DNA from: an uncultured Candidatus Saccharibacteria bacterium
GTDB taxonomy: Bacteria > Patescibacteriota > Minisyncoccia > Phycocordibacterales > DATDWN01
NCBI GenBank assembly: GCA_964596875.1
Contig: CAZQVT010000002.1
Coordinates: forward strand, 5,508-69,507
Direction of reading: 5' to 3'
Length of the DNA: 64,000 nt
In this document: positions 1 to 64,000 of the stretch, one piece after another
Layout of the letters: every line of letters starts with the position of its first letter
Position numbering within the stretch: position 1 is the first letter of the stretch
The notes under the pieces: model-generated
What the model was told of the DNA's origin: nothing
Seen by the model: the letters and a program-made list of their open reading frames with translations, nothing else
Database searches by the model: none
Program-made: the position numbers and the translations under genes

Positions 1-183
1 CAAACTCTACCAACTCTTTTAGATAAAACCTTATCACTTCGGCAAAGCTGACCGATGTAATCTTTTGAGTAGCCTGTTAGTGCTGATGCATCTTTAACAG
101 AAATGTATTTTTTATTTTCAAAAAATATATCCGAAACCATTGATGTAATTATATCCACTAAAAAAATATAATTCACCAAAATA

Positions 184-192
184 TGTGGATAA
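184..192 (-). promoter_or_regulatory. Perfect DnaA-box consensus (TTATCCACA on the minus strand; TGTGGATAA as written)
   Basis: Exact 9-mer match to the DnaA box consensus. It sits directly upstream of the iteron-like repeats. Confidence 0.5.
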
Positions 193-211
193 ATAAGGCT
201 TTCTCGTTTAA

Positions 212-285
212 CCGAGATTTTTTGGAATCCGAGATTTTGGAAAATTAGTTATCCGAGATTTTGGCAAAAAATGTTCCAGATTTTG
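212..285. repeat. Three to four direct repeats of (A/T)TCCGAGATTTTGG spaced about 17 to 24 bp apart (iteron-like)
   Basis: CCGAGATTTTTTGG at 212, TCCGAGATTTTGG at 228 and 252, and a degenerate CCAGATTTTG at about 275. This is seen directly in the sequence. Confidence 0.6.
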
Positions 286-534
286 TTCAGAACAAATTAG
301 GCATAAGTAAGAAAAATTTTATGAAAAATAATCATAAAAAAATGCCGCTGTGGTGGCCTAAAATGCCTCATATTTTACAACTCACTTGATTCCCGTAATA
401 TTCTATCCTAATCCAGATTAAACAGAGTTAGCGATATAATACAAAACCAAAGTTAGTTAAACATTATTAAAAATAGTTAGATATTACTATAGTTTTAGTA
501 TAGGATTATCAAGGTTTATAAATGTTTTAAATTA

Positions 535-915
535 TTATTTAATTGTTTTCAAATACTTTCTAATACTCTTTGGACTAACGCTTAGAGTCTCCTTGTTCTT
601 TGACTTAAGTATTATCGATATCTTTTCTGGTGACATTCCTTGTAGTGAATACTTTGTAATAAGTGCTTGAAGTTTAGTACTTCTGCCCACCTTATTTTGA
701 TTCGCTTTTTTAGTCTGCTGACGCTCTATGGCGTTTATATGTGCGTGGCTAGAACTGTATTTATCCTTACCTCCATTCCTGCTTATTTCTTCGCTTATGC
801 TTGATACACCTCTATCGAGTAGTGTTGCTATCTCAGTTACAGTTTTATTTGCCTTAAGCATCTTCTCGATCAGGAAACGCTCTTCTTTTTTAATATGTGA
901 TTTTTTATTTTTCAT
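535..915 (-). pseudogene. IS30-family transposase N-terminal HTH domain only. No DDE catalytic domain follows, so this is a truncated relic or a domesticated DNA-binding protein.
   Basis: Residues 10 to 80 (EERFLIEKMLKANKTVTEIATLLDRGVSSISEEISRN...) run parallel to the E. coli IS30 InsI HTH region (LSEREEIRAGLSAKMSIRAIATALNRSPSTISREVQRN). The ORF stops after 126 aa. No downstream ORF encodes a DDE domain. Confidence 0.5.
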
Positions 916-1429
916 GGATTCAGTAATAATACAACCTTCGTATTTAAAGGTAAAGGTTAATTTTAAAATATATGTTGATAATTCCCAATATATCGTTCAA
1001 AAGATACATGAAAGCCTAAGTTGTGGAGACAGATTATATGGGAATTAATCACGGTACTTGCTGCCCCTTTTATACCTCGTCAATCAATCAGTATTGGAAA
1101 TAAATCCTAACTGACTGCACTTACCCACTTCCTTCACAAATAGGCCAAATATAAGCAAATATACAGCATTACAGTCCATTATAATAAAACAAATCAATAG
1201 TTATATCTACACCATCACGTACCACAGATATAGTTATCGTAAAAGTAACTGATTGTGTGATGTTGTATTGGCCTGATCAGGACTAGGTGGGACATTATAT
1301 TGTTATCGAAGGCAAAGTGTACAAAAGCAATGTCCACACATTTCGCTAGAGAACATTGCTATTAATACATAAACCTAATAAAATATGTATATAAGTTTAT
1401 CAATGTTTATATCACTTTAAATTAACAAT

Positions 1430-1672
1430 ATGGCCAATCTTTACATAACAATCAAACAAGCATCAAAGATTCTTGGGGTATCTCCATTAACCCTACGCAA
1501 CTGGGACAACAACGGTAAACTGAAGGCTCACCGTCACCCCATGAACAACTACCGGGTTTACAAGATTGAAGACCTGGAAAAAGTGATCCATGAAATCGAG
1601 GTCAATGCAGGAATTCGAAAGAGTACAAAAAAAGAGGTTCATAAACTAATTGTTAAGCATTTAAGAGACTAA
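1430..1672 (+). CDS. MerR/excisionase-family HTH DNA-binding protein (AlpA/Xis-like), 80 aa
   Basis: IKQASKILGVSPLTLRNWDNNGKLKAHRHPMNNYRVYKIEDLEKV is the typical MerR-like excisionase HTH signature. Confidence 0.6.
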   Translation: MANLYITIKQASKILGVSPLTLRNWDNNGKLKAHRHPMNNYRVYKIEDLEKVIHEIEVNAGIRKSTKKEVHKLIVKHLRD

Positions 1673-1683
1673 AGTTCAAATAT

Positions 1684-1717
1684 AAAAAAATACCTCCGTC
1701 AAGAGGTATTTTTTTAT
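1684..1717. terminator. Bidirectional rho-independent terminator. The hairpin ATACCTCcgtcaaGAGGTAT is flanked by an A-run and a T-run.
   Basis: Seen in the sequence between the convergent HTH gene and gatB. Confidence 0.7.
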
Positions 1718-1738
1718 ATTTTTCAGATTGTGTATTTT

Positions 1739-3169
1739 TTATTTATTTAATATTTCTAGAATTATTTTTTTGAATACTTCTGGATTTACTGAACCTTTAC
1801 TTTCTTTCATCCCCTGCCCCACAAAAAACTGAAGTAGTGATTCTTTTCCAGATTTATATTCTGCAACTGAATCAGGATTTTCTGAAATAATTTTTTCTGC
1901 CATTCTTTTTATTTCTTCGATATCGTTTTTTTGTATCAATCCTTTTTCGTTTGCGATTACTTCTGCATCACCACCTGTTTCAAAAAGTATTTTCAAAATA
2001 TCTTTTGCTCCACGTGATGATAAGTCGCCTCGACCAATCATCTTGATTAGTTTTACAAAACTATCTATTTCGATCTTACCAACCACAAAGTCTTGTTTTA
2101 GAGTCTTTGAAAAACCTACAATATCTGAGGTTATATAGTTTGAGGCGGTTTGAACCAACTGCCCCTCCCCCAAAAGTCCGGCCACCTTTTCGAAAAAGTC
2201 ACTAGCCTCCCTATTACCAATATATACCTCGATGTCAGAATCTTTCACGCCAAAGTCTTTTGAAAGTCTCTGTCTTTTTAGTTCTGGTATTTCTGGTAAG
2301 TCTTTTGAAAGAGTGTCGCTAGAAAATTCTGGGATCTCACTTATTATAAGTTTTGGTAAATCTGGATCTGGGAAGTACCTATAGTCGTTTGCTGACTCTT
2401 TTAGTCTTTGTGAAAATGTTGAACCTTTGTTTTCATCCCATCCCCTAGTTTCCTGAACCACCTGTTTTCCATCTTCTAGTAAAGCGACCTGTCGTTTGAA
2501 TTCATAGTCAATTGCTTTTCCTGCTGCCTTAAAAGAGTTTATATTTTTTACTTCTACTTTTGTTCCAAATTTTTCTGTATCTGAAACTGAGATATTTACC
2601 TCGACTCGCATTTCGCCCTTTTCCATATTTGCATCTGATACATTTAAATACTGGAGTAGGAGTTGTAGTTCTTTAGCAAAATTCATAGCCTGTTCACTAC
2701 TGTGTATGACTGGCTCAGTCACAAGTTCAAGAAGTGGCACTCCGGCACGGTTATAATCAACCAAACTAACACCCGGTGTTTCGTGGGATGAGCGGGCTGT
2801 GTCTTCTTCTAGGTGTATTCTTGTTAACTCTACACCTGAAATAGATCCTCCTTGTACCAGAGGATATTTGTACTGACTTATCTGATAACCCTTTGGTATA
2901 TCTGGATAAAAGTAGTTTTTACGGTCAAACTCAGTGAAATCGGCCAGTTTACTGCCTATAGAGTGACCCACAAGAAGCACTTTTCTAACAGCCTCCTTGT
3001 TTATAGTAGGTAATGTTCCCGGGTGACCCATGCAAACAGGGCAAATATTAGTATTTGGAGCAACTTCTGTTTTATCAAATGAGCTGTTTTTACAGCCACA
3101 AAACATCTTGCTCTTGGTATTGAGTTCGGCGTGTATCTCTAGCCCAATTGTCATCTTGTACTTATTCAT
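1739..3169 (-). CDS. gatB: Asp-tRNA(Asn)/Glu-tRNA(Gln) amidotransferase subunit B
   Basis: The N-terminus MTIGLEIHAELNTKSKMFCGC and the overall GatB layout are recognised. Confidence 0.93.
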   Translation of the reverse strand: MNKYKMTIGLEIHAELNTKSKMFCGCKNSSFDKTEVAPNTNICPVCMGHPGTLPTINKEAVRKVLLVGHSIGSKLADFTEFDRKNYFYPDIPKGYQISQYKYPLVQGGSISGVELTRIHLEEDTARSSHETPGVSLVDYNRAGVPLLELVTEPVIHSSEQAMNFAKELQLLLQYLNVSDANMEKGEMRVEVNISVSDTEKFGTKVEVKNINSFKAAGKAIDYEFKRQVALLEDGKQVVQETRGWDENKGSTFSQRLKESANDYRYFPDPDLPKLIISEIPEFSSDTLSKDLPEIPELKRQRLSKDFGVKDSDIEVYIGNREASDFFEKVAGLLGEGQLVQTASNYITSDIVGFSKTLKQDFVVGKIEIDSFVKLIKMIGRGDLSSRGAKDILKILFETGGDAEVIANEKGLIQKNDIEEIKRMAEKIISENPDSVAEYKSGKESLLQFFVGQGMKESKGSVNPEVFKKIILEILNK

Positions 3170-3191
3170 AACCTTAATTTACACTAAAATA

Positions 3192-4157
3192 CTACATTTT
3201 CCTAAGCATTTTTACCAACTCATCACTTAAGTTTTTTACTGATTGGTCATCCAAAATAGACACGTCGAGAACATTTTTATTCTTCTTTTTTAAGGTTGCA
3301 ATTAGTTTCTTTAGATCCTTTGGGTCGATAGTATCTGTTTTTGTTACCAAAATAGTCTCGGGTTTATCTAACAGTTCCTTATCATACTTACCCAACTCTT
3401 CTCTTATAAGAGTATAGTCTTCCAAAGGTTTTGGATTTTCAGCAGAAATACAATGAAGCAATGCTTTTGTTCTTGAGATATGTTTTAGAAAATTATGACC
3501 TAGTCCCTTCCCTGCCGAAGCACCCTCAATAAGTCCTGGAATGTCTGCCAAAACAAAACCGTACAAGTCGCCTAGGTTTGGTGCAATAGTTGTAAACTGA
3601 TAACTTCCCACTTTTGCTCGAGCCTTTGTAAGAGAGTTTAGTAAGCTTGATTTACCTGCATTAGGCAAACCAACCATACCAAGGTCTACTACAAGTTTAA
3701 GTTCTATCTGAAAAACTCCACCTTGCCCAACCTTACCAAGGGTTCTCTGTTTTGGGTTTATATTTCTCGGACCCTTAAAGTGTGTGTTGCCGTAACCTCT
3801 GTTTCCGCCCCGCAAAAAGAATATGGGCTCCTTATCCAAAACCTCTACAAACTTTGATGTTTCTACATCTTTTACAATACTACCGATAGGAAGTTCAATT
3901 ATTAGGTCTTCGCCAGCCTTTCCATTCATACAGTTTTTGCCACCCGGACTACCGTCCTCAGCCTTAAAAGATTTAACGAACTTGTATTTTGAAAGATAAC
4001 CTATATCAGAAACACCCTTAAGGTAGACATCTCCACCTCTTCCTCCATCACCACCTCCCGGACCAGCATGATCTATACCCTTAACATGCATCCAAGAAAC
4101 GATACCGTCACCACCCTTTCCGGCGTGGATCTCTACAGTTAGTTCATCTATAAACAT
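3192..4157 (-). CDS. obg: GTPase Obg
   Basis: The Obg fold N-terminus (glycine-rich GGDGGRGGDV) is followed by the G domain GLPNAGKSSLLN...DIPGLIEGAS. Confidence 0.9.
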   Translation of the reverse strand: MFIDELTVEIHAGKGGDGIVSWMHVKGIDHAGPGGGDGGRGGDVYLKGVSDIGYLSKYKFVKSFKAEDGSPGGKNCMNGKAGEDLIIELPIGSIVKDVETSKFVEVLDKEPIFFLRGGNRGYGNTHFKGPRNINPKQRTLGKVGQGGVFQIELKLVVDLGMVGLPNAGKSSLLNSLTKARAKVGSYQFTTIAPNLGDLYGFVLADIPGLIEGASAGKGLGHNFLKHISRTKALLHCISAENPKPLEDYTLIREELGKYDKELLDKPETILVTKTDTIDPKDLKKLIATLKKKNKNVLDVSILDDQSVKNLSDELVKMLRKM

Positions 4158-4339
4158 ATGGGTACTCTATCAGAAAAACCCTCTCAAACCAAATGCATCT
4201 CAAAAAACACTTGCATAGATTTTTAGTATTTGATATACACTACCAGTTATCCACAAAAAGTTGTAAAAATATTGTTTCCAAAATAAACAATATTTGATAC
4301 AAATTATTTAATTATTATTGAAAATAACACATTTAAAAC

Positions 4340-4561
4340 ATGAGTGATGACGAAAAAGAATTAGAGGAAGGTGAAGGTGGTGTGATAAATCCTGATCTAC
4401 TTGAAGAAGGACTTGGAGACGAAGAAGTGGATCTTGAGGAAAGAGATGATGGTTTTGGTGATGATGATGGAGATGGAGATGTTTCACTTTCGAAAGCCGC
4501 TGACGACGAGGATGCAGAAGGAGCCGAGTCCGATAAATATGACGACATAGATCTATTATAA
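4340..4561 (+). CDS. Hypothetical highly acidic small protein (73 aa, about 45% D/E)
   Basis: The ORF is followed at once by a strong terminator. The antisense ORFs are low-complexity Ser- or His-rich. There is no SD, and the coding strand is uncertain. Confidence 0.3.
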   Translation: MSDDEKELEEGEGGVINPDLLEEGLGDEEVDLEERDDGFGDDDGDGDVSLSKAADDEDAEGAESDKYDDIDLL

Positions 4562-4568
4562 ACAAAAA

Positions 4569-4592
4569 ACCCGGAGTACTCCGGGTTTTTTG
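4569..4592. terminator. Bidirectional terminator. The hairpin ACCCGGAGTACTCCGGGT is followed by a T-run.
   Basis: Perfect palindromic stem between the acidic ORF and the tyrS 3' end. Confidence 0.7.
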
Positions 4593-4593
4593 T

Positions 4594-5817
4594 TTATAAA
4601 ACTTTTATTTTAATAAATCTCCTCTTGCCTATCTTGTAGACTCCATTTGAAACAACGGCATCTGCATTACTTACTTTTTCTCCACTCTCTATATTTGTGA
4701 CTGCTCCTTCAGAAATAAGTCTTCTGAATTCTGTTTTTGAGATTATGATTTGATTTATCATTAAGATATCACAAAGTGATGCACCTTCGGCAACACTTAC
4801 TTCTACAACATCTTCTGGCACTCCACCCTTTGCAAAAGTATTTTCAAAAGCATCCTCTGCCTTCTTTGCAGACTTTTCATCAAAACAAATTTTCACCAAC
4901 TCTCTAGCCAAAAACATTTTGTACTCCTTTGGATTTTTACCTGAGTCGAGAGATTCTTTTACTGACTCTATGTCACTTACTGGAACATCAGTTATGATTT
5001 CTAATCCCGGAACAATCATTTCATCTCCCCAACTCATAACCTTTCCGTACATTTCCTCAGCAGACTGGTCTAAGGAAACCATATTGTTTTCAGTCTTGCC
5101 CATCTTTTTACCACTTGGGTCTACCAAAAGTTTTGTAGCAAATACAAATTTTTCTTTATTTTTTAGCGTTTTTAAAAGGTCTCTCCCTGCCAACATATTC
5201 CAAGTCTGGTCATTACCGCCTATTTCCCCGTCTACCCCCATTGCAACAGAGTCATATCCCTGCATTAGTGGATACATAAACTCTGAAAGATTTATGGGCT
5301 TACCTTCCTCCATTCTTTTTGCAAACATTTCTCTTTCTAACATTTGTTGAACTGTAAAATTTGTAGAAAGTTCCAAAACATCAGCAAAAGACATTTTTCC
5401 AAGCCACTCTGAGTTAAATTTGAATTCCGCAGGATTACTTCCAGAGAAATCTATAAACCTCGATGCTTGTTTTTTGTAGTTTTTTAAGTTGTTTAAAACC
5501 TCCTGACGTGTAAGTTTTTTACGTGTTGCCGTCTTATCTGTAGGGTCTCCAATCATTGCGGTAAAATCCCCCATTAGAAGTATTATTTTGTGACCGAGTT
5601 TTTGAAACTTAGACAATTTAATAAGTGGTATCAAGTGCCCCAAATGCAGCGTTGGACCAGTCGGGTCAATACCAAGATAGATAGTTAATTTTTCCCCCTT
5701 TAACATTCTGGATTTTAAAAAATCCTTGTTAGGAAAGACGTTTTCAACGCCACGAGTAATCAAAGATTCTATCTCCTTTTCATCAGTTAAAACTTTAGAT
5801 TTTCTGAAATTAAACAT
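4594..5817 (-). CDS. tyrS: Tyrosyl-tRNA synthetase with a C-terminal S4-like domain
   Basis: HIGH motif (HLGHLIPL) and KMSKS motif (KMGKT). Confidence 0.95.
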   Translation of the reverse strand: MFNFRKSKVLTDEKEIESLITRGVENVFPNKDFLKSRMLKGEKLTIYLGIDPTGPTLHLGHLIPLIKLSKFQKLGHKIILLMGDFTAMIGDPTDKTATRKKLTRQEVLNNLKNYKKQASRFIDFSGSNPAEFKFNSEWLGKMSFADVLELSTNFTVQQMLEREMFAKRMEEGKPINLSEFMYPLMQGYDSVAMGVDGEIGGNDQTWNMLAGRDLLKTLKNKEKFVFATKLLVDPSGKKMGKTENNMVSLDQSAEEMYGKVMSWGDEMIVPGLEIITDVPVSDIESVKESLDSGKNPKEYKMFLARELVKICFDEKSAKKAEDAFENTFAKGGVPEDVVEVSVAEGASLCDILMINQIIISKTEFRRLISEGAVTNIESGEKVSNADAVVSNGVYKIGKRRFIKIKVL

Positions 5818-5854
5818 GTTAATACTTTACCACAAATGTGCTAAAATACGAGTT

Positions 5855-8017
5855 ATGTCTAAAAATCTAATTAAAAAGCACGGGTTAAGAAATGTGTTTA
5901 TATTTTTGCTTAGTTCAGGAATTATCCTGCTTGGCATGATGCTAATTTGGGTCTCTACCTTTAAAGTTCCTTCTCTGGACACTATAGAGGCCAGAAAAGT
6001 AAGTCAGTCCACAAAAATATATGACAGCACTGGAAAGGTTTTACTTTATGACGTATATCAAAAAGCAAAAAGGACTCTAGTTCCTTTTGATGAGATCTCA
6101 AATAACATAAAAGTCGCTACAGTTTCAATTGAAGATAAAGACTTTTACACACACAAAGGTTTCAAACCTACTTCTTTTTTAAGAGCGATAGTTGTTAATG
6201 CTGTTTCTGCGGGGTACTCTCAGGGTGGGTCAACGATAACTCAACAGGTTGTAAAAAATTCTCTGCTTACAGGAGACAAAAGTTTTTTTGGTGGACCAAC
6301 TAGAAAACTAAAAGAAATCGCTCTGTCACTTAAACTAGAAAAAATTCTTACTAAAAACGAGATCCTTTCTATGTATCTAAATGAAAATCCTTACGGAGGC
6401 ACTATATATGGTGTCGAAGAAGCAAGTCAGGCTTTCTTTGGAAAGTCTTCTAGGGATGTAACTTTGGCTGAAGCCGCATATCTTGCCGCAATCCCCCAAG
6501 CACCTTCAAGACTCTCTCCTTACGGCCCAAATAAAAATAAGTTAGACGAAAGAAAAAATCTAGTCCTTAGAGAAATGGTGGAAGATGGCAAACTAACAGA
6601 AGAACAATATCAAGAAGCATCTAAAGAAATTGTGGAATTTTTGCCAAAATCAACATCGGGAATAAAGGCTCCACATTTTGTAATGTTTGTTAAAGATTAT
6701 CTCGAACAAAAATACGGTAAAGATGTTCTTGAACAAGGCGGATTAAAGGTCACAACGACTCTAAACTACGAACTCCAGGCAAAAGCTGAAGAAATAGCAC
6801 TTAAATACGCGACAATAAACGAGAAAAATTTTAATGGTAAAAATGATGCCTTTGTAGCAATCGATCCGAAAACAGGTGGAATACTAACCATGGTTGGTTC
6901 AAGAGACTATTTCGACAAAACTATGGATGGAAACTTTAATGTGACCACTGCTCACAGACAACCAGGATCTACTTTTAAACCATTCGTTTATGCAGAAGCT
7001 TTTATAAAAGGTTACACACCTGACACGGTTTTGTTCGACCTAAAAACACAATTTTCTACAAAATGTCCGAAGGAAGACATGACTAGTGAAAACGGTTGCT
7101 ACTCGCCAAGTAACTACGATGATAAATTCAGAGGACCAATGACTCTGAGAGACGCCTTGGCTCAGTCTATAAACGTACCAGCAGTAAAAACTTTGTACCT
7201 TGCTGGCATCAAGGATTCCATAGATCTCGCAGAAAACATGGGAATTACAGGTCTTGGTGATGCGAACCAATATGGACTAACTCTAGTTCTTGGAGGTGGT
7301 GAAGTTTCTTTGCTTGAAATGACATCTGCTTATGGCGTATTTGCAACCGAAGGAGTAAGAAACCCTTATATAAGTATATTAAAAGTGGAAGACAACACCG
7401 GAAAAGTCTTGGAGGAATTTAAACCTAGACCAACTACAGTACTAGATGCAGAAGTGGCAAGAAAAATATCTGACATCTTGTCAGACAATGTGGCACGAAC
7501 TCCTCTTTATGGGCCAAATTCCGCTGTTTACTTTGGAGACAGACAGGTTGCAGTAAAAACCGGTACAACAAACGATTACAAAGACGCCTGGACTATTGGA
7601 TACACTCCAAACGTCGTAGTTGGTACTTGGGCTGGCAACAACGACAACACTCCTATGGAGAAAAAAGTGTCTGGTCTTATTGTTGCGCCTATGTGGCGAG
7701 CATTTATGGATGAAGTTTTAAAAACTGTACCTCCTGAAAACTTTAACAAGCCTCAGACTGAAGATTCTTACGACCTAAAACCTGTACTTCGAGGCAAATG
7801 GCAAGGAGGAATCTCTAGTGTGGTCACAAACGGAACCTCAGATATCCCTTACAACTCTGTTCAAGAGACGCTTTCTGGTGGAGTTCACTCTATTCTTTAC
7901 TGGCTAGATAAAAATAACCCTAGAGGAACCAGTGAGATAATCCCAGAAAGTGATCCTCAATTTGAAAGATGGGAGTACCCTATTAGACTATGGGCAACTG
8001 CCCAGGGGTTACAGTAG
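5855..8017 (+). CDS. Class A penicillin-binding protein (bifunctional transglycosylase/transpeptidase, PBP1A-type)
   Basis: N-terminal TM, then glycosyltransferase motifs (EDKDFYTHKGF, GGSTITQQ), then a transpeptidase domain (SxxK STFKPF, KTGTT). The start is placed at the ATG at 5855 to avoid the 90-nt antisense overlap with tyrS. Confidence 0.9.
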   Translation: MSKNLIKKHGLRNVFIFLLSSGIILLGMMLIWVSTFKVPSLDTIEARKVSQSTKIYDSTGKVLLYDVYQKAKRTLVPFDEISNNIKVATVSIEDKDFYTHKGFKPTSFLRAIVVNAVSAGYSQGGSTITQQVVKNSLLTGDKSFFGGPTRKLKEIALSLKLEKILTKNEILSMYLNENPYGGTIYGVEEASQAFFGKSSRDVTLAEAAYLAAIPQAPSRLSPYGPNKNKLDERKNLVLREMVEDGKLTEEQYQEASKEIVEFLPKSTSGIKAPHFVMFVKDYLEQKYGKDVLEQGGLKVTTTLNYELQAKAEEIALKYATINEKNFNGKNDAFVAIDPKTGGILTMVGSRDYFDKTMDGNFNVTTAHRQPGSTFKPFVYAEAFIKGYTPDTVLFDLKTQFSTKCPKEDMTSENGCYSPSNYDDKFRGPMTLRDALAQSINVPAVKTLYLAGIKDSIDLAENMGITGLGDANQYGLTLVLGGGEVSLLEMTSAYGVFATEGVRNPYISILKVEDNTGKVLEEFKPRPTTVLDAEVARKISDILSDNVARTPLYGPNSAVYFGDRQVAVKTGTTNDYKDAWTIGYTPNVVVGTWAGNNDNTPMEKKVSGLIVAPMWRAFMDEVLKTVPPENFNKPQTEDSYDLKPVLRGKWQGGISSVVTNGTSDIPYNSVQETLSGGVHSILYWLDKNNPRGTSEIIPESDPQFERWEYPIRLWATAQGLQ

Positions 8018-8296
8018 CTATCTAATGTCTACATTTTTAATAGCAGTCTCCTTCTCTATTTCATTTTTAATTTTCTCTTTAAAAATAAATATTTTATTTT
8101 TAGCTAGTGGAGAAATTTTTAACAATATTTGATTATTTCGCAACTCGAAATCCCCTACTTTTATACCAAGTCCTGTGTTTCTGTTTATTATTTCTACAAT
8201 AGTACTGTTTATTACTTCTCCTGAATTTAAGTTTTTTTTAATTTTTTCTAAGTATTTAGAGATATTTAACATAAATTTGTATTTAAAGACTTTCAA
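8018..8296 (-). CDS. Small protein, possibly DciA/DUF721-like
   Basis: 92 aa, located immediately downstream of dnaN. It has a weak DUF721-like pattern. The call rests on synteny. Confidence 0.35.
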   Translation of the reverse strand: MKVFKYKFMLNISKYLEKIKKNLNSGEVINSTIVEIINRNTGLGIKVGDFELRNNQILLKISPLAKNKIFIFKEKIKNEIEKETAIKNVDIR

Positions 8297-8307
8297 AAAA
8301 TTAGTTA

Positions 8308-8414
8308 AATTGCTTTAGATACTAGGTAATGAAGGGTTTTATGAGGGAGCCTTACATATAGTAAGGTGAGTGAAATAAAACTCTTCAGCAACAAAGTAGA
8401 TGAAGTAATTTTAC
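8308..8414. repeat. Type-C hairpin repeat, copy 1 (AAATTGCTTTAGATAC...GAGCCTTACatataGTAAGGTGAGTGA...CAACAAAGTAGATGAAGTAATTTTA)
   Basis: About 85% identical to 34125..34229. Both copies lie just 3' of a minus-strand gene (dnaN, rpsO). Confidence 0.8.
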
Positions 8415-8420
8415 TAATTT

Positions 8421-9521
8421 TTACTTGTTCATTGGCATAACCAGGTAAAGGAAGGACTTATCCGAAACACCCTGTATCACCATAGGCCTGTTTGTGTCTG
8501 AAAAAACCAAAGTAATACTGTCTGAATCTATAGACTGAAAACAGTCGGTTATGTATTTATAATTAAAACTAATATTCAAATCCTCCCCTTTTAAAACCGC
8601 GTCTATACTACTTGTATTTTCTCCAACATCTATATTTTTAGTTAAAATCTTAAACATTTTGTTTTTAGGAGAAATTTTAAAGGTAACCTGACTAAATTTG
8701 TCAGCAAAAATATTTGAGATTTTTAGAGAACTTACTAGGTCTTGTTTTAATACCGTAACTTCTGTTTTTATATCCTTAGGTATAATCTGTTTATAGTCAG
8801 GAAAAACACCGTCTATTACTCTAGAAGTTATATATACTTCACTGTATGAAAAAGCTATTTGATTTTCATCCAAATAAACAAAAATATCGTCCTTAGTGTC
8901 TTCTATAACTCTTATAATCTCCCCTATATTTTTAACTGGTATCAAAATCTGATTAAATTCCTTATGCTTTTTAACACCTATCCTTTTTTCACTTAGTCTA
9001 AATGAGTCAGTAGCAACAAAAACAACATCATCGTCTTCTGATAGTAATAAAACACTAGATAGTGTCGGTCTGATAGTTGAGTTTGAGGCACTATACATTA
9101 CAGACTTAAATCCTTTTATAAGATTTGGAGCGTTGAAAGTAAAAGGATTTTGGTTTGTTACTTTTGGTATGTTTGGGAAATCATCTATTGAGTATGATTT
9201 TATTATAGACTCAGAGTGATTTGTAGAGATTTTTAGGTTTCCTTCAACCTCTTCTAGGGTTACATTCTTATCATTTATTATGTTTGATATAAAACTGTAT
9301 AAAACACTTCCAGATACAGCGATTTTACCCGGCTTGTTTACCTTTACTGGTATACTTATCTCTATACCCAAATCAAGGTTAGTTGCTTTTATAGTAAGAG
9401 TGGAGCCTTGTGCCTCTAATAATACACAACTCAATATAGGTAGAGTTATATTTTTACCAGTTATTTTCTCTACCTTTCCAATAGCGTATGAAAGTTTGTC
9501 TTTAATGCATTCAATATTCAT
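8421..9521 (-). CDS. dnaN: DNA polymerase III beta sliding clamp
   Basis: 366 aa with a three-domain clamp layout, immediately downstream of dnaA. Confidence 0.93.
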   Translation of the reverse strand: MNIECIKDKLSYAIGKVEKITGKNITLPILSCVLLEAQGSTLTIKATNLDLGIEISIPVKVNKPGKIAVSGSVLYSFISNIINDKNVTLEEVEGNLKISTNHSESIIKSYSIDDFPNIPKVTNQNPFTFNAPNLIKGFKSVMYSASNSTIRPTLSSVLLLSEDDDVVFVATDSFRLSEKRIGVKKHKEFNQILIPVKNIGEIIRVIEDTKDDIFVYLDENQIAFSYSEVYITSRVIDGVFPDYKQIIPKDIKTEVTVLKQDLVSSLKISNIFADKFSQVTFKISPKNKMFKILTKNIDVGENTSSIDAVLKGEDLNISFNYKYITDCFQSIDSDSITLVFSDTNRPMVIQGVSDKSFLYLVMPMNK

Positions 9522-9732
9522 AGTATTAGTTTATTTATTTTATTTAAAGAATTCTAATTATATAGACTGTGTATAACTGGATAACTCGATAAAACTCTTA
9601 TTTATAGCCCTAATTCTAGAGAGGTTATGTGGATAACCTTGTTAAAACGATTGATAACTCTTTATTGGGGATATCTAATGAACAGTTTTTAATGATTTAC
9701 CAATAACTTATATACACACTATACACAATCTT
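9522..9732. promoter_or_regulatory. Candidate oriC / DnaA-box cluster in the dnaA-dnaN spacer
   Basis: TGTGGATAA (rc TTATCCACA) at 9628..9636, TGGATAACT at 9578, TTGATAACT at 9651, and TTATATACACA / CTATACACA near 9700. Confidence 0.55.
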
Positions 9733-11073
9733 TTACACAAAGATAGACCTAAGTTGGTTTATCTCTTGTACCAAAACCTCATCACTTTTTATGTCATTTT
9801 TTATCTTTTCACATGAGTGCATAACTGTGGTGTGGTCTCTACCACCTAGTTTTTCCCCTATTGCAGGGAAAGATATATTAAAATCCTCTCTCAGGATATA
9901 CATTATTATCTGTCTAGGTTTTATAATTTCTTTTTTTCTGGTTTTGTCGTAGATAAGTTGCTCTTCTATGTTGTAAAAGTCGGAAACAGTCTTAACTACT
10001 TCTTTAATAGATATTATTTTCTTTGGTCTGGTGTTGTTTTTAACGAAACTTTTTACTTCTGCAAGTGTTAATTCCCTTCCTTTTAACTGAGACTGGCATG
10101 TTATCGAGTTTATAGTTCCTTCTAATTCTCTAATGTTTCCATTTATAGAGTAAGCTAGGTATTCCACAACATCTTTTCCTAATGGATACTCACTAGCGTT
10201 TAGTTTCGCCTTAATAATAGCGATTCTGGACTCATTATCAGGGGTTGGAATGTCTACCGTCATACCAGCACTGAACCTAGACTTCAGACGGTCTTCTAAG
10301 TCTTGGATAAGTGCAGGGTGTTTATCTGAAGAAAAGATAATTTGTTTGTTGTTTTCGTACAAATGGTTAAAAAGATGGAAAAGTTCCTCTTGAGTTTTCA
10401 TTTTTCCAGAGAAAAACTGCACATCATCCATTATCAATACATCGTATTTTCTGTACTTCTCTTTAAAGAAGTTAGGTTTGTTTGATTGGATGGCGTTTAT
10501 AAGTTCTTGAGAGAATTTTTCCGAAGTAGTGTAAAAAACTTTTCTACCACCAGATGATTTTAGGTAGTTCCCCATCGCTTGTATAAGGTGAGTCTTGCCG
10601 TGGCCAGTTCCTCCGTAAATAAATAGTGGGTTATAAACTATTCCAGGTTTTTTTATGACTGCCTGACTAGCGGCATAAGCAAATTCATTGAATGGTCCTA
10701 CGACAAAAGTATCAAAAGTGTATCTAGGGTTTAGATTATCCTCTTTGTTTATAAAAGTATCAGCGATAGGAAGTTCTCTAGTAACTGGTTGAGGTTTTTC
10801 TGCAAATGCTTTTTCTCGCATCTCCTCTTTTGAAATAATGTAGTGTAGTGACTGGACGTTACTAGATAGGTTTCGAAGAGATTTTAGTATAGTGTTATGA
10901 AACTTACTTGAAAGCCAGTCTTGAACAAAGGTATTTGGCACTCCCAGATATACAGTTCCGTTTTCTTGCTTAACAATAAAAGTATCTTTGAACCAGGTGT
11001 TGAAGTTAGGTTTAGACAAAGTTAACTCCATCTCGATCAGAACACCATCCCAAAGTTTTTTATTGTCCATCAT
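9733..11073 (-). CDS. dnaA: Chromosomal replication initiator DnaA
   Basis: AAA+ Walker A GGTGHGKTHL, and a C-terminal DNA-binding domain with a HTTVMHSCEKI-like signature. Confidence 0.97.
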   Translation of the reverse strand: MMDNKKLWDGVLIEMELTLSKPNFNTWFKDTFIVKQENGTVYLGVPNTFVQDWLSSKFHNTILKSLRNLSSNVQSLHYIISKEEMREKAFAEKPQPVTRELPIADTFINKEDNLNPRYTFDTFVVGPFNEFAYAASQAVIKKPGIVYNPLFIYGGTGHGKTHLIQAMGNYLKSSGGRKVFYTTSEKFSQELINAIQSNKPNFFKEKYRKYDVLIMDDVQFFSGKMKTQEELFHLFNHLYENNKQIIFSSDKHPALIQDLEDRLKSRFSAGMTVDIPTPDNESRIAIIKAKLNASEYPLGKDVVEYLAYSINGNIRELEGTINSITCQSQLKGRELTLAEVKSFVKNNTRPKKIISIKEVVKTVSDFYNIEEQLIYDKTRKKEIIKPRQIIMYILREDFNISFPAIGEKLGGRDHTTVMHSCEKIKNDIKSDEVLVQEINQLRSIFV

Positions 11074-11184
11074 AGTCTAGTTATTATATAGAAAAGAAAA
11101 AAAGATGGCACTTGTTAAAAACACTCATTTATGTTAATAATGTGTGTACAAGGTGTTAATAACGATAAAACATAATTTTACAAC

Positions 11185-11322
11185 ATGTCTCAAACATATC
11201 AACCAAAAAAAAGAAAGAGAGCTAGAGCACACGGATTTCTAACAAGAAGTAAGACTGCTTATGGCAAAAAAACACTTCTAAGAAGAAGAAGAAAAGGACG
11301 GGCTAAACTTTCTACAGTATAG
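11185..11322 (+). CDS. rpmH: 50S ribosomal protein L34 (45 aa). It is absent from the ORF track because it is under 60 aa.
   Basis: Translated by hand as [45 protein letters not shown]. Canonical rpmH-rnpA-yidC order. Confidence 0.9.
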
Positions 11323-11352
11323 TACAGTCTCCCTATTCACTCCTATTTAAAT

Positions 11353-11700
11353 ATGTTGCCTAAAACAAGAAGAATAGAGAGAAAATACTTTAAACAAATA
11401 CTAACCCAGGGTAAAAGGTATAATTCCCAGTCTTTTAGCCTTTATTTGTCCAAAAATGACGAAGGTTCTACAGAAACACCTAGTAAGGTGGCTTTCTCAG
11501 TATCTAAAAAAGTAGTAAAAACTGCCGTAGGGAGAAACAAACTAAGAAGGAGGGGTTACTCAGCCATTTCTAAAAATATAAAGTCAATAAAACCAGGATT
11601 TCTTCTGTTTTTTGTGTATAAAAAGGACTACGAAAAGGATTATGTAAAAATTGAGTCCGAGATACAAACATTACTTTCACCTGCTCTTGTGATAATATAG
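11353..11700 (+). CDS. rnpA: RNase P protein component
   Basis: Basic 115-aa protein that follows rpmH. Confidence 0.88.
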   Translation: MLPKTRRIERKYFKQILTQGKRYNSQSFSLYLSKNDEGSTETPSKVAFSVSKKVVKTAVGRNKLRRRGYSAISKNIKSIKPGFLLFFVYKKDYEKDYVKIESEIQTLLSPALVII

Positions 11701-11704
11701 TCAA

Positions 11705-12421
11705 ATGACTTCAATATTTCACACACTTGTTTCTGAACCTTTATACAGCGGACTAGTTTTTCTTATAAATTCCCTACCCTTCTTTGATGTTGGTGTTGTA
11801 ATAATCATATTTACTATTATTACCAAGATAGTCTTGCTACCCCTTTCTATAAAGGCTTCAAAGTCTCAACTTGAGATGAAGAATGCCGAAAAAGACCTTG
11901 CTGTTATAAAACAAAAATATACAGATAAATCAGAACAGAGTTTGAAGGTGATGGAATATTACAAAGAAAAAGGCATAAATCCTTTTTCTGGAATACTTAT
12001 CCTACTTATTCAACTTCCTATACTTATCGGCCTGTATAGAGTGTTTTTGGGCCTACCAAAGATAAATCTAGACCTTCTATATAGTTTTGTGCCTGCACCA
12101 GAAACAATAAACATGATGTTTCTAGGTTTTGTTGATATGTCACAAAAAAGTTTGGTTTTGGCGCTTCTTGTTGGCGTTACAACATATATACAAACAAGCA
12201 TTGTGAGTTCAGGACAGACTACTGGTGGACAAGATAGTCAAAATGAAATTGCAAAAGCGATGGCTTTTCAAATGAAATACTTCCTTCCGGTATTTATTAC
12301 TGTAGTTATCTACAATATCTCTTCCGCCGTAGCCCTATATTTGTTTGTGAGTAACGTATTTTCTATTGCTCAAGAACTATATATCAAAAACAGATACCAT
12401 AAAAACATAGTGGTTGTTTAA
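11705..12421 (+). CDS. yidC: Membrane protein insertase YidC (short Oxa1-like form)
   Basis: 238 aa with 5 TM segments, following rnpA. Confidence 0.85.
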   Translation: MTSIFHTLVSEPLYSGLVFLINSLPFFDVGVVIIIFTIITKIVLLPLSIKASKSQLEMKNAEKDLAVIKQKYTDKSEQSLKVMEYYKEKGINPFSGILILLIQLPILIGLYRVFLGLPKINLDLLYSFVPAPETINMMFLGFVDMSQKSLVLALLVGVTTYIQTSIVSSGQTTGGQDSQNEIAKAMAFQMKYFLPVFITVVIYNISSAVALYLFVSNVFSIAQELYIKNRYHKNIVVV

Positions 12422-12435
12422 TGTTACCAGTTTAA

Positions 12436-13680
12436 CTATTTAGTCAGGTCCAAACTCCAAAGAGAGTTGTCTTTTTTGTTTACAAACAACAAGTATTGGT
12501 CATTTTCAGAAATGATTGGTTTTATAAGATCAATCTCCTCCCCTGATTCTTTGTTTAGGTCTAAAATTATATTCGAAGTTTTGTTTTCCAGGTCGTATTT
12601 CCAAACGTCGTCATTAAATGATATTTGTCCTTTGTACCAAGCAGTCAAGTTTCCAACTGCTATAAAGTCTTTTGGAACGGCACAGTATATAACTTTTGTA
12701 TTTTTGTTCGCCCACACACATTTTTCAGGAAACGTTGCTGGAGAGATGGTTTCGATAGACATATCTTTTAAGGCATAAGTTTTCATTAGGGCTGATCCGT
12801 CTTGGTCAAGGTATAAAACATCACTACCTGTAGGATTTACTAAAGTAGTAAGACCTTTTATATCCCCCATTATTTTCCTAACCCCCGCGTTTGTTGTATC
12901 AACAAAATATAAATACCCTGGAGTGTTTTCCTCTGATTTTGTGGTTAGGGCAACAATTTTTGCATTTACATACTGAGAAACCAGCTCTCTTATTGGAGAA
13001 TTCCATATTTGTTTTTTGTTTTTTCCATCAAAACTAGATACAAAACCATAAGAAGCGTTACTAACTTGTTCAAGATAAAATACGCTAGATCCAAAAGCGC
13101 TAACACTAGAAATATTCTGTTCCATTGCGGTTCCAGATATTGTGTTTTCTGTTGTGGTGCTAATATTTTTAAGTGTAAGTGTGTATGTGTCTACAGTGAT
13201 GTCATCATCTTTAAGATATTGAGCAACTAGAGAATCGTTTTTGTTTCCCCAGAAGGCTTCATAAACCATTGGTATGGTTGTGTTAGAGATTCTACCTTGT
13301 CTAGGTGAAAACAATTCAACTTCATAAATGTGACCAGTTGCTTTTTCTATATATCTAACAACAGAGCCAGCCTTTACGTCTAGGATTCCTGCTCCAGCGA
13401 CAGGCTCAGAAGTTATTTTTCTTAGTTTTTGAGTAAAGTCATTGTTGGTCTCTACTGGCACTTCTTCTGGAGTTTCTTCAGGAGTGTTTGTGTTATCTGT
13501 TACAGTGTCGCCTCCAAACGGAAAGAAGTTTCTGAAAATATTTGTACTTGTTGGGCTTCCGTCTGGATTTTTATTCAGCATGTAAAATGCAAACAATACA
13601 AGTAGTACCAAAACTAGGATTACAGATATTAATATGTAGATATTTTTTTTAGACATCTTTTTTAAAATTGTATATGCCAA
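12436..13680 (-). CDS. Membrane-anchored (N-terminal TM) extracytoplasmic beta-rich protein. It is the last gene of the T4SS-like operon.
   Basis: Single N-terminal TM, then a 370-aa Thr/Ser-rich domain. An alternative start at M9 (13656) would remove the 19-nt overlap with the upstream gene. Confidence 0.55.
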   Translation of the reverse strand: MAYTILKKMSKKNIYILISVILVLVLLVLFAFYMLNKNPDGSPTSTNIFRNFFPFGGDTVTDNTNTPEETPEEVPVETNNDFTQKLRKITSEPVAGAGILDVKAGSVVRYIEKATGHIYEVELFSPRQGRISNTTIPMVYEAFWGNKNDSLVAQYLKDDDITVDTYTLTLKNISTTTENTISGTAMEQNISSVSAFGSSVFYLEQVSNASYGFVSSFDGKNKKQIWNSPIRELVSQYVNAKIVALTTKSEENTPGYLYFVDTTNAGVRKIMGDIKGLTTLVNPTGSDVLYLDQDGSALMKTYALKDMSIETISPATFPEKCVWANKNTKVIYCAVPKDFIAVGNLTAWYKGQISFNDDVWKYDLENKTSNIILDLNKESGEEIDLIKPIISENDQYLLFVNKKDNSLWSLDLTK

Positions 13681-14666
13681 TGATTACCTGTTGCTCTACC
13701 GTTATCGCCTGTTTCTTCATAAGTAGCGACTCCACCGCCAGGTATGTTTACCTGAGTTGCTGGTATATACCCTGGAGTTCCTCTTACACCAGAGGCACCA
13801 TGAGGAGTTTTTGCTTGAGGATTTGTTTTTGCAAAATAAGTTCGAAGAGAAGCTGAGTCGGAAACATCAACATTCGCTATGTTTGGGCCATGTGTCGCAT
13901 GACCACCTTCTGCACCTCCTGTAACCTGTATGTAACAATCTTTTACTACACTACTGCAAGCCCCTTTCATGGATTTAAGTCTTGTTATGGCAAGTTGAGG
14001 TAGGCCAACTATGTTTGTGCATCCTCTTGTTCCACCTGTCGTACAAGGTCCCGCATTAACCTCCACACTGTCTGGAGAACTACTCAATTGGTTCAGTAGC
14101 ACGGTGTTTTGTTGTTGTTGTGCAGGAGTAAGGGTGTAGCCATTTAAAATTCGTGTGCCATTTGCATTTGTTGTGTAGGTATATCCAGAAGTTGGAGCTA
14201 CTACTCCACCATTCCCACTTCCCGTGTTAGGATTGACGGTAAATTGTTGTATGTCTAAAGTAAAATCCAGCATTTTAGGGTTTATGGTTTGCAGAATTAC
14301 ATAAGAACCAATAACAAGTAATAGTCCCCAAAGTGCATTTTCTATCGCTTCTCTCCCCGCAGACTTGCCACTAAGGGCATCTGAAGTTGCATACATGACA
14401 CCACCGTAAACTATGACCACAAAAGCAAGTGCGACAGCGATTCCTATTGTTAGTTCAAACGCTCTCGGTAAATACATAGAAAGATCTGTGCATTGTTCAG
14501 CCTTACCATTAACTGTACAATTGACTGTTGTTCTGGGTAGTGGTGCTAGAACCACATAGTCTGTAGTTAGGGGTTGTTGCTGAGCTTTTACATATCCAGA
14601 TGTTAAAAATAAACCCAGTGATAAAAACGATGCAAGAAATATTTTTTTAACAGTCGCGGTTTTCAT
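13662..14666 (-). CDS. VirB2/TrbC-topology protein (signal peptide plus two TM helices) with a 190-aa Gly/Thr-rich C-terminal domain ending in HWH
   Basis: Signal peptide, then TM1 ELTIGIAVALAFVVIVYGGVMYA, a short loop, and TM2 LWGLLLVIGSYVILQTI. The C-terminus is ...GNHWHIQF. Confidence 0.5.
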   Translation of the reverse strand: MKTATVKKIFLASFLSLGLFLTSGYVKAQQQPLTTDYVVLAPLPRTTVNCTVNGKAEQCTDLSMYLPRAFELTIGIAVALAFVVIVYGGVMYATSDALSGKSAGREAIENALWGLLLVIGSYVILQTINPKMLDFTLDIQQFTVNPNTGSGNGGVVAPTSGYTYTTNANGTRILNGYTLTPAQQQQNTVLLNQLSSSPDSVEVNAGPCTTGGTRGCTNIVGLPQLAITRLKSMKGACSSVVKDCYIQVTGGAEGGHATHGPNIANVDVSDSASLRTYFAKTNPQAKTPHGASGVRGTPGYIPATQVNIPGGGVATYEETGDNGRATGNHWHIQF

Positions 14667-14667
14667 T

Positions 14668-15678
14668 TTAATTATTTTGGTTATTAAATACTAAGTTAAA
14701 AATGTGCGAGTCAGACTGTAGTATTTTGTCGGTGCTTTCTACTGTAAGTGATATATTCGATGAGCCAACACTTCCTTCCCCAGGTCTAAAAGTTTGTGCC
14801 CACTGACTTTTCTCATTGTTTAGTGGTTTACCATTTATAGACCATGTATTTACCAAACTTTTATTTTTTAGTTCATCACCGTCAAAAAAGAAAGGCATTC
14901 CTATTACAGTTATCTCGTTTGTGTTATTTAACGCCAAACTACTACCTATTGCGTTTTGAAACTGTATTCCATAAGTTGGATCTTTTTTGTAAATGATAAT
15001 AGTCGGTTCTACTGGGTTTAGAACTATACTTCCAAAGGCTTGTCCATTGTCAGAGGTAACTTCTACACTTACTGTGACCGCTCTGGATATAAGTGAACCT
15101 TCGAAGGTAAAGGTATTTTTCCCATAACCTGATAATGTTTCAACTACTGAACTGTTTCTTTTCCATTTATATGTTAAATTTTTAGGGTTTATGTCTACTC
15201 CGTTTGCATTTTTAATATGAGGAAAAGCAATAACAGTTACTTTGTCCTGGTGAGCAAATAGTGACTTGCCCTTGTAAAAAGGTGGTACGAAACCGTGACT
15301 CTCCCACATAAGGTCTACGCTAGCTGGTTTTAGGTCTATATTTTTCTCAATAGTACCAGAGTCTGTGGTTTTTACTGTTATTCCAAGTGTGGTGATTTGG
15401 TCATCTCTTCCCATGGTAAAGTTGAACACCTTTTCACCTGTGCCACTTTTTATTGTTTTGCCATTTACTCTCCATGTAATACTCGCAACGTTTATATCGG
15501 TTGCATAACTAGTTAGGTAAACATAAACATTGTCCCCCGCTTTGGGGATCTCGGGCACCATTTGTATATTTACCACTTCACTTACTCCAAAATTTTGTGC
15601 GTGAACTTTTGTATAAAAACCAAAGATAGAAAAAACTAAAATAGTTATAAATGTTGGAATAAAAATAGAGCGTTTCAT
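14668..15678 (-). CDS. Secreted protein with three tandem beta-sandwich repeats of about 110 aa
   Basis: Signal peptide. Repeats are marked by ITWRVNGKTIKSGTGEKVFNFT, LTYKWKRNSSVVETLSGYGKNTFTFEG and WSINGKPLNNEKSQ. Confidence 0.55.
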   Translation of the reverse strand: MKRSIFIPTFITILVFSIFGFYTKVHAQNFGVSEVVNIQMVPEIPKAGDNVYVYLTSYATDINVASITWRVNGKTIKSGTGEKVFNFTMGRDDQITTLGITVKTTDSGTIEKNIDLKPASVDLMWESHGFVPPFYKGKSLFAHQDKVTVIAFPHIKNANGVDINPKNLTYKWKRNSSVVETLSGYGKNTFTFEGSLISRAVTVSVEVTSDNGQAFGSIVLNPVEPTIIIYKKDPTYGIQFQNAIGSSLALNNTNEITVIGMPFFFDGDELKNKSLVNTWSINGKPLNNEKSQWAQTFRPGEGSVGSSNISLTVESTDKILQSDSHIFNLVFNNQNN

Positions 15679-15731
15679 CTTTATAATTGTAGCATCAGCA
15701 TCAAAATATTTATATTACTTTATACACAATA

Positions 15732-16223
15732 TTATGCTGCTTTCCCTAAATCATTATTGCTTATTCTTGTACTAGTTTTGCTTGCCTTCTGAGCAAACTT
15801 CAATACTTTTCCACCCATGTTTACTGCTTTATTTGCCACAGGAGCGAGTTTTGTTGCGACATTTACAACTTTTACTGCTGTGTTAACAAGGTTTAGGATG
15901 GTGTCACTTTTATAAATGATGTAATAGTAAATACCATCAAGTGTCCATAAGGGTAGTTCAGATATACCAGGCCACATTTCTAGACCAAAAGTTCCCAGTA
16001 ATCCAAAAAGCCTTTTAGGATTCCCCATACTCTGTCCTCGCATTTGTAAGTATAGTGCTAAACTCATAGCCACCCATAAATCTATAAGAAAGTTTATAAC
16101 AATACTTATGCCGGCGAACCAAACAAATATCCATTCTATAAAAATTTGAATCGCATCAACAATAAATAGTGCGGCAATAACAAGTCCCCACTCCAAGTTG
16201 CTGATTTTAGGTTTATCTTCCAT
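15732..16223 (-). CDS. Small polytopic membrane protein of the T4SS-like operon
   Basis: 163 aa with 3 predicted TM segments and a basic C-terminus. Confidence 0.5.
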   Translation of the reverse strand: MEDKPKISNLEWGLVIAALFIVDAIQIFIEWIFVWFAGISIVINFLIDLWVAMSLALYLQMRGQSMGNPKRLFGLLGTFGLEMWPGISELPLWTLDGIYYYIIYKSDTILNLVNTAVKVVNVATKLAPVANKAVNMGGKVLKFAQKASKTSTRISNNDLGKAA

Positions 16224-16237
16224 TTCCTAATTATACA

Positions 16238-18049
16238 CTACTTACTGTTTTCTAATTCACTTCTAGCTTTTTTGATAGATAATATTTGAGATGGGTCAGA
16301 GGTAATAATCTGGTCCTCTGTGTATGAGGCGATTATTTTTATAGCTACATGCTTTAGGCCAGCAAAGAAGATACCCTCCCCCACATCTGACTCAAGTAGT
16401 AGATATTTCTCTTCATCTGTAAGGCTAAATGCTTGTTGCAGTTTATCTATCGCAGTTGGAGACTGTTTTAGAAGTATCTGTATAGAAGAGTTAGTAATAA
16501 TCGGTAGGCCGTACGGAGATTTTAGGAAGTCATCCACGTCTTGGGTGATTGTTGCAAGTCCCAGGTAGTATTTTCTGCCTCTTTTTGCAAGAGAAAGAAG
16601 GAATGAAGCGGTGTCTTCAGATTTCATCATCCACCACGCCTCATCGATAACTAGAAGTCGCTTTTTAAGTTTCTTTCGAATCATATTCCAGATATAGTGC
16701 ATGATGATATACATGGCGATAGGTTTTAACTCGTCCTCCATGTCTCGGAGTGAGAACACGATAAACCTTTTGTTTATATCCACGTTACTTGGTTTGTTTA
16801 TGAAGCCAGCCCAAGTTCCTCTAGTGTATTTTGTAAGTCTTTGTGCTAGAGAGTCCCCTCCTTCCATTCCAGAAAGCACAAGCTCAAAGTCTGAAAGTAG
16901 AGGTGGTTCAATGTTTTCAAAGTTTGAGTCAGCAGTGATGTCTTTAAGTGCATATGTTTCTGTTATGGCTCTATCGATAATAGCGTCTTCTTCTGGTGTA
17001 AGTCCTCCCATCATGATTCTAAAAAGCCCCACCAGGTTTATAATGTTTGAACGCAAAACACTTGCAAACGACTCGTCTTCTCCTGGAACGGGTAGTTCAA
17101 ATGGGTTTATGTGGTGCTCAGAGTTAAGAGAGATGTTGAAAAACCTACCCCCTACTGCTTCTGCTAGGTACTCGTATTCTTTTTCTGGGTCGAGCACAAT
17201 AACGTCTGTATCAAACATCAAAGTTCTCAATATTTCTATCTTTGTTGCGTATGACTTTCCGGAACCTGACTTTGCAAATGTTATAGAGTTGTAGTTTTCA
17301 AGTGAAAATCTATCAAAAAGCACCAGAGATGAATTGTGTCTGTTTATTCCATACAAAATTCCCTTGTCTGAAGTAAGGTCAAAAGAAACAAACGGGAAAA
17401 GAGAAGAAAGTGGGGATGAATTTAGTTTGCTATACACCTCTAGACCGTCTGTGGCAATAGGTATTGCCGCCTTAAAAGCTTGTTCTTGTTGGAATAGAGC
17501 AGGTTTTAGATAAACTAATTTTGCTTCTAGGATAGACTTTATTTCTGACTCCACCTTGTCTAGTTCTTCACTAGAGTCTGCATACATTGTTATATACAAA
17601 CCAACATCAAAAAGTCTCTCCTGAGCCTGTTGCAGGTTGTCCCGCAGACTTTCTAGGTCTTGGTATGCAGTGTCTAGCATTGGGTCACGAACAAGACCCT
17701 TCGCTTCCCTGGCGTTTATCTGACTTTGTACCTCGGCCACCTTCTTTTGGAAGTTTCTTAGAACGGCCGATGTTTCGATAGGTTTAACGAAAATAGATAC
17801 ATCAAATATTTTGTCCAGGTTAATGATTGGAGAAAACCAGTTATCTCCTAGGAAACGTGGGTAAGAGATAACAAAGAAGCTTCTCAAAACTTTTTCACCA
17901 AGGTTTATTTCCTTCGGCGCTACTTTTAGAGCACTAGGAGCGATAACATCTTTTAGTTCTAGACTACTTGAGTCGTATATTTCTTGAGGAAGTATTGTAG
18001 ATATTTCCTTTTCTTCTTTTTTTGGTTTTAGAAAATCAAATAGTGACAT
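16238..18049 (-). CDS. VirB4/ConE/TrbE-family conjugation-type ATPase, C-terminal ATPase part
   Basis: Walker A FAKSGSGKSY, Walker B LLVIDEAWWMM. At 603 aa it is shorter than the roughly 800 aa typical of this family. Confidence 0.85.
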   Translation of the reverse strand: MSLFDFLKPKKEEKEISTILPQEIYDSSSLELKDVIAPSALKVAPKEINLGEKVLRSFFVISYPRFLGDNWFSPIINLDKIFDVSIFVKPIETSAVLRNFQKKVAEVQSQINAREAKGLVRDPMLDTAYQDLESLRDNLQQAQERLFDVGLYITMYADSSEELDKVESEIKSILEAKLVYLKPALFQQEQAFKAAIPIATDGLEVYSKLNSSPLSSLFPFVSFDLTSDKGILYGINRHNSSLVLFDRFSLENYNSITFAKSGSGKSYATKIEILRTLMFDTDVIVLDPEKEYEYLAEAVGGRFFNISLNSEHHINPFELPVPGEDESFASVLRSNIINLVGLFRIMMGGLTPEEDAIIDRAITETYALKDITADSNFENIEPPLLSDFELVLSGMEGGDSLAQRLTKYTRGTWAGFINKPSNVDINKRFIVFSLRDMEDELKPIAMYIIMHYIWNMIRKKLKKRLLVIDEAWWMMKSEDTASFLLSLAKRGRKYYLGLATITQDVDDFLKSPYGLPIITNSSIQILLKQSPTAIDKLQQAFSLTDEEKYLLLESDVGEGIFFAGLKHVAIKIIASYTEDQIITSDPSQILSIKKARSELENSK

Positions 18050-18060
18050 AAAAGTTTATA

Positions 18061-18696
18061 TTACGAAGTTTTAATAGGTTTCTCTGTGTCCCCCGGATTA
18101 AATATTTTGTAAAACAACTCAACAATCTCTTCTGTTCCAAGTTTTACTACACGGATTCCACATCGAGACAGTCCCTGTTCTACTACTGAAACTCTTTGCT
18201 CTAGTTGTGTGCGGTTTTCCTCAAAACTAGTCTCTTTTCTCGCTAGTTCTTCTTCAGAGTTTGTTTTTTTAAAGAAACCAACCCCACCGCTTTTGATGTT
18301 TATAAGTGCGGGGTCGTAGGGAACAACAATAAAGAAACTTTTTGTCATTATGTTAGTAGACTCTGTGAATTTTTTTATAAACTCAATATATTCCCTAGTC
18401 TGGATTTTCATTAGATCATTCATCTGTTCCTTGTACCTGTCCTCTAGCAGGGCTATATACGGCCGTATGTCTAGTCTTCTGGACTGAATGGAAACTTGCA
18501 CTGTGAAGTCCAGAGAGTTTAGGAAATCTTGAAACTGCAAGATGATTGCTCTTCTTTCATCTTCTGACTTTAGACTAAAGTTAAGAGAAGAAGTCATAAT
18601 GAGGCTTCTAAGAGAACCATCTTTTAAAATAATAGTTCCTCCCCTGACCTCTTTTATTGGCACAAATTCTTGAGTTGCTTTTGAGTTTATTGCCAT
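18061..18696 (-). CDS. VirB4/ConE-family N-terminal domain encoded as a separate 211-aa ORF
   Basis: PIKEVRGGTIILKDGSLRSLIMTSSLNFSLKSEDERRAIILQFQDFLNSLDFTVQVSIQSRRLDIRPYI matches the N-terminal signature of Gram-positive VirB4-like ATPases (Tn916 Orf16 / ICEBs1 ConE type). The stop codon lies 11 nt before the ATG of the ATPase ORF, in a different frame. Confidence 0.6.
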   Translation of the reverse strand: MAINSKATQEFVPIKEVRGGTIILKDGSLRSLIMTSSLNFSLKSEDERRAIILQFQDFLNSLDFTVQVSIQSRRLDIRPYIALLEDRYKEQMNDLMKIQTREYIEFIKKFTESTNIMTKSFFIVVPYDPALINIKSGGVGFFKKTNSEEELARKETSFEENRTQLEQRVSVVEQGLSRCGIRVVKLGTEEIVELFYKIFNPGDTEKPIKTS

Positions 18697-18723
18697 AAAA
18701 ATATTATATCAGAAAAAAATAAA

Positions 18724-19161
18724 TTATTTTGTTGTTTGTCCATCTTTTCCTGTGAGTGGATTAAGATTTTCATTTATGTCCAAAGTCCAAGTCAAATCTT
18801 TTAGTTTACTGTCAGAAATTCTAGGCATGTAAACCTGTCTTGTTGGGTCCTTGTAAACTGTTTCAGTCTTAACTATTTTTTTGTCCTCTTTTTTCCATAT
18901 GTATAGGTTTTGTTTTGTGTAAAAAAGAAAGGCTGACTCCATAAAGTCTATAAATGGTTTGTTGTTTACTTTGTAGAACGCCAAAGCCACAGAAAGTGGT
19001 CCAACTACAGCAATGAGGAGTATTGATACATATATAGGTAGGTATTTGAAGATCACAAAACACATGCCTGCCCCACCAGCAAGGTATATGAATTGTTTTA
19101 CAGTCAAAGGTCCTATAACCTTATCCTCTACATCAATAAATTGTGGTACTTGGTATCGCAT
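18724..19161 (-). CDS. PrgI/TcpE/VirB3-like small membrane protein
   Basis: N-terminus RYQVPQFIDVEDKVIGPLTVKQFIYL followed by two TM segments. It lies immediately upstream of VirB4, as in Gram-positive T4SS. Confidence 0.6.
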   Translation of the reverse strand: MRYQVPQFIDVEDKVIGPLTVKQFIYLAGGAGMCFVIFKYLPIYVSILLIAVVGPLSVALAFYKVNNKPFIDFMESAFLFYTKQNLYIWKKEDKKIVKTETVYKDPTRQVYMPRISDSKLKDLTWTLDINENLNPLTGKDGQTTK

Positions 19162-19195
19162 AGCAAAATTATATTACAAATTTAAAAAACAAAAT

Positions 19196-20071
19196 TTATT
19201 CAAGCGGTTCTCTGTACGGATCTTTCTGGTATTTTGTTTCTATTGGTTTAATACTCGGAGTAACACTATTTAGTTTACTTCCCACTATAGGGTTGCTGCT
19301 AGGTGCTGGAGTTTTGTATATTTCTTCTGTCGCGTATCTAGGAACGCCAATGCCCATGTTTGTATTCTGCTTCTGGTTGTCCAGAGCATCATTTTGGAAG
19401 GCAGGTTTTATCATTTCCTTCGGAATATTTAGTGTGGTGCTACCAAAGCTCATTGGTTCGTTTTTTACAACTGGTGCCATTTCTTGAGGAGTATCTACCA
19501 CCTTTTTTGTAGCAGGCATAACTGTACCCCTTTCAAATACTCTGTTTTCTAGTTCGTAAACAATTTGGTCAGCTAGTATGTTTGAGATGTTCAGGAGGTT
19601 TACCAAATCTGTTCCTGTAATTTTCTCCCCCAGGTTTCTGTCTATTACACTCATGACTTCATTTTCTAGAACAGTTGCCTGACTAGTGCTTAGTCCGTAT
19701 TTATTTACTATATCCCCAACACGTTTCTTAGAAGTAACAGGATCGATTTTTGTCTCAGTTTTGTTTTTATTTATAAGTTCTAAAATTGGATTTAAAATCC
19801 TTTCACCAACCTCTAAAGATATTTTTTCTGCATCTTCATGACTTAGGTGTGCTTCAGTTTCAAGATTGCCTATGTATTTTTCAGATGAGACTATTCCAAA
19901 AACCAATAAAACTGTTTCGTAAATAAAAGAATCTTCATCTTGGATAGTCTTATTTTCTTCGATTATTTTTCTAATACTTTCAAGCCACGGCGTGCTTTTG
20001 ATCGCAAAAACCATATCTTTCGGCAAAATTTTTATTCTTTCACTTAAAATTTTTTTAATTTCTTGTTCCAT
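19196..20071 (-). CDS. Hypothetical soluble protein of the T4SS-like operon (291 aa)
   Basis: No TM segment and no recognisable motif. Tightly packed in the operon. Confidence 0.5.
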   Translation of the reverse strand: MEQEIKKILSERIKILPKDMVFAIKSTPWLESIRKIIEENKTIQDEDSFIYETVLLVFGIVSSEKYIGNLETEAHLSHEDAEKISLEVGERILNPILELINKNKTETKIDPVTSKKRVGDIVNKYGLSTSQATVLENEVMSVIDRNLGEKITGTDLVNLLNISNILADQIVYELENRVFERGTVMPATKKVVDTPQEMAPVVKNEPMSFGSTTLNIPKEMIKPAFQNDALDNQKQNTNMGIGVPRYATEEIYKTPAPSSNPIVGSKLNSVTPSIKPIETKYQKDPYREPLE

Positions 20072-20075
20072 GTTT

Positions 20076-21986
20076 TTATGGTGTTGGTGTGGCCTGTGCT
20101 GGTGCGGGCGCAGCTGGTGCTGGTGCTGCAGGTTCTTCTTCTTTTAATACTTCAGCTAGATCAGCCAGTATCTTGTCTTTTCCACCCTTCTTTGATTTTT
20201 TGCCCTCTCTCATTCTTCTTGCGGCTTCAGCATCTTCTGAAACTCCAGTATAAAGGTTTGGTGTGTACCATTGAGTCTGGCTGATATTGTGTATATATCT
20301 CTGGCGTCTTTCTGCGGTATTACGTTCCGCTCCTTGTATTAGTAATCTTTGATATCTCTCTCTTTCCCTTTCTGCCTCTCGAGCAACCATAGCAGTTGCA
20401 TCAGCTCTTGACCTTCCTGCTACAACATAAGCATTTACTCTTCCTTCATTTGAAACCTTGTCCCAGCCTCTTCTTTCCATTTCTGCTTCTACGTCTGCAC
20501 CAGTTACTGTGTCACCTAGATTATTTTCAGCAAATTTCATTCTGTCGTTTATTCGAGCCTCTCTTTCTGCTTGGTATCCACCTTTTCCACCAGCCTTGCC
20601 CATTCCAGTCATTTTCCCTATTGCTGTTGATCGTACATCAAAACTTGCTGAGCCGGTCTTGTTTCCTGCTGTTAATGCGAGACGAGCGAGCCTGCTGTCA
20701 GGAGCTCTTTCTCTTAGCCATTGACTGTTTGCAACAGATTGTCCGGCAAGGCCAACACTGTTTCTTAGGCCAAGTGCTCCGACATTCATGATCTTACCGC
20801 CAGCGTATGAAGTTAAGTTTTTTGTTGCTTGTCCCACAAATTTTGAACCTCTTGATGCTGAACTTTTTGAAACTGTAAGTGAGGCAATAATTAAACCAAT
20901 TAGAATAACAAAGTTAAAAATTAAACTTATTGAACTTTGTGAGTATGTGGCACTCAACTGACCGGCATCTCCGGATGCAAGTCGTCCGATTGCGTCTGGA
21001 TCTATTAAAAATCTAGAGGTACTCATGAGTTGTAGTACTACCCAAGTCATGATCATGTAGATTGGGCCAAATGTTAACTGTCCAGTAAGTGTTTCCCACC
21101 ACTCACCTGCCGCTTTTCCTAGGCCTGGTATAGCGGTACCCATATATGCCACAGGAGAAAGTATTAGCAAAATAATTAGTGTTACATATCTGATTATAAA
21201 AATAATTGAAATAGAAAAGAAAACAAAAGCCGTAACCATAAAAAGCACGGCACCTAGTATGGGCACCAGAAGCATATTTGCATCACCGCCAGTCCTAACA
21301 TTGGTAAAGTTTGCTTTTGACCAGAAAGATGATAGACCCAGATTTTTCATAAAAGGAATAGATATACCCGAAAGTGGTATTATAGTTTGTCCGCTCTGGT
21401 CTACGATGGGTTTTCCTTGGCCAGCACTTTGAATAATAGATTTATAAAATCCAAGGGTGACGATATTTGAAGCGTCTATGAGTATTTTTGTGAAAAATAA
21501 ACTAAAGTTTACTAAAAGTGCTGCCAGAATAAGTGTGGAGATAAATTTTTTTATTGACTCCTTACTTCCCACACCAATAATTAGTTCTATTCCCTTGTAG
21601 ACCAAGATAAATATAAAGGCTATGTTCATTAGGTCCTTTATCACCTTCCAGGTTATATTTATTCCCGTAAGGTCGTCCAGGTTAACTTTGAGGTCAATAA
21701 TGGTGTACCGAAGCACATAGTCTAAAAGTGTTCCTGATAGGTACAGAACCCATGAAGCAATTCTCAGAACAATGTTATAGAGTAGCCATGTGAATATGTC
21801 TGTAAGGGCATTGATCACACAAGTTCCCCATCCAGAAAGCCATCCACACTCAGTATCGTTTGATCTATCTATCTGGCCTACTGTAGGGTTTACTGTACCG
21901 CCAGTACCTTGTGCAGTTACAAATACAGGAGCAAATACTCCCAAAAGTATCGTTAGTATTAGTAAATGTGAAAGGATTTTTTTCAT
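20076..21986 (-). CDS. VirB6/TrbL-like polytopic membrane protein with a charged C-terminal extension (PAAPAPAAPAPA tail)
   Basis: Signal peptide, at least 6 TM segments, and a long Arg/Glu-rich C-terminal region. The start is taken at M13 (21986), which avoids the overlap that the 22022 start would create. Confidence 0.65.
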   Translation of the reverse strand: MKKILSHLLILTILLGVFAPVFVTAQGTGGTVNPTVGQIDRSNDTECGWLSGWGTCVINALTDIFTWLLYNIVLRIASWVLYLSGTLLDYVLRYTIIDLKVNLDDLTGINITWKVIKDLMNIAFIFILVYKGIELIIGVGSKESIKKFISTLILAALLVNFSLFFTKILIDASNIVTLGFYKSIIQSAGQGKPIVDQSGQTIIPLSGISIPFMKNLGLSSFWSKANFTNVRTGGDANMLLVPILGAVLFMVTAFVFFSISIIFIIRYVTLIILLILSPVAYMGTAIPGLGKAAGEWWETLTGQLTFGPIYMIMTWVVLQLMSTSRFLIDPDAIGRLASGDAGQLSATYSQSSISLIFNFVILIGLIIASLTVSKSSASRGSKFVGQATKNLTSYAGGKIMNVGALGLRNSVGLAGQSVANSQWLRERAPDSRLARLALTAGNKTGSASFDVRSTAIGKMTGMGKAGGKGGYQAEREARINDRMKFAENNLGDTVTGADVEAEMERRGWDKVSNEGRVNAYVVAGRSRADATAMVAREAERERERYQRLLIQGAERNTAERRQRYIHNISQTQWYTPNLYTGVSEDAEAARRMREGKKSKKGGKDKILADLAEVLKEEEPAAPAPAAPAPAQATPTP

Positions 21987-21993
21987 TTTTAAA

Positions 21994-23691
21994 TTACCTA
22001 AAGATTGCGCCAACTTGTCCATTTCCAGTTATGTTTCCTCTGCAAGTGTTGCTTGGGTTAAATACCGCACACGGACCTGTCCAGCCAACAAAGTTTCTAC
22101 CGATTGCTGGTGTCGCTGTTATGGATACTAAAGAGTCGACCGGATAAGGTTTGCTACATGTAGTTGTCGCTGGATTGGTTAGGTTTGAACACGTATCTAC
22201 TCCATCAGTTACAGAGCCTCCAGGAGAAACATCGATTGTAAGTGTGTATGTTGAGCCTGTTCCAGGTAGAGGTATTGGTGGGTTTGTTGCTGCACTTCCA
22301 GCTGGGTTTCTGTTACATGCGCATTCAACATTCCAAGTCCATCCACTACCTGCACCTGTGCCACCAACTGCACCTACCATAACGTCTACAACCATTCCAT
22401 TTCCAAAATCAAACTTATCCAGTCTTCTGTGAGGAATTACAAAAGCCCATGGGTATTGACCCTTTACTTCGCTTTCTGCAGAAGTCATGCCGGCATTTGT
22501 TAGAGGGTATTTGTTCAGTATTCCTAAAACAGTACCGCTATCTACTCTTGTACAGTCTACACTTGGGTTTGGAGTATACGCAGGACATGAACTTCCTCCA
22601 CTTCCCCCACTTCCAAGTGGCCACGGAGGTATTCCACCTATGTCAGCTGGAGTTGTCTCACAACTTACAGAACCTCCGGTTCCTCCAGTGTATGAGTCAA
22701 TTATTCCGTCACCGTCGGTATCAACACCCGTACCACTGTTTCCTCCATTTGAAGTACAAGTTAGTGTTGGTTGAGAAGCAGATGGTTGATAGTTTTGATA
22801 TGGTTGTGATTCTGCAGCAATCTGGTCAACAAGTGATGGTGAAGTGTTGTTTGCACCTGTTTTTTCACTTGCACCCATTAGACCACCTGCATTTCCAGCA
22901 ACCTGTTCAATAAGTTGAGAAACAAGCGCTGTAATAATCTCGTTAAACTCATCAGCAGAAACCAATTCTCCCCATTTTGTTCCCAGAGTATCTTTTATTT
23001 GGTCACTAATAACTCCACCAGGTGTAACAGTTTCTTCTTCTACAGAACAGATTGTCGCCTGTGATACTGGATCAACAAAGGTTTGTGCTCCTCTCGGGCA
23101 TCGTTTTAAACTCAAAAAACCTGCACCAAGGTCAATTTCTTTTTTCTTATTAGCTGCGTCACTGCCCACTATTATTGAAAGTTGATTTTTTGCTGCCAAA
23201 TAGGAGCCATAAGGGTTGTTTTCTGAATTTTGAGTAATTTCAAACCAACCCTGCCATCCTCCCTCTGTAAAATCCTGCGTAAACGCATCGTAGTTATTCT
23301 GTAGAATGCTTAAGGTACAAGAATAATTGTTATTGTCATCATTTATATAGTTTTTTGCTAGTGCAAGTCTAACTTCTGCCTTGAAAGGACTACAAAGTTT
23401 GTTTACTCCTGCTTGTGATAGAAACTGTGAGGCGATATTGTCCCCTGCATCTAGGAAAAATTTACCAGGGTCACTTATATAACCAGGATTTCCCTTAAAA
23501 CCGTTGTTTATCCAGTTTACGGTTTTTTGAGTAAGTTTTCTTGTAACTGTTTTGGCTGCGACATAGGCTATGGTATCCAAACCGTATTCCTTTAAAGCGT
23601 TTGAAATATCTACATATTGAGCATTAGTTTTTTCTGGGAAGGAAACAAGTAAAACTGAAAAGATTAAAAAGGATGCAAGTATTTTTTTCAT
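21994..23691 (-). CDS. Secreted 565-aa protein. It has a DTDGDGIID calcium-binding-like motif, Gly/Ser-rich linkers and a C-terminal beta-repeat domain (NFVGWTGPC).
   Basis: Signal peptide MKKILASFLIFSVLLVSFPEKTNA. The C-terminal GW-containing motif resembles Listeria-Bacteroides-type repeats. Confidence 0.55.
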   Translation of the reverse strand: MKKILASFLIFSVLLVSFPEKTNAQYVDISNALKEYGLDTIAYVAAKTVTRKLTQKTVNWINNGFKGNPGYISDPGKFFLDAGDNIASQFLSQAGVNKLCSPFKAEVRLALAKNYINDDNNNYSCTLSILQNNYDAFTQDFTEGGWQGWFEITQNSENNPYGSYLAAKNQLSIIVGSDAANKKKEIDLGAGFLSLKRCPRGAQTFVDPVSQATICSVEEETVTPGGVISDQIKDTLGTKWGELVSADEFNEIITALVSQLIEQVAGNAGGLMGASEKTGANNTSPSLVDQIAAESQPYQNYQPSASQPTLTCTSNGGNSGTGVDTDGDGIIDSYTGGTGGSVSCETTPADIGGIPPWPLGSGGSGGSSCPAYTPNPSVDCTRVDSGTVLGILNKYPLTNAGMTSAESEVKGQYPWAFVIPHRRLDKFDFGNGMVVDVMVGAVGGTGAGSGWTWNVECACNRNPAGSAATNPPIPLPGTGSTYTLTIDVSPGGSVTDGVDTCSNLTNPATTTCSKPYPVDSLVSITATPAIGRNFVGWTGPCAVFNPSNTCRGNITGNGQVGAIFR

Positions 23692-23775
23692 ATAGAAAAT
23701 AATTTATATATTACAAACAAATTATATCCTATTATGAAAAGTAAATCTCAATAATAAACTCAAATATGTTGAAAA

Positions 23776-24612
23776 CTAACGAAATTCGGTAACTGTTTTT
23801 TTGCTCAAGAATGCATTTAGGGTAGTAACTGCTTTTCCAAAGTTTTGCATGTTTGTAGTATAGTCCCCCACAACAGAGAAAACTTTTACCGGATCAGAAA
23901 CTGCAGAACGTATTGCCTCCAGGTTGCTTAGTATTTTTGATGAGGCGTTCAAAAGGTTTAGGTGCATGGGTATTGCGGCTTCAGGAACCTCCATTTCAAG
24001 TAGCGTTTTAATTGTGCTCTTGTTTATGACTATGAGAGGGTCTAGTTTTTTGAGTTCCTTTTCGTTATCAGACTGTAGGCCGTTTACTAGTATGGCCATA
24101 GGGTCAACTTTTACATCATAATATACAGAAATAAGCGCTTGGTTTATTTTTTGAGAGTAAGCATCGAAAGTTAACGGGTCATCTTTTTTAATGATTTTTA
24201 AGTTTTCTTTGATGTATACAACTGAATTTTGCTTGTAGTCAGGCAGTGAAAGTGTGTTGTCTACTATTTTTGAGGCCATTTGAGGAGTAAGTCCTTGTCC
24301 GTTTTTAGCTATTATTAGATACTGCGACAAAATATCTCGAGACATTTGGTCTGTTAGAGTGTTGTCCCCTTCTGAAATATTTACTGTTTTTGTCAGGTCG
24401 ATAACTTTTGAGTTTGCTTTGTTGCTGTCAGTTAGAATTTTTTTCCAGTCGTAGTCCGTGTTTTTTATAGCTATGGGATCTTCAGCAACCACCCCATCTT
24501 TTTTAGTGGGTGTTGTTTTTGAGAGACTTTTTTGTTTGTTATTTATAAACCAAACCGAAACAACCACACCAAAACATAGTATAAAAATAGTAAGAGTTTT
24601 GTTACTAGGCAT
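23776..24612 (-). CDS. N-terminally anchored extracytoplasmic protein (278 aa). It is the first gene of the operon and a possible VirB8-like component.
   Basis: Single N-terminal TM plus a 240-aa domain. The size and topology fit VirB8-like proteins, but there is no sequence motif. Confidence 0.45.
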   Translation of the reverse strand: MPSNKTLTIFILCFGVVVSVWFINNKQKSLSKTTPTKKDGVVAEDPIAIKNTDYDWKKILTDSNKANSKVIDLTKTVNISEGDNTLTDQMSRDILSQYLIIAKNGQGLTPQMASKIVDNTLSLPDYKQNSVVYIKENLKIIKKDDPLTFDAYSQKINQALISVYYDVKVDPMAILVNGLQSDNEKELKKLDPLIVINKSTIKTLLEMEVPEAAIPMHLNLLNASSKILSNLEAIRSAVSDPVKVFSVVGDYTTNMQNFGKAVTTLNAFLSKKTVTEFR

Positions 24613-24632
24613 CCATAAATAATATCACAACT

Positions 24633-26285
24633 TTAAACTAAGTTATAAACACCACTTGCCCATAATACAAAAAGATATGCGACTCCTATACCAAATAAAA
24701 AGAAAAATCTTAATATAAATATGTATTTCTCTGCGTAAGGTTTTCTAGTTATAAGTTTGTATCCTACTAAGGAACATGGTATGGCGAGTATATACAAAAG
24801 GTAAAAACTAAGGAAAAATGGCACAAGCAAAATACTAATCGAGAAAAGTGTTGCTACGATTTGTACTCCATATTTTGGAAACAGGTTTGGTATGGTTAGG
24901 ATTCCATTTCTTTTATCCCCCTCTACATCTTTTATATCTTTAAAGTTTATTGCCAAAGTTACCATTATAACTATCCCAATACTTAAAAATGTTGGAAAAC
25001 TTTGGACTTCTTTGTTTGTGGATACAAAAAAGTATCCTGCAAGTATGGTTGAAAGACAGGCAACTCCAATAAGAAATGAAGGAACCAAAGGCAGTCTGCG
25101 AAGTCTTAGAGGTGGTACTGAATACACATATGAACATGCTACATAAACCATAGCCATAAAAAATGGATAAAAACCTGCACACCAACTACCTAAAAGACCC
25201 ATTGCCAGCCACAGTTTTCCAATATCTCGCATTTCACTAACGGAAACAGAGTTTTTCACTAAAGGTCTGTCTGTATTTGAGATTTTGTCTATATCTAGGT
25301 CGTAAATATCATTTAAGTGAACTGCGTGCATCCAAAGTGCTGACCATGCAACAAAAAGACAAATCAAACCAAATACATCGATTAAAACTGGCATGTTCCC
25401 TACCTTGTTTATATATGCAAAGGCGATTCCACAAAAAAGTGATGCCGTGTAGAAGTTTATTCTTTCGGGTCGAGCGTTTTTAAAAATTGCCACAAATTTT
25501 TCTTTTTCTATTTTCCTAAACAAAGATAGTCCCAATAATATAGAAATGATAAACAAAATTTGAGACATGAGTTTGTCAAAACCAAGTTCAAAAAACCTTG
25601 TAGTCGATACTGACAAGAAACCTTCCCTCAAAGTGTTGTGAGAAATGGTAGAACGTAAGATATTTTTTTCAAAAAAGTTTAAAACTTGCACATTTTCTAC
25701 GATCATACTTTGTGGATTTGAAATCGTATACAAAATCCCTGGCAGAGTGGCCAAAATAAAAACAAATATATATATTAAAAACACCCCCATAAACGACTTG
25801 CTTACTTTTTTTGTTTCAAAAAAGATTAGATAAAATATCCCAAGAAATGACAGGGCAATTCCTAGACGTATCCCGAAAGTGGCACCGTAGTTTAGATTGT
25901 TTCCAAAAAATGTAAAAAAATCATAAATTAATCTATAACCATTGTCGAAAACATAACTCATCCTGTATCCGTTTCCCTTACTTAAAAGTAAATCCGCAAT
26001 AGGAGCAAGCCATATAAGTGGTAGTCCAAACAAGATAATTTTCGCTGAAGAAACATAGTCCTTGATATATTTCCCAAATATCAAAATAGTCCCTAAGGTT
26101 ACTGTTAGAAAGTACAAGGAGTAGTGCACAAGGGTGTATGGGTCTGACGGTATTATACCTGTGCTAGATGGACTAGATATTGATTCTAAAACAAACCTAA
26201 CAAAGAGTATTCCAACAAAACCTAAAATCCAACTGGATATATTTATTTCTTGATTCTTTATTATGGTCAATATTTTATTTACCAT
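24633..26285 (-). CDS. Fusion membrane protein: an N-terminal polytopic domain of about 270 aa plus a C-terminal UbiA-family prenyltransferase domain
   Basis: First Asp-rich motif LNDIYDLDIDKISNTDRPL (NDxxDxxxD) and second motif DIKDVEGDKRNG. 14 or more TM segments in total. Confidence 0.65.
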   Translation of the reverse strand: MVNKILTIIKNQEINISSWILGFVGILFVRFVLESISSPSSTGIIPSDPYTLVHYSLYFLTVTLGTILIFGKYIKDYVSSAKIILFGLPLIWLAPIADLLLSKGNGYRMSYVFDNGYRLIYDFFTFFGNNLNYGATFGIRLGIALSFLGIFYLIFFETKKVSKSFMGVFLIYIFVFILATLPGILYTISNPQSMIVENVQVLNFFEKNILRSTISHNTLREGFLSVSTTRFFELGFDKLMSQILFIISILLGLSLFRKIEKEKFVAIFKNARPERINFYTASLFCGIAFAYINKVGNMPVLIDVFGLICLFVAWSALWMHAVHLNDIYDLDIDKISNTDRPLVKNSVSVSEMRDIGKLWLAMGLLGSWCAGFYPFFMAMVYVACSYVYSVPPLRLRRLPLVPSFLIGVACLSTILAGYFFVSTNKEVQSFPTFLSIGIVIMVTLAINFKDIKDVEGDKRNGILTIPNLFPKYGVQIVATLFSISILLVPFFLSFYLLYILAIPCSLVGYKLITRKPYAEKYIFILRFFFLFGIGVAYLFVLWASGVYNLV

Positions 26286-27072
26286 TGTGTTTTGTTAGTT
26301 CATTTGAAATTTTTACCCATGTTTTAAGATCTAAATCTTCTGCTCTAACTTTCGGATCTAGATGTAATTTTTCAAAGACATTTTGCACATTTTCTTTTTC
26401 AAAATCGTTTGAAAGGTTTGGTAAGAGTTGCTTTCGTTTATGCGCAAAGCCCGAATGTAAAACTTTGAAATAATCTTCAATGTTTAGTCCGTGAAGTTTA
26501 ATGTCCGAAATATTTTCTATGTTTATTACTGCAGAGTCTACGTTCGGAGACGGTGTAAATGCCCCCCTACCTACAGTTCGGATTATTTTTGGCTCGCCAA
26601 AAACTTTCACTGAAAGTGAAAGAAGGCTTTCTTTTTTGTCTCGAGCTACGATTCTTTCTGCTACTTCTTTTTGAACAAGTAGTGTCATGGAAACGGGTTT
26701 ATTTTTAGCCTCTAAAAATTTGCGGATGATTTGTCCAGTGATGTAGTAAGGAATGTTGGCGATAACCTTGTAATTGTTTCCCAAAGGTAGTTTTTCAGTT
26801 TCGATTTCCAAAATATCAGATTCAATAAGCACTAATTTGTTTTCGTTTATTTCATTTATAAACTTTTCATGAAGGAGAGGAATGAGTCTGTGATCTTTTT
26901 CTACAACAATAACCTTCCCCGCTTTCTTTAGAAGATTTTCGGTCATTACTCCTTCACCCGGGCCAATCTCTAAAACAATATCTTTATCCAAAACTTTTCC
27001 CGCAGAAACAATATCACTGACTATTTGAGGTGATTTTAAAAAGTTTTGTCCTAGGGATTTCTTTTTAAGCAT
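26275..27072 (-). CDS. rsmA: 16S rRNA (adenine1518/1519-N6)-dimethyltransferase
   Basis: SLGQNFLKSPQIVSDIV...LEIGPGEGVMT SAM motif. Confidence 0.9.
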   Translation of the reverse strand: MLKKKSLGQNFLKSPQIVSDIVSAGKVLDKDIVLEIGPGEGVMTENLLKKAGKVIVVEKDHRLIPLLHEKFINEINENKLVLIESDILEIETEKLPLGNNYKVIANIPYYITGQIIRKFLEAKNKPVSMTLLVQKEVAERIVARDKKESLLSLSVKVFGEPKIIRTVGRGAFTPSPNVDSAVINIENISDIKLHGLNIEDYFKVLHSGFAHKRKQLLPNLSNDFEKENVQNVFEKLHLDPKVRAEDLDLKTWVKISNELTKHNGK

Positions 27073-27073
27073 T

Positions 27074-29014
27074 TTAAAAGTCTATACTAAATAATGGTTT
27101 TCTGGGAGCGTCTTCCTCTCCGTAGTGCTCTTTTTCTGTGTATGTGTCGGGGATATCTTCTAGGAATTCAGAGGGAGAGTTTATTTCCCTGTTTCCAAAT
27201 ATAGTACGGGTAACTGCCCAAGTCAAAAACAATTTTTTGCCTGCACGAGTAATAGCTACATAGAAAAGTCTCCTCTCCTCTTCGTTGTCTTCTCCAGATT
27301 TTCTTTCCCCCATTTTTCTATGAGGAAAAAGGTCGGCTTCTAGACCTGAAACAAAAACATATTGAAACTCCAACCCCTTAGATGAGTGAACTGTCATAAG
27401 TTTTACTCCAGTTTTTTTACCATCCAAAGAGTCTTGGTCCGAAGCCAAAGAACTGTCAGTTAAAAACTTTTCTATCCCCTCTTCTGGTGATAGTTCATCG
27501 TATAGCGACGCGAGTGAAACAAGTTCCATAATGTTCTCTAGCCTTTCCGTGTCTTCTTCTTGACCAGTGTTGTACATATCTTCCATGCCTGTGCTCTTGA
27601 TAACAAATTTTATAGAGTCACTTGTTTTTTGCGTCAAAAGCACTTCTTTTATTTTTATAAGCAAATTTTTAAAATCCCCTAATTTTTCTTTTGTTTTCTC
27701 TGGCAAATCTCCCTCTTTACCCTCCATTATCTTTTGAATAGTAGTTCTACCTATGCCTCTAGGCGGAATATTTATGATTCTAAGCAAATCTGTGGTTGAG
27801 TCGGTGTTTAGTGAGGCTTTTATGAAACTTATTACATCTTTTACTTCTTTCCTTTCAAAAAACTTTGTCCCAAGCATCTGGTAGTCTACTCCAAAAGCCA
27901 AAAATGCATCTTCCAAAACTCTGGATTGAAAGTTTGCTCTATACAAAACAGAAATTTCTTCTGGGTTTACACCGCTTTCTACCAGACTTTTTGCTTTCAT
28001 TGCTATAAACTGAGCCTCGTCTATCTCGCTTCTACCTTGGAAAATAGAGATTTTTTCGCCTTCGTGGTTTTCTGTATAGAGTTTTTTAGGTATTCTATAG
28101 TCATTTTTCTCTATGATGAGGTTTGCAACAGCCAAAATATTTTTTGTTGAACGATAATTTTGCTCTAGGAAGAAAGTTTGAGCCCTTGGATAGGTTTTTT
28201 CAAAATGAAGCATGTTTTTTATCTCTGCACCCCGCCAACTATATATGTTTTGGTCTGTATCCCCCACGACGCATATGTTTTGGTGTTTGTTCGCCAACAT
28301 CTCTACTATGTCGTTTTGTACCTTGTTTGTATCCTGGTACTCGTCTACATGTATATATTTAAACCTGTCCTGGTATTTTTCCAGTACGTCTGGGTATTTT
28401 TTCAATAACTTAAGAGTTTTGAGTAATAAATCATCAAAATCTAGAGCACTTTCCTTTTTTAGCATGTCTTCGTACTTTGCCCATACTTTTTTAGTAAGTT
28501 CCGAAGAAAAGTCATAAGAGCCTTTTTCGTTATATTCGTTTATATCTACCCCTCTACCTTTTTCAGCGGATATGATGTGCCGCACTTTATCCAAGTGGTC
28601 TTTTGGATCCAAACCAACCGAGATTACGGACTCTTTTATAGCTTTTTTGGAATCTGAGGTGTCAAAAATAGTAAAATGTCTAGGAAGTTTTAGAAGCTCA
28701 GAGTTCTCTTTTATTATTTGTACCCCAAGTGAGTGAAACGTGCTCATAAAAGGAGTGCCTCCCCTTGTGTGAATTAGTTCAGGACTATTTCTCATTAAAT
28801 CTATAATTCTTTCACGCATTTCCTTTGCTGCTTTGTTAGTAAAGGTAATGGCCAGTATGTTTTCTGGCCTCACACCTGTGTTTATAAGGTGGAGAATGCG
28901 GTGAGTAATCGTTTTTGTTTTACCAGCTCCTGCTCCTGCGACAATAAGTACCGGTCCGTCTGTGGCCAAAACTGCCTTTTTTTGTTCAGAATTAAGGGTT
29001 TTTAAGTAATCCAT
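27074..29014 (-). CDS. UvrD/PcrA-family ATP-dependent DNA helicase
   Basis: LNSEQKKAVLATDGPVLIVAGAGAGKTKT Walker A and a full set of SF1 motifs. Confidence 0.9.
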   Translation of the reverse strand: MDYLKTLNSEQKKAVLATDGPVLIVAGAGAGKTKTITHRILHLINTGVRPENILAITFTNKAAKEMRERIIDLMRNSPELIHTRGGTPFMSTFHSLGVQIIKENSELLKLPRHFTIFDTSDSKKAIKESVISVGLDPKDHLDKVRHIISAEKGRGVDINEYNEKGSYDFSSELTKKVWAKYEDMLKKESALDFDDLLLKTLKLLKKYPDVLEKYQDRFKYIHVDEYQDTNKVQNDIVEMLANKHQNICVVGDTDQNIYSWRGAEIKNMLHFEKTYPRAQTFFLEQNYRSTKNILAVANLIIEKNDYRIPKKLYTENHEGEKISIFQGRSEIDEAQFIAMKAKSLVESGVNPEEISVLYRANFQSRVLEDAFLAFGVDYQMLGTKFFERKEVKDVISFIKASLNTDSTTDLLRIINIPPRGIGRTTIQKIMEGKEGDLPEKTKEKLGDFKNLLIKIKEVLLTQKTSDSIKFVIKSTGMEDMYNTGQEEDTERLENIMELVSLASLYDELSPEEGIEKFLTDSSLASDQDSLDGKKTGVKLMTVHSSKGLEFQYVFVSGLEADLFPHRKMGERKSGEDNEEERRLFYVAITRAGKKLFLTWAVTRTIFGNREINSPSEFLEDIPDTYTEKEHYGEEDAPRKPLFSIDF

Positions 29015-29192
29015 TAGGGTTTGATTATAACATTTGTTAAAAGTTAGTATTTGTGACCTGTTTATAACTTCTATTGACCCCTATTTTCCAGTGTATATAA
29101 TGGTTAAGTACAGAAAAGTCTGTTAAAAATATGGCTCTGTTAAGCCATATTTTATACGGGAATCCAGAATTTGAATTAAATTTTCGCTTATT

Positions 29193-30293
29193 TTGAGGCA
29201 CTCACAAGATCCTCATTTTAGGTCAGGTCTTAAAATCACTAGCACTTGGTTTCGAAAGAGCCTAAGTCAGGTGGGATCTACCAAAAATGTGGTGAAAATA
29301 CTCACTTTTTTAACCGTTAACCCGGCTCTGCTTTTGTCTTTGGTTTTTCCAATACAGGCGTCGGCTTGCGGTATTTTTGATATAAAGTCTTGCTTTACAA
29401 GTAGTTCGAAAGTAGAGGCTGAAGAGGTGGTAACTTCAAATTCACAAAACATAGCACTTCTTCAAGCTCCCCTTTCACCGTTTTCAAAAGCATCATCTAC
29501 AGATGATGATGGTTCAATAATAGATGACACATACATTACCTCAGAAGTTCAAACCGCGGATGAAACAAGAACTATAGATAACGAACAGATTAGTGTATAT
29601 GTGGTACACAGCGGGGATACTCTACCTGCTATTGCAAAAATGTTTGGTGTTACTACAAACACTATCAGATGGGGTAACGACTTGAAGACTGACAAACTAA
29701 CTCCTGGTCAAACTTTGGTTATCTTGCCTATTTCGGGAGTTCAACATAAAGTTAAGTCAGGTGAAACTATTCAAGGTATTACAAAAATGCATAAAGGTGA
29801 CCTGGACGAAGTTTTGCAGTACAACAACCTAACTAAATCATCAAAACTGGCTATTGGAGATATTATTGTTATCCCAGACGGAGAAATGGTTGCCGTTTCT
29901 GCTGGTACAAAGAAAACTACAAGTTCAACAAACTATTCTGGACCTGCATACAGCGGATACTATATGAGACCAATCGTGGGTGGTATAAAGACTCAGGGTG
30001 TTCATGGTCACAACGGTGTAGATCTGGCTTCTAGTTACGGTGCAAACATTTTAGCATCTGCGTCTGGTGAAGTTATTATTGCAAGAACAGGTTGGAATGG
30101 TGGATACGGTACATATGTGGTAATAAAACATGCAAATGGTACTCAGACTCTGTATGGACACCTAAGCGCTCTGTCAGTTTCTCCTGGAGATAGTGTTTAT
30201 CAGGGTCAGATAATAGGAAAAATGGGAAGTACTGGAAAGAGTACGGGTACTCATTTACATTTCGAGATTCGAGGCGCCCGCAATCCATTTTAA
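29193..30293 (+). CDS. Secreted peptidoglycan hydrolase with two LysM domains and a C-terminal M23 peptidase
   Basis: LysM domains YVVHSGDTLPAIAKMFGVT and HKVKSGETIQGITKMH. M23 motifs HGHNGVDLAS (HxxxD) and GTHLHFEI (HxH). The true start may be the GTG near 29290. Confidence 0.85.
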   Translation: MRHSQDPHFRSGLKITSTWFRKSLSQVGSTKNVVKILTFLTVNPALLLSLVFPIQASACGIFDIKSCFTSSSKVEAEEVVTSNSQNIALLQAPLSPFSKASSTDDDGSIIDDTYITSEVQTADETRTIDNEQISVYVVHSGDTLPAIAKMFGVTTNTIRWGNDLKTDKLTPGQTLVILPISGVQHKVKSGETIQGITKMHKGDLDEVLQYNNLTKSSKLAIGDIIVIPDGEMVAVSAGTKKTTSSTNYSGPAYSGYYMRPIVGGIKTQGVHGHNGVDLASSYGANILASASGEVIIARTGWNGGYGTYVVIKHANGTQTLYGHLSALSVSPGDSVYQGQIIGKMGSTGKSTGTHLHFEIRGARNPF

Positions 30294-30422
30294 AACTTCC
30301 TAATTTGGCGAACTCCTCGTTCTCGTGTTTAAAAATGTTCGTCACCTTACGACTTGTAAGGCTCTTCTCATTTCTAAACTCTCAACATCGGATTTCATCC
30401 AAATTTCGAAAGTTTAATATTT
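30294..30422. repeat. Type-A hairpin repeat, copy 1
   Basis: AACTTCCTAATTTGGCGAACTCC...CTCGTCACCTTACgacttGTAAGGCTC...CTCTCAACATCGGATTTCATCCAAATTTCGAAAGTTTAAT. It starts immediately after the stop codon of the M23 gene. Confidence 0.8.
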
Positions 30423-31958
30423 CTTAGGCCTGTACTGTAGAGCTTCTAGGATGTGTCTTTCTTCGATCTCCTTACTTTCGTCTAAGTCTGCTATAGTTCT
30501 AGCAAGTTTTATGATACGGTGGTAAGAACGTGCGGATAGATCTAGTTTTTTGGCAGATTCGTTCAGAAGATTTTTGAGGTTCTCTGATATTTTTACAGTA
30601 TTTACCAAATCCTTTGAAGAAAGTTCGGCGTTTGTTTTTATTTTTAGGTCCTTGAATCTGTTTTCTTGTATTTGTCTTGCAGTTTCTACTCTCGGTTTTA
30701 TTTTTTCTGTACCTTCATGTTTGTCCCTTCCCTCAGTTAGTTTTTCGTACTCTACTTTTGAAACTTCCACCCACATGTCGATCCTGTCCATTATCGGTCC
30801 AGAAAGTTTTCGTTTGTATTTTTCTATTGCGATAGCAGAACAAACGCATTCCTTACCTTTTGTTCCCAGGTTACCGCATGGACAAGGGTTCATAGTGGCA
30901 ATTAGTATAAAATGTGCCGGATACCTAACACTTCCTTTTGCTCGAGATATTGTAACTACTCTGTCTTCTAGAGGTTGTCTCAAGCTTTCCAAAACTTTTT
31001 TATCAAACTCTGGAAACTCATCCATAAAAAGTACACCTTTGTGCGCCAAAGTCACTTCTCCAGGTTTTAAATTGCTTCCTCCACCAACAAGAGAAACATA
31101 CGATGCGGTATGATGCGGAGATCTAAACGGAGGTTCGCTGATAAGGTCGTCCAAAAGCATTCCGCCTATAGAATATATAGAAGTAACTTCTAGTTTTTCA
31201 TCAAAAGAAAGACTTGGAAGCAAATGTGAAAATGCTTTAGCAAGCATCGTTTTACCAGTGCCTGGTGGTCCGTACATTATTATGTTGTGCCCACCAGCGG
31301 CAGCAATCTCTAGTCCCCTTTTCGCTGACTCCTGACCCTTGATATCAGAAAAATCCACCTCTACTTCTTTTGTTATATTTTCTTTTTCCTTTCGAACATG
31401 AAGTTCGATTTTTTCAGAAGTAAAATTTTCATCAGGAATTACTTTAGTGTTTATGTGTTTTACAACTTCTAGCAAACTACCAGCGCCGTAAATTTCTAAG
31501 CCCTCTATGTTGCTTGCCTCATCTGCGTTTTCTTTTGGTAAAAATATTTCTTTGAAACCTTCCTTTTTTGCTTTTTGAACTATTGGGAGAACACCTTTTA
31601 CTGAACGAAGTTTTCCATCCAATGATAGTTCACCAATAAAAAGTCTGTTTTCTGTTTCTGCCTGTATTTCTTCACTAGCAATAAGGTATGCAAGTGCAAT
31701 AGGTAGGTCAAAAATAGGACCCTCCTTTTTTATGTCAGCAGGAGCGAGAGACACCACTATCTTTTGGTTTTTGTTTTTAGGAGACTTCCATCCAGAGTTT
31801 TTTATTGCAGAAGAAACTCTATCTTTTGCTTCATCTACCGACTTATCTCCCAGTCCTACTATAGAAAAAGAGTGGAGCCCTCGAGAGAGATCCACCTCCA
31901 ATTCTATTATTTGGGCTGAAAGTAGTGTTGCTTGAGCTGAAAAGATTTTAGCTACCAT
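30414..31958 (-). CDS. comM: YifB/ComM-family Mg-chelatase-like AAA+ ATPase
   Basis: N-terminal Lon-like domain plus AAA+ Walker A GPPGTGKTMLA. Confidence 0.88.
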   Translation of the reverse strand: MVAKIFSAQATLLSAQIIELEVDLSRGLHSFSIVGLGDKSVDEAKDRVSSAIKNSGWKSPKNKNQKIVVSLAPADIKKEGPIFDLPIALAYLIASEEIQAETENRLFIGELSLDGKLRSVKGVLPIVQKAKKEGFKEIFLPKENADEASNIEGLEIYGAGSLLEVVKHINTKVIPDENFTSEKIELHVRKEKENITKEVEVDFSDIKGQESAKRGLEIAAAGGHNIIMYGPPGTGKTMLAKAFSHLLPSLSFDEKLEVTSIYSIGGMLLDDLISEPPFRSPHHTASYVSLVGGGSNLKPGEVTLAHKGVLFMDEFPEFDKKVLESLRQPLEDRVVTISRAKGSVRYPAHFILIATMNPCPCGNLGTKGKECVCSAIAIEKYKRKLSGPIMDRIDMWVEVSKVEYEKLTEGRDKHEGTEKIKPRVETARQIQENRFKDLKIKTNAELSSKDLVNTVKISENLKNLLNESAKKLDLSARSYHRIIKLARTIADLDESKEIEERHILEALQYRPKKY

Positions 31959-32037
31959 AGCCGGTAGTCTATGCCTATTTATCCAAAAGACAACTTCCCA
32001 AACACCTAATTCTGTGATTTTTTGTTTTTTACACCTA

Positions 32038-32397
32038 TTAGTTCATGTGCTCAACGCAAGTTGTAGCAGATGGGTTGGCATTTAGTCTGTCCTCTTCGAT
32101 TTCCTTGCCACATACAGTACATTTACCGTAGTTCCCTTCTTCTATTCTACTTAGGGCATTATTTACATTTCTCAGTTGGATTTCAAGTTGAGATAGTTGG
32201 GCGTCTTTGTTTTCATACTCCTCTATGGCATCTGCAACATCTAGTTCGTCTGCCTCGTCTACTGTGTCTTCTTTGCGGATAGTTTCCCAATCCCCTTTTT
32301 CATCAGGATTTTTTCTTCCCAAAATCTCTAGCTGTCCTACTAGATTTTTTGCTTCAGATTCCAAAAGGCTTTTAAAGTGATTTATGTCTATTGTCAT
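32038..32397 (-). CDS. DksA/TraR-family C4 zinc-finger protein
   Basis: Coiled coil followed by CTVCGKEI...CVEHMN. Confidence 0.7.
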   Translation of the reverse strand: MTIDINHFKSLLESEAKNLVGQLEILGRKNPDEKGDWETIRKEDTVDEADELDVADAIEEYENKDAQLSQLEIQLRNVNNALSRIEEGNYGKCTVCGKEIEEDRLNANPSATTCVEHMN

Positions 32398-32437
32398 ATG
32401 GGCTTATTGTAGCAAACCTCACTTTGTATGCAATCGC

Positions 32438-33310
32438 CTATTTTACCTGCTTACTTATGATAAGTTTGCCCACTATCGCAGATAAAATGTTTTCATTTTT
32501 AGTAATAACTAGAGTCTTTTTGTCTATAAAACTATATAACAATACAGAGTTTCCAGAAGTATCTTTCAAAACCCGGATATCTCTATTTTTTATAGTTTCG
32601 TCAGTAAATAATTCTGAAGTTGTGCTTGCCTTGTCCGCATCAAATATTTCACCAAGGTCACTTACTATATTTTCCTCCCACTTAAGCATTCCTGGATACG
32701 AAAGAGTATAGTCATCTACAGAAAGAATAATAAAAGGTTCGTTTGTGTCATATGAATATATGCCCAGCATGTATTCCCCCTTGAAAGATCTTTGTAATGA
32801 TGGAGGCATTTGAGGAGAAATAGTCTCAAGGAGTTCAGTCACAGATATAACGGAGTCATTTTTTGTAGTATTTAGATATAGAACAGAATTTACTGGAAGG
32901 TTGTTTTTCTTTCCATCAATAATTTTTTCAATCAGGTTTTTTCTGTTCTGGTTTTCAAAATCAATTTTTCTCTCTTCTGTGAAAGCAATCATTGCTTTTG
33001 TTTGTTTTTCGACTACAACTTTCTCTGTAGACTTCATGTAGTACAGTGTTGCCACTGAAACCAAACCAAGCACTATAAAAGTCACGCCAAACAAAATAAA
33101 AGTTTTGTTTCTGGCGTTTGAACTGCCTATTATCTCTGCGGACTCTTTTGCTAATACAGGGTTTTCAAGTTTTCTTTCCTGTTCTTTTACTAAAATAGTC
33201 GTTGAAGAATAGTTATTTTTAGAAATTGCCTCTTGTACGTCCCCTTGAAATGTTCGGAGCGATTTTATTGGAGTTCTTTCTTCTTTCTTTTTATTTTCTT
33301 CAGGATTCAT
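32438..33310 (-). CDS. Hypothetical membrane-anchored protein (290 aa)
   Basis: Basic N-terminus, one TM segment (FILFGVTFIVLGLVSVATLYYM) and an extracytoplasmic domain. Confidence 0.5.
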   Translation of the reverse strand: MNPEENKKKEERTPIKSLRTFQGDVQEAISKNNYSSTTILVKEQERKLENPVLAKESAEIIGSSNARNKTFILFGVTFIVLGLVSVATLYYMKSTEKVVVEKQTKAMIAFTEERKIDFENQNRKNLIEKIIDGKKNNLPVNSVLYLNTTKNDSVISVTELLETISPQMPPSLQRSFKGEYMLGIYSYDTNEPFIILSVDDYTLSYPGMLKWEENIVSDLGEIFDADKASTTSELFTDETIKNRDIRVLKDTSGNSVLLYSFIDKKTLVITKNENILSAIVGKLIISKQVK

Positions 33311-33471
33311 CCCGTTTGAGATAGGAAACCTATGGTTTCCGTATTTAAATTATGTCTAGTAAATTTTATTATCACTTGTTTAAGTTTTAATATACTTTTT
33401 AAACATAAACCACGTAATCTCTTACGGGATTCATTTTGTATAATTGTAACAAAATCCTAACGAATTAAAAA

Positions 33472-34023
33472 CTATTTTTGTATGTTTCTGGGAACTCGTC
33501 TTCTTTTGTTTGAGTTGAAAACCATAAGATATTTTTCTGGAGTTTCGTCTAGATCGATGAACTCATCACAAGTTTCTATAAGTTTACTCGAAGAAGATTT
33601 ACCGAAGGACATAACTTCTACCTGACATCCTTCGTGAACCTGTAGGTATTCTACAAGAGGTACAAAATCTCCATCCCCTGTTACCAAAATAACCGCATCA
33701 AGTTTTGGTGCGAGTTTTATTGCATCAACAGCGAGCCCCACATCCCAGTCGGCCTTTTTACTCCCTCCCGCAAATATTTGTAGGTTTTTTGTTTTGGTTT
33801 CAATTCCCATTTTACCAAGGGCCTCGAAAAAGTTTTTCTCGTCCCCTGCTTCTGTGGTTATCACATATGCTACTGCACGAATAAGTTGCCTTCCAGCCAA
33901 ACCATCTTTCACTACTTCCCCAAAGTTTACTCTGGTGTTGTAAATGTTTTTTGCTGAATGATAAAGATTTTGTGTATCTATAAAAATACCAACTCTCTGG
34001 TCTTTGTGTTTTATTACTGACAT
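33472..34023 (-). CDS. NYN-domain (LabA-like, PIN-related) protein
   Basis: VGIFIDTQNLY...ILVTGDGDF is the NYN signature. Confidence 0.7.
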   Translation of the reverse strand: MSVIKHKDQRVGIFIDTQNLYHSAKNIYNTRVNFGEVVKDGLAGRQLIRAVAYVITTEAGDEKNFFEALGKMGIETKTKNLQIFAGGSKKADWDVGLAVDAIKLAPKLDAVILVTGDGDFVPLVEYLQVHEGCQVEVMSFGKSSSSKLIETCDEFIDLDETPEKYLMVFNSNKRRRVPRNIQK

Positions 34024-34124
34024 TTAAATATAAAAATTAACTAATAAAATAAAATATTAAAATAAAGTAAACCCATAAATAAGTATACACTATTAAAAAT
34101 AACAATACTTACAATAAGTAAATT

Positions 34125-34229
34125 AAATTGCTTTAGATACGAGGCGTATGAGTTTTTGAGAACGAGCCTTACATGTAGTAAGGTGAGTGAGCAAAAATGA
34201 AATACAACAAAGTAGATGAAGTAATTTTA
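34125..34229. repeat. Type-C hairpin repeat, copy 2
   Basis: About 85% identical to 8308..8414. Hairpin CCTTACatgtaGTAAGG. Lies directly 3' of rpsO. Confidence 0.8.
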
Positions 34230-34230
34230 T

Positions 34231-34497
34231 TTACTTCTTAAGACCAAGTTTCTTAGTAAGAGAGTTGTATCTCTTAGGATTTTTCTTCTCCAAATACTTC
34301 ATGTGAGTCTTTCTAGTAGCAACCATTTGTAGTAGACCACGTCTTGAATGGTTATCCTTAGCGTTTTTCTTAAGGTGGCTTGCCAACTCGTCAATTCTTT
34401 TACTCAAAATAGCGATCTGTACCTCTGGAGAACCAGTGTCAGTTGCATGAACTTGTACTTCTTTGACGATTTTTGTTTTCTTTGTCTTTGTAAGCAT
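34231..34497 (-). CDS. rpsO: 30S ribosomal protein S15
   Basis: 88 aa containing HSRRGLLQMV. Confidence 0.95.
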   Translation of the reverse strand: MLTKTKKTKIVKEVQVHATDTGSPEVQIAILSKRIDELASHLKKNAKDNHSRRGLLQMVATRKTHMKYLEKKNPKRYNSLTKKLGLKK

Positions 34498-34682
34498 TGT
34501 TCCAATAAGATATCACATAATATAGCCATTTGCAAGTCCTAAAACACCCCCTTTTCACTACCCCAATTTGTACCCTAAAAAATATTTTGCGACCACATTT
34601 AGTGTCGTAAAATATTTTTAGGTTATGCGACAAGTAATCTTGTTGTATAACCTATATTGTGCGACATGGTATAATCTTAAAT

Positions 34683-35630
34683 ATGGCTTCGCTAAAACAA
34701 CTTAAACAGCAATTTTTAGAATATATTGAAATAGAAAGAGGCAGATCTTTAAAAACTGTTGAAAATTATGATCACTACATAGGTCGTTTTCTGGAGTTTA
34801 CTAAGAATGACAACCCTGGGAATATAACTGACCAGTCTGTAAGGGAGTTTAGACTGTGGTTGAACAGACAAACTACAGGAGATAAGAGAAAACCAAACGA
34901 AACTTTGTCTAAAAAAACTCAGAATTATTACCTTATTGCCCTAAGGGCGTTCCTAAAATACCTTGCTCGTCAGGAAGTAAAGTCATTGCCTGCAGAAAGG
35001 ATAGAGTTGGCCAAAGTCGGCGAAAGGTCACTAGATCTAATAACTGAAACTGAACTTGGAAGACTTTTAGACTCACCACAAGGTAGCGACATAAAAGATT
35101 TGCGTGACAGAGCAATACTAGAACTGCTTTTTTCAACTGGTCTGCGTGTTTCTGAACTTTGTGCACTTACGGCAGATATAGATCTAAACTCTGATGAACT
35201 TTCTGTTAGAGGAAAAGGAGGTAAGGTTAGAGTGGTTTTTCTATCTGATACAGCAAAAAAGGCAGTTAGGGACTATTTAACAAAGCGAAAAGACTTCAAC
35301 GAGGCACTTTTTGTTCAGTCTGGTGTAGAAGTTAGAAAAAAGAAGGAAGATAAAGACAAAAAAAATAAAAATACTCTTGAAACCGGTGCATTAACGAAAA
35401 GATCCATAGAGAGAATAGTAAAGCAACATGCTATAAAGGCGGGTATCTCAAAAAAAGTTACTCCCCACACCATTCGTCACCTATTTGCTACAGGGCTTCT
35501 TTCAAACGGAGCAGATATTCGTTCTGTACAGGCTATGCTGGGTCACTCTAGTATTATCACTACACAGATTTATACACACGTTACTGACAAACATTTACGC
35601 GATACCCACAAAAAATTTCATAAAAGATAG
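34683..35630 (+). CDS. Tyrosine recombinase XerC/XerD family
   Basis: C-terminal HTIRHLFATGLLSNGADIRSVQAMLGHSSIITTQIYTHV with the RHRY catalytic tetrad. The start is at MASLKQ. An extended -10 (TGgTATAAT) lies at about 34668. Confidence 0.88.
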   Translation: MASLKQLKQQFLEYIEIERGRSLKTVENYDHYIGRFLEFTKNDNPGNITDQSVREFRLWLNRQTTGDKRKPNETLSKKTQNYYLIALRAFLKYLARQEVKSLPAERIELAKVGERSLDLITETELGRLLDSPQGSDIKDLRDRAILELLFSTGLRVSELCALTADIDLNSDELSVRGKGGKVRVVFLSDTAKKAVRDYLTKRKDFNEALFVQSGVEVRKKKEDKDKKNKNTLETGALTKRSIERIVKQHAIKAGISKKVTPHTIRHLFATGLLSNGADIRSVQAMLGHSSIITTQIYTHVTDKHLRDTHKKFHKR

Positions 35631-35780
35631 CAAAACTAACTCATCTGCGTTGTTGGACTTCGATAAAATATTTCTCACCTTATTTTAATAAGGCTCGAAT
35701 TATTTTACTCGTCCGCCTAGCATCTAAGTCAGTTTTGCTATCTTTTATTTGAAATTTTGGTTTTATGTTATATTTTATTT

Positions 35781-36575
35781 ATGAAAATTATCTCTTGGAA
35801 TGTAAATGGCATAAGAGCAGTGCACAAAAAAGGTTTACTTGTTCCCTTTCTGGCTGAATACAAACCAGATATGTTCTGTATTCAAGAAACAAAAGCACAA
35901 CAAGACCAAAGTGAAGTGGACTTGAAAGAATATGAGGAGTATTGGAATTCTGCAGTAAAAAAAGGCTACAGCGGTACTGCAATTTTTACAAAAGAGAAGC
36001 CTATTTGTGTAAGTTTAAATTTTCCAGAGAAAATCGCTAAAAAATACAAATTTTCTGATAAATACGGGGATACAAATACAGAAGGGAGAATAGTATGTGC
36101 TGAATACAAAAAGTTCTACCTTGTTACGGTCTATACTCCAAACGCTAAAGACGATTTAACTCGCGTCCCAATGAGACACAAGTCATGGGACCCTGCTTTT
36201 CTAGAGTACATGAAGGATTTGGAGAAAAATAAACCAGTAATATTTTGTGGAGACCTAAATGTTGCACATACAGCAGATGATCTGGCAAGACCAAAGGAAA
36301 ATGTGGGTAAAAAAGGTTTTACAGACGAGGAAAGAGAGGGTATTGAAAAATATATACAAGCAGGATTTGTAGATACACTTAGACTATTTAAAAAAGGAAA
36401 CGGTTTTTATACATGGTGGAGTCACTTTGGTGGAGCAAGAGCAAGAAACGTGGGTTGGAGAATAGATTATATTTTTATAAGTGAGAAAATTGTGAGTAAG
36501 GTAAAAAAAGCAGAAATACATCCTGACATTTTAGGTTCAGATCACTGCCCTGTTTCAATTGAAATAGATTTATAA
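35781..36575 (+). CDS. xth: Exodeoxyribonuclease III (AP endonuclease)
   Basis: MKIISWNVNGIRA...WDPAFLEY...SDHCPV. Confidence 0.9.
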   Translation: MKIISWNVNGIRAVHKKGLLVPFLAEYKPDMFCIQETKAQQDQSEVDLKEYEEYWNSAVKKGYSGTAIFTKEKPICVSLNFPEKIAKKYKFSDKYGDTNTEGRIVCAEYKKFYLVTVYTPNAKDDLTRVPMRHKSWDPAFLEYMKDLEKNKPVIFCGDLNVAHTADDLARPKENVGKKGFTDEEREGIEKYIQAGFVDTLRLFKKGNGFYTWWSHFGGARARNVGWRIDYIFISEKIVSKVKKAEIHPDILGSDHCPVSIEIDL

Positions 36576-36947
36576 AAATAGTTTTCCACAGTTTTGGTAG
36601 GTGTGTCCTTTACACATTTTTCTAAAAGACTTAAACTAATTAAGGAAACGCAATTAGAGTGTCCGATATGATAAACCCCGTACCGTGCACGACATTTGTA
36701 ATTTTGTTCTTTGTCGCGCGCCCATTTTGGGAGTCGGCCGACTCCCCTCTTAGAAGACCACTTGGTTTCCAATCAAGACGTAGGTGTAAACGAACCCTCA
36801 CTATCTACTTATTTTTTGGAGTTCAGTTACAACATCTAACTTCACGGATGCTGCGTGGGTCTTCTCCACAAACCGCTCAATGAATAGTGCCCGTAATTCC
36901 AACCTACGGACCCTGCTTATTGGGCGGTTTTTTAATTGTTCAAACCA

Positions 36948-37052
36948 TAGATTTTGCCAATCTCATCTTCTAAATTTTAAAAATGCTCGTCACCTTACTA
37001 AGTGTAAGGCTTCTCTCATTTTAAAAATTTATAAGCGACCTTGTCTAAAATC
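36948..37052. repeat. Type-B hairpin repeat, copy 1
   Basis: TTTTGCCAATCTCATCTTCTAAATTTTAAAAATGCTCGTCACCTTACtaagtGTAAGGCTTCTCTCATTTTAAAAATTT...AGCGACCTTGTCTAAAATC. It has an outer AT-rich stem and an inner hairpin. Confidence 0.75.
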
Positions 37053-37064
37053 TTCGGTTTGAAT

Positions 37065-38534
37065 TTATTTTACTTTGTGAGATGAGCGGATTTTCTTTAT
37101 TTCCTCTTCATCTGCTTCCTCCTTAGACATTTTTCCTGCCTCTCCTAGTTGTTTTAACTCATTTTCGGGAAGTTTTATTAGTTCAATAGCTTTATTTTCC
37201 AAATATTCCTCAGTATTTTTAGTTGGGTCCTCCAAAACTTCCTCTAAAAGTGTATGCAAAACAAAACCAATTTTTGGTCCTGGAGTAATTTTTGTAATTC
37301 CCATAATTTTTTTACCATCAATCTTAAGCATTGAGACAGAAATTGGGTCACGAAGTGCTTCTTCAATCATTGAATGATATTTTCGGAGACGGTATGGGTC
37401 TTCTTTGGGTCTACCAGCCCCTATACGGTCGCATATGCGTAGATTCATCAAATCCCAGATATTCTCCCGTCCAACATTTACGATCATTCTACGGACCGCT
37501 GAGAGGCTAATTTGCTCTGTGTCAGAAAAAAACATATGCCAGCGAATCATAGACACAACTTTTTCAATAATTTTCGTTGGATATTTTAATTTTTCAAGAA
37601 TTTTTTTAGTTTTTCTTGCTCCAAGCACTTCGTGACCAAAAAAAGTCCATTGTTTATTCTTTCCCCCACCCCTTCTTGTTTCCGGTTTTGAAATATCATG
37701 AAAAAGTGCTGAAAGCCTTATCTCTAGAGGGTATTCTTTATCAGCAGAGTGCTGTAGTGACCTAAGTAAATGCTCCCAAACGTCATAAGCGTGTATTCCT
37801 CCTTGCTCTACCCCAATAGTTTCTTCAAGTTCAGGAACAACATGTTTCAAAATCCCCAACTTTCTCATAGTAACTAAGCCATACATTGGTTTTTTTGACA
37901 TTACTATCTTTGAAAATTCATCTCTTATTCTCTCCTTGGATATTTTTTCGAGTAAATTAACGTTTTCTACTATCGCCTTCTCTGTTTCGGGGGCAATTTC
38001 AAAATCCAACTCAGTACTAAGTCGCACTGCTCTCATTATTCTCAAGCCATCCTCCCGAAATCTTAGTTCAGCCTCCCCCACTGTTCTGATCACCTTGTCT
38101 TTTATATCTTGTTCTCCGTTGTAAAGGTCAATAATCCTCTTTTCAGAGACATTATATGCTAGTGAGTTAACCGTTAAGTCCCTTCTTTTAAGATCATCCT
38201 CTATTTTTTGGCTAAAAATAACAGTATCTGGGTGACGATTATCAGAATACTCCCCTTCTAGTCTATATGGAGTCACTTCTACAACTCTTAATGACTCATT
38301 TTCTGTCTCAACCTTAACACCAACTGTTCCAAACGTGTTTTCATAGAATGATTCAGGGAAAATTTTAATAATTTCCTCTGGGGTGGCATTTGTAGTGATA
38401 TCCCAGTCCTTTGGTTCCCTACCTATAACCATGTCTCGTACACATCCACCAACCAAAAAAGCCTCAAAACCTGCATTTTCGAGGGATTGAGTTAATTCTA
38501 CTACTTCTTTTGGTATAGAGAATTCTTTATTCAT
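37065..38534 (-). CDS. cca: CCA-adding tRNA nucleotidyltransferase with an HD domain
   Basis: PolB-type NTase motif LVGGCVRDMVIGREPKDWDITT, plus an HD domain. Confidence 0.88.
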   Translation of the reverse strand: MNKEFSIPKEVVELTQSLENAGFEAFLVGGCVRDMVIGREPKDWDITTNATPEEIIKIFPESFYENTFGTVGVKVETENESLRVVEVTPYRLEGEYSDNRHPDTVIFSQKIEDDLKRRDLTVNSLAYNVSEKRIIDLYNGEQDIKDKVIRTVGEAELRFREDGLRIMRAVRLSTELDFEIAPETEKAIVENVNLLEKISKERIRDEFSKIVMSKKPMYGLVTMRKLGILKHVVPELEETIGVEQGGIHAYDVWEHLLRSLQHSADKEYPLEIRLSALFHDISKPETRRGGGKNKQWTFFGHEVLGARKTKKILEKLKYPTKIIEKVVSMIRWHMFFSDTEQISLSAVRRMIVNVGRENIWDLMNLRICDRIGAGRPKEDPYRLRKYHSMIEEALRDPISVSMLKIDGKKIMGITKITPGPKIGFVLHTLLEEVLEDPTKNTEEYLENKAIELIKLPENELKQLGEAGKMSKEEADEEEIKKIRSSHKVK

Positions 38535-38650
38535 TTATTTTGTGGTCAGGAGTCTTTTTCTGGTGAAAAAGCTCACGACCCTGACTCGCGCCGACGCGTT
38601 CCGTCTAGCACAAGTCTCTAAAAATTAATAATATTAATTTTTCTCGCTAG

Positions 38651-38722
38651 TGCTCCCGGCAGGAATCGAACCCACATCCACGGTTCCGAAGACCGGTACT
38701 CTATCCGTTGAGCTACGGGAGC
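38651..38722 (-). tRNA. tRNA-Arg (anticodon TCG). CCA is not encoded.
   Basis: Folded by hand: GCTCCCG/CGGGAGC acceptor stem, anticodon loop CTTCGGA, T-loop TTCGATT. Confidence 0.8.
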
Positions 38723-38914
38723 AATACTTAATGTTAACACGAACGTTCTACTTGTGGAATCTCCCTCGACTCATGGTTTTATCGTCAAAAACCATGGTCT
38801 GGGCACCGGCTCAGCTTCGTGCCTTGCTAGGCACTCATTGCTTCCGCCGTTCGATTCCCTATGCAAAAGCACGCTTTTGCATTACCCGCACAAATTTTGC
38901 GGAGCCAAATTCTG

Positions 38915-38985
38915 TGCGGGTACCGGGAATCGAACCCGAATCTCGTCCTTGGCAAGGACGTGTTCTACCATTAAACCATACCCGC
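38915..38985 (-). tRNA. tRNA-Gly (anticodon GCC)
   Basis: Folded by hand: GCGGGTA/TACCCGC acceptor stem, anticodon loop TTGCCAA, T-loop TTCGATT. Confidence 0.85.
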
Positions 38986-39337
38986 AATAATTTAATAATC
39001 TACATCATATAACAAAGTCATTAAAATTAAAAGAGCCTAGGTTATTAGACGTCTTATTCATAAAATGTGGATAACTATGGGGACATGTGAATTAAGGACA
39101 AGTCTTTAAAATAAGGCCATTTTGCGTATCATTTTGTCTGCATGGATTAAATATGGCTTAAAATAAGGATATTTTTAATTCGACATGGCCTATAAGTGTC
39201 TGTTTTTTATGCCTTTTAGTAAATGTTTCACGTGAAATGTAAGTTTTGTTATACATGAAACACCTCTTATCCTGACTATGGGAGGGTTGCACGTGTAACC
39301 TTATTTACTAAATATCAAAGAGGTGTATATTTTGTCT

Positions 39338-39760
39338 ATGTATAACAAGAACTTCACCAAAGAGCCGACAGATAAGCAGAAGATTGGACAGATAGGGGAA
39401 GACCTTGCTTCTGAGCATCTTAAGGATAGTGGGTTTCAGGTAGTGGATAGAAACTATTTGAAGAAGTGGGGAGAGATAGATATTGTCGCTAAAAAAGGCC
39501 ACGTTTTGCATTTTGTTGAGGTTAAAACCGTTACAGAATACAGTAATTCTGTTACACATGTAACAGAAACAGGGGAGTTTAGGCCTGAAGACAATATGCA
39601 CCCTTGGAAATTGCAGAGACTTGGTAGGGCAGTACAGTCATATTTGTTAGAAAAAAATGTTTTAGATGAAACAGAATGGCAGTTTGATTTAGTTACGGTG
39701 TATCTAGATAAGGATAAAAGACTCAATAAAATTGAGTTGCTAGCAGATATTGTCCTATAA
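39338..39760 (+). CDS. yraN: UPF0102/YraN-family endonuclease-like protein
   Basis: GEDLASEHLKDSGFQVVDRNYLKKWGEIDIVAKKGHVLHFVEVK. An AAAGAGG SD lies upstream. Confidence 0.75.
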   Translation: MYNKNFTKEPTDKQKIGQIGEDLASEHLKDSGFQVVDRNYLKKWGEIDIVAKKGHVLHFVEVKTVTEYSNSVTHVTETGEFRPEDNMHPWKLQRLGRAVQSYLLEKNVLDETEWQFDLVTVYLDKDKRLNKIELLADIVL

Positions 39761-39812
39761 GGGTAGGGGTTTGTTAAACCGTAACTTTGTGATAGAGTTT
39801 AGATTGTGTTTT

Positions 39813-39885
39813 CGGAGTGTAGTGTAACGGCTAACATTCCTGTTTTGGGAACAGGCGACTCCGGGTTCGAATCCCGGCACTCCGA
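39813..39885 (+). tRNA. tRNA-Pro (anticodon TGG)
   Basis: Folded by hand: CGGAGTG/CACTCCG acceptor stem, anticodon loop TTTGGGA, T-loop TTCGAAT. Confidence 0.85.
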
Positions 39886-39891
39886 CAATTT

Positions 39892-40311
39892 ATGGATGAA
39901 TATGTGAAAGAAGGCTTGTTTTATGTGGTTCAAAAAGCATTTATTAAAAATGGTAATGACATTTTGGTATTAAATGATCCGAAAGAAGGGCTAGATTATC
40001 CTGGTGGGAAAATTCAAAAAAATGAAGATAGTATAGTGGATGCCTTGAAAAGGGAGGTTTTAGAGGAAACTGGAATTAGTATAGACATAAAGAAACCATT
40101 TTTTACTGCAATAGATAAATACCCAGAAGACCATAAACACGCTGGAAAACTATTTTATATTGTGTTTTATGAATGTGAATTTGTTTCTGGGGAAGTAAGT
40201 TTGAGTTCGGAACACAACAATTTTTCTTGGGTAAACAAGGATAATTATAAAAAAGTTGATGATGGAACGTGGTATTTTGATGTATTAAAAAGCTATTTAT
40301 CTAATAAATAA
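39892..40311 (+). CDS. NUDIX hydrolase
   Basis: Nudix box GGKIQKNEDSIVDALKREVLEETGI. Confidence 0.85.
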   Translation: MDEYVKEGLFYVVQKAFIKNGNDILVLNDPKEGLDYPGGKIQKNEDSIVDALKREVLEETGISIDIKKPFFTAIDKYPEDHKHAGKLFYIVFYECEFVSGEVSLSSEHNNFSWVNKDNYKKVDDGTWYFDVLKSYLSNK

Positions 40312-40398
40312 CAATTATAAAAAATGATGCGCCGGTCCTCGTGCGAGGAACCAGCGCATGCCCCAGTAGGGGACTTCAGGTCGAATCGGTTGAACGGG

Positions 40399-40617
40399 TC
40401 ACTCGATGCTGTCGTTCGGGTCGGGGAGCTTGCCCCTGCCCCCACGACTCACCTTGCCGCCCTTCGAGCCAGCGATGCCCGCGGACTCGGAGTTCCACTC
40501 GTGGGCCGTGCCCTTTGCGTGGGCAGCCCTGCCACCCTTGCTTGCGATTTCTCGCTGACGCTCCGTGCTCATGGCAGCGAAGCCTCTTTTCTTCCCGTTC
40601 CGAACGTGATCCGTCAT
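40399..40617 (-). CDS. KGG-repeat general stress protein (YciG/GsiB-like). It is encoded on a 65% GC cassette of about 340 bp.
   Basis: RGFAAMSTERQREIASKGGRAAH...SESAGIAGSKGGKVS are KGG motifs. The cassette has its own GGAGGA SD and a GC-rich terminator followed by TTTTTT at 40324..40345. Confidence 0.65.
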   Translation of the reverse strand: MTDHVRNGKKRGFAAMSTERQREIASKGGRAAHAKGTAHEWNSESAGIAGSKGGKVSRGGRGKLPDPNDSIE

Positions 40618-40697
40618 GGGTCCTCCAGGGTTTTCTGGCCAAGTCAGACTATATCAGAATAATAGAAACAGTCTAGTTTTTGTGGTAGTGTTTTTGT

Positions 40698-41009
40698 ATG
40701 GTTTTTATAAAAAATAAAGAAAATTTTGTATGTGAAAAATGCGGCTTTGAGGTAGAAGGGGATGGTTTTACAAACCATTGTCCAGAGTGTTTGTGGTCAA
40801 AGCATGTAGATATTTCTCCTGGCGACAGACTAAATATCTGTGGGGGACTAATGGAACCAATACAAATACTGAAAAAGGGAAGAGAGTATTCTATTTTACA
40901 CAAATGTACAAAGTGTGGGTTTGAAAAACCTAATAAGGCAAGTATGAATGATAATTTCCAAATTATTGTCCAAGTTTCTGCATCTGGCCAATCTCATCGT
41001 CTAAAATAA
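40698..41009 (+). CDS. RNHCP-domain zinc-ribbon protein
   Basis: CEKCG...TNHCPECLWSKHVD...CTKCG. The last 8 codons and the stop codon lie inside the type-B repeat. Confidence 0.6.
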   Translation: MVFIKNKENFVCEKCGFEVEGDGFTNHCPECLWSKHVDISPGDRLNICGGLMEPIQILKKGREYSILHKCTKCGFEKPNKASMNDNFQIIVQVSASGQSHRLK

Positions 41010-41086
41010 TAAATAAAATTCTCAATGTACTAATTTGTACACCTCCAATTTTATTTATTATTTCATACGCGACCTTGTCTCAGATC
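40986..41086. repeat. Type-B hairpin repeat, copy 2
   Basis: GGCCAATCTCATCGTCTAAAATAA, then a perfect 18-bp AT-rich outer inverted repeat (AAAATAATAAATAAAATT / AATTTTATTTATTATTTT) enclosing TGTACtaatttGTACA, then ACGCGACCTTGTCTCAGAT. Confidence 0.8.
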
Positions 41087-41106
41087 CAGAAACTTTGTTA
41101 AAGGTT

Positions 41107-42222
41107 TTAGTTTGATCTTAGCAACTCTTCGGTAATAAGTTTTGTTAGTTCTGGTGCAGTTGAGGTGGCAAAACTTTCCGCAAAGTTTTTATGGTTTAAA
41201 TCAAGAAATTGTCTCAGATTTATCTTTAGATCTCTTTGAACTTCTCTGTTTATATGTGAAACAGTAATGGCGTTTAGACCTCTGCTACTAGTCGTGTCCC
41301 CGTCAGAGCTGGTAGATATTATTCCTATGAGTGAAGTGTTGGAGTCTACTACTAAGCCTCCCGAAGATCCTTTCTGGGAAACTATGGTTCCTCCTACAGA
41401 GACTATGTCTATGGTTCCATTTTTGAAAGTAAAAACATCTTGAATTTGCGTAATACTACTTGCAACATTTAGATTTTGAATAATAGAAAGTCCACCTAGA
41501 AAACCAGCAGGGTAGGAGACTAGTAGTACTGGCTCACCAACAGCAATGTACTCTCTGGTATTTGGTGTTATATAGGTGTAACCATTTTTATTTTGTTCCC
41601 CATCTATTTCACCTGTAATACGAAGAAAGGCGAAATCGCTTTCACCAGTGCCTTTCGGGTCTTGATCTTTTAATAAAGTTTTATTTGCTTTTACCCAGTC
41701 TGGGGAAATGTAAACAAGTTCTATATTATATTTTGGATAAGCCGGACTGCCTGTTCTACCAACACATTTTAGATAATCTTTTTCTCTAAAATTTCTAAGT
41801 AGCATGTACTGGCCAATATGTGCATTTGTAAGTATTAGTCCATCACCATTTACAACAACACCCGTTCCTGAAATAGGCGAAAGTTCATTATATTTTGTGG
41901 TGCAAAAAATATTTACTATAGTTTTTCTGGATTCAGTGTTTATCTTTTCGAAATCCGGAGGAATGTAGGATGTGGTTGTCGCAATAATTTCTTTTGTTTC
42001 TTGAGGTTTAGAATCTTTCTGTATTTTTTTAGGGGTTGAAGTTGCTTTCGGTACAACTTTTATTTTTTCTGTTCCTGTGCTTGCGGCAGTTGTTTTTTGA
42101 GTAGTTGTGGCTTTGGGGCTGTCTTTCGGCGCGATGTATATTTCGGGTTTGGACGAATGAAAAAAACTAGTTATAGCGATAAGTGGAGTAAAAACTATTG
42201 TAGCGATAGCTTTTAGTAGCAT
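41107..42222 (-). CDS. Membrane-anchored trypsin-like (S1/HtrA-type) serine protease without a PDZ domain
   Basis: Catalytic triad context TNAHI...DFAFLRI...GSSGG. N-terminal TM and a Thr/Lys-rich linker. Confidence 0.8.
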   Translation of the reverse strand: MLLKAIATIVFTPLIAITSFFHSSKPEIYIAPKDSPKATTTQKTTAASTGTEKIKVVPKATSTPKKIQKDSKPQETKEIIATTTSYIPPDFEKINTESRKTIVNIFCTTKYNELSPISGTGVVVNGDGLILTNAHIGQYMLLRNFREKDYLKCVGRTGSPAYPKYNIELVYISPDWVKANKTLLKDQDPKGTGESDFAFLRITGEIDGEQNKNGYTYITPNTREYIAVGEPVLLVSYPAGFLGGLSIIQNLNVASSITQIQDVFTFKNGTIDIVSVGGTIVSQKGSSGGLVVDSNTSLIGIISTSSDGDTTSSRGLNAITVSHINREVQRDLKINLRQFLDLNHKNFAESFATSTAPELTKLITEELLRSN

Positions 42223-42301
42223 GGCATAATTATACCACTTAGAAATAACTTAAAAATTGCGAGGTGTTCGTTTTTCTGTTACCATAGTCTTGTTAAGTAT
42301 T

Positions 42302-42372
42302 GCGGGATTAGTTTATCGGTAAAACAACAGTTTTCCAAACTGTGGAGAGCGGTTCGACTCCGCTATCCCGCA
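42302..42372 (+). tRNA. tRNA-Gly (anticodon TCC)
   Basis: Folded by hand: GCGGGAT/ATCCCGC acceptor stem, anticodon loop TTTCCAA, T-loop TTCGACT. Confidence 0.85.
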
Positions 42373-42539
42373 CACACGACGAAAATAACCTCCTAAACGG
42401 AGGTTTTTTCGTACGTGTGTGAACCGGAGCGCGACGGCGCGAGGTCGGGTCGGGAAAGTTTTTAACAAAAAACTATTCCTGACCAAGAGAAAGGCCATTG
42501 TGTCCAAGGAGTGAGACATCCGCTATTTAAATACAAAAA

Positions 42540-42560
42540 ACACCCCACCGGGTGTTTTTT
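42540..42560. terminator. Bidirectional terminator. The hairpin ACACCCcaccGGGTGT lies between an A-run and a T-run.
   Basis: Lies 3' of hup on the minus strand and 3' of the tRNA-Gly region on the plus strand. Confidence 0.7.
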
Positions 42561-42580
42561 GTTTTCCTCTAGAGAAAATC

Positions 42581-42853
42581 TTATTTCACTGCATCCTTCA
42601 GAGCCTTAGCCGCTCTAAACTTCGGAACTCTCATAGCTGGAACGGAGATAGTTTCTCCAGTTCTAGGGTTTCTAGCTTGTCTAGCTGCTCTAGTTTTAGT
42701 AGAGAAGATTCCTAGGCCTGCTATAGAGACCTCACCTCCTTTTTTAAGTGTGTTCACAACAGAGTCAATCATAAGATCTACGATTTCTTCTGCTTGGACT
42801 TTAGTACCACCTAACTTTTCATGTACTGCATCAACAATACCTGCTTTGTTCAT
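42581..42853 (-). CDS. hup: DNA-binding protein HU
   Basis: MNKAGIVDAVHEKL...GLGIFSTKTRAARQARNPRTGE. The start is taken at M12 of the ORF. Confidence 0.9.
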   Translation of the reverse strand: MNKAGIVDAVHEKLGGTKVQAEEIVDLMIDSVVNTLKKGGEVSIAGLGIFSTKTRAARQARNPRTGETISVPAMRVPKFRAAKALKDAVK

Positions 42854-42957
42854 ATTTGTGATGATTAAGCCACTAATAAAACTCACTATCTACTAACCTG
42901 TAGTATACAGTAAGCCTTTTTTAGGGCAATATCTTGACAAAGTTTGGTTTTATTGTT

Positions 42958-44487
42958 TTATCTTGCAAATTCTATAGTGCGGTTCTCTCTGATTACAGTA
43001 ACTTTTATCTCTCCAGGGTATTTCAACTCAGATTCTATTCTTGTTGCAATATCTCTTGCCATTTTTTTCGCTTCTAGGTCAGTAACTTCTGCTGGTGTTA
43101 CAAAAACCCTTATCTCTCTACCTGCTTGTAGGGCATATGATTTTTCGACTCCCTTAAATGAAGTTGCTACTGCTTCCAAATCTTTCAGTCTTTTTAGATA
43201 GTTTTCTACACTGTCTCTTCTTGCACCTGGTCTTCCTCCAGAAATAGCGTCCGCAGACTGAACTATCATAGACTCTATAGTTTCATAAGGGTATTCCTCA
43301 TGATGCGCCTGCATTGCTTTTATAATATTTTCATCAGTACCAAACTTTTGTAGTATTCTTCTTCCTATTTCTACGTGAGTACCTACTACTTCATGGTCTA
43401 GTGCCTTTCCTATGTCATGAACCAGTGCCCCTGCTTTGGCTACCTGTACATTTGCACCGATTTCTTCTGCTAGCATTCCAGCAATATGTGCCATTTCAAC
43501 AGAGTGAGCCAAAACATTTTGACCATAACTTGTTCTAAAGTGTAGTCTTCCCAAAATAGAAACAACTTTTGGATCAAGTCCCAAAACGCCTGTTTCGTAT
43601 ACCGCTTCCTCCCCTTTTTCACGAATAATTTTGTTTATCTCGTCTTCAGCTGCTTTTACCATGTCCTCAATCTTTGCAGGCTGGATTCTTCCGTCAGCAA
43701 TAAGTTTTTCTAGGGCTACTTTGGCAATCTGTCTCCTAACAGGGTCAAAAGAGGAGATAGTGATAGAGCCTGGTGTGTCGTCTACGATAACCTCAACACC
43801 CGTGCATCTTTCAAATGCTTTTATGTTTCTACCTTCTTTTCCAATGATTTTTCCTTTTAGTTCATCGCTCGGAATACTTACGTTTGTTGTAAGCATGTCG
43901 GATGTAACAGAGTTTGAAAGTCTCTGTATAGAAGTTGCAAGTATTGCTTTCGCTTTTTCCTCTATTTTTTCACCTCCAGTAGTTTCAAGTTTACGCATTC
44001 TAACAAGAATATCTTCCTCAGACTCCTTCTCTACTCTTTTTAGAATTTCCTCCCTTGCTTCCTCTGGAGTAAGTCTGGCGATTTTCTGAAGTTCCTCTTT
44101 TTTCTGTTGCTCTATTTTTTCGGCGTTCTCACGGATCTGCTTTATTTCCTGTATTTTTAGCTTTACTTCTTCAACTTCTTTATCCAAATCTCCTTGACGT
44201 TTCAAAAGCAACTCATCTTTTTTGATAAGGCGTTCTTCGTTTTTTCTAGCATCTTCCTCTTTTTGTTTTATTTCAGAGCGTGCTTCTGTTACGATTTCTT
44301 CTGCTTTTCTTTCTGCTTCCTCTATTATTCTTTGCTCTCTGTCTTTGGCAACCAGCATCATTTGCTGGATGTCTAGTTCCATTGAGCCTTTTTTACTTTT
44401 CGCTACTAGGATACGCAAATAGTACCCTATAACTAGGGATACTAGAGACGCTCCTCCTAGGAGCAAGCCTATTTTTTCTAATGTCAT
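42958..44487 (-). CDS. rny: Ribonuclease Y
   Basis: N-terminal TM, coiled coil, KH domain (GKIIGKEGRNIKAFE) and HD domain (HSVEMAHIAG...HDIGKA). Confidence 0.9.
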   Translation of the reverse strand: MTLEKIGLLLGGASLVSLVIGYYLRILVAKSKKGSMELDIQQMMLVAKDREQRIIEEAERKAEEIVTEARSEIKQKEEDARKNEERLIKKDELLLKRQGDLDKEVEEVKLKIQEIKQIRENAEKIEQQKKEELQKIARLTPEEAREEILKRVEKESEEDILVRMRKLETTGGEKIEEKAKAILATSIQRLSNSVTSDMLTTNVSIPSDELKGKIIGKEGRNIKAFERCTGVEVIVDDTPGSITISSFDPVRRQIAKVALEKLIADGRIQPAKIEDMVKAAEDEINKIIREKGEEAVYETGVLGLDPKVVSILGRLHFRTSYGQNVLAHSVEMAHIAGMLAEEIGANVQVAKAGALVHDIGKALDHEVVGTHVEIGRRILQKFGTDENIIKAMQAHHEEYPYETIESMIVQSADAISGGRPGARRDSVENYLKRLKDLEAVATSFKGVEKSYALQAGREIRVFVTPAEVTDLEAKKMARDIATRIESELKYPGEIKVTVIRENRTIEFAR

Positions 44488-44695
44488 TTTTTCGGAAACT
44501 TTCGCTTTCTACTTCTCGAGACTTTAAGGTAAAACTGTGGTTTTATATGGGAAATACTTTAAAATTTTCAATTTGATTACGGAATTTCGGTAAATTTCAG
44601 GACAAATCAAGAAAAGACAAAAACTAACGGTTTATTATTAATTAAATAATATCCGTACTATATAAGAAAGGGGGATACAAGTCAATTTTCAAGTT

Positions 44696-45268
44696 TTATA
44701 GAACTTTGTCTACGATTCCGTACTTCTTTGCTTCTTCAGCAGTCATGTAGAAGTCTCTGTCCATATCCTTTTCAACTTTAGCCATAGATTGGCCTGTATT
44801 TTTAGCAAACATTTTAGCCAAACTCTCCTTATTTCTAAGCATTTGTTTCGCAGTTATTTCAATATCTGACACCTTTCCTTCGAGACCTCCTCCCCATGGT
44901 TGGTGAATCATTACTTCAGCGTTAGGTAGTATGAATCTTTTTCCTTTAGTTCCGGCTGCCAAAATATGTGCGCCCATAGATGCTGCAAGTCCGACTGCAA
45001 CAGTAGATATGTCGTTTTTTATATGATTCATCGTGTCTACTATTGCAAGTCCTGCTGTAACACTGCCTCCTGGTGAGTTTATGTAAAAAGAAATGTCCTT
45101 CTTAGGGTCTTCTGATTGCAAAAATAGCATTTGAGCAATAATAAGGTTGGCTACATGGTCGTCTATTGGGCCATCTAGGAAAATAATATTATCGCGAAGT
45201 AGGCGAGAGAATATGTCGTATGCTCTTTCGCCGAACTGGGATTTTTCTATTACTGTTGGTATTAACAT
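44696..45268 (-). CDS. clpP: ATP-dependent Clp protease proteolytic subunit
   Basis: [23 protein letters not shown]...[14 protein letters not shown]. The start is taken at M21 (MLIPTVIE). Confidence 0.9.
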
Positions 45269-45333
45269 AAGGCTGAGTATACCAGAAAGTGCGTTTTTGT
45301 AAAATTGTGGTATAGTTTCATAAAACAAATTTT

Positions 45334-46035
45334 ATGAGAATCCATAGGTTTTATATAGCCACTCCAATAAAAGATAAGCGTTTTGATGTCACCGACCGAG
45401 ACATGATCCACCAGTGGAAAAGCGTTTTTCGTTACAATGTTGGGTCACAAGTGATTCTCTTTGATGGTTCTGGTGTTGACTACCTATGCATGATCACTTC
45501 ACTTAGAAGTATGGGCGCTACTTTGGAAGTAATAGAGAATAAAGAAATCAAAATGAAACGAAATAATGTGTATTTATGCATGGCTCTTATAAAAAAAGAT
45601 AACTTTGAACTAGTTTCACAAAAAGTTACAGAAATCGGTGTTACACACATTGTTCCCATACTTTGTGAGCACAGCGAAAAAAAGAATCTGAATATGGAGC
45701 GCCTTAACAAGATTGTTCTAGAAGCATCAGAACAGTCTGGAAGGGGAGATATCCCAACAGTTCATGAGGTTATGACTTTAGAAGAAGTTTTTCAGAAAGG
45801 AATATTGCCACAAGAAAAAATCGTCCTTCATCCAGAAGGTAAAACATTGAAGAAATACTTTGAAGGACTTAGCCAGGCTAAATCTTTTGCGGTATTTGTA
45901 GGACCAGAAGGTGGTTTTAGTCAGAACGAGTTAGATTTTTTCAAAAACTATAATGTTTCCCAGGTTACACTGGGTGAACAAATACTTCGAGCCGAAACAG
46001 CAGCTATCGCTATATCTAGTTTGCTTATTTTATAA
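45334..46035 (+). CDS. rsmE: 16S rRNA (uracil1498-N3)-methyltransferase
   Basis: MRIHRFY N-terminus and an FVGPEGGFS SPOUT motif. Confidence 0.85.
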   Translation: MRIHRFYIATPIKDKRFDVTDRDMIHQWKSVFRYNVGSQVILFDGSGVDYLCMITSLRSMGATLEVIENKEIKMKRNNVYLCMALIKKDNFELVSQKVTEIGVTHIVPILCEHSEKKNLNMERLNKIVLEASEQSGRGDIPTVHEVMTLEEVFQKGILPQEKIVLHPEGKTLKKYFEGLSQAKSFAVFVGPEGGFSQNELDFFKNYNVSQVTLGEQILRAETAAIAISSLLIL

Positions 46036-46044
46036 GGAGAGAGA

Positions 46045-47130
46045 TTATTTTTGCTCTTCCAAAAAATTAAACACTAATTCGTTAGTCAGAAAAGTCTCTA
46101 CATACATTCTTACTCGGAAACGGTCTGCTTCTTTAAAGTTTGCAAGAATGTTTTCCATCTCTCTTTTTATATCCTCCTCCTTTGCAGTGATATTTTCATC
46201 TTTAGCAATTGTATTTAGGATTACTTGTGATTTTGCTCGTTTTACTGAGGCATCTTTCCATTCTGCTCTCAGGTCGTCCTCTGTTTTTTTAATATGTTTT
46301 AGATAATCCTCGTATGCAATACCGCTTCGAGCGATATCATCTTTAAACTGAGCCAGCATTTTATCCGTTTCGCCTTCAACGACGATTTTCGGAAGGTCTA
46401 TAGTTGAGTCTTCGATTATTTTTTCTAGGATTGCAGTTCGTTTTTTATCTTTTTCCTTTACTTCTTTTTCTTTCGCAAGGTTTTCCTTTATCTTTGTTTT
46501 CATTTCTTCAAGACTCTCAAAGTTTCCAAGCATCTTTGCAAACTCATCGTTTACTTCGGGTAGGTCAGAGTCTTCTATTTTTCTATGATTGTGTTCCTTT
46601 CCTCCACCTGCTTCTGCATGAACTTTTTCATGAGCAATATTTTCTCTAATGTTTTGTATAACATCTTCTACATCTTTGTCAGTAACAGAAATATCCTCAG
46701 TTTTTTTAGAAAGAACACCCTTCGCTGCTTTTTTGTAGTCAGAAAGCAAAACCATCGGCATAAGAGAAGTTTTGATTTTAAACTCCATAGGACTTCCAAC
46801 GCCTATTTTTGTAATAGTTATTTCTGGTCTACCGATAGCATCTATATTGTGCTCTTCTAGAATGTTTGGGTATTCTTCGTTTAGTGCAATCTCCGCCGCT
46901 TCTTCTAGAAGTGTTCCTTCTCCTATCTTTTGTGCAACCAAAGAGTCTGGTGCTGTACCTTTTCTGAAACCAGGAAGTTCTACATTTTCCTTAAGCTTTT
47001 TAAGAGCCTTCTCTCTCATTAAACTCATTTTCTCAGCTGTAATAGAGCCGATAATTTCCAACTCTCGTTCAGGAAGAGGGGATAGTTTTATATCATTATA
47101 ATTTTTTTCATCTTTAGATTTTTTTGTCAT
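46045..47130 (-). CDS. tig: Trigger factor. It is short at 361 aa, and the PPIase domain is reduced or absent.
   Basis: N-terminal ribosome-binding signature PGFRKGTAP. Lies adjacent to clpP. Confidence 0.8.
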   Translation of the reverse strand: MTKKSKDEKNYNDIKLSPLPERELEIIGSITAEKMSLMREKALKKLKENVELPGFRKGTAPDSLVAQKIGEGTLLEEAAEIALNEEYPNILEEHNIDAIGRPEITITKIGVGSPMEFKIKTSLMPMVLLSDYKKAAKGVLSKKTEDISVTDKDVEDVIQNIRENIAHEKVHAEAGGGKEHNHRKIEDSDLPEVNDEFAKMLGNFESLEEMKTKIKENLAKEKEVKEKDKKRTAILEKIIEDSTIDLPKIVVEGETDKMLAQFKDDIARSGIAYEDYLKHIKKTEDDLRAEWKDASVKRAKSQVILNTIAKDENITAKEEDIKREMENILANFKEADRFRVRMYVETFLTNELVFNFLEEQK

Positions 47131-47305
47131 ATGAAAATGAGTCTATATTATTCGCCTTATTTTAGCAAATAATTTTTTAGAAAGCTTAAATTTGAGACAA
47201 GATTGCGGATAAAACAAAAACTGAACCCGGAGGTGTACATTTAGTACATTGAGGATTCAGTTTTTATTTTTAGCCGATAAGGTTGGCCAAATTTGAGCTT
47301 TTTAA

Positions 47306-47689
47306 CTATTCTAGTTCAGCAGTGGTATTTAGTTCTGCCCCCAAGTTGTCCAAGTTCGTTGCTTTCAAGTCTGCTTCTATAGAGTTTAGGTCATCTGAAC
47401 CTGTAACGCTCATTATAGCGTTTGCTTCCATGTTGTCGTCTACAACTGGAGAAGTTTCTTCTGTGTCATTTGAAACTAGACCTTCTTTCATTCTCGCCTC
47501 GTCTATTCTTTTACCCCAGAAGTATAGTCCACCAAGGATAATGATAGCGATTATTATTATTGTGCCTATAATAGATCCTATTGATGACTTGTTTTCATGT
47601 GGTTGCACTGGTGCACTGTTTACTGGCTGGTTATTTGTAGGCATATTTGTCATAGGAGGGATATTTTGTTGTGTATTTTGTGGTTCCAT
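47306..47689 (-). CDS. Small single-TM protein (127 aa), hypothetical
   Basis: N/P/Q-rich N-terminus, TM segment IIGTIIIIAIIILGGLYFWG, acidic C-terminus. The strand choice over the overlapping + ORF is uncertain. Confidence 0.4.
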   Translation of the reverse strand: MEPQNTQQNIPPMTNMPTNNQPVNSAPVQPHENKSSIGSIIGTIIIIAIIILGGLYFWGKRIDEARMKEGLVSNDTEETSPVVDDNMEANAIMSVTGSDDLNSIEADLKATNLDNLGAELNTTAELE

Positions 47690-47708
47690 ATTTTTAAATA
47701 TTATTTAA

Positions 47709-48464
47709 TTAATTTGTACCTGTTGTTGTTGCTGTAGGAGTAGTTGTTGCCTTACCGTTGTTTAATTGTGACATACCCTTTAGGCTTCCAAGCGCCTTTT
47801 CAAGCATTTTGTGAGCTTCTTTTAGATGTTTCTCTATACCTTTCTCTATGCCCTTCATTTTTTCTAGGTTTTCTTTTTTAACAGTATCAGTAGTAGTAGA
47901 TAGGTTTTGTGCGGTTGTACTTGCGGTAAGTTTTAGGTTTGCTAAGTCAGTTTTAGCACTTTCTATATGAGTTTTTGCTTCTGCTGTTAGTTTTTCTGCC
48001 TCCGTAGTGTTTCCACCTCCAGTTTTAACTTTTTCAATTCTAGTATTCAACTTTGACATTATTGACTCTTCTCTTTGTATCGTAGCCTCTATTCTTCTTA
48101 GCATTTTATCAAACTGTCGCTTTACTTCTTTCATTATTCTTTCTCTTCTATCCTCCATTCTTTCTTTCATTTTTTCTGTACCACTAGCGATTCTGTCCTT
48201 AATATCCTCTCTTTTTTCTTTTAGTCTTTCTGTTGTACTAGCTAGTTTGTCTTTTCTGGCCTCAGCAGTACTAGCCATTTTATTCTTTAGTTCCATCTCT
48301 CTTTTGTCATCCATCATGGCCTTTACAGGTCTTGGTGGTTTTACTCCAGATGTACTAGCATTTTGTGGGGGAGGTAATGTGCCTGTATCTTGTGCCAAAG
48401 CCACTGTTGCACCTCCTAGAGCAATAATAGTTATGAGTGAATTTAATATAAGTTTTTTCATCAT
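47709..48464 (-). CDS. Secreted Lys/Glu-rich coiled-coil protein
   Basis: Signal peptide MMKKLILNSLITIIALGGATVALAQ, then about 200 aa of charged heptad-like sequence. Confidence 0.55.
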   Translation of the reverse strand: MMKKLILNSLITIIALGGATVALAQDTGTLPPPQNASTSGVKPPRPVKAMMDDKREMELKNKMASTAEARKDKLASTTERLKEKREDIKDRIASGTEKMKERMEDRRERIMKEVKRQFDKMLRRIEATIQREESIMSKLNTRIEKVKTGGGNTTEAEKLTAEAKTHIESAKTDLANLKLTASTTAQNLSTTTDTVKKENLEKMKGIEKGIEKHLKEAHKMLEKALGSLKGMSQLNNGKATTTPTATTTGTN

Positions 48465-48547
48465 TTCAAAAATTACTTTTAATATTGTAATGAAATAATT
48501 ATACACCATAGATCTGGTTTTTGTTTTCAGTTGTTAACATCAAAAAA

Positions 48548-48570
48548 CCGCACATACTGTGCGGCTTTTT
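48548..48570 (-). terminator. Terminator of ppa. The hairpin CCGCACAgtatGTGCGG plus a T-run is read on the minus strand.
   Basis: Seen in the sequence. Confidence 0.7.
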
Positions 48571-48669
48571 GAGAAATATTATTTTCCTGAGTTTTTATCA
48601 CCGACGTAGAGCGAGAGAAATGAAAGCGTACTCACTTTCATTTCCGAGCCGAGGAGGGTGATATAAGGT

Positions 48670-49185
48670 TTAAGACCTTTTATAGTTTTCTCTAGCTCTT
48701 TCAAATGCTTCCATAGCCTTATCCTTTCCATCAATACCATTGATTTCTACAACTTTGTCTTGAAGATTCTTGTATGTTTTGTAGAAGTGCTCGATTTCCT
48801 TTAGAGTGTGTTTGTTTACATCTTTTAGGTCTTTAACATCATCCCATCTAGGGTCTTTTACTGGAACAGCGATGATTTTCGCATCAGACTCACCGTCATC
48901 TACCATGTTTACAACCGCTACGGGTCTAACTTTTACAAGTATTCCAGGGGCTAGGGGATTTGTTGTAAGAACTAGCACATCTAGTGGGTCGCCATCATCC
49001 CAAAGAGTTTGAGGAACGAAACCGTAGTCAAAAGGGTAGTCCTGAGTAGTGTACATCGCTCGATCTAGCATGATAAGACCAGTTTCTTTGTCTATCTCGT
49101 ATTTGTTTTTACTACCTTTGTTTATCTCAATAATAACATTCATTTTCTCAGCAGATCCGGCGTCGATTTCCTTTATTAGATTCAT
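48670..49185 (-). CDS. ppa: Inorganic pyrophosphatase
   Basis: DGDPLDVLVL motif. Confidence 0.95.
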   Translation of the reverse strand: MNLIKEIDAGSAEKMNVIIEINKGSKNKYEIDKETGLIMLDRAMYTTQDYPFDYGFVPQTLWDDGDPLDVLVLTTNPLAPGILVKVRPVAVVNMVDDGESDAKIIAVPVKDPRWDDVKDLKDVNKHTLKEIEHFYKTYKNLQDKVVEINGIDGKDKAMEAFERARENYKRS

Positions 49186-49228
49186 TTTATTAGTTTTTTA
49201 AATGATTAATAATTTTATTCTAGCACAA

Positions 49229-50377
49229 TTATTTTTCTTCAGATGTAGTTTCTGCCTCCGCACTATCTTTTTGTACAGACTGTATGTCTATTTTCCATCC
49301 AGTTAGCTTCGCGGCTAGGCGAACATTTTGTCCTCCTTTACCGATAGCTAGTGACTGTTGATCCTCTGAAACAGTAACAGTTGCTTGTTTTTCTGTTTCG
49401 TTTATTTTTACTTCTAGGATTTTTGCTGGAGATAGAGCATCCTCGATAAACTTTTTAGGGTCTTCATTCCACTCTATAATATCTATTTTCTCTCCTCCTA
49501 GTTCTGACATAACTGTTGAAACACGTACTCCTCGCTGACCAACCATAGAACCAACTGGGTCAATGTGTGAGTCTGCAGAAGAAACTGCGATTTTTGTTCG
49601 AGAACCAGCTTCTCTTGCTACAGATTTTACAACCACTGTGCCGTTTGCGATTTCTGGCGCCTCTGCTTCAAATAGTTTCTCTAGAAACTTTGGGTGACTT
49701 CTTGAAAGTCTTAGAAACACACCTTTTCCAGATTCTTCTACTCTATATAGGTATGCTCGTACTCTTTCTCCTTGTCCAAATCTTTCTCCTGGGATTTGTT
49801 CCTCGTATGGAAGTAGTCCTGTTGCTCGGCCCATGTCTATAAAGATATTGCCTCGCTCGATTCTTTGTACAGTTCCTGTAACTATTTCTCCTTCACGTGC
49901 ACCGAACTGACTAATAATAGAAACTTTTTCAGCCTCTCGTATTTTTTGCATGATAACTTGCTTTGCTGTTTGTGCAGCGATTCTAGAATAGTCGTCTTGT
50001 GACTCAAGAGGGAAGATCATTTCCTCTCCTAGAGCAACATTTTTCTTTATTCTTCGAGCATCATCTATCATTATATGATGTTCAGGGTTGTATAAGTCTA
50101 TTTGTGTAGAAGGGTCTGCTGTAGGGTCAAACTCTGGTAGATCGTCTTCGTCCATAACAACAGTAGTATCATCCACTACCTTTTTAACCTGGAACATTTC
50201 TGTTTTTCCAGAGTTCATATCGAACTTTGCCTTAACTATTTGTCCTTTCTTTCCGTACTCTTTTTTGTATGCAGTTGCTAGGGCAAGTTCAATAGCCTCA
50301 AGGATTTTTTCTCGAGGGATACCTCTTTCTTCTTCTAGTTGTGTTAGTACACTACTTACTACTTTTAAATCAATCAT
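49229..50377 (-). CDS. nusA: Transcription termination/antitermination factor NusA
   Basis: MIDLKVVSSVLTQLEEERGIPREKILEAIELAL, plus S1 and KH domains. The start is taken at M52 of the ORF. Confidence 0.9.
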   Translation of the reverse strand: MIDLKVVSSVLTQLEEERGIPREKILEAIELALATAYKKEYGKKGQIVKAKFDMNSGKTEMFQVKKVVDDTTVVMDEDDLPEFDPTADPSTQIDLYNPEHHIMIDDARRIKKNVALGEEMIFPLESQDDYSRIAAQTAKQVIMQKIREAEKVSIISQFGAREGEIVTGTVQRIERGNIFIDMGRATGLLPYEEQIPGERFGQGERVRAYLYRVEESGKGVFLRLSRSHPKFLEKLFEAEAPEIANGTVVVKSVAREAGSRTKIAVSSADSHIDPVGSMVGQRGVRVSTVMSELGGEKIDIIEWNEDPKKFIEDALSPAKILEVKINETEKQATVTVSEDQQSLAIGKGGQNVRLAAKLTGWKIDIQSVQKDSAEAETTSEEK

Positions 50378-50610
50378 TTTAATTTTAATTATTTTGGTAA
50401 AGCTGTTTAATTGTTTTTTTACCCCTGGTAAAAAAACGAGCCCGCCCGGGTGGGCGAACTTCAATATCAGTATAATACACCCTATATTATTTCTTGTCAA
50501 ATCCATAAATTCATCTGTTGTAAGAAACAAATCAATAAAATTTTACAAATTTGTGTAAATCTTTAAGCATTACAAAAAAATATCTGTTACAATATTAGTA
50601 ATAAATTTCT

Positions 50611-52365
50611 ATGCACATTGAAGAAAAACAATTAAAAGATTTTATTTTGGATTCCGGTCTTGTTTCAAAGACAGATATTGAGGCTGTAGAAAAAGAAACA
50701 AAAGAAAAAGGTGGCAACTTGGGTAAAGCTTTGGTAAATAAGGGCAAACTTACCGAGGATGACTTGCGTCGAATGCAGGCATACATACTAGGTATTCCTT
50801 TTGTTGATTTGAAAAAAGAAAAACTTCCTTTCGAGGTCCTTTCACTTATTCCAGAGCCAATCGCAAGAAACCACAACATTGTGGCTTTTAAAAAAACTGA
50901 CAACAGTCTTGAGGTGGCCATGTTAGATACAGAAGACCTTACTGCTATAGATTTCGTTAAAAAGAAAACCGGTCTAAAGATTTTGCCTCGACTTACAGAT
51001 GATGAGTCAATAAAAAGTGCAATACTTCAGTATCAAAAAAGTCTAAAGGCAGAGTTCGGCGACCTTATTGCGGAGGATGTAAGTAATATTAAAAGTATTC
51101 CTTCAAATGTAGATGGTGCAGAACTAAACGAGCAGGATCTAAAAAAGATGGCCGATGATATCCCGATGATCCGTATCGTAGATACTCTTTTGAAACATGC
51201 CATACTTCAAAACGCTTCAGATATTCATATAGAGCCACAAGAAGCAGAACTTTTGGTGAGATACCGTATAGACGGATTACTGCATGATGCCATGATTTTA
51301 CCTAGAAACATGGCCCCAAGTATCGCTGCACGTATAAAAGTTCTGTCTTCTCTAAAACTAGATGAAAAAAGACTTCCACAGGACGGAAGATTTAAAATCG
51401 ACTCTGATGGAGAAAAAGTTTCTTTCCGTGTTTCATCACTTCCTACATATTACGGAGAAAAGATCGTGATGCGTTTGCTTCGTGAAAATGTTTCCGGTTT
51501 TACACTAGAAGCGCTTGCATTTCACGGGGAAGGGTTGGATAGAATCCATAAGGCGGTAAAAAGTACAACAGGAATGATCCTAACTACAGGTCCTACTGGT
51601 TCTGGTAAAACAACTACACTATATACTGTGCTAGATATCCTAAATACTCCAGATGTAAACATCTCTACTATTGAAGACCCTATCGAATACCAGATGAAAA
51701 GAGTAAACCAAACCCAGGTTCGTCCCGAAATCGGTTTTACTTTTGCTTCAGGACTCCGAACACTGGTTCGTCAGGATCCGGATATTATCATGGTAGGAGA
51801 GATTCGAGACGGTGAGACGGCGTCTCTGGCTATTAACGCGTCCCTTACAGGTCATGTTGTGCTTTCAACACTTCACACAAACTCTGCGGCGGGTGCCGTG
51901 CCTAGACTTATAGATATGAAAGTTGAACCTTTTCTTATTGTTTCTACTATAAATATTATTATTGGTCAGCGACTTGTACGAAAACTTACCGACCAAAAAG
52001 AGAAATACTTTTTAACAAAAGCCGAGATAGACACTTTGGGTAAGTCTATAAATCTAGATAAAGTACTAAACGCTCTTAAAGACGAAAAAGTTATTGGCAA
52101 AAGCGACAAATGGGAAGACGTTCCGTTTTGGCGACCTAAAAAAGACGCAAATCCAGAAGACTGTTTTGCAGGAAGAAGTGGTATTCACGAAATTCTAAAA
52201 GTTTCTCCGGCGATAAAAGAAATTATTTTGAAATCTGGTACAACAGATGATATTCAAAAAGTTGCAGAGGCTGAAGGTATGCTAACTATGATGGAAGATG
52301 GAATTTTCCAAGCAGTACAGGGTTATACAACTATTGAGGAGGTGCTTCGAGTTATTTCTGAATAG
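50611..52365 (+). CDS. pilB: Type IV pilus assembly ATPase PilB (GspE family)
   Basis: Walker A GPTGSGKTTTLY, Asp box, His box, and an N-terminal GspII-like domain. Confidence 0.92.
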   Translation: MHIEEKQLKDFILDSGLVSKTDIEAVEKETKEKGGNLGKALVNKGKLTEDDLRRMQAYILGIPFVDLKKEKLPFEVLSLIPEPIARNHNIVAFKKTDNSLEVAMLDTEDLTAIDFVKKKTGLKILPRLTDDESIKSAILQYQKSLKAEFGDLIAEDVSNIKSIPSNVDGAELNEQDLKKMADDIPMIRIVDTLLKHAILQNASDIHIEPQEAELLVRYRIDGLLHDAMILPRNMAPSIAARIKVLSSLKLDEKRLPQDGRFKIDSDGEKVSFRVSSLPTYYGEKIVMRLLRENVSGFTLEALAFHGEGLDRIHKAVKSTTGMILTTGPTGSGKTTTLYTVLDILNTPDVNISTIEDPIEYQMKRVNQTQVRPEIGFTFASGLRTLVRQDPDIIMVGEIRDGETASLAINASLTGHVVLSTLHTNSAAGAVPRLIDMKVEPFLIVSTINIIIGQRLVRKLTDQKEKYFLTKAEIDTLGKSINLDKVLNALKDEKVIGKSDKWEDVPFWRPKKDANPEDCFAGRSGIHEILKVSPAIKEIILKSGTTDDIQKVAEAEGMLTMMEDGIFQAVQGYTTIEEVLRVISE

Positions 52366-52495
52366 TATAGAACTTCCAAAACTGGCGAATTTCTTGTTTC
52401 GTTTTTGAAAATTCTCGTCAGTGTACTAAATGTACACCTCCTCATATTTCCAAACTCTCAACGTCGGATTTCATCCAGTTTGTGAAAGTTTAATG
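52366..52495. repeat. Type-A hairpin repeat, copy 2
   Basis: AACTTCCAAAACTGGCGAATTTCTTGTTTCG...CTCGTCAGTGTACtaaatGTACACCTCCTCA...CTCTCAACGTCGGATTTCATCCAGTTTGTGAAAGTTTAATG. It starts right after the pilB stop codon. Confidence 0.8.
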
Positions 52496-52620
52496 TTGTC
52501 TTGAGATTATTTGACAAAGTATATAAATGATGTATTGTTTGGTGTAGAAAGCTCCAGATGAGGCGAAGAACGTCTCCTTTCTAGAGAAGAGCTCTAGGAT
52601 GATCGGAGTTGAGGCTTATC

Positions 52621-53106
52621 ATGGTTGAAAGAATCGATGGGAAAGTGTCTGCGGGTGTGTGTTTTGCCGCAGCATTACTGCTCTCCCTTCTTACCTTCTT
52701 GATGTCTGAGAAGACAAGCACTGCCTTTTGTGCGTCGGCAGTGGTGTTCGCTGTCATGGGGTGGATTTCAGTCGCGTGTCTTTGTGACGACATTCGCCTT
52801 CAATGGCAGCGTGGCGAGAATGCCTGCAAAGAGAGAGAGGACAGAATCAATCTCGTAGTGTCCACATTCCTCACACAAGAGGCCGTGGATGCAAAGTTAC
52901 AACAACTGGCTACAAAAGCAGAGAACATGTTTCGTGACCAGGCCCAGTACCACGAGGGCAAGGAACGAAACATCGACGACGTCACTGCTCTGCTGATTGC
53001 TCGAGCCGTGGCAAATGCAAAGAGTGAATTCTGGTCGGCACACGAGTTGGCCAAGAGTCTCGGCTTCAAGGTCCGTCCCAAGATCAGAAGCTACACCAAG
53101 AAGTAG
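52621..53106 (+). CDS. Hypothetical 2-TM membrane protein encoded on a GC-rich (about 52%) insert between pilB and pilC
   Basis: ORF of 161 aa ending in a GC-rich palindromic terminator. Confidence 0.45.
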   Translation: MVERIDGKVSAGVCFAAALLLSLLTFLMSEKTSTAFCASAVVFAVMGWISVACLCDDIRLQWQRGENACKEREDRINLVVSTFLTQEAVDAKLQQLATKAENMFRDQAQYHEGKERNIDDVTALLIARAVANAKSEFWSAHELAKSLGFKVRPKIRSYTKK

Positions 53107-53114
53107 CACCATCG

Positions 53115-53143
53115 CGCCCGCGGGTCACACAGACCCGCGGGCG
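53115..53143 (+). terminator. GC-rich perfect palindrome CGCCCGCGGGTcacacagACCCGCGGGCG
   Basis: Seen in the sequence directly after the stop codon of the 52621 ORF. Confidence 0.6.
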
Positions 53144-53428
53144 TTTCGCATATAAAAACGAGTCTTAATTTTTTAAAACATTGCACAGTCAATTAGAAAA
53201 CAACGACTGGAAGCGTCAGTCTGGAGAAACTGTTTGAGACACGTAACCGTGGCGAGTTTTTCGAGAAGACGAGCGAGAAGGAGGTTGTTTTCTTGATTGA
53301 CGAGCATAGTAAAAGTTCAACAGAACTTTATACGTGTTTTAAAAAATAAGATGAGTCTATTTTTATTCACAATATTTAAATACAAATAATTTTTGTTTTG
53401 ATACAATTATAGAAGCGAAAAAACTTTT

Positions 53429-54640
53429 ATGTTGTTTCATTACAAAATTTTAAATAAAGAGGGAAAGGTGGTGGAGGGGAATATGGAAGCAAAAGATAAA
53501 TTTGCTCTATATCATACTATTAAACAAGACGGTGCCACTGTAGTTTCTGCTGAAGAAGTAAAAGATAAAAAAGAATATAACATTCCTATACTTTCAGCGA
53601 TGTTTGAAGGTGTAAAAACTCGTGACAAAATCACTTTTGCAAAAAACTTGGCAAAAATGACAGAGGCTGGTCTACCAATAACACGTGCACTTTCTATTTT
53701 GGAAAGACAGGCAAAGGGCCAGTTCAAAAAAATACTAGTTGGTCTTCAGGATTCACTAAACAAAGGAGATACTCTAAGTGATGCGATGAAAGTGTATCCA
53801 AAAGTTTTTTCTACACTTTTTATATCTATGGTAAAAGCAGGTGAAGAGTCTGGAAACCTAGCACAATCTCTACAGAACGTTGGTATGCAAATGGAAAAGT
53901 CATATCTTCTCACTAAAAAAATCCGGGGAGCGATGATGTATCCTGCAGTTATTTTCTCACTCATGATAGTTATTGGAGTTTTGATGATGGTTTACATGGT
54001 GCCAACACTTACAGCAACATTTATTGGTCTTGGTATAAAACTTCCTCTGTCTACGCGTATTATTATTTGGATAAGTAACTTCCTAAAATCAAACTTTATA
54101 TACGTTATATTGGGAACTATTGGTTCAATATTTCTTTTCATTACAGGTTACAGAACACAAAAAGGCCAACGTATTGCGGACTATGTCTTCTTGCATCTGC
54201 CAGTAATAAAGGAGATTGTAAAACAAATAAACTCTGCTCGTACCGCCAGAACTTTATCCTCACTCATTTCTTCTGGAGTTGATATCGTTTTGGCGATAGG
54301 AATTACAAAAGAAGTTATACAAAACTCATATTATAAAACTGTATTGCAAGAAATACAGGAGGTGATTCAAAAAGGAGAGCCAATATCTGCTGTATTTACT
54401 GCAAATCCAAAACTTTATCCTCTTTTTGTGGGAGAAATGGTTTCTGTGGGTGAAGAGACGGGTAAAATCGGTGAAATGCTTATGGGTGTAGCGACATACT
54501 ATGAAGAAGAAGTGGATCAGAAGACAAAAGATATGTCTTCAATCATTGAGCCGATTCTGATGATATTTATTGGTGCAGCGGTGGGATTTTTCGCACTGAG
54601 TATGCTAGGTCCGACTTATTCACTCGCCGACGCACTGTAG
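53429..54640 (+). CDS. pilC: Type IV pilus inner-membrane platform protein PilC (GspF family)
   Basis: Two GspF repeats and 3 TM segments. Confidence 0.9.
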   Translation: MLFHYKILNKEGKVVEGNMEAKDKFALYHTIKQDGATVVSAEEVKDKKEYNIPILSAMFEGVKTRDKITFAKNLAKMTEAGLPITRALSILERQAKGQFKKILVGLQDSLNKGDTLSDAMKVYPKVFSTLFISMVKAGEESGNLAQSLQNVGMQMEKSYLLTKKIRGAMMYPAVIFSLMIVIGVLMMVYMVPTLTATFIGLGIKLPLSTRIIIWISNFLKSNFIYVILGTIGSIFLFITGYRTQKGQRIADYVFLHLPVIKEIVKQINSARTARTLSSLISSGVDIVLAIGITKEVIQNSYYKTVLQEIQEVIQKGEPISAVFTANPKLYPLFVGEMVSVGEETGKIGEMLMGVATYYEEEVDQKTKDMSSIIEPILMIFIGAAVGFFALSMLGPTYSLADAL

Positions 54641-54760
54641 AAATTCCAAATTTGGCGAATTCCTTGTTTCGGTTTTGAAAATTCTCGGCGATGTACTATT
54701 TGTACACCTTCTCGGATTTTCAAAACCTCAACTACGGACTTCACTCAAATTTTAAATTTC
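54641..54760. repeat. Type-A hairpin repeat, copy 3
   Basis: AAATTCCAAATTTGGCGAATTCCTTGTTTCGG...CTCGGCGATGTACtatttGTACACCTTCTC. It lies between the pilC stop codon and the pilin gene start. Confidence 0.8.
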
Positions 54761-54765
54761 TAAGA

Positions 54766-56577
54766 ATGCTAATGAAAATAAAAAATTTAAAACAAAATAC
54801 TAAAAAGGGTTTCTCGCTAGTCGAGTTACTTGTTGGTGTAACAGTTTTTACTGTTATCTGTGTGGTAGTATACGGTGCATATACAAGTATTTTTGATGTT
54901 GTGAAAACAAGTAGAGCAAAACTAGATGCCGTCGACCTTTCAAATGAACAGTTTGAAATCATCCGCAACTTACCATACGCAGATGTTGGTATATACGGAA
55001 GTATTCCTTCGGGACTTTTGACTCATTCGCAGACTCTTGTGCGTGGTCAAAATTCTTTTGATGTGACAACTACAGTGAGAAATGTTGATGATCCTTTTGA
55101 CGGAACACTTGGAGGTGCTCCAAACGATCTTTCACCGGCAGACTTTAAACTAGTAGAGTTAGAAATAAACTGTACACTTTGTAAAAACTTTGTTCCGATC
55201 GTATTTACCACAAGAGTTGCGCCAAAAAATCTTGAAACAGCAAGTACAAACGGAGCACTCTTCGTAAAAGTTTTTGATGCTAATGGAAATCCTGTTGCGG
55301 ATGCAAATGTTCATATTGTAAACAGTACAAACAACCCACCGATAACAATAGACGACGTAACAAATGCAAACGGTATGCTCCAGGTGGTAGATGCTCCACC
55401 AGGAGTAAACGCGTATGATATTACAGTAAGTAAAAGCGGTTACTCTACAGACAAGACATATGCACCGACAGGGGGAAATCCAAATCCAGTAAAGCCACTT
55501 GCTACTGTGGCGCTTCAGCAAGTTACTCAACTTTCTTTCACTATAGACAGAACGAGTACTTTTAATGTGAGTTCGGTAACTTCAAGCTGTACACCTGTTG
55601 GAAATATAGACTTCAATATTAAAGGAGCAAAACTTTTGGGAACAACTCCTGATGTTTTGAAATATGATCAGGACAAGTTTACAAACGGGGGAGGGTTACT
55701 ATCTATAAGTGGTCTAGAGTGGGATTCTTACACTTTAACTTTGGAAGACTCAGTTTACGATCTTGTTGGTTGGAACCCTATTTCTCCTATAAGTTTACTG
55801 CCGAACAGTACACAGGATATACAACTCGTAGTTGCAACAAAAAATCCTAGAACTCTAGTAGTCACTGTTTTGGATGGTTCAACCAACCTTCCACTTTCTG
55901 GTGTAGATGTAACAATTTCAAAATCTGGATTTACTTCAGTTACAAACTCAACTGGTCAGGGTTTTATAAATCAAACAGACTGGTCAGGAGGATCGGGACA
56001 AGCAACTAGTACAGACCCGTCACAGTATTTTACTTCAGATGGAAATATTGCAAACAACAACCCAGCAGGTGAACTTACACTCGCACAAGTTTTTGGGGAG
56101 TATGTGAGTAGCGGAGTTTTGACTTCATCAACATTTAATATTGGCTCACCTGCAAACTTTCAAAAAATTGGTTGGAACCCAACAAGTCAGCCTCCACAGT
56201 CCGGTTCTCCTACTGTAAGGTTTCAAATCGCTACAAACAACGATGGTGGTGCTTGGAACTATACTGGTCCAGACGGCACAGCGGGAACATTTTATACTGT
56301 AGGGGATCAAAATATTCATAGTTCAAACAACTCCAAACAATATTTGAGATATAAATTATTTCTAGATTCTGCTTCTACGGCTACATCTCCAAATATTTCT
56401 GATGTATCATTTACTTACACATCACAGTGTACTCCTCCGGGACAAGTATCTTTCTCCGGACTACCTGCTGGAACTTATGATGTTCATTTGGAAAAAACAG
56501 GTTACGTTGACCAGGATATATCTGTGAGTGTAAGTACTGACTGGCAGAACCAAAGTGTTATTTTGTTGCCAAACTAA
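54766..56577 (+). CDS. Giant type IV pilin-like protein (about 600 aa) with an N-terminal prepilin cleavage/methylation motif
   Basis: N-terminus MLMKIKNLKQNTKKGFSLVELLVGVTVF is a class III signal. It is followed by a large Thr/Asn/Gly-rich beta domain. Confidence 0.7.
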   Translation: MLMKIKNLKQNTKKGFSLVELLVGVTVFTVICVVVYGAYTSIFDVVKTSRAKLDAVDLSNEQFEIIRNLPYADVGIYGSIPSGLLTHSQTLVRGQNSFDVTTTVRNVDDPFDGTLGGAPNDLSPADFKLVELEINCTLCKNFVPIVFTTRVAPKNLETASTNGALFVKVFDANGNPVADANVHIVNSTNNPPITIDDVTNANGMLQVVDAPPGVNAYDITVSKSGYSTDKTYAPTGGNPNPVKPLATVALQQVTQLSFTIDRTSTFNVSSVTSSCTPVGNIDFNIKGAKLLGTTPDVLKYDQDKFTNGGGLLSISGLEWDSYTLTLEDSVYDLVGWNPISPISLLPNSTQDIQLVVATKNPRTLVVTVLDGSTNLPLSGVDVTISKSGFTSVTNSTGQGFINQTDWSGGSGQATSTDPSQYFTSDGNIANNNPAGELTLAQVFGEYVSSGVLTSSTFNIGSPANFQKIGWNPTSQPPQSGSPTVRFQIATNNDGGAWNYTGPDGTAGTFYTVGDQNIHSSNNSKQYLRYKLFLDSASTATSPNISDVSFTYTSQCTPPGQVSFSGLPAGTYDVHLEKTGYVDQDISVSVSTDWQNQSVILLPN

Positions 56578-56578
56578 A

Positions 56579-57196
56579 ATGAAAAATATAACTCAATTCA
56601 AAAGAGGCTTTTCACTAGCAGAAATACTTATAAGTGTCGCGATACTTTCTGTTATTGCATATACAGTATCTATTTTTCAGAGAGATGTATTTTCGCTAAA
56701 TACAAACCTGCAAAGTAGTCTTAATGCCCAGTTGGAAGCAAGACATCTTATAAAAACAATTATTTCTGAACTTAGAAAAACTAGCACATCTGCAACGGGA
56801 ACGTATCCTATAGAACTGGCGTCATCTACAGGTATAACTTTTTATTCTGATGTTGGTAACAATGGGACAATAGATAAAGTTCGGTACTACTTAAGTGGTA
56901 AAACTATTAAAAAAGGAGTGATCACTCCTACTGGAAACCCGCCAGTATACAACTCTGGAAGTGAAGTTACTACTACACTTTTAAACTATGTGGTGGCTAG
57001 TTCTACTAAACCGATATTTCAATACTACACTTCAAATTATTCAGGAACTACTTCACCATTAACTATCCCGCCAGACATATCCACAATAAGACTAGTGAAA
57101 ATAACTGTTATAATTGATACTGACCCGAACAGATCTCCAACCCCGATAGTTGCGACTTCGCAAGTGAACCTACGAAATCTTAAAGACAACCTTTAA
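56579..57196 (+). CDS. Type IV pilin / pseudopilin-like protein
   Basis: MKNITQFKRGFSLAEILISVAIL is a class III signal. Confidence 0.7.
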   Translation: MKNITQFKRGFSLAEILISVAILSVIAYTVSIFQRDVFSLNTNLQSSLNAQLEARHLIKTIISELRKTSTSATGTYPIELASSTGITFYSDVGNNGTIDKVRYYLSGKTIKKGVITPTGNPPVYNSGSEVTTTLLNYVVASSTKPIFQYYTSNYSGTTSPLTIPPDISTIRLVKITVIIDTDPNRSPTPIVATSQVNLRNLKDNL

Positions 57197-58653
57197 TGAA
57201 AAACAAAAAAATATCACAACGAGGCAGTTTGATGATACAGGCACTAGTTTTCGGTTCCATTTCTGTTGTTCTTATAGGTGCACTTATTAGTTGGGCTGCT
57301 GTAAACATTAAGTCCGGTAAACTTTCAATAAAAAGAGAACAAGCATTACAAATAGCAGAGGCGGGAATAGATTACTATAGATGGCATTTGGCACATGCTG
57401 CTACAGATTATCAGGATGGTACAGGTGTAGCGGGCCCATATGTGCACGACTTTTTCGATAAAGACGGAGTAAAAATCGGAGAATATTCTCTAGAGATTAC
57501 ACCACCACCTACAGGTTTTACTTTGGTAAAAATAAAATCAACAGGAAAACTTTTGTCAGACCCAACAGTAACTAGAACAATACAGACAGGTCTAGCGATA
57601 CCTTCACTTGCAAAATATGCTATTGCCTCAAACAGTGACATTCGTTTTGGAGAGGGAACAGAAGTTTTTGGTCCTATACATTCAAACGGTGGTATACGTT
57701 TTGATGGTCTAGCACACAACTTGGTTACAAGTTCAAGAACATCCTACGATGATCCTGACCACACAGGAGGTTCAGAATATGGTGTTCATACACACTTGAA
57801 CATTCCTCCAACTAGCACAAATGATACCTTTCGTGCTGCAGAGGCACCGAATGCTACTTTAGCAAACAGAGCCGACGTATTTATGGCGGGTAGACAGTTT
57901 CCAGTTCCGGCTATCGACTTTCTAGGATTTACAACTGACCTTGCGACTATAAAAACAAACGCTCAGGCAAGTGGAAGATATTTTGGAGCATCTGGTGCTT
58001 TGGGTTATAGAGTCTTATTTAAAACAGATGACACTTTTGATTTGTACAGAGTAAACAATATTACTGCAACACCAAACAACTGTAGTGAAACTACAACCGG
58101 TTGGGGAACATGGAGTATTAGAACAACAAACGGTTCTCAAACTTTTATAGCAAACTACGCTATACCTGCAAACGGACTTATCTTTGTGGAGGACAATGTT
58201 TGGGCAGAGGGGCAAATAAATAGTGCCAGAGTAACTTTGGCTGCAGGAAAGTTTCCAGACAATGCTGCAACTAGACCTAATATAATGATAAATAATAATC
58301 TTTTGTATACAAACTATGATGGTCAGGATGTTATTTCGCTTATTTCACAGGGAAATATAAACGCAGGGCTTTCGAGTGCAAGTACTATGCGTGTGGACGC
58401 TGCTTTGGTTGCACAAAATGGTCGCGTAGGTAGATATCACTATTCTTCAAACTGTGGAACTGGCTATCAGAGAACAAAAATTACACTATATGGAATGATC
58501 GCAAGTAACCAAAGATACGGTTTTGCCTATACAGACGATACTGGCTATGCAGAAAGAGACATTATATATGATGCAAACTTGTTGTATGGTCCGCCGCCTA
58601 GTTTCCCGCTGACCGGCGATCAGTATCAGATAGTCTTCTGGCAAGAACTGTAA
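57196..58653 (+). CDS. PilX-N-like pilus assembly / minor pilin-like protein
   Basis: QRGSLMIQALVFGSISVVLIGAL is a PilX_N-type hydrophobic N-terminus with Q at +5. It is followed by a 450-aa extracellular domain. Confidence 0.55.
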   Translation: MKNKKISQRGSLMIQALVFGSISVVLIGALISWAAVNIKSGKLSIKREQALQIAEAGIDYYRWHLAHAATDYQDGTGVAGPYVHDFFDKDGVKIGEYSLEITPPPTGFTLVKIKSTGKLLSDPTVTRTIQTGLAIPSLAKYAIASNSDIRFGEGTEVFGPIHSNGGIRFDGLAHNLVTSSRTSYDDPDHTGGSEYGVHTHLNIPPTSTNDTFRAAEAPNATLANRADVFMAGRQFPVPAIDFLGFTTDLATIKTNAQASGRYFGASGALGYRVLFKTDDTFDLYRVNNITATPNNCSETTTGWGTWSIRTTNGSQTFIANYAIPANGLIFVEDNVWAEGQINSARVTLAAGKFPDNAATRPNIMINNNLLYTNYDGQDVISLISQGNINAGLSSASTMRVDAALVAQNGRVGRYHYSSNCGTGYQRTKITLYGMIASNQRYGFAYTDDTGYAERDIIYDANLLYGPPPSFPLTGDQYQIVFWQEL

Positions 58654-58763
58654 AACTTCCAAATTTGGCCAATCTCATCGTCTAAAATAAAACCCGGCTC
58701 GTCAATGTACCGTAAGTACACCTCCGATCCGGTTTTTATTTTATACGCGATCTTGTCTCAAAT
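58654..58763. repeat. Type-B hairpin repeat, copy 3
   Basis: AACTTCCAAATTTGGCCAATCTCATCGTCTAAAATAAAACCCGGCTCGTCAATGTACcgtaaGTACACCTCCGATCCGGTTTTTATTTTATACGCGATCTTGTCTCAAAT. Confidence 0.8.
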
Positions 58764-58836
58764 TATAAAAGTTCTACCACATCGGCGTATATTGGATTTT
58801 CGTATACAAAACAATAATTTGGTACAATATTGCCAT

Positions 58837-59595
58837 ATGAAAAAACAGAAAAAACTGATTGTGGGGAACTGGAAGATGAATCCGGTTGAAGTAGAAGATG
58901 CCAAAGACATTGTAAGTGCAGTCAAAAGAAGCGCGGCGAAATTAAAGAAAGCCCAAGTGGTTGTTTGTCCTCCATTTGTATACACATCATTATTTACAAA
59001 ATCTAAGGGCACAAACTTTTTCCTTGGTGCACAAAATGCAAACTCTGAAACTTCTGGTTCATATACTGGTGAAGTAAGTTTCTCAATGCTGTATCAGCTT
59101 GGTGTGCGTTTTGTTATCGTTGGACACTCTGAGAGGCGAAAGATGGGGGAAACAGACGAAGTTGTAAACAACAAAGTAAAATCTGTTGTAAACGGAGGTA
59201 TGACAGCGATTGTTTGTATTGGAGAGTCTAATAGAGATCATAACGGAGATTATCTTGAGTTAATCAGAAAACAAATTCACATTGCTTTAACTGATGTTCC
59301 TAAAAAACTCTTACCTCAAGTAGTTATTGCGTATGAACCTGTCTGGGCTATTGGAGCAACGAGTGCTATGTCGCCAAGAGATTTACATGAAATGTATATT
59401 TATATTAAAAAAGTTTTAAACGATATGTTTAGTATCGCAAGTGATGATGTGAGGATCCTTTATGGTGGTTCAGTAGACAGTGTAAATGCAGAAGAACTTA
59501 TGAAAGAGGGAAATGTTTCAGGATTTTTGATTGGAAGGCAGAGTCTGGCACCAAAAGATTTTATAGAAATTATGAAACTAGTAGACCAAAACTAA
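58837..59595 (+). CDS. tpiA: Triosephosphate isomerase
   Basis: LIVGNWKMN...VGHSERR...AYEPVWAIG. The start is taken at M45 of the ORF. Confidence 0.9.
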   Translation: MKKQKKLIVGNWKMNPVEVEDAKDIVSAVKRSAAKLKKAQVVVCPPFVYTSLFTKSKGTNFFLGAQNANSETSGSYTGEVSFSMLYQLGVRFVIVGHSERRKMGETDEVVNNKVKSVVNGGMTAIVCIGESNRDHNGDYLELIRKQIHIALTDVPKKLLPQVVIAYEPVWAIGATSAMSPRDLHEMYIYIKKVLNDMFSIASDDVRILYGGSVDSVNAEELMKEGNVSGFLIGRQSLAPKDFIEIMKLVDQN

Positions 59596-59596
59596 A

Positions 59597-60730
59597 ATGA
59601 AATATCTAAATGACTTAGCAGAAGGGGATTTGAAAGGTAAATACGTGTTACTAAGACTTGATCTAAACGTGCCTATTATAAATGGTGAGGTAAATGACAC
59701 TTTTAGACTAGATAGAGTTATAGATACAGTAGATTTATTGCGAGAGAAAGGCGCGAGAACTATTATTATTTCTCATATAGAAAGTGGCGACAAAACATTA
59801 GTCCCTGTTTGGCATTATCTAAACGGCTTTTTTCCTCTAGAGTTTTCTCCTACATACTTTACTGCTGAATCTATAGAAAAAGTTTCAAAACTAGAAGACA
59901 GAGGGGTGATACTTTTCGAAAACCTTCGAGTAAACCCGGGCGAGAAAGAAAACGATGAAGAGTTTGCAAAAAAACTTTCACAAATGGCGGAGATTTATGT
60001 AAATGATGCTTTCGCAGTTTCACACAGAAAACACGCTTCTATTGTCGGTGTGCCAAAGTTTCTACCATCTTATGCAGGACTTCTTATGCGACAGGAGGTA
60101 GAACACTTGGGAAAAGCCTTTAACCCAGAGCGACCATTTATTTTTATACTTGGCGGAGCAAAGTTTGAAACAAAAATGCCACTCATCACAAAGTTTATCG
60201 GAAAGGCAGATAAAATTTTCCTTGCAGGTGCACTCGCAAACAATATTTTCAAAGAAAGAGGTTTGGAACTTGGGACATCACTTGTTTCAGAAGTTACTGC
60301 GGACTTGCGAGGTATATCTAACAGTGAAAAAGTCGTAACACCAACGGATGTTACTGTAACAAACGGAAACAAAGAAGTAATAAACAGAAGAGATTGTGAA
60401 CTGTTGAAAGACGAGTGCATTGTAGATGTTGGTCAGGAGACTATTCATCAGTTACAAAATTTAGTTAAGGGAAGTAGAACTATTTTGTGGAATGGTCCTT
60501 TGGGAAACTATGAGTTAGGTTTTCAAGATAAGACAGAAGTGCTAGCAAAAATGGTGGCAGATCTTACAAAAAATGAAGGCGTTACTTCTATAGTTGGTGG
60601 GGGAGATACTATTGCTTCGATAAACAAACTTGGCTTAAACGATGATTTCACTTTTATTTCTACTGGAGGCGGTGCGATGTTGGACTACCTGGTGAACGAA
60701 ACCCTCCCCGGTCTGGACGCACTTAAATAA
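59597..60730 (+). CDS. pgk: Phosphoglycerate kinase
   Basis: VLLRLDLNVP N-terminus and a full-length PGK. Confidence 0.95.
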   Translation: MKYLNDLAEGDLKGKYVLLRLDLNVPIINGEVNDTFRLDRVIDTVDLLREKGARTIIISHIESGDKTLVPVWHYLNGFFPLEFSPTYFTAESIEKVSKLEDRGVILFENLRVNPGEKENDEEFAKKLSQMAEIYVNDAFAVSHRKHASIVGVPKFLPSYAGLLMRQEVEHLGKAFNPERPFIFILGGAKFETKMPLITKFIGKADKIFLAGALANNIFKERGLELGTSLVSEVTADLRGISNSEKVVTPTDVTVTNGNKEVINRRDCELLKDECIVDVGQETIHQLQNLVKGSRTILWNGPLGNYELGFQDKTEVLAKMVADLTKNEGVTSIVGGGDTIASINKLGLNDDFTFISTGGGAMLDYLVNETLPGLDALK

Positions 60731-60743
60731 TTCACTAGAAAAA

Positions 60744-60771
60744 CCGCACACTTGGAGGAGTGTGCGGTTTT
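60744..60771. terminator. pgk terminator hairpin CCGCACACTtggaggAGTGTGCGG plus TTTT. It is also the left direct repeat flanking the GC-rich cassette.
   Basis: The identical 28-mer occurs again at 61501..61528. Confidence 0.75.
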
Positions 60772-60927
60772 ACTATGCTTGACTTTAATGCATATATTGT
60801 GGCATAATTTAGGAGTAGAAGTTCTTTTATTAAGATTAGTGTAGTCATAGCCAAAAGAGGTTTAAGTACAGACACTTTTTGGCTATGACTACATCGTGTG
60901 GTCCGCTAGCACAACCATGGAGGTTGT

Positions 60928-61467
60928 ATGAAGATCAGTGATGTCTCGAAACTCAGGGGACCGCTCGGAGAACTCATGAACCAGCTTCTCGGCCAGAACG
61001 GTGAGGAGCGACTTGCAGAACTCAACCTCTGGCTCAAGCGAGTCGGTGTTGGGATTCTCCTCACCATCGACCGAACTCTGACTGCCGAACAGGCAGTGGA
61101 GAAGACCGGTCGAGTCTGGTGGCACAAGAACCAGGTGGAGCTCGACAACGCTCCAATCTCTGGATCGTTTCAAGTCTCGCTGGAGATCTTCGAGCTCGAC
61201 TACGAGCCGACGCTGGTGGAACTCGACAGAGAGTACGCCTCTCGGGGTCTCAAGCCTGATCTCTCGGCTCTCTCACAGTACATATGCGAGAAGCCGGAAG
61301 CAGCAGACGACAGACCCATCGCTTGCCAGTGGGGTTTCAAGCCCGAAGGTACTGCAGCGTGCGCCGTCTTTAACCGGGGCACCTCGGAGCGCGGTGTGTT
61401 CGTGGACCGCTTCGGCACTCGCTGGGGTCGTCTGTATCGTTTCGCCGGCGTTCGTGAAGTCAAGTAA
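60928..61467 (+). CDS. Hypothetical 179-aa protein on a 58% GC cassette
   Basis: A GGAGGT SD lies 7 nt upstream. The codon usage is unlike the AT-rich neighbours. No recognisable domain. Confidence 0.5.
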   Translation: MKISDVSKLRGPLGELMNQLLGQNGEERLAELNLWLKRVGVGILLTIDRTLTAEQAVEKTGRVWWHKNQVELDNAPISGSFQVSLEIFELDYEPTLVELDREYASRGLKPDLSALSQYICEKPEAADDRPIACQWGFKPEGTAACAVFNRGTSERGVFVDRFGTRWGRLYRFAGVREVK

Positions 61468-61500
61468 CACAAGCCCTCAACTATGAGGCAAAATATATGA

Positions 61501-61528
61501 CCGCACACTTGGAGGAGTGTGCGGTTTT
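61501..61528. terminator. Second copy of the CCGCACACTTGGAGGAGTGTGCGGTTTT hairpin. It terminates both the cassette gene (+) and the HIT gene (-).
   Basis: Direct repeat of 60744..60771. Confidence 0.75.
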
Positions 61529-61532
61529 TCGT

Positions 61533-61874
61533 TTATATTTCGTTCAAGTCCTTGTTTTCTGTTGTTTGAAGCTTAAGCGGTATTAGGTGAACATGAACAT
61601 GTGGAACATCTGTGCCAACGATTCCTAATCTAACATAGTCAGCGTCGTAATCATTTTTAAGTTGTAATCCAAGTTTTTTTGCCACCTTAAATAATTCAGT
61701 ATATGTTTCGTCCGGTACATCCAGAAACCATCTATGATGATCTTTGGTTATAAGGAGTGTGTGACCGGGTGCTTTCGGGTGGATATCGAGGAAAGCTATA
61801 GTTTTATCATCCTCATAAGTTTTTTTAGCTGGTATTTCTCCACTTACTATTTTGCAAAATATACAGTCATTCAT
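61533..61874 (-). CDS. HIT-family (histidine triad) hydrolase
   Basis: MNDCIFCKI...HVHVHLIP. Confidence 0.85.
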   Translation of the reverse strand: MNDCIFCKIVSGEIPAKKTYEDDKTIAFLDIHPKAPGHTLLITKDHHRWFLDVPDETYTELFKVAKKLGLQLKNDYDADYVRLGIVGTDVPHVHVHLIPLKLQTTENKDLNEI

Positions 61875-62108
61875 AAACTTTATATTACCACAAAAACCTC
61901 GTTGAACTCATGACTTTTGTGGAACATCGCGGAACCCGTGAAGAGGTGAGTGAGAAAGTCTGGGAGACTTTCGCAAGACCTTGAGCACAAAGTGGCGAAA
62001 GGTGTACAGTTCCTGTAAGGAACGAAGAAATTTGCCAGCAGGCGAATATTCTGTTTCCAGAAAAGTTATGAGGAAAAAGAGGTTGTTTATGTGTGCTAAA
62101 CTATTGGG

Positions 62109-63845
62109 ATGACTAAATACGCTGTACGAAAGCTTATTCCGAAAAAGGCAGACAAAAATCTAGAGGGCTACTCTCCACTTGTGAAATCCCTACTTCACAC
62201 TAGAGGGATAGAAGACTCAGATACAGCAGAGAAGTTTCTAAACCCAAAGTATGAAGACTTGCACGACCCCTTTTTGCTTAAAAATATAGACAAGGCAGTA
62301 GAGAGAATATTGTCGGCGATAAAGACGGATGAAAAGATTGGGATTTTCTCTGACTATGATGCAGATGGTATTCCTGGTGCAGTAGCACTACACGACTTTT
62401 TCAAAAAGATTGGTTTTGATAATTTTATAAACTATATTCCACTTCGAAACGAGGAGGGCTTTGGTCTAAACGACACAGCGATAGAAAATCTTAGAGACCA
62501 GGGAGTAAAACTTGTTATCACGATAGACTGCGGTATTACAGATGTTTCCCAGGTAGAACTTGCAAATAAGTTTGGTATGGATGTGATTATCACCGACCAC
62601 CACTTGCCACATGCAGAAGTTCCAAAAGCATTTGCAATAATAAACCCAAAACAAGAAGGGTGTGAGTATCCAGACAAAATGCTTTGTGGTAGTGGAGTGA
62701 TTTTCAAACTGATCCAAGCACTTATAAAACGTGGAAATGAAACTGGAGTTTTTGAGCTGAAGGATGGTCAGGAAAAGTGGTTTCTAGATATGGTGGGACT
62801 AGCGACACTATCGGATATGGTGCCACTTACAAATGAAAACAGAATTATCTCGTACTACGGAATGAAAGTTTTACAAAGAAGTCCTCGTCCAGGGCTTCAG
62901 AAACTACTTGCACTACTTAAGATAAACCAAAACAAACTTACCGAAGACGATATTGGCTTTATGATAACTCCTCGCATAAACGCAGCGTCTCGTATGGGGG
63001 TGCCACTCGATGCCTTTAAACTACTTTCTACAAAAGACGAGGTGGAGGCTGGGGTTTTGGCAAAACATTTGGATGAAAAAAACAGTGAGAGAAAAGGTGT
63101 GGTGGGAAGTATGATACGAGAGATAAAAAAGAAAATAGAGGACAGGGGGGAGGGTGTTAGAAACGTTTTGGTTTTCGGAAATCCAGAATGGAAACCGTCA
63201 CTATTAGGCCTTGTTGCAAATAGTTTTTCAGATGAACACGCGAGACCATCATTTTTCTGGGGAAGAAACGGCGAAACAGAAAGTGACGGTGGAGTAATAA
63301 AGGGCTCATGTCGAAGTGGTAGCAATATAAATATCGTAAAACTAATGGAGAAAACTAAAGAGTCTTTTGTAGACTATGGAGGGCACCAAGGTGCTGGTGG
63401 GTTCTCAGTCCTTCCGGAAAAAATACACACCTTGGAGGAGGATCTAAACAATGCCTTTCTAGAGCTAGAAAAAACAGGAGAACTATTGGATGAGGAAGAG
63501 GTTTGGGTAGATAAGGTTTTGAGTTTGGATGATGTGAGTTGGAATACTTGGAGAGACTTGGAAAAGTTTGCACCTTTTGGACTAGATAATCCTAAACCAC
63601 TTTTTCTTTTTGAAAATGTAGAGATAGTAAACTCTAAACTTTTTGGTAAAGAAAAAAACCATCTTGAGTTAACTTTTAGAAAAAATGACGGTAAAGAAGT
63701 AAAAGCTATAGCATTTTTTGAAAACGGAGATGGTTACAACGGCAAAGCAAAAACAGGGGAGAAGATAAACCTAGTGGGTCACATAGAAAAGTCCGACTTT
63801 AGAAATTTCCCAGAATTGAGACTGCGAATAGTCGATGTTTACTAA
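62109..63845 (+). CDS. recJ: Single-stranded-DNA-specific exonuclease RecJ
   Basis: DHH motifs (DYDADGI, ITDHH), a DHHA1 GGGH motif and a C-terminal OB fold. Confidence 0.9.
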   Translation: MTKYAVRKLIPKKADKNLEGYSPLVKSLLHTRGIEDSDTAEKFLNPKYEDLHDPFLLKNIDKAVERILSAIKTDEKIGIFSDYDADGIPGAVALHDFFKKIGFDNFINYIPLRNEEGFGLNDTAIENLRDQGVKLVITIDCGITDVSQVELANKFGMDVIITDHHLPHAEVPKAFAIINPKQEGCEYPDKMLCGSGVIFKLIQALIKRGNETGVFELKDGQEKWFLDMVGLATLSDMVPLTNENRIISYYGMKVLQRSPRPGLQKLLALLKINQNKLTEDDIGFMITPRINAASRMGVPLDAFKLLSTKDEVEAGVLAKHLDEKNSERKGVVGSMIREIKKKIEDRGEGVRNVLVFGNPEWKPSLLGLVANSFSDEHARPSFFWGRNGETESDGGVIKGSCRSGSNINIVKLMEKTKESFVDYGGHQGAGGFSVLPEKIHTLEEDLNNAFLELEKTGELLDEEEVWVDKVLSLDDVSWNTWRDLEKFAPFGLDNPKPLFLFENVEIVNSKLFGKEKNHLELTFRKNDGKEVKAIAFFENGDGYNGKAKTGEKINLVGHIEKSDFRNFPELRLRIVDVY

Positions 63846-63894
63846 TTTGACAAGTATTTAAAAAAGTTTTAATTTATCGGTAAGGGGAGTGACA

Positions 63895-64000
63895 TGGCAT
63901 TGTTTCGTTACGCCGTACTTCTGGTGGTCAAGGCAATATTGATCACCTTGGTCTTTCGAGTCCTGGTGGTGGTACTCGGGTATTCGGAGCAGTTCCCGTC
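63895..64000 (+). CDS. Partial ORF (runs off the window) for a hydrophobic protein. It is GC-rich with a GGGGAG SD.
   Basis: MALFRYAVLLVVKAILITLVFRVLVVVLGYSEQFP... The local GC is about 52%. Confidence 0.3.

Follow-up and report, generated by a model that had tools for sequence, protein, structure and literature searches.

Our analysis covered a window of 64 kb, by which we mean the whole stretch of Patescibacteria (Paceibacteria) DNA under study, with a mean GC content of 37.3%. The genes dnaA and dnaN are found at 8424-11073, about 50 kb from the locus described here. At this locus, a small gene cassette lies between pgk, encoding phosphoglycerate kinase (59597..60730, + strand; Pfam PGK, E = 1.8e-101), and a HIT-family gene (61533..61874, - strand; Pfam HIT, E = 9e-22), which is convergent with both pgk and the cassette. 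The cassette is bounded by direct repeats, reported in the earlier note as 28 bp long. That sequence, CCGCACACTTGGAGGAGTGTGCGGTTTT, indeed has two exact copies in the window (60744 and 61501), with no other at up to 3 mismatches and a shuffle expectation of 0. The identity extends for one further base to the 29-nt ACCGCACACTTGGAGGAGTGTGCGGTTTT, found on the + strand at 60743-60771 (copy 1) and 61500-61528 (copy 2) with a spacing of 757 bp. Nowhere else in the window does a perfect direct repeat with copies no more than 6 kb apart reach 20 nt. Copy 1 starts 12 nt after the pgk stop codon, and the HIT stop codon lies 4 nt past copy 2.

The repeated sequence, hairpin A, comprises a 9-10 bp GC-rich stem and a loop of TGGAGG/GGAG followed by TTTT, and as RNA has a folding energy of -23.8 kcal/mol (z = -8.7). 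GAAAA stands just before copy 1 and TC to the right of copy 2; taken together these outer flanks complete a perfect bidirectional terminator with 15-bp arms and A5/T5 tails. We infer that copy 2 of hairpin A terminates the transcripts of both the cassette and, on the opposite strand, the HIT gene. A dispersed intergenic REP/MITE-like family, the generic repeat raised as a refutation in the earlier note, was rejected, hairpin A having only two copies in the 64 kb at up to 3 mismatches. A separate repeat family of about 125 nt is present in the window, and hairpin A is not a member of it.

The insert between the repeats measures 728 bp and is the only GC-rich island in the window. A GC content of 58%, previously assigned to all the DNA between the repeats, holds for the ORF (0.58) but not for the insert as a whole (52.7%), the first 156 bp of which, carrying promoter and leader, are only 37% GC. 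The cassette has its own putative sigma-70-type promoter (60779..60808, + strand), TTGACT-18-(TG)CATAAT, with 10/12 matches and a TG-extended -10. No other match in the region is as good. The promoter keeps its position in the cassettes of L087, L001, L004, L098 and L088. Homology across the family begins at the -35, 7 nt from the inner edge of copy 1. Next comes a 5' leader hairpin (60840..60893, + strand). This is the 17-bp inverted repeat noticed before, which is real and perfect, its arms being 100% complementary, but which sits at 60840-60856 / 60877-60893, about 6 nt to the left of the 60846..60899 first given. The leader hairpin occurs in 9 cassettes, and RNAalifold places 22 pairs in its helix, 5 of them with compensatory double changes; no Rfam family matches it. 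A 6-bp helix, ACAACC/GGTTGT (60911..60927, + strand), essentially invariant in 9 sequences, covers part of the Shine-Dalgarno GGAGGT (60919-60924) directly before the ATG. Both this Shine-Dalgarno and the 179-aa ORF (60928..61467, + strand) were confirmed as first described. In the 3'UTR a small conserved hairpin, CCTCA-ACTA-TGAGG (61475..61488, + strand; 5-bp stem, 4-nt loop), retains its stem in L087 with a different loop. Rfam gave no credible family in the window at 58000-64000 and 52300-54900 with E up to 1, nor at gathering thresholds on L100, L087 and L101. Other cassettes of the family also bear a terminator-type hairpin on each side.

The ORF product begins with an N-terminal two-helix module and continues as a domain with the predicted fold of a C-type lectin (CLec), a prediction that had been proposed as a check. 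Neither Pfam nor NCBIfam holds a model for the ORF or its family, and a profile search of PDB sequences with the ORF found nothing. The family comprises 1,097 cluster representatives, with the domain C-terminal in all. Its members adjoin a template repeat (TR) and the genes for Avd and reverse transcriptase (RT), standing immediately on the upstream side of these, in at least 9 other loci: in L001 directly 5' of bAvd and RVT_1, and likewise in L090-L095, L097 and L098. The L001 Avd matches NCBIfam DivGenRetAVD. In six loci VR/TR pairs of 94-108 nt were recovered, in which 87/95 mismatches fall at TR adenines. The variable-region (VR) equivalent in the window (61357..61455, + strand) spans the last ~33 codons to ...RFAGVR and ends 19 nt before the 3'UTR hairpin. 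It aligns with the VRs of L001, L098 and L090-L093, and compared with their (heterologous) TRs it differs at 71-75% of TR-adenine sites and at 22-27% of others. The stretch is hypervariable in the protein alignment and has an A content of 12%.

Judged by its sequence relationships, the 179-aa ORF is a variable-protein gene of a diversity-generating retroelement (DGR), belonging to a known system. Thus, a gene that had been listed as of unknown function can be assigned, and an arrangement described as not explained by any annotated mobile element is largely explained by the DGR system. What looked like an orphan GC-rich island of a minimal Patescibacteria genome is now identifiable as a stand-alone gene for a DGR hypervariable protein, and a large unannotated protein family (about 1,100 representatives) is now recorded as DGR targets.

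The machinery itself was not found in the 64 kb. Searches by tblastn with the L001 DGR RT and Avd detected neither protein, the Pfam annotation of 50 window ORFs contains no RT domain, and neither blastn nor an adenine-tolerant sliding scan detected a TR, while controls recovered TRs with 0 non-A mismatches. The family shows the VR/TR adenine signature in six loci, and the window copy has no TR within its 64 kb. The only recombinase-type match is an Xer-like tyrosine recombinase (Phage_integrase/Xer-type, 34683-35627). Since TR, Avd and RT are all absent from the 64 kb, the window copy would be a stand-alone target, either remote and served in trans by a DGR elsewhere or an orphan. Patescibacteria DGR targets lacking recognizable domains have been described, as have remote targets (PMC8144416).

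Hairpin A is probably also the putative hairpin/cruciform that DGR targets require downstream of the VR, since it is unusually conserved. Between the window and L087, the third codon positions are 47% identical in the ORF and 47% in HIT, while nucleotide identity is 80% in the leader, 81% in the 3'UTR and 28/29 in the hairpin. The published requirement is for a GC-rich hairpin with a 7-10 bp stem and a 4-nt GRNA loop, 4-34 bp past the VR (PMC3240598); hairpin A departs from this pattern in its loop (GGAG/TGGAGG rather than a 4-nt GRNA) and in starting ~45 nt past the VR, while the weaker hairpin of the 3'UTR, with its 5-bp stem and 4-nt loop, stands 19 nt past the VR. Copy 2 is a candidate target-recognition hairpin.

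We compared the pgk/HIT gap with those of relatives. The order pgk, HIT(-), recJ is kept in about 70 Paceibacteria loci. The nearest relatives of the HIT gene (73-75% identical) sit in genomes with a pgk only 56-62% identical, and the junction is thus mosaic. Family cassettes occupy the gap in L087, L101 and L008, the last of these being distantly related. In L007, L010, L103 and L105 there is no cassette; pgk and HIT abut or overlap and no hairpin is seen. The earlier note had asked for an empty site with a single hairpin: the cassette-free gap exists in these four relatives, but a relative with a single hairpin and no cassette was not found. Among 100 related loci only L087 has hairpin A (28/29), located 3' of a 56%-identical cassette in the same gap, with none visible upstream; the 17 visible nt before its -35 (AATACCCATACTTTTAC) retain only TTTTAC. 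Since the L087 hairpin is seen downstream only, hairpin A is tied to the cassette 3' end at least as much as to pgk. Look-ups of the exact cassette, pgk and HIT proteins returned one Logan contig only, of the same structure, and thus no empty site at strain level.

Saturation of synonymous sites between the window and L087 cassettes speaks against a fresh capture: the cassette has long resided in the gap, or cassettes have been exchanged there. That the ORF was inherited vertically together with its site is not clearly supported, the core of the ORF being 60% identical to that of L087 and 65-71% identical to cassettes in other contexts. The ORF N-terminus is 86% identical to P0005, and the cassettes are thus mosaic.

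The GC content likewise fails to mark a recent arrival, since in all cases family members form islands of 54-63% GC in hosts of 35-50% GC. GC3 is 0.56-0.70 in the cassette, against 0.20-0.36 in host genes and in RT/Avd, these two genes of the retroelement itself being AT-rich. Together with the saturated synonymous sites, this weakens the reading as a captured GC-rich cassette that was first proposed. Whole-gene A-mutagenic retro-copying was ruled out as the source of the GC-richness, the part of the cassette outside the VR showing no adenine depletion (A 24%, T 19%). A strong GC bias limited to the target gene and absent from the retroelement's RT and Avd is a lead worth pursuing, and the structured 5' leader common to these genes is another.

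We also scanned 792 kb for the same A-X-A arrangement of a perfect repeat around a unit, with only two clean cases. In L100, the argS 3' end is repeated perfectly over 124 bp on either side of a 58%-identical cassette, the repeat directly bordering the unit ends; in L040, an unrelated gene of 273 aa stands between perfect 38-bp copies of the HIT 3' end. Both repeats end 1-2 nt after the stop codon. Perfect repeats in L017 and L044 were rejected as target duplications, being parts of longer imperfect dispersed repeats, and no flanking repeats surround the cassettes of L001, L002, L004, L008 and L098. The pattern of the A-X-A cases points to insertion by recombination or replication, without a transposase. 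Three independent single-gene inserts with long perfect target duplications in Paceibacteria suggest an undescribed, transposase-independent insertion route. The hosts are naturally competent, recombination-prone small genomes. If the route were directed by a hairpin or an RT, the origin of remote DGR targets would be explained.

We propose as the probable reading that the 757-bp unit is a self-contained DGR variable-protein cassette in a Paceibacteria chromosome, with its hairpin duplicated by recombination or replication. The unit would read, in order, promoter, structured leader partly hiding the ribosome-binding site, 179-aa protein with the VR in its last ~33 codons, 3'UTR and GC-rich hairpin. 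In the homologous loci, the downstream TR, Avd and RT would rewrite the VR via adenine-specific mutagenic retrohoming. In this clade, such cassettes would long have landed, or been exchanged, in the pgk/HIT gap, and the exact 29-bp repeat would be the A-X-A footprint of insertion-duplication at the hairpin. Most likely a circular or permuted copy would have entered by insertion-duplication of the Campbell type, or else the palindrome would have been the place of a template switch or a staggered break; neither a transposase nor an integron integrase is a likely agent. The upstream hairpin copy would now shield the cassette promoter from pgk read-through. An insertion or recombination footprint at a duplicated pgk terminator, as originally suggested, is supported in part: the exact repeat, the presence or absence of a discrete cassette among relatives, the rebuilt terminator and the L100 and L040 precedents speak for it, but not L087, where the hairpin is seen downstream only.

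The origin of the duplication is ambiguous on the sequences compared: a cassette-borne hairpin copied upstream would fit as well as a target duplication, because the L087 hairpin is seen downstream only and the cassette-free relatives have none. As a full account of the locus, we regard it as possible, though tentatively, that the hairpin is the cassette's own 3' element and that the upstream copy is secondary and not a target-site duplication. A local template switch could have made the copy, or a gene conversion, an older terminator upstream being replaced in the process, or it could be the relic hairpin of a tandem cassette since lost; some DGRs have several targets in tandem, each of them provided with a VR and a hairpin. 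The shared 3'UTR and hairpin (28/29) of L087, which upstream keeps only TTTTAC, the lack of a hairpin in all four cassette-free relatives, and a family architecture of terminator-promoter-gene-terminator all agree with this origin. However, the 15-bp-arm terminator rebuilt from GAAAA and TC is what one original pgk/HIT hairpin would give, the inner edge of copy 1 stands 7 nt from the family homology just as the L100 repeat borders its unit ends, and L100 and L040 show that true target duplications occur.

The exact repeat, the strong GC contrast and the absence of the insert in relatives would also be accounted for if an unrecognized mobile element, one inserting into terminator hairpins and duplicating them, had recently brought in a foreign GC-rich gene. 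We consider this unlikely, since GC-richness is family-wide in AT-rich hosts, even inside canonical DGR loci with AT-rich RT and Avd, and since third-codon identity to the L087 cassette is saturated at 47%, equal to HIT, which speaks for old residence or exchange. The insert has neither terminal inverted repeats nor a transposase, and duplications of 29, 38 and 124 bp are incompatible with one transposase. A phage origin is unsupported, since viral contigs gave no match to the family profile, the hairpin pattern or the leader pattern. It is equally doubtful that the DGR target genes of Patescibacteria are themselves mobile cassettes, copied to new sites in a hairpin-directed or RT-dependent manner that leaves long perfect duplications of variable length and seeds remote targets. 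Such copying might start from a break at the DGR-recognized cruciform, or the template might be switched to a terminated mRNA at its 3' end; the 29-bp duplication of the hairpin in the window and that of 124 bp in L100 would be its footprints.

RNA-mediated copying, in which a DGR or group-II-like RT copies a cassette transcript and switches onto the pgk mRNA 3' end or primes at a hairpin nick, the cDNA being integrated with a variable duplication as in TPRT, seems quite improbable. The right edge of the repeat, the hairpin plus exactly UUUU, is where a terminated pgk transcript would be expected to end; the duplications differ in length (29, 38, 124 bp), the window unit starts later than that of L100/L001, as 5' truncation would produce, and DGR RTs are present in the clade. 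For DGRs and group IIC introns, the recognition of hairpins and a TPRT model have both been discussed (PMC3240598). Yet the insert contains its own promoter, and the cassette's own mRNA could therefore not be the template. The part outside the VR lacks adenine depletion (A 24%, T 19%) and the window has no RT, while the L040 cargo is unrelated to DGRs and the L100 and L040 repeats end 1-2 nt past a stop codon and not at a terminator 3' end.

Site-specific recombination at the hairpin, as a dif/Xer-like or short attC-like site of an IMEX/pdif/integron-like cassette that the tyrosine recombinase at 34683-35627 would mobilize in trans, is highly improbable. The two sites are in direct orientation, with ~10-11 bp arms and a 6-bp asymmetric spacer (a 10-6-10 architecture), and the Phage_integrase/Xer-type gene lies in the same window. 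However, the locus, ~50 kb from dnaA/dnaN, is not at the terminus, the site has only 2 copies in 64 kb and is far shorter than attC, and the cassette has its own promoter. In L100 (124 bp) and L040 (38 bp) the repeated DNA is coding sequence and not a recombinase site, and other family cassettes have no flanking repeats. Hairpin A also shows no evident likeness to the familiar dif sequences. An assembly artefact, or an empty chromosome threaded together with a 757-bp circle, could be imagined because both sequences are metagenome-derived and A-X-A can result from sequence common to a circle and a chromosome, but this is extremely improbable, since the 29-nt repeat is shorter than k = 31 and an independent k = 31 Logan contig (run SRR12712864, L005) has both hairpin copies with identical flanks and the integrated junctions (a-A-a, g-A-t), and no circle or empty-site junctions.

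A transposon or IS was rejected, as the insert ends carry no inverted repeats, its sole ORF encodes the CLec protein, the duplications measure 29/38/124 bp rather than one short fixed length and the inserts share no ends. With integron cassettes and Xer modules (IMEX, pdif) the unit shares a single small gene, short palindromic bounds, the lack of a mobility gene and a tyrosine recombinase elsewhere in the window. However, integron cassettes carry a promoterless ORF ahead of an attC that is imperfect and 57-141 bp long, in arrays beside intI/attI, and Xer modules have 28-bp dif-like sites with XerC/XerD arms around a 6-bp spacer and integrate at dif. Here the site is a perfect 29-bp hairpin without evident likeness to dif, the cassette has its own strong promoter, with no array and no intI beside it, the only tyrosine recombinase is 26 kb away, and in the other A-X-A cases the repeated segment is coding sequence. 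An integron gene cassette was thus rejected, on the promoter, the perfect hairpin and the absent array.

Group IIC introns likewise insert beside GC-rich intrinsic-terminator hairpins, TPRT retroelements likewise leave duplications of variable length, and DGR RTs are evolutionarily linked to group II intron RTs. The insert differs in having no intron RNA domains (no Rfam match), no RT and a promoter of its own, and the introns make no duplication. The products of Campbell-type insertion-duplication, in which a circular or permuted donor enters by a single crossover, as in insertion-duplication mutagenesis of naturally transformable bacteria, share the A-X-A form with identical copies of the target segment, whose sequence and length are arbitrary (29, 38, 124 bp), around an insert without conserved ends. 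Natural competence has been demonstrated for Patescibacteria (PMC10633639). A homology of 29 bp is, however, at the lower limit for RecA-dependent exchange, and no circle or donor was observed.

A close likeness is to DGR variable proteins and their target genes, namely Bordetella phage Mtd, Treponema TvpA, the Patescibacteria 'clade 2' targets of Roux et al. 2021 and remote targets. The window cassette differs from these in having no RT, Avd or TR in 64 kb, in being packaged with its own promoter, structured leader and terminators, and in a hairpin that is off the phage consensus in loop and VR distance and stands on both sides. In addition, the whole ORF, and not only the VR, is 20 points GC-richer than the host and the DGR's RT and Avd. 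With DGR targets it shares the predicted CLec fold, the VR in the last ~33 codons, AAC/AAT-templated codons, the GC-rich hairpin past the VR, the lack of a recognizable Pfam domain reported for CPR targets, and homologs that stand beside TR, Avd and RT with adenine-only mismatches.

The open reading frame in the cassette between pgk (59597..60730, forward) and the HIT gene (61533..61874, reverse) is very probably the variable-protein gene of a diversity-generating retroelement (DGR). No Pfam or NCBIfam model matched it, and the deciding evidence on its identity is the genomic context of its homologs. A word index gave 33 of these and an exhaustive profile search 1,097 cluster representatives, all of them small proteins of ~140-215 aa whose domain is C-terminal. 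At L001, a related locus from another genome, a gene 65% identical to the ORF precedes a 108-nt duplicate of its own 3' end, a bAvd gene matching NCBIfam DivGenRetAVD, and an RVT_1 gene. This layout of target, template repeat (TR), Avd (-) and reverse transcriptase (RT, +) recurs in L090-L095, L097 and L098. In six pairs of variable region (VR) and TR, 87 of 95 mismatches fall on TR adenines, the hallmark of a DGR. The last ~33 residues of the family alignment are hypervariable within a fixed frame, xVxVxRxxxRWxRxxRFAGVR, and window positions 61357-61455 depart from heterologous TRs at 71-75% of the sites with a TR adenine and at only 22-27% of others. The family agrees with the published picture of Patescibacteria DGRs, whose targets are without recognizable domains, probably have novel C-type lectin (CLec) variants, and in some cases are remote (PMC8144416). 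The earlier note had described an ORF of unknown function, which its homologs adjoining TR, Avd and RT do not bear out, in an arrangement explained by no annotated mobile element. The finding is real yet largely explained, as a stand-alone DGR variable-protein gene of a kind already known in Patescibacteria.

The cassette is flanked by a genuine direct repeat, ACCGCACACTTGGAGGAGTGTGCGGTTTT (hairpin A), of 29 nt, one longer than first noted. It occurs exactly twice in the window, at 60743-60771, starting 12 nt past the pgk stop, and at 61500-61528, ending 4 nt short of the stop of the convergent HIT gene. No third copy was found in the 64 kb with up to three mismatches allowed (shuffles expect none), and the pair is the sole perfect direct repeat of at least 20 nt within 6 kb across the whole window. 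The stem has 9-10 bp and the RNA fold is -23.8 kcal/mol (z = -8.7). Run SRR12712864, assembled independently with k=31, contains both copies with identical flanks and, since the repeat is shorter than k, the pair is not an assembly artefact. The 58% GC attributed to all the DNA between the repeats holds for the ORF (60928-61467; window 37%), while the entire insert has 53% and the 156 bp preceding the ORF 37%. The 17-nt inverted repeat is perfect, but lies ~6 nt further left than reported, at 60840-60856 and 60877-60893.

The gene stands alone. In the window, tblastn found no match to a DGR RT or Avd, and neither blastn of the cassette nor a sliding scan tolerating any mismatch at candidate-TR adenines found a second cassette copy or a TR; as a control, the scan did retrieve the L001, L098 and L093 TRs, none of them with a non-adenine mismatch. 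Pfam annotation of 50 window ORFs revealed ordinary chromosomal genes, including dnaA/dnaN, a T4SS cluster and a type IV pilus operon, with a sole Xer-like tyrosine recombinase (34683-35627) and neither an RT nor a transposase domain. Cassettes lacking a local RT or TR are also found at L100, L101, L102, L087 and L002/L004, the last between split transketolase genes. Elsewhere in the window, dnaN and dnaA (8424-11073) put the replication origin near 11 kb, although cumulative GC skew reaches its minimum near 50 kb. The T4SS cluster is of Patescibacteria type (12439-24612; VirB4/TraG-like 16241-18049, PrgI 18727-19161) and is surrounded by many ORFs without a family match.

The order pgk, HIT(-), recJ is kept in ~70 Paceibacteria loci, with a pgk-HIT spacing usually of ~100 bp or less. 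The two genes overlap or abut, with no hairpin, in the relatives nearest by pgk (L007, 89%, and L010) and nearest by HIT (L103 and L105, 73-75%). Family cassettes occupy the gap in L087 (56% identity) and L101 (62%), and L008 holds a 24%-identical member of shared architecture; thus the gap repeatedly houses DGR-target cassettes in this clade. About 20 other genomes carry unrelated genes there. Comparison of window 58705-61874 with L007, L008, L103 and L105 revealed mosaic flanks. L007/L008 share 74-89% identity with the window in tpiA/pgk but no more than 50-52% in HIT; L103/L105, conversely, reach 73-75% in HIT and just 56-62% in pgk. For recJ the figure is ~72% in each of the four. Mosaicism extends to the cassette ORFs, and together these patterns point to repeated recombination at the pgk/HIT junction.

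Other gaps and loci share some of these features. In L022 (JAGWJT010000008.1), Avd and DGR RT genes (2603-3976; 51% and 61% identical to those of L001) lie directly upstream of pgk, the 610-bp pgk-HIT gap has no clear ORF, and perfect repeats of 25 and 29 nt (2027/2491 and 2092/2556) have the appearance of a VR/TR pair. Between pilB (T2SSE, 50611-52365) and pilC (T2SSF, 53429-54640) of the window, positions 52366-53428 hold a GC-richer 165-aa ORF (52609-53106) that matched no family, together with a GC-rich terminator at ~53110-53145. The complete DGR of L001 occupies the matching gap, and pilB/pilC may be a second cassette-holding gap.

Family-wide homology begins at a strong promoter, TTGACT-18-TGgCATAAT (60779-60808), and the leader is more conserved than the protein. 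The 17-nt inverted repeat forms the core of a 22-pair leader hairpin found in nine cassettes, five pairs of which show compensatory double changes (for example GTAGTC/GACTAC versus GTGGTC/GACCAC and AGCC/GGCT versus AGCG/CGCT). An invariant 6-bp helix follows, ACAACC pairing with GGTTGT, which overlaps the Shine-Dalgarno. No Rfam family matched the leader, which may be an element controlling translation or stability. Nucleotide identity of the window to L087 is 80% in promoter and leader, 81% in the 3'UTR and 28/29 in hairpin A, compared with 47% at third codon positions of the cassette ORF, indicating selection on the non-coding parts. Third positions of the HIT gene are also at 47%, so the separation of the two cassettes is about as old as that of their hosts. 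The only leader-profile match outside the family (L029 3138-3229; hairpin like GTCATAGCCAAAAG...CTTTTGGCTATGAC) stands upstream of tpiA/pgk in a Nomurabacteria genome.

Hairpin A may be the cassette's own conserved 3' element, the upstream copy being secondary, because no relative carries a lone hairpin, the L087 hairpin is seen only downstream of its cassette, with an identical 3'UTR-hairpin junction, and, of the 17 nt that can be seen ahead of the L087 promoter, only TTTTAC is shared with the window. The same observations weigh against the earlier proposal that a terminator was duplicated on insertion; an empty site with a single hairpin was not found in relatives, and the cassette-free L007, L010, L103 and L105 have no hairpin. 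That proposal also has support: combined with the GAAAA to the left of copy 1 and the TC to the right of copy 2, the hairpin becomes a perfect bidirectional terminator, GAAAAACCGCACACT-TGGAGG-AGTGTGCGGTTTTTC, each copy as it now stands being less perfect, and clean inserts bracketed by perfect copies of a target segment are known from L100 and L040. In L100 (GCA_039740815.1, JBCLGV010000015.1), two perfect 124-bp copies of the argS 3' end (1774-1897 and 2921-3044) bracket a 1,023-bp unit, in which an intergenic repeat module, a promoter and a leader are joined to a DGR-target gene of 58% identity and its terminator. The inner edges of this repeat are the ends of homology to other cassettes, and the 4.6-kb contig has no RT or TR. 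In L040 (JAQTPS010000005.1), the HIT 3' end (last 11 codons and stop) is perfectly duplicated over 38 bp (5569-5606 and 6512-6549), and the two copies bracket a 905-bp insert. The insert, which encodes a 273-aa membrane protein unrelated to DGRs, lies between pgk and HIT in a further Paceibacterota genome. These were the only clean cases in 792 kb of related DNA scanned, the other perfect repeats being VR/TR pairs, paralogs or dispersed modules. A transposase, integron integrase or dedicated att site is disfavored by the repeat lengths (29, 38 and 124 bp), no shared insert ends and no mobility gene.

The duplication would fit recombination or replication-based insertion-duplication. A circular or permuted copy could have entered by Campbell-type integration, the lineage being naturally competent (PMC10633639); the other candidates are a template switch and a staggered break at the palindrome. 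Our confidence in any specific enzymology is low. Separately, L044 carries a ~100-nt imperfect repeat (8467-8560 and 8995-9092; 31 nt perfect) within the coding regions of recJ and a downstream RNase H-like gene, which may be an in-frame inserted repeat element.

Target genes have a GC3 of 0.56-0.70, versus 0.20-0.36 in neighboring host genes (window, L001, L087, L100 and L008) and likewise in the RT and Avd of the same DGR. The bias spans the whole target ORF and not the VR alone, and adenine depletion is not its basis; a possible cause is GC-biased gene conversion acting at a hot spot of recombination. A second family of ~195 aa (proteins P0020-P0032) shares the first ~40 residues (MKITDVSKLRGPLGEL..NGEERLAELNLWLKRV) at 70-87% identity and has a different C-terminal domain, likewise ending in a hypervariable stretch, which indicates that N-terminal and variable parts are exchanged as modules. 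The L101 cassette is the converse, with its N-terminus replaced. A dispersed ~125-nt intergenic repeat (TTCCAAAnnTGGCGAA...GTGTAC-loop-GTACAC...CTCAACGTCGGATTTCA), without an Rfam match, begins within a few nt of stop codons and precedes several cassettes; hairpin A is outside this family. Its window copies lie at 52372-52495, 54642-54769, 30295-30419, 36951-37059, 58655-58773, 40982-41091, 35634-35734 and 47225-47295(-), and others at L100 1899-2023, L001 2670-2785, L004 3656-3776, L008 3016-3138, L007 2743-2848, L002 4008-4130 and L088 3570-3692.

Guo et al. found that DGR targets need a GC-rich hairpin/cruciform of 7-10 bp located 4-34 bp after the VR, and drew a parallel with terminator-targeting group IIC introns (PMC3240598). 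The stem of hairpin A fits this description, whereas its loop (GGAG/TGGAGG) and its distance of ~45 nt from the VR differ; a smaller conserved hairpin lies 19 nt past the VR. The near-perfect conservation of hairpin A, loop included, is atypical for a mere terminator, and it likely has a dual role, as terminator and as putative DGR recognition element.
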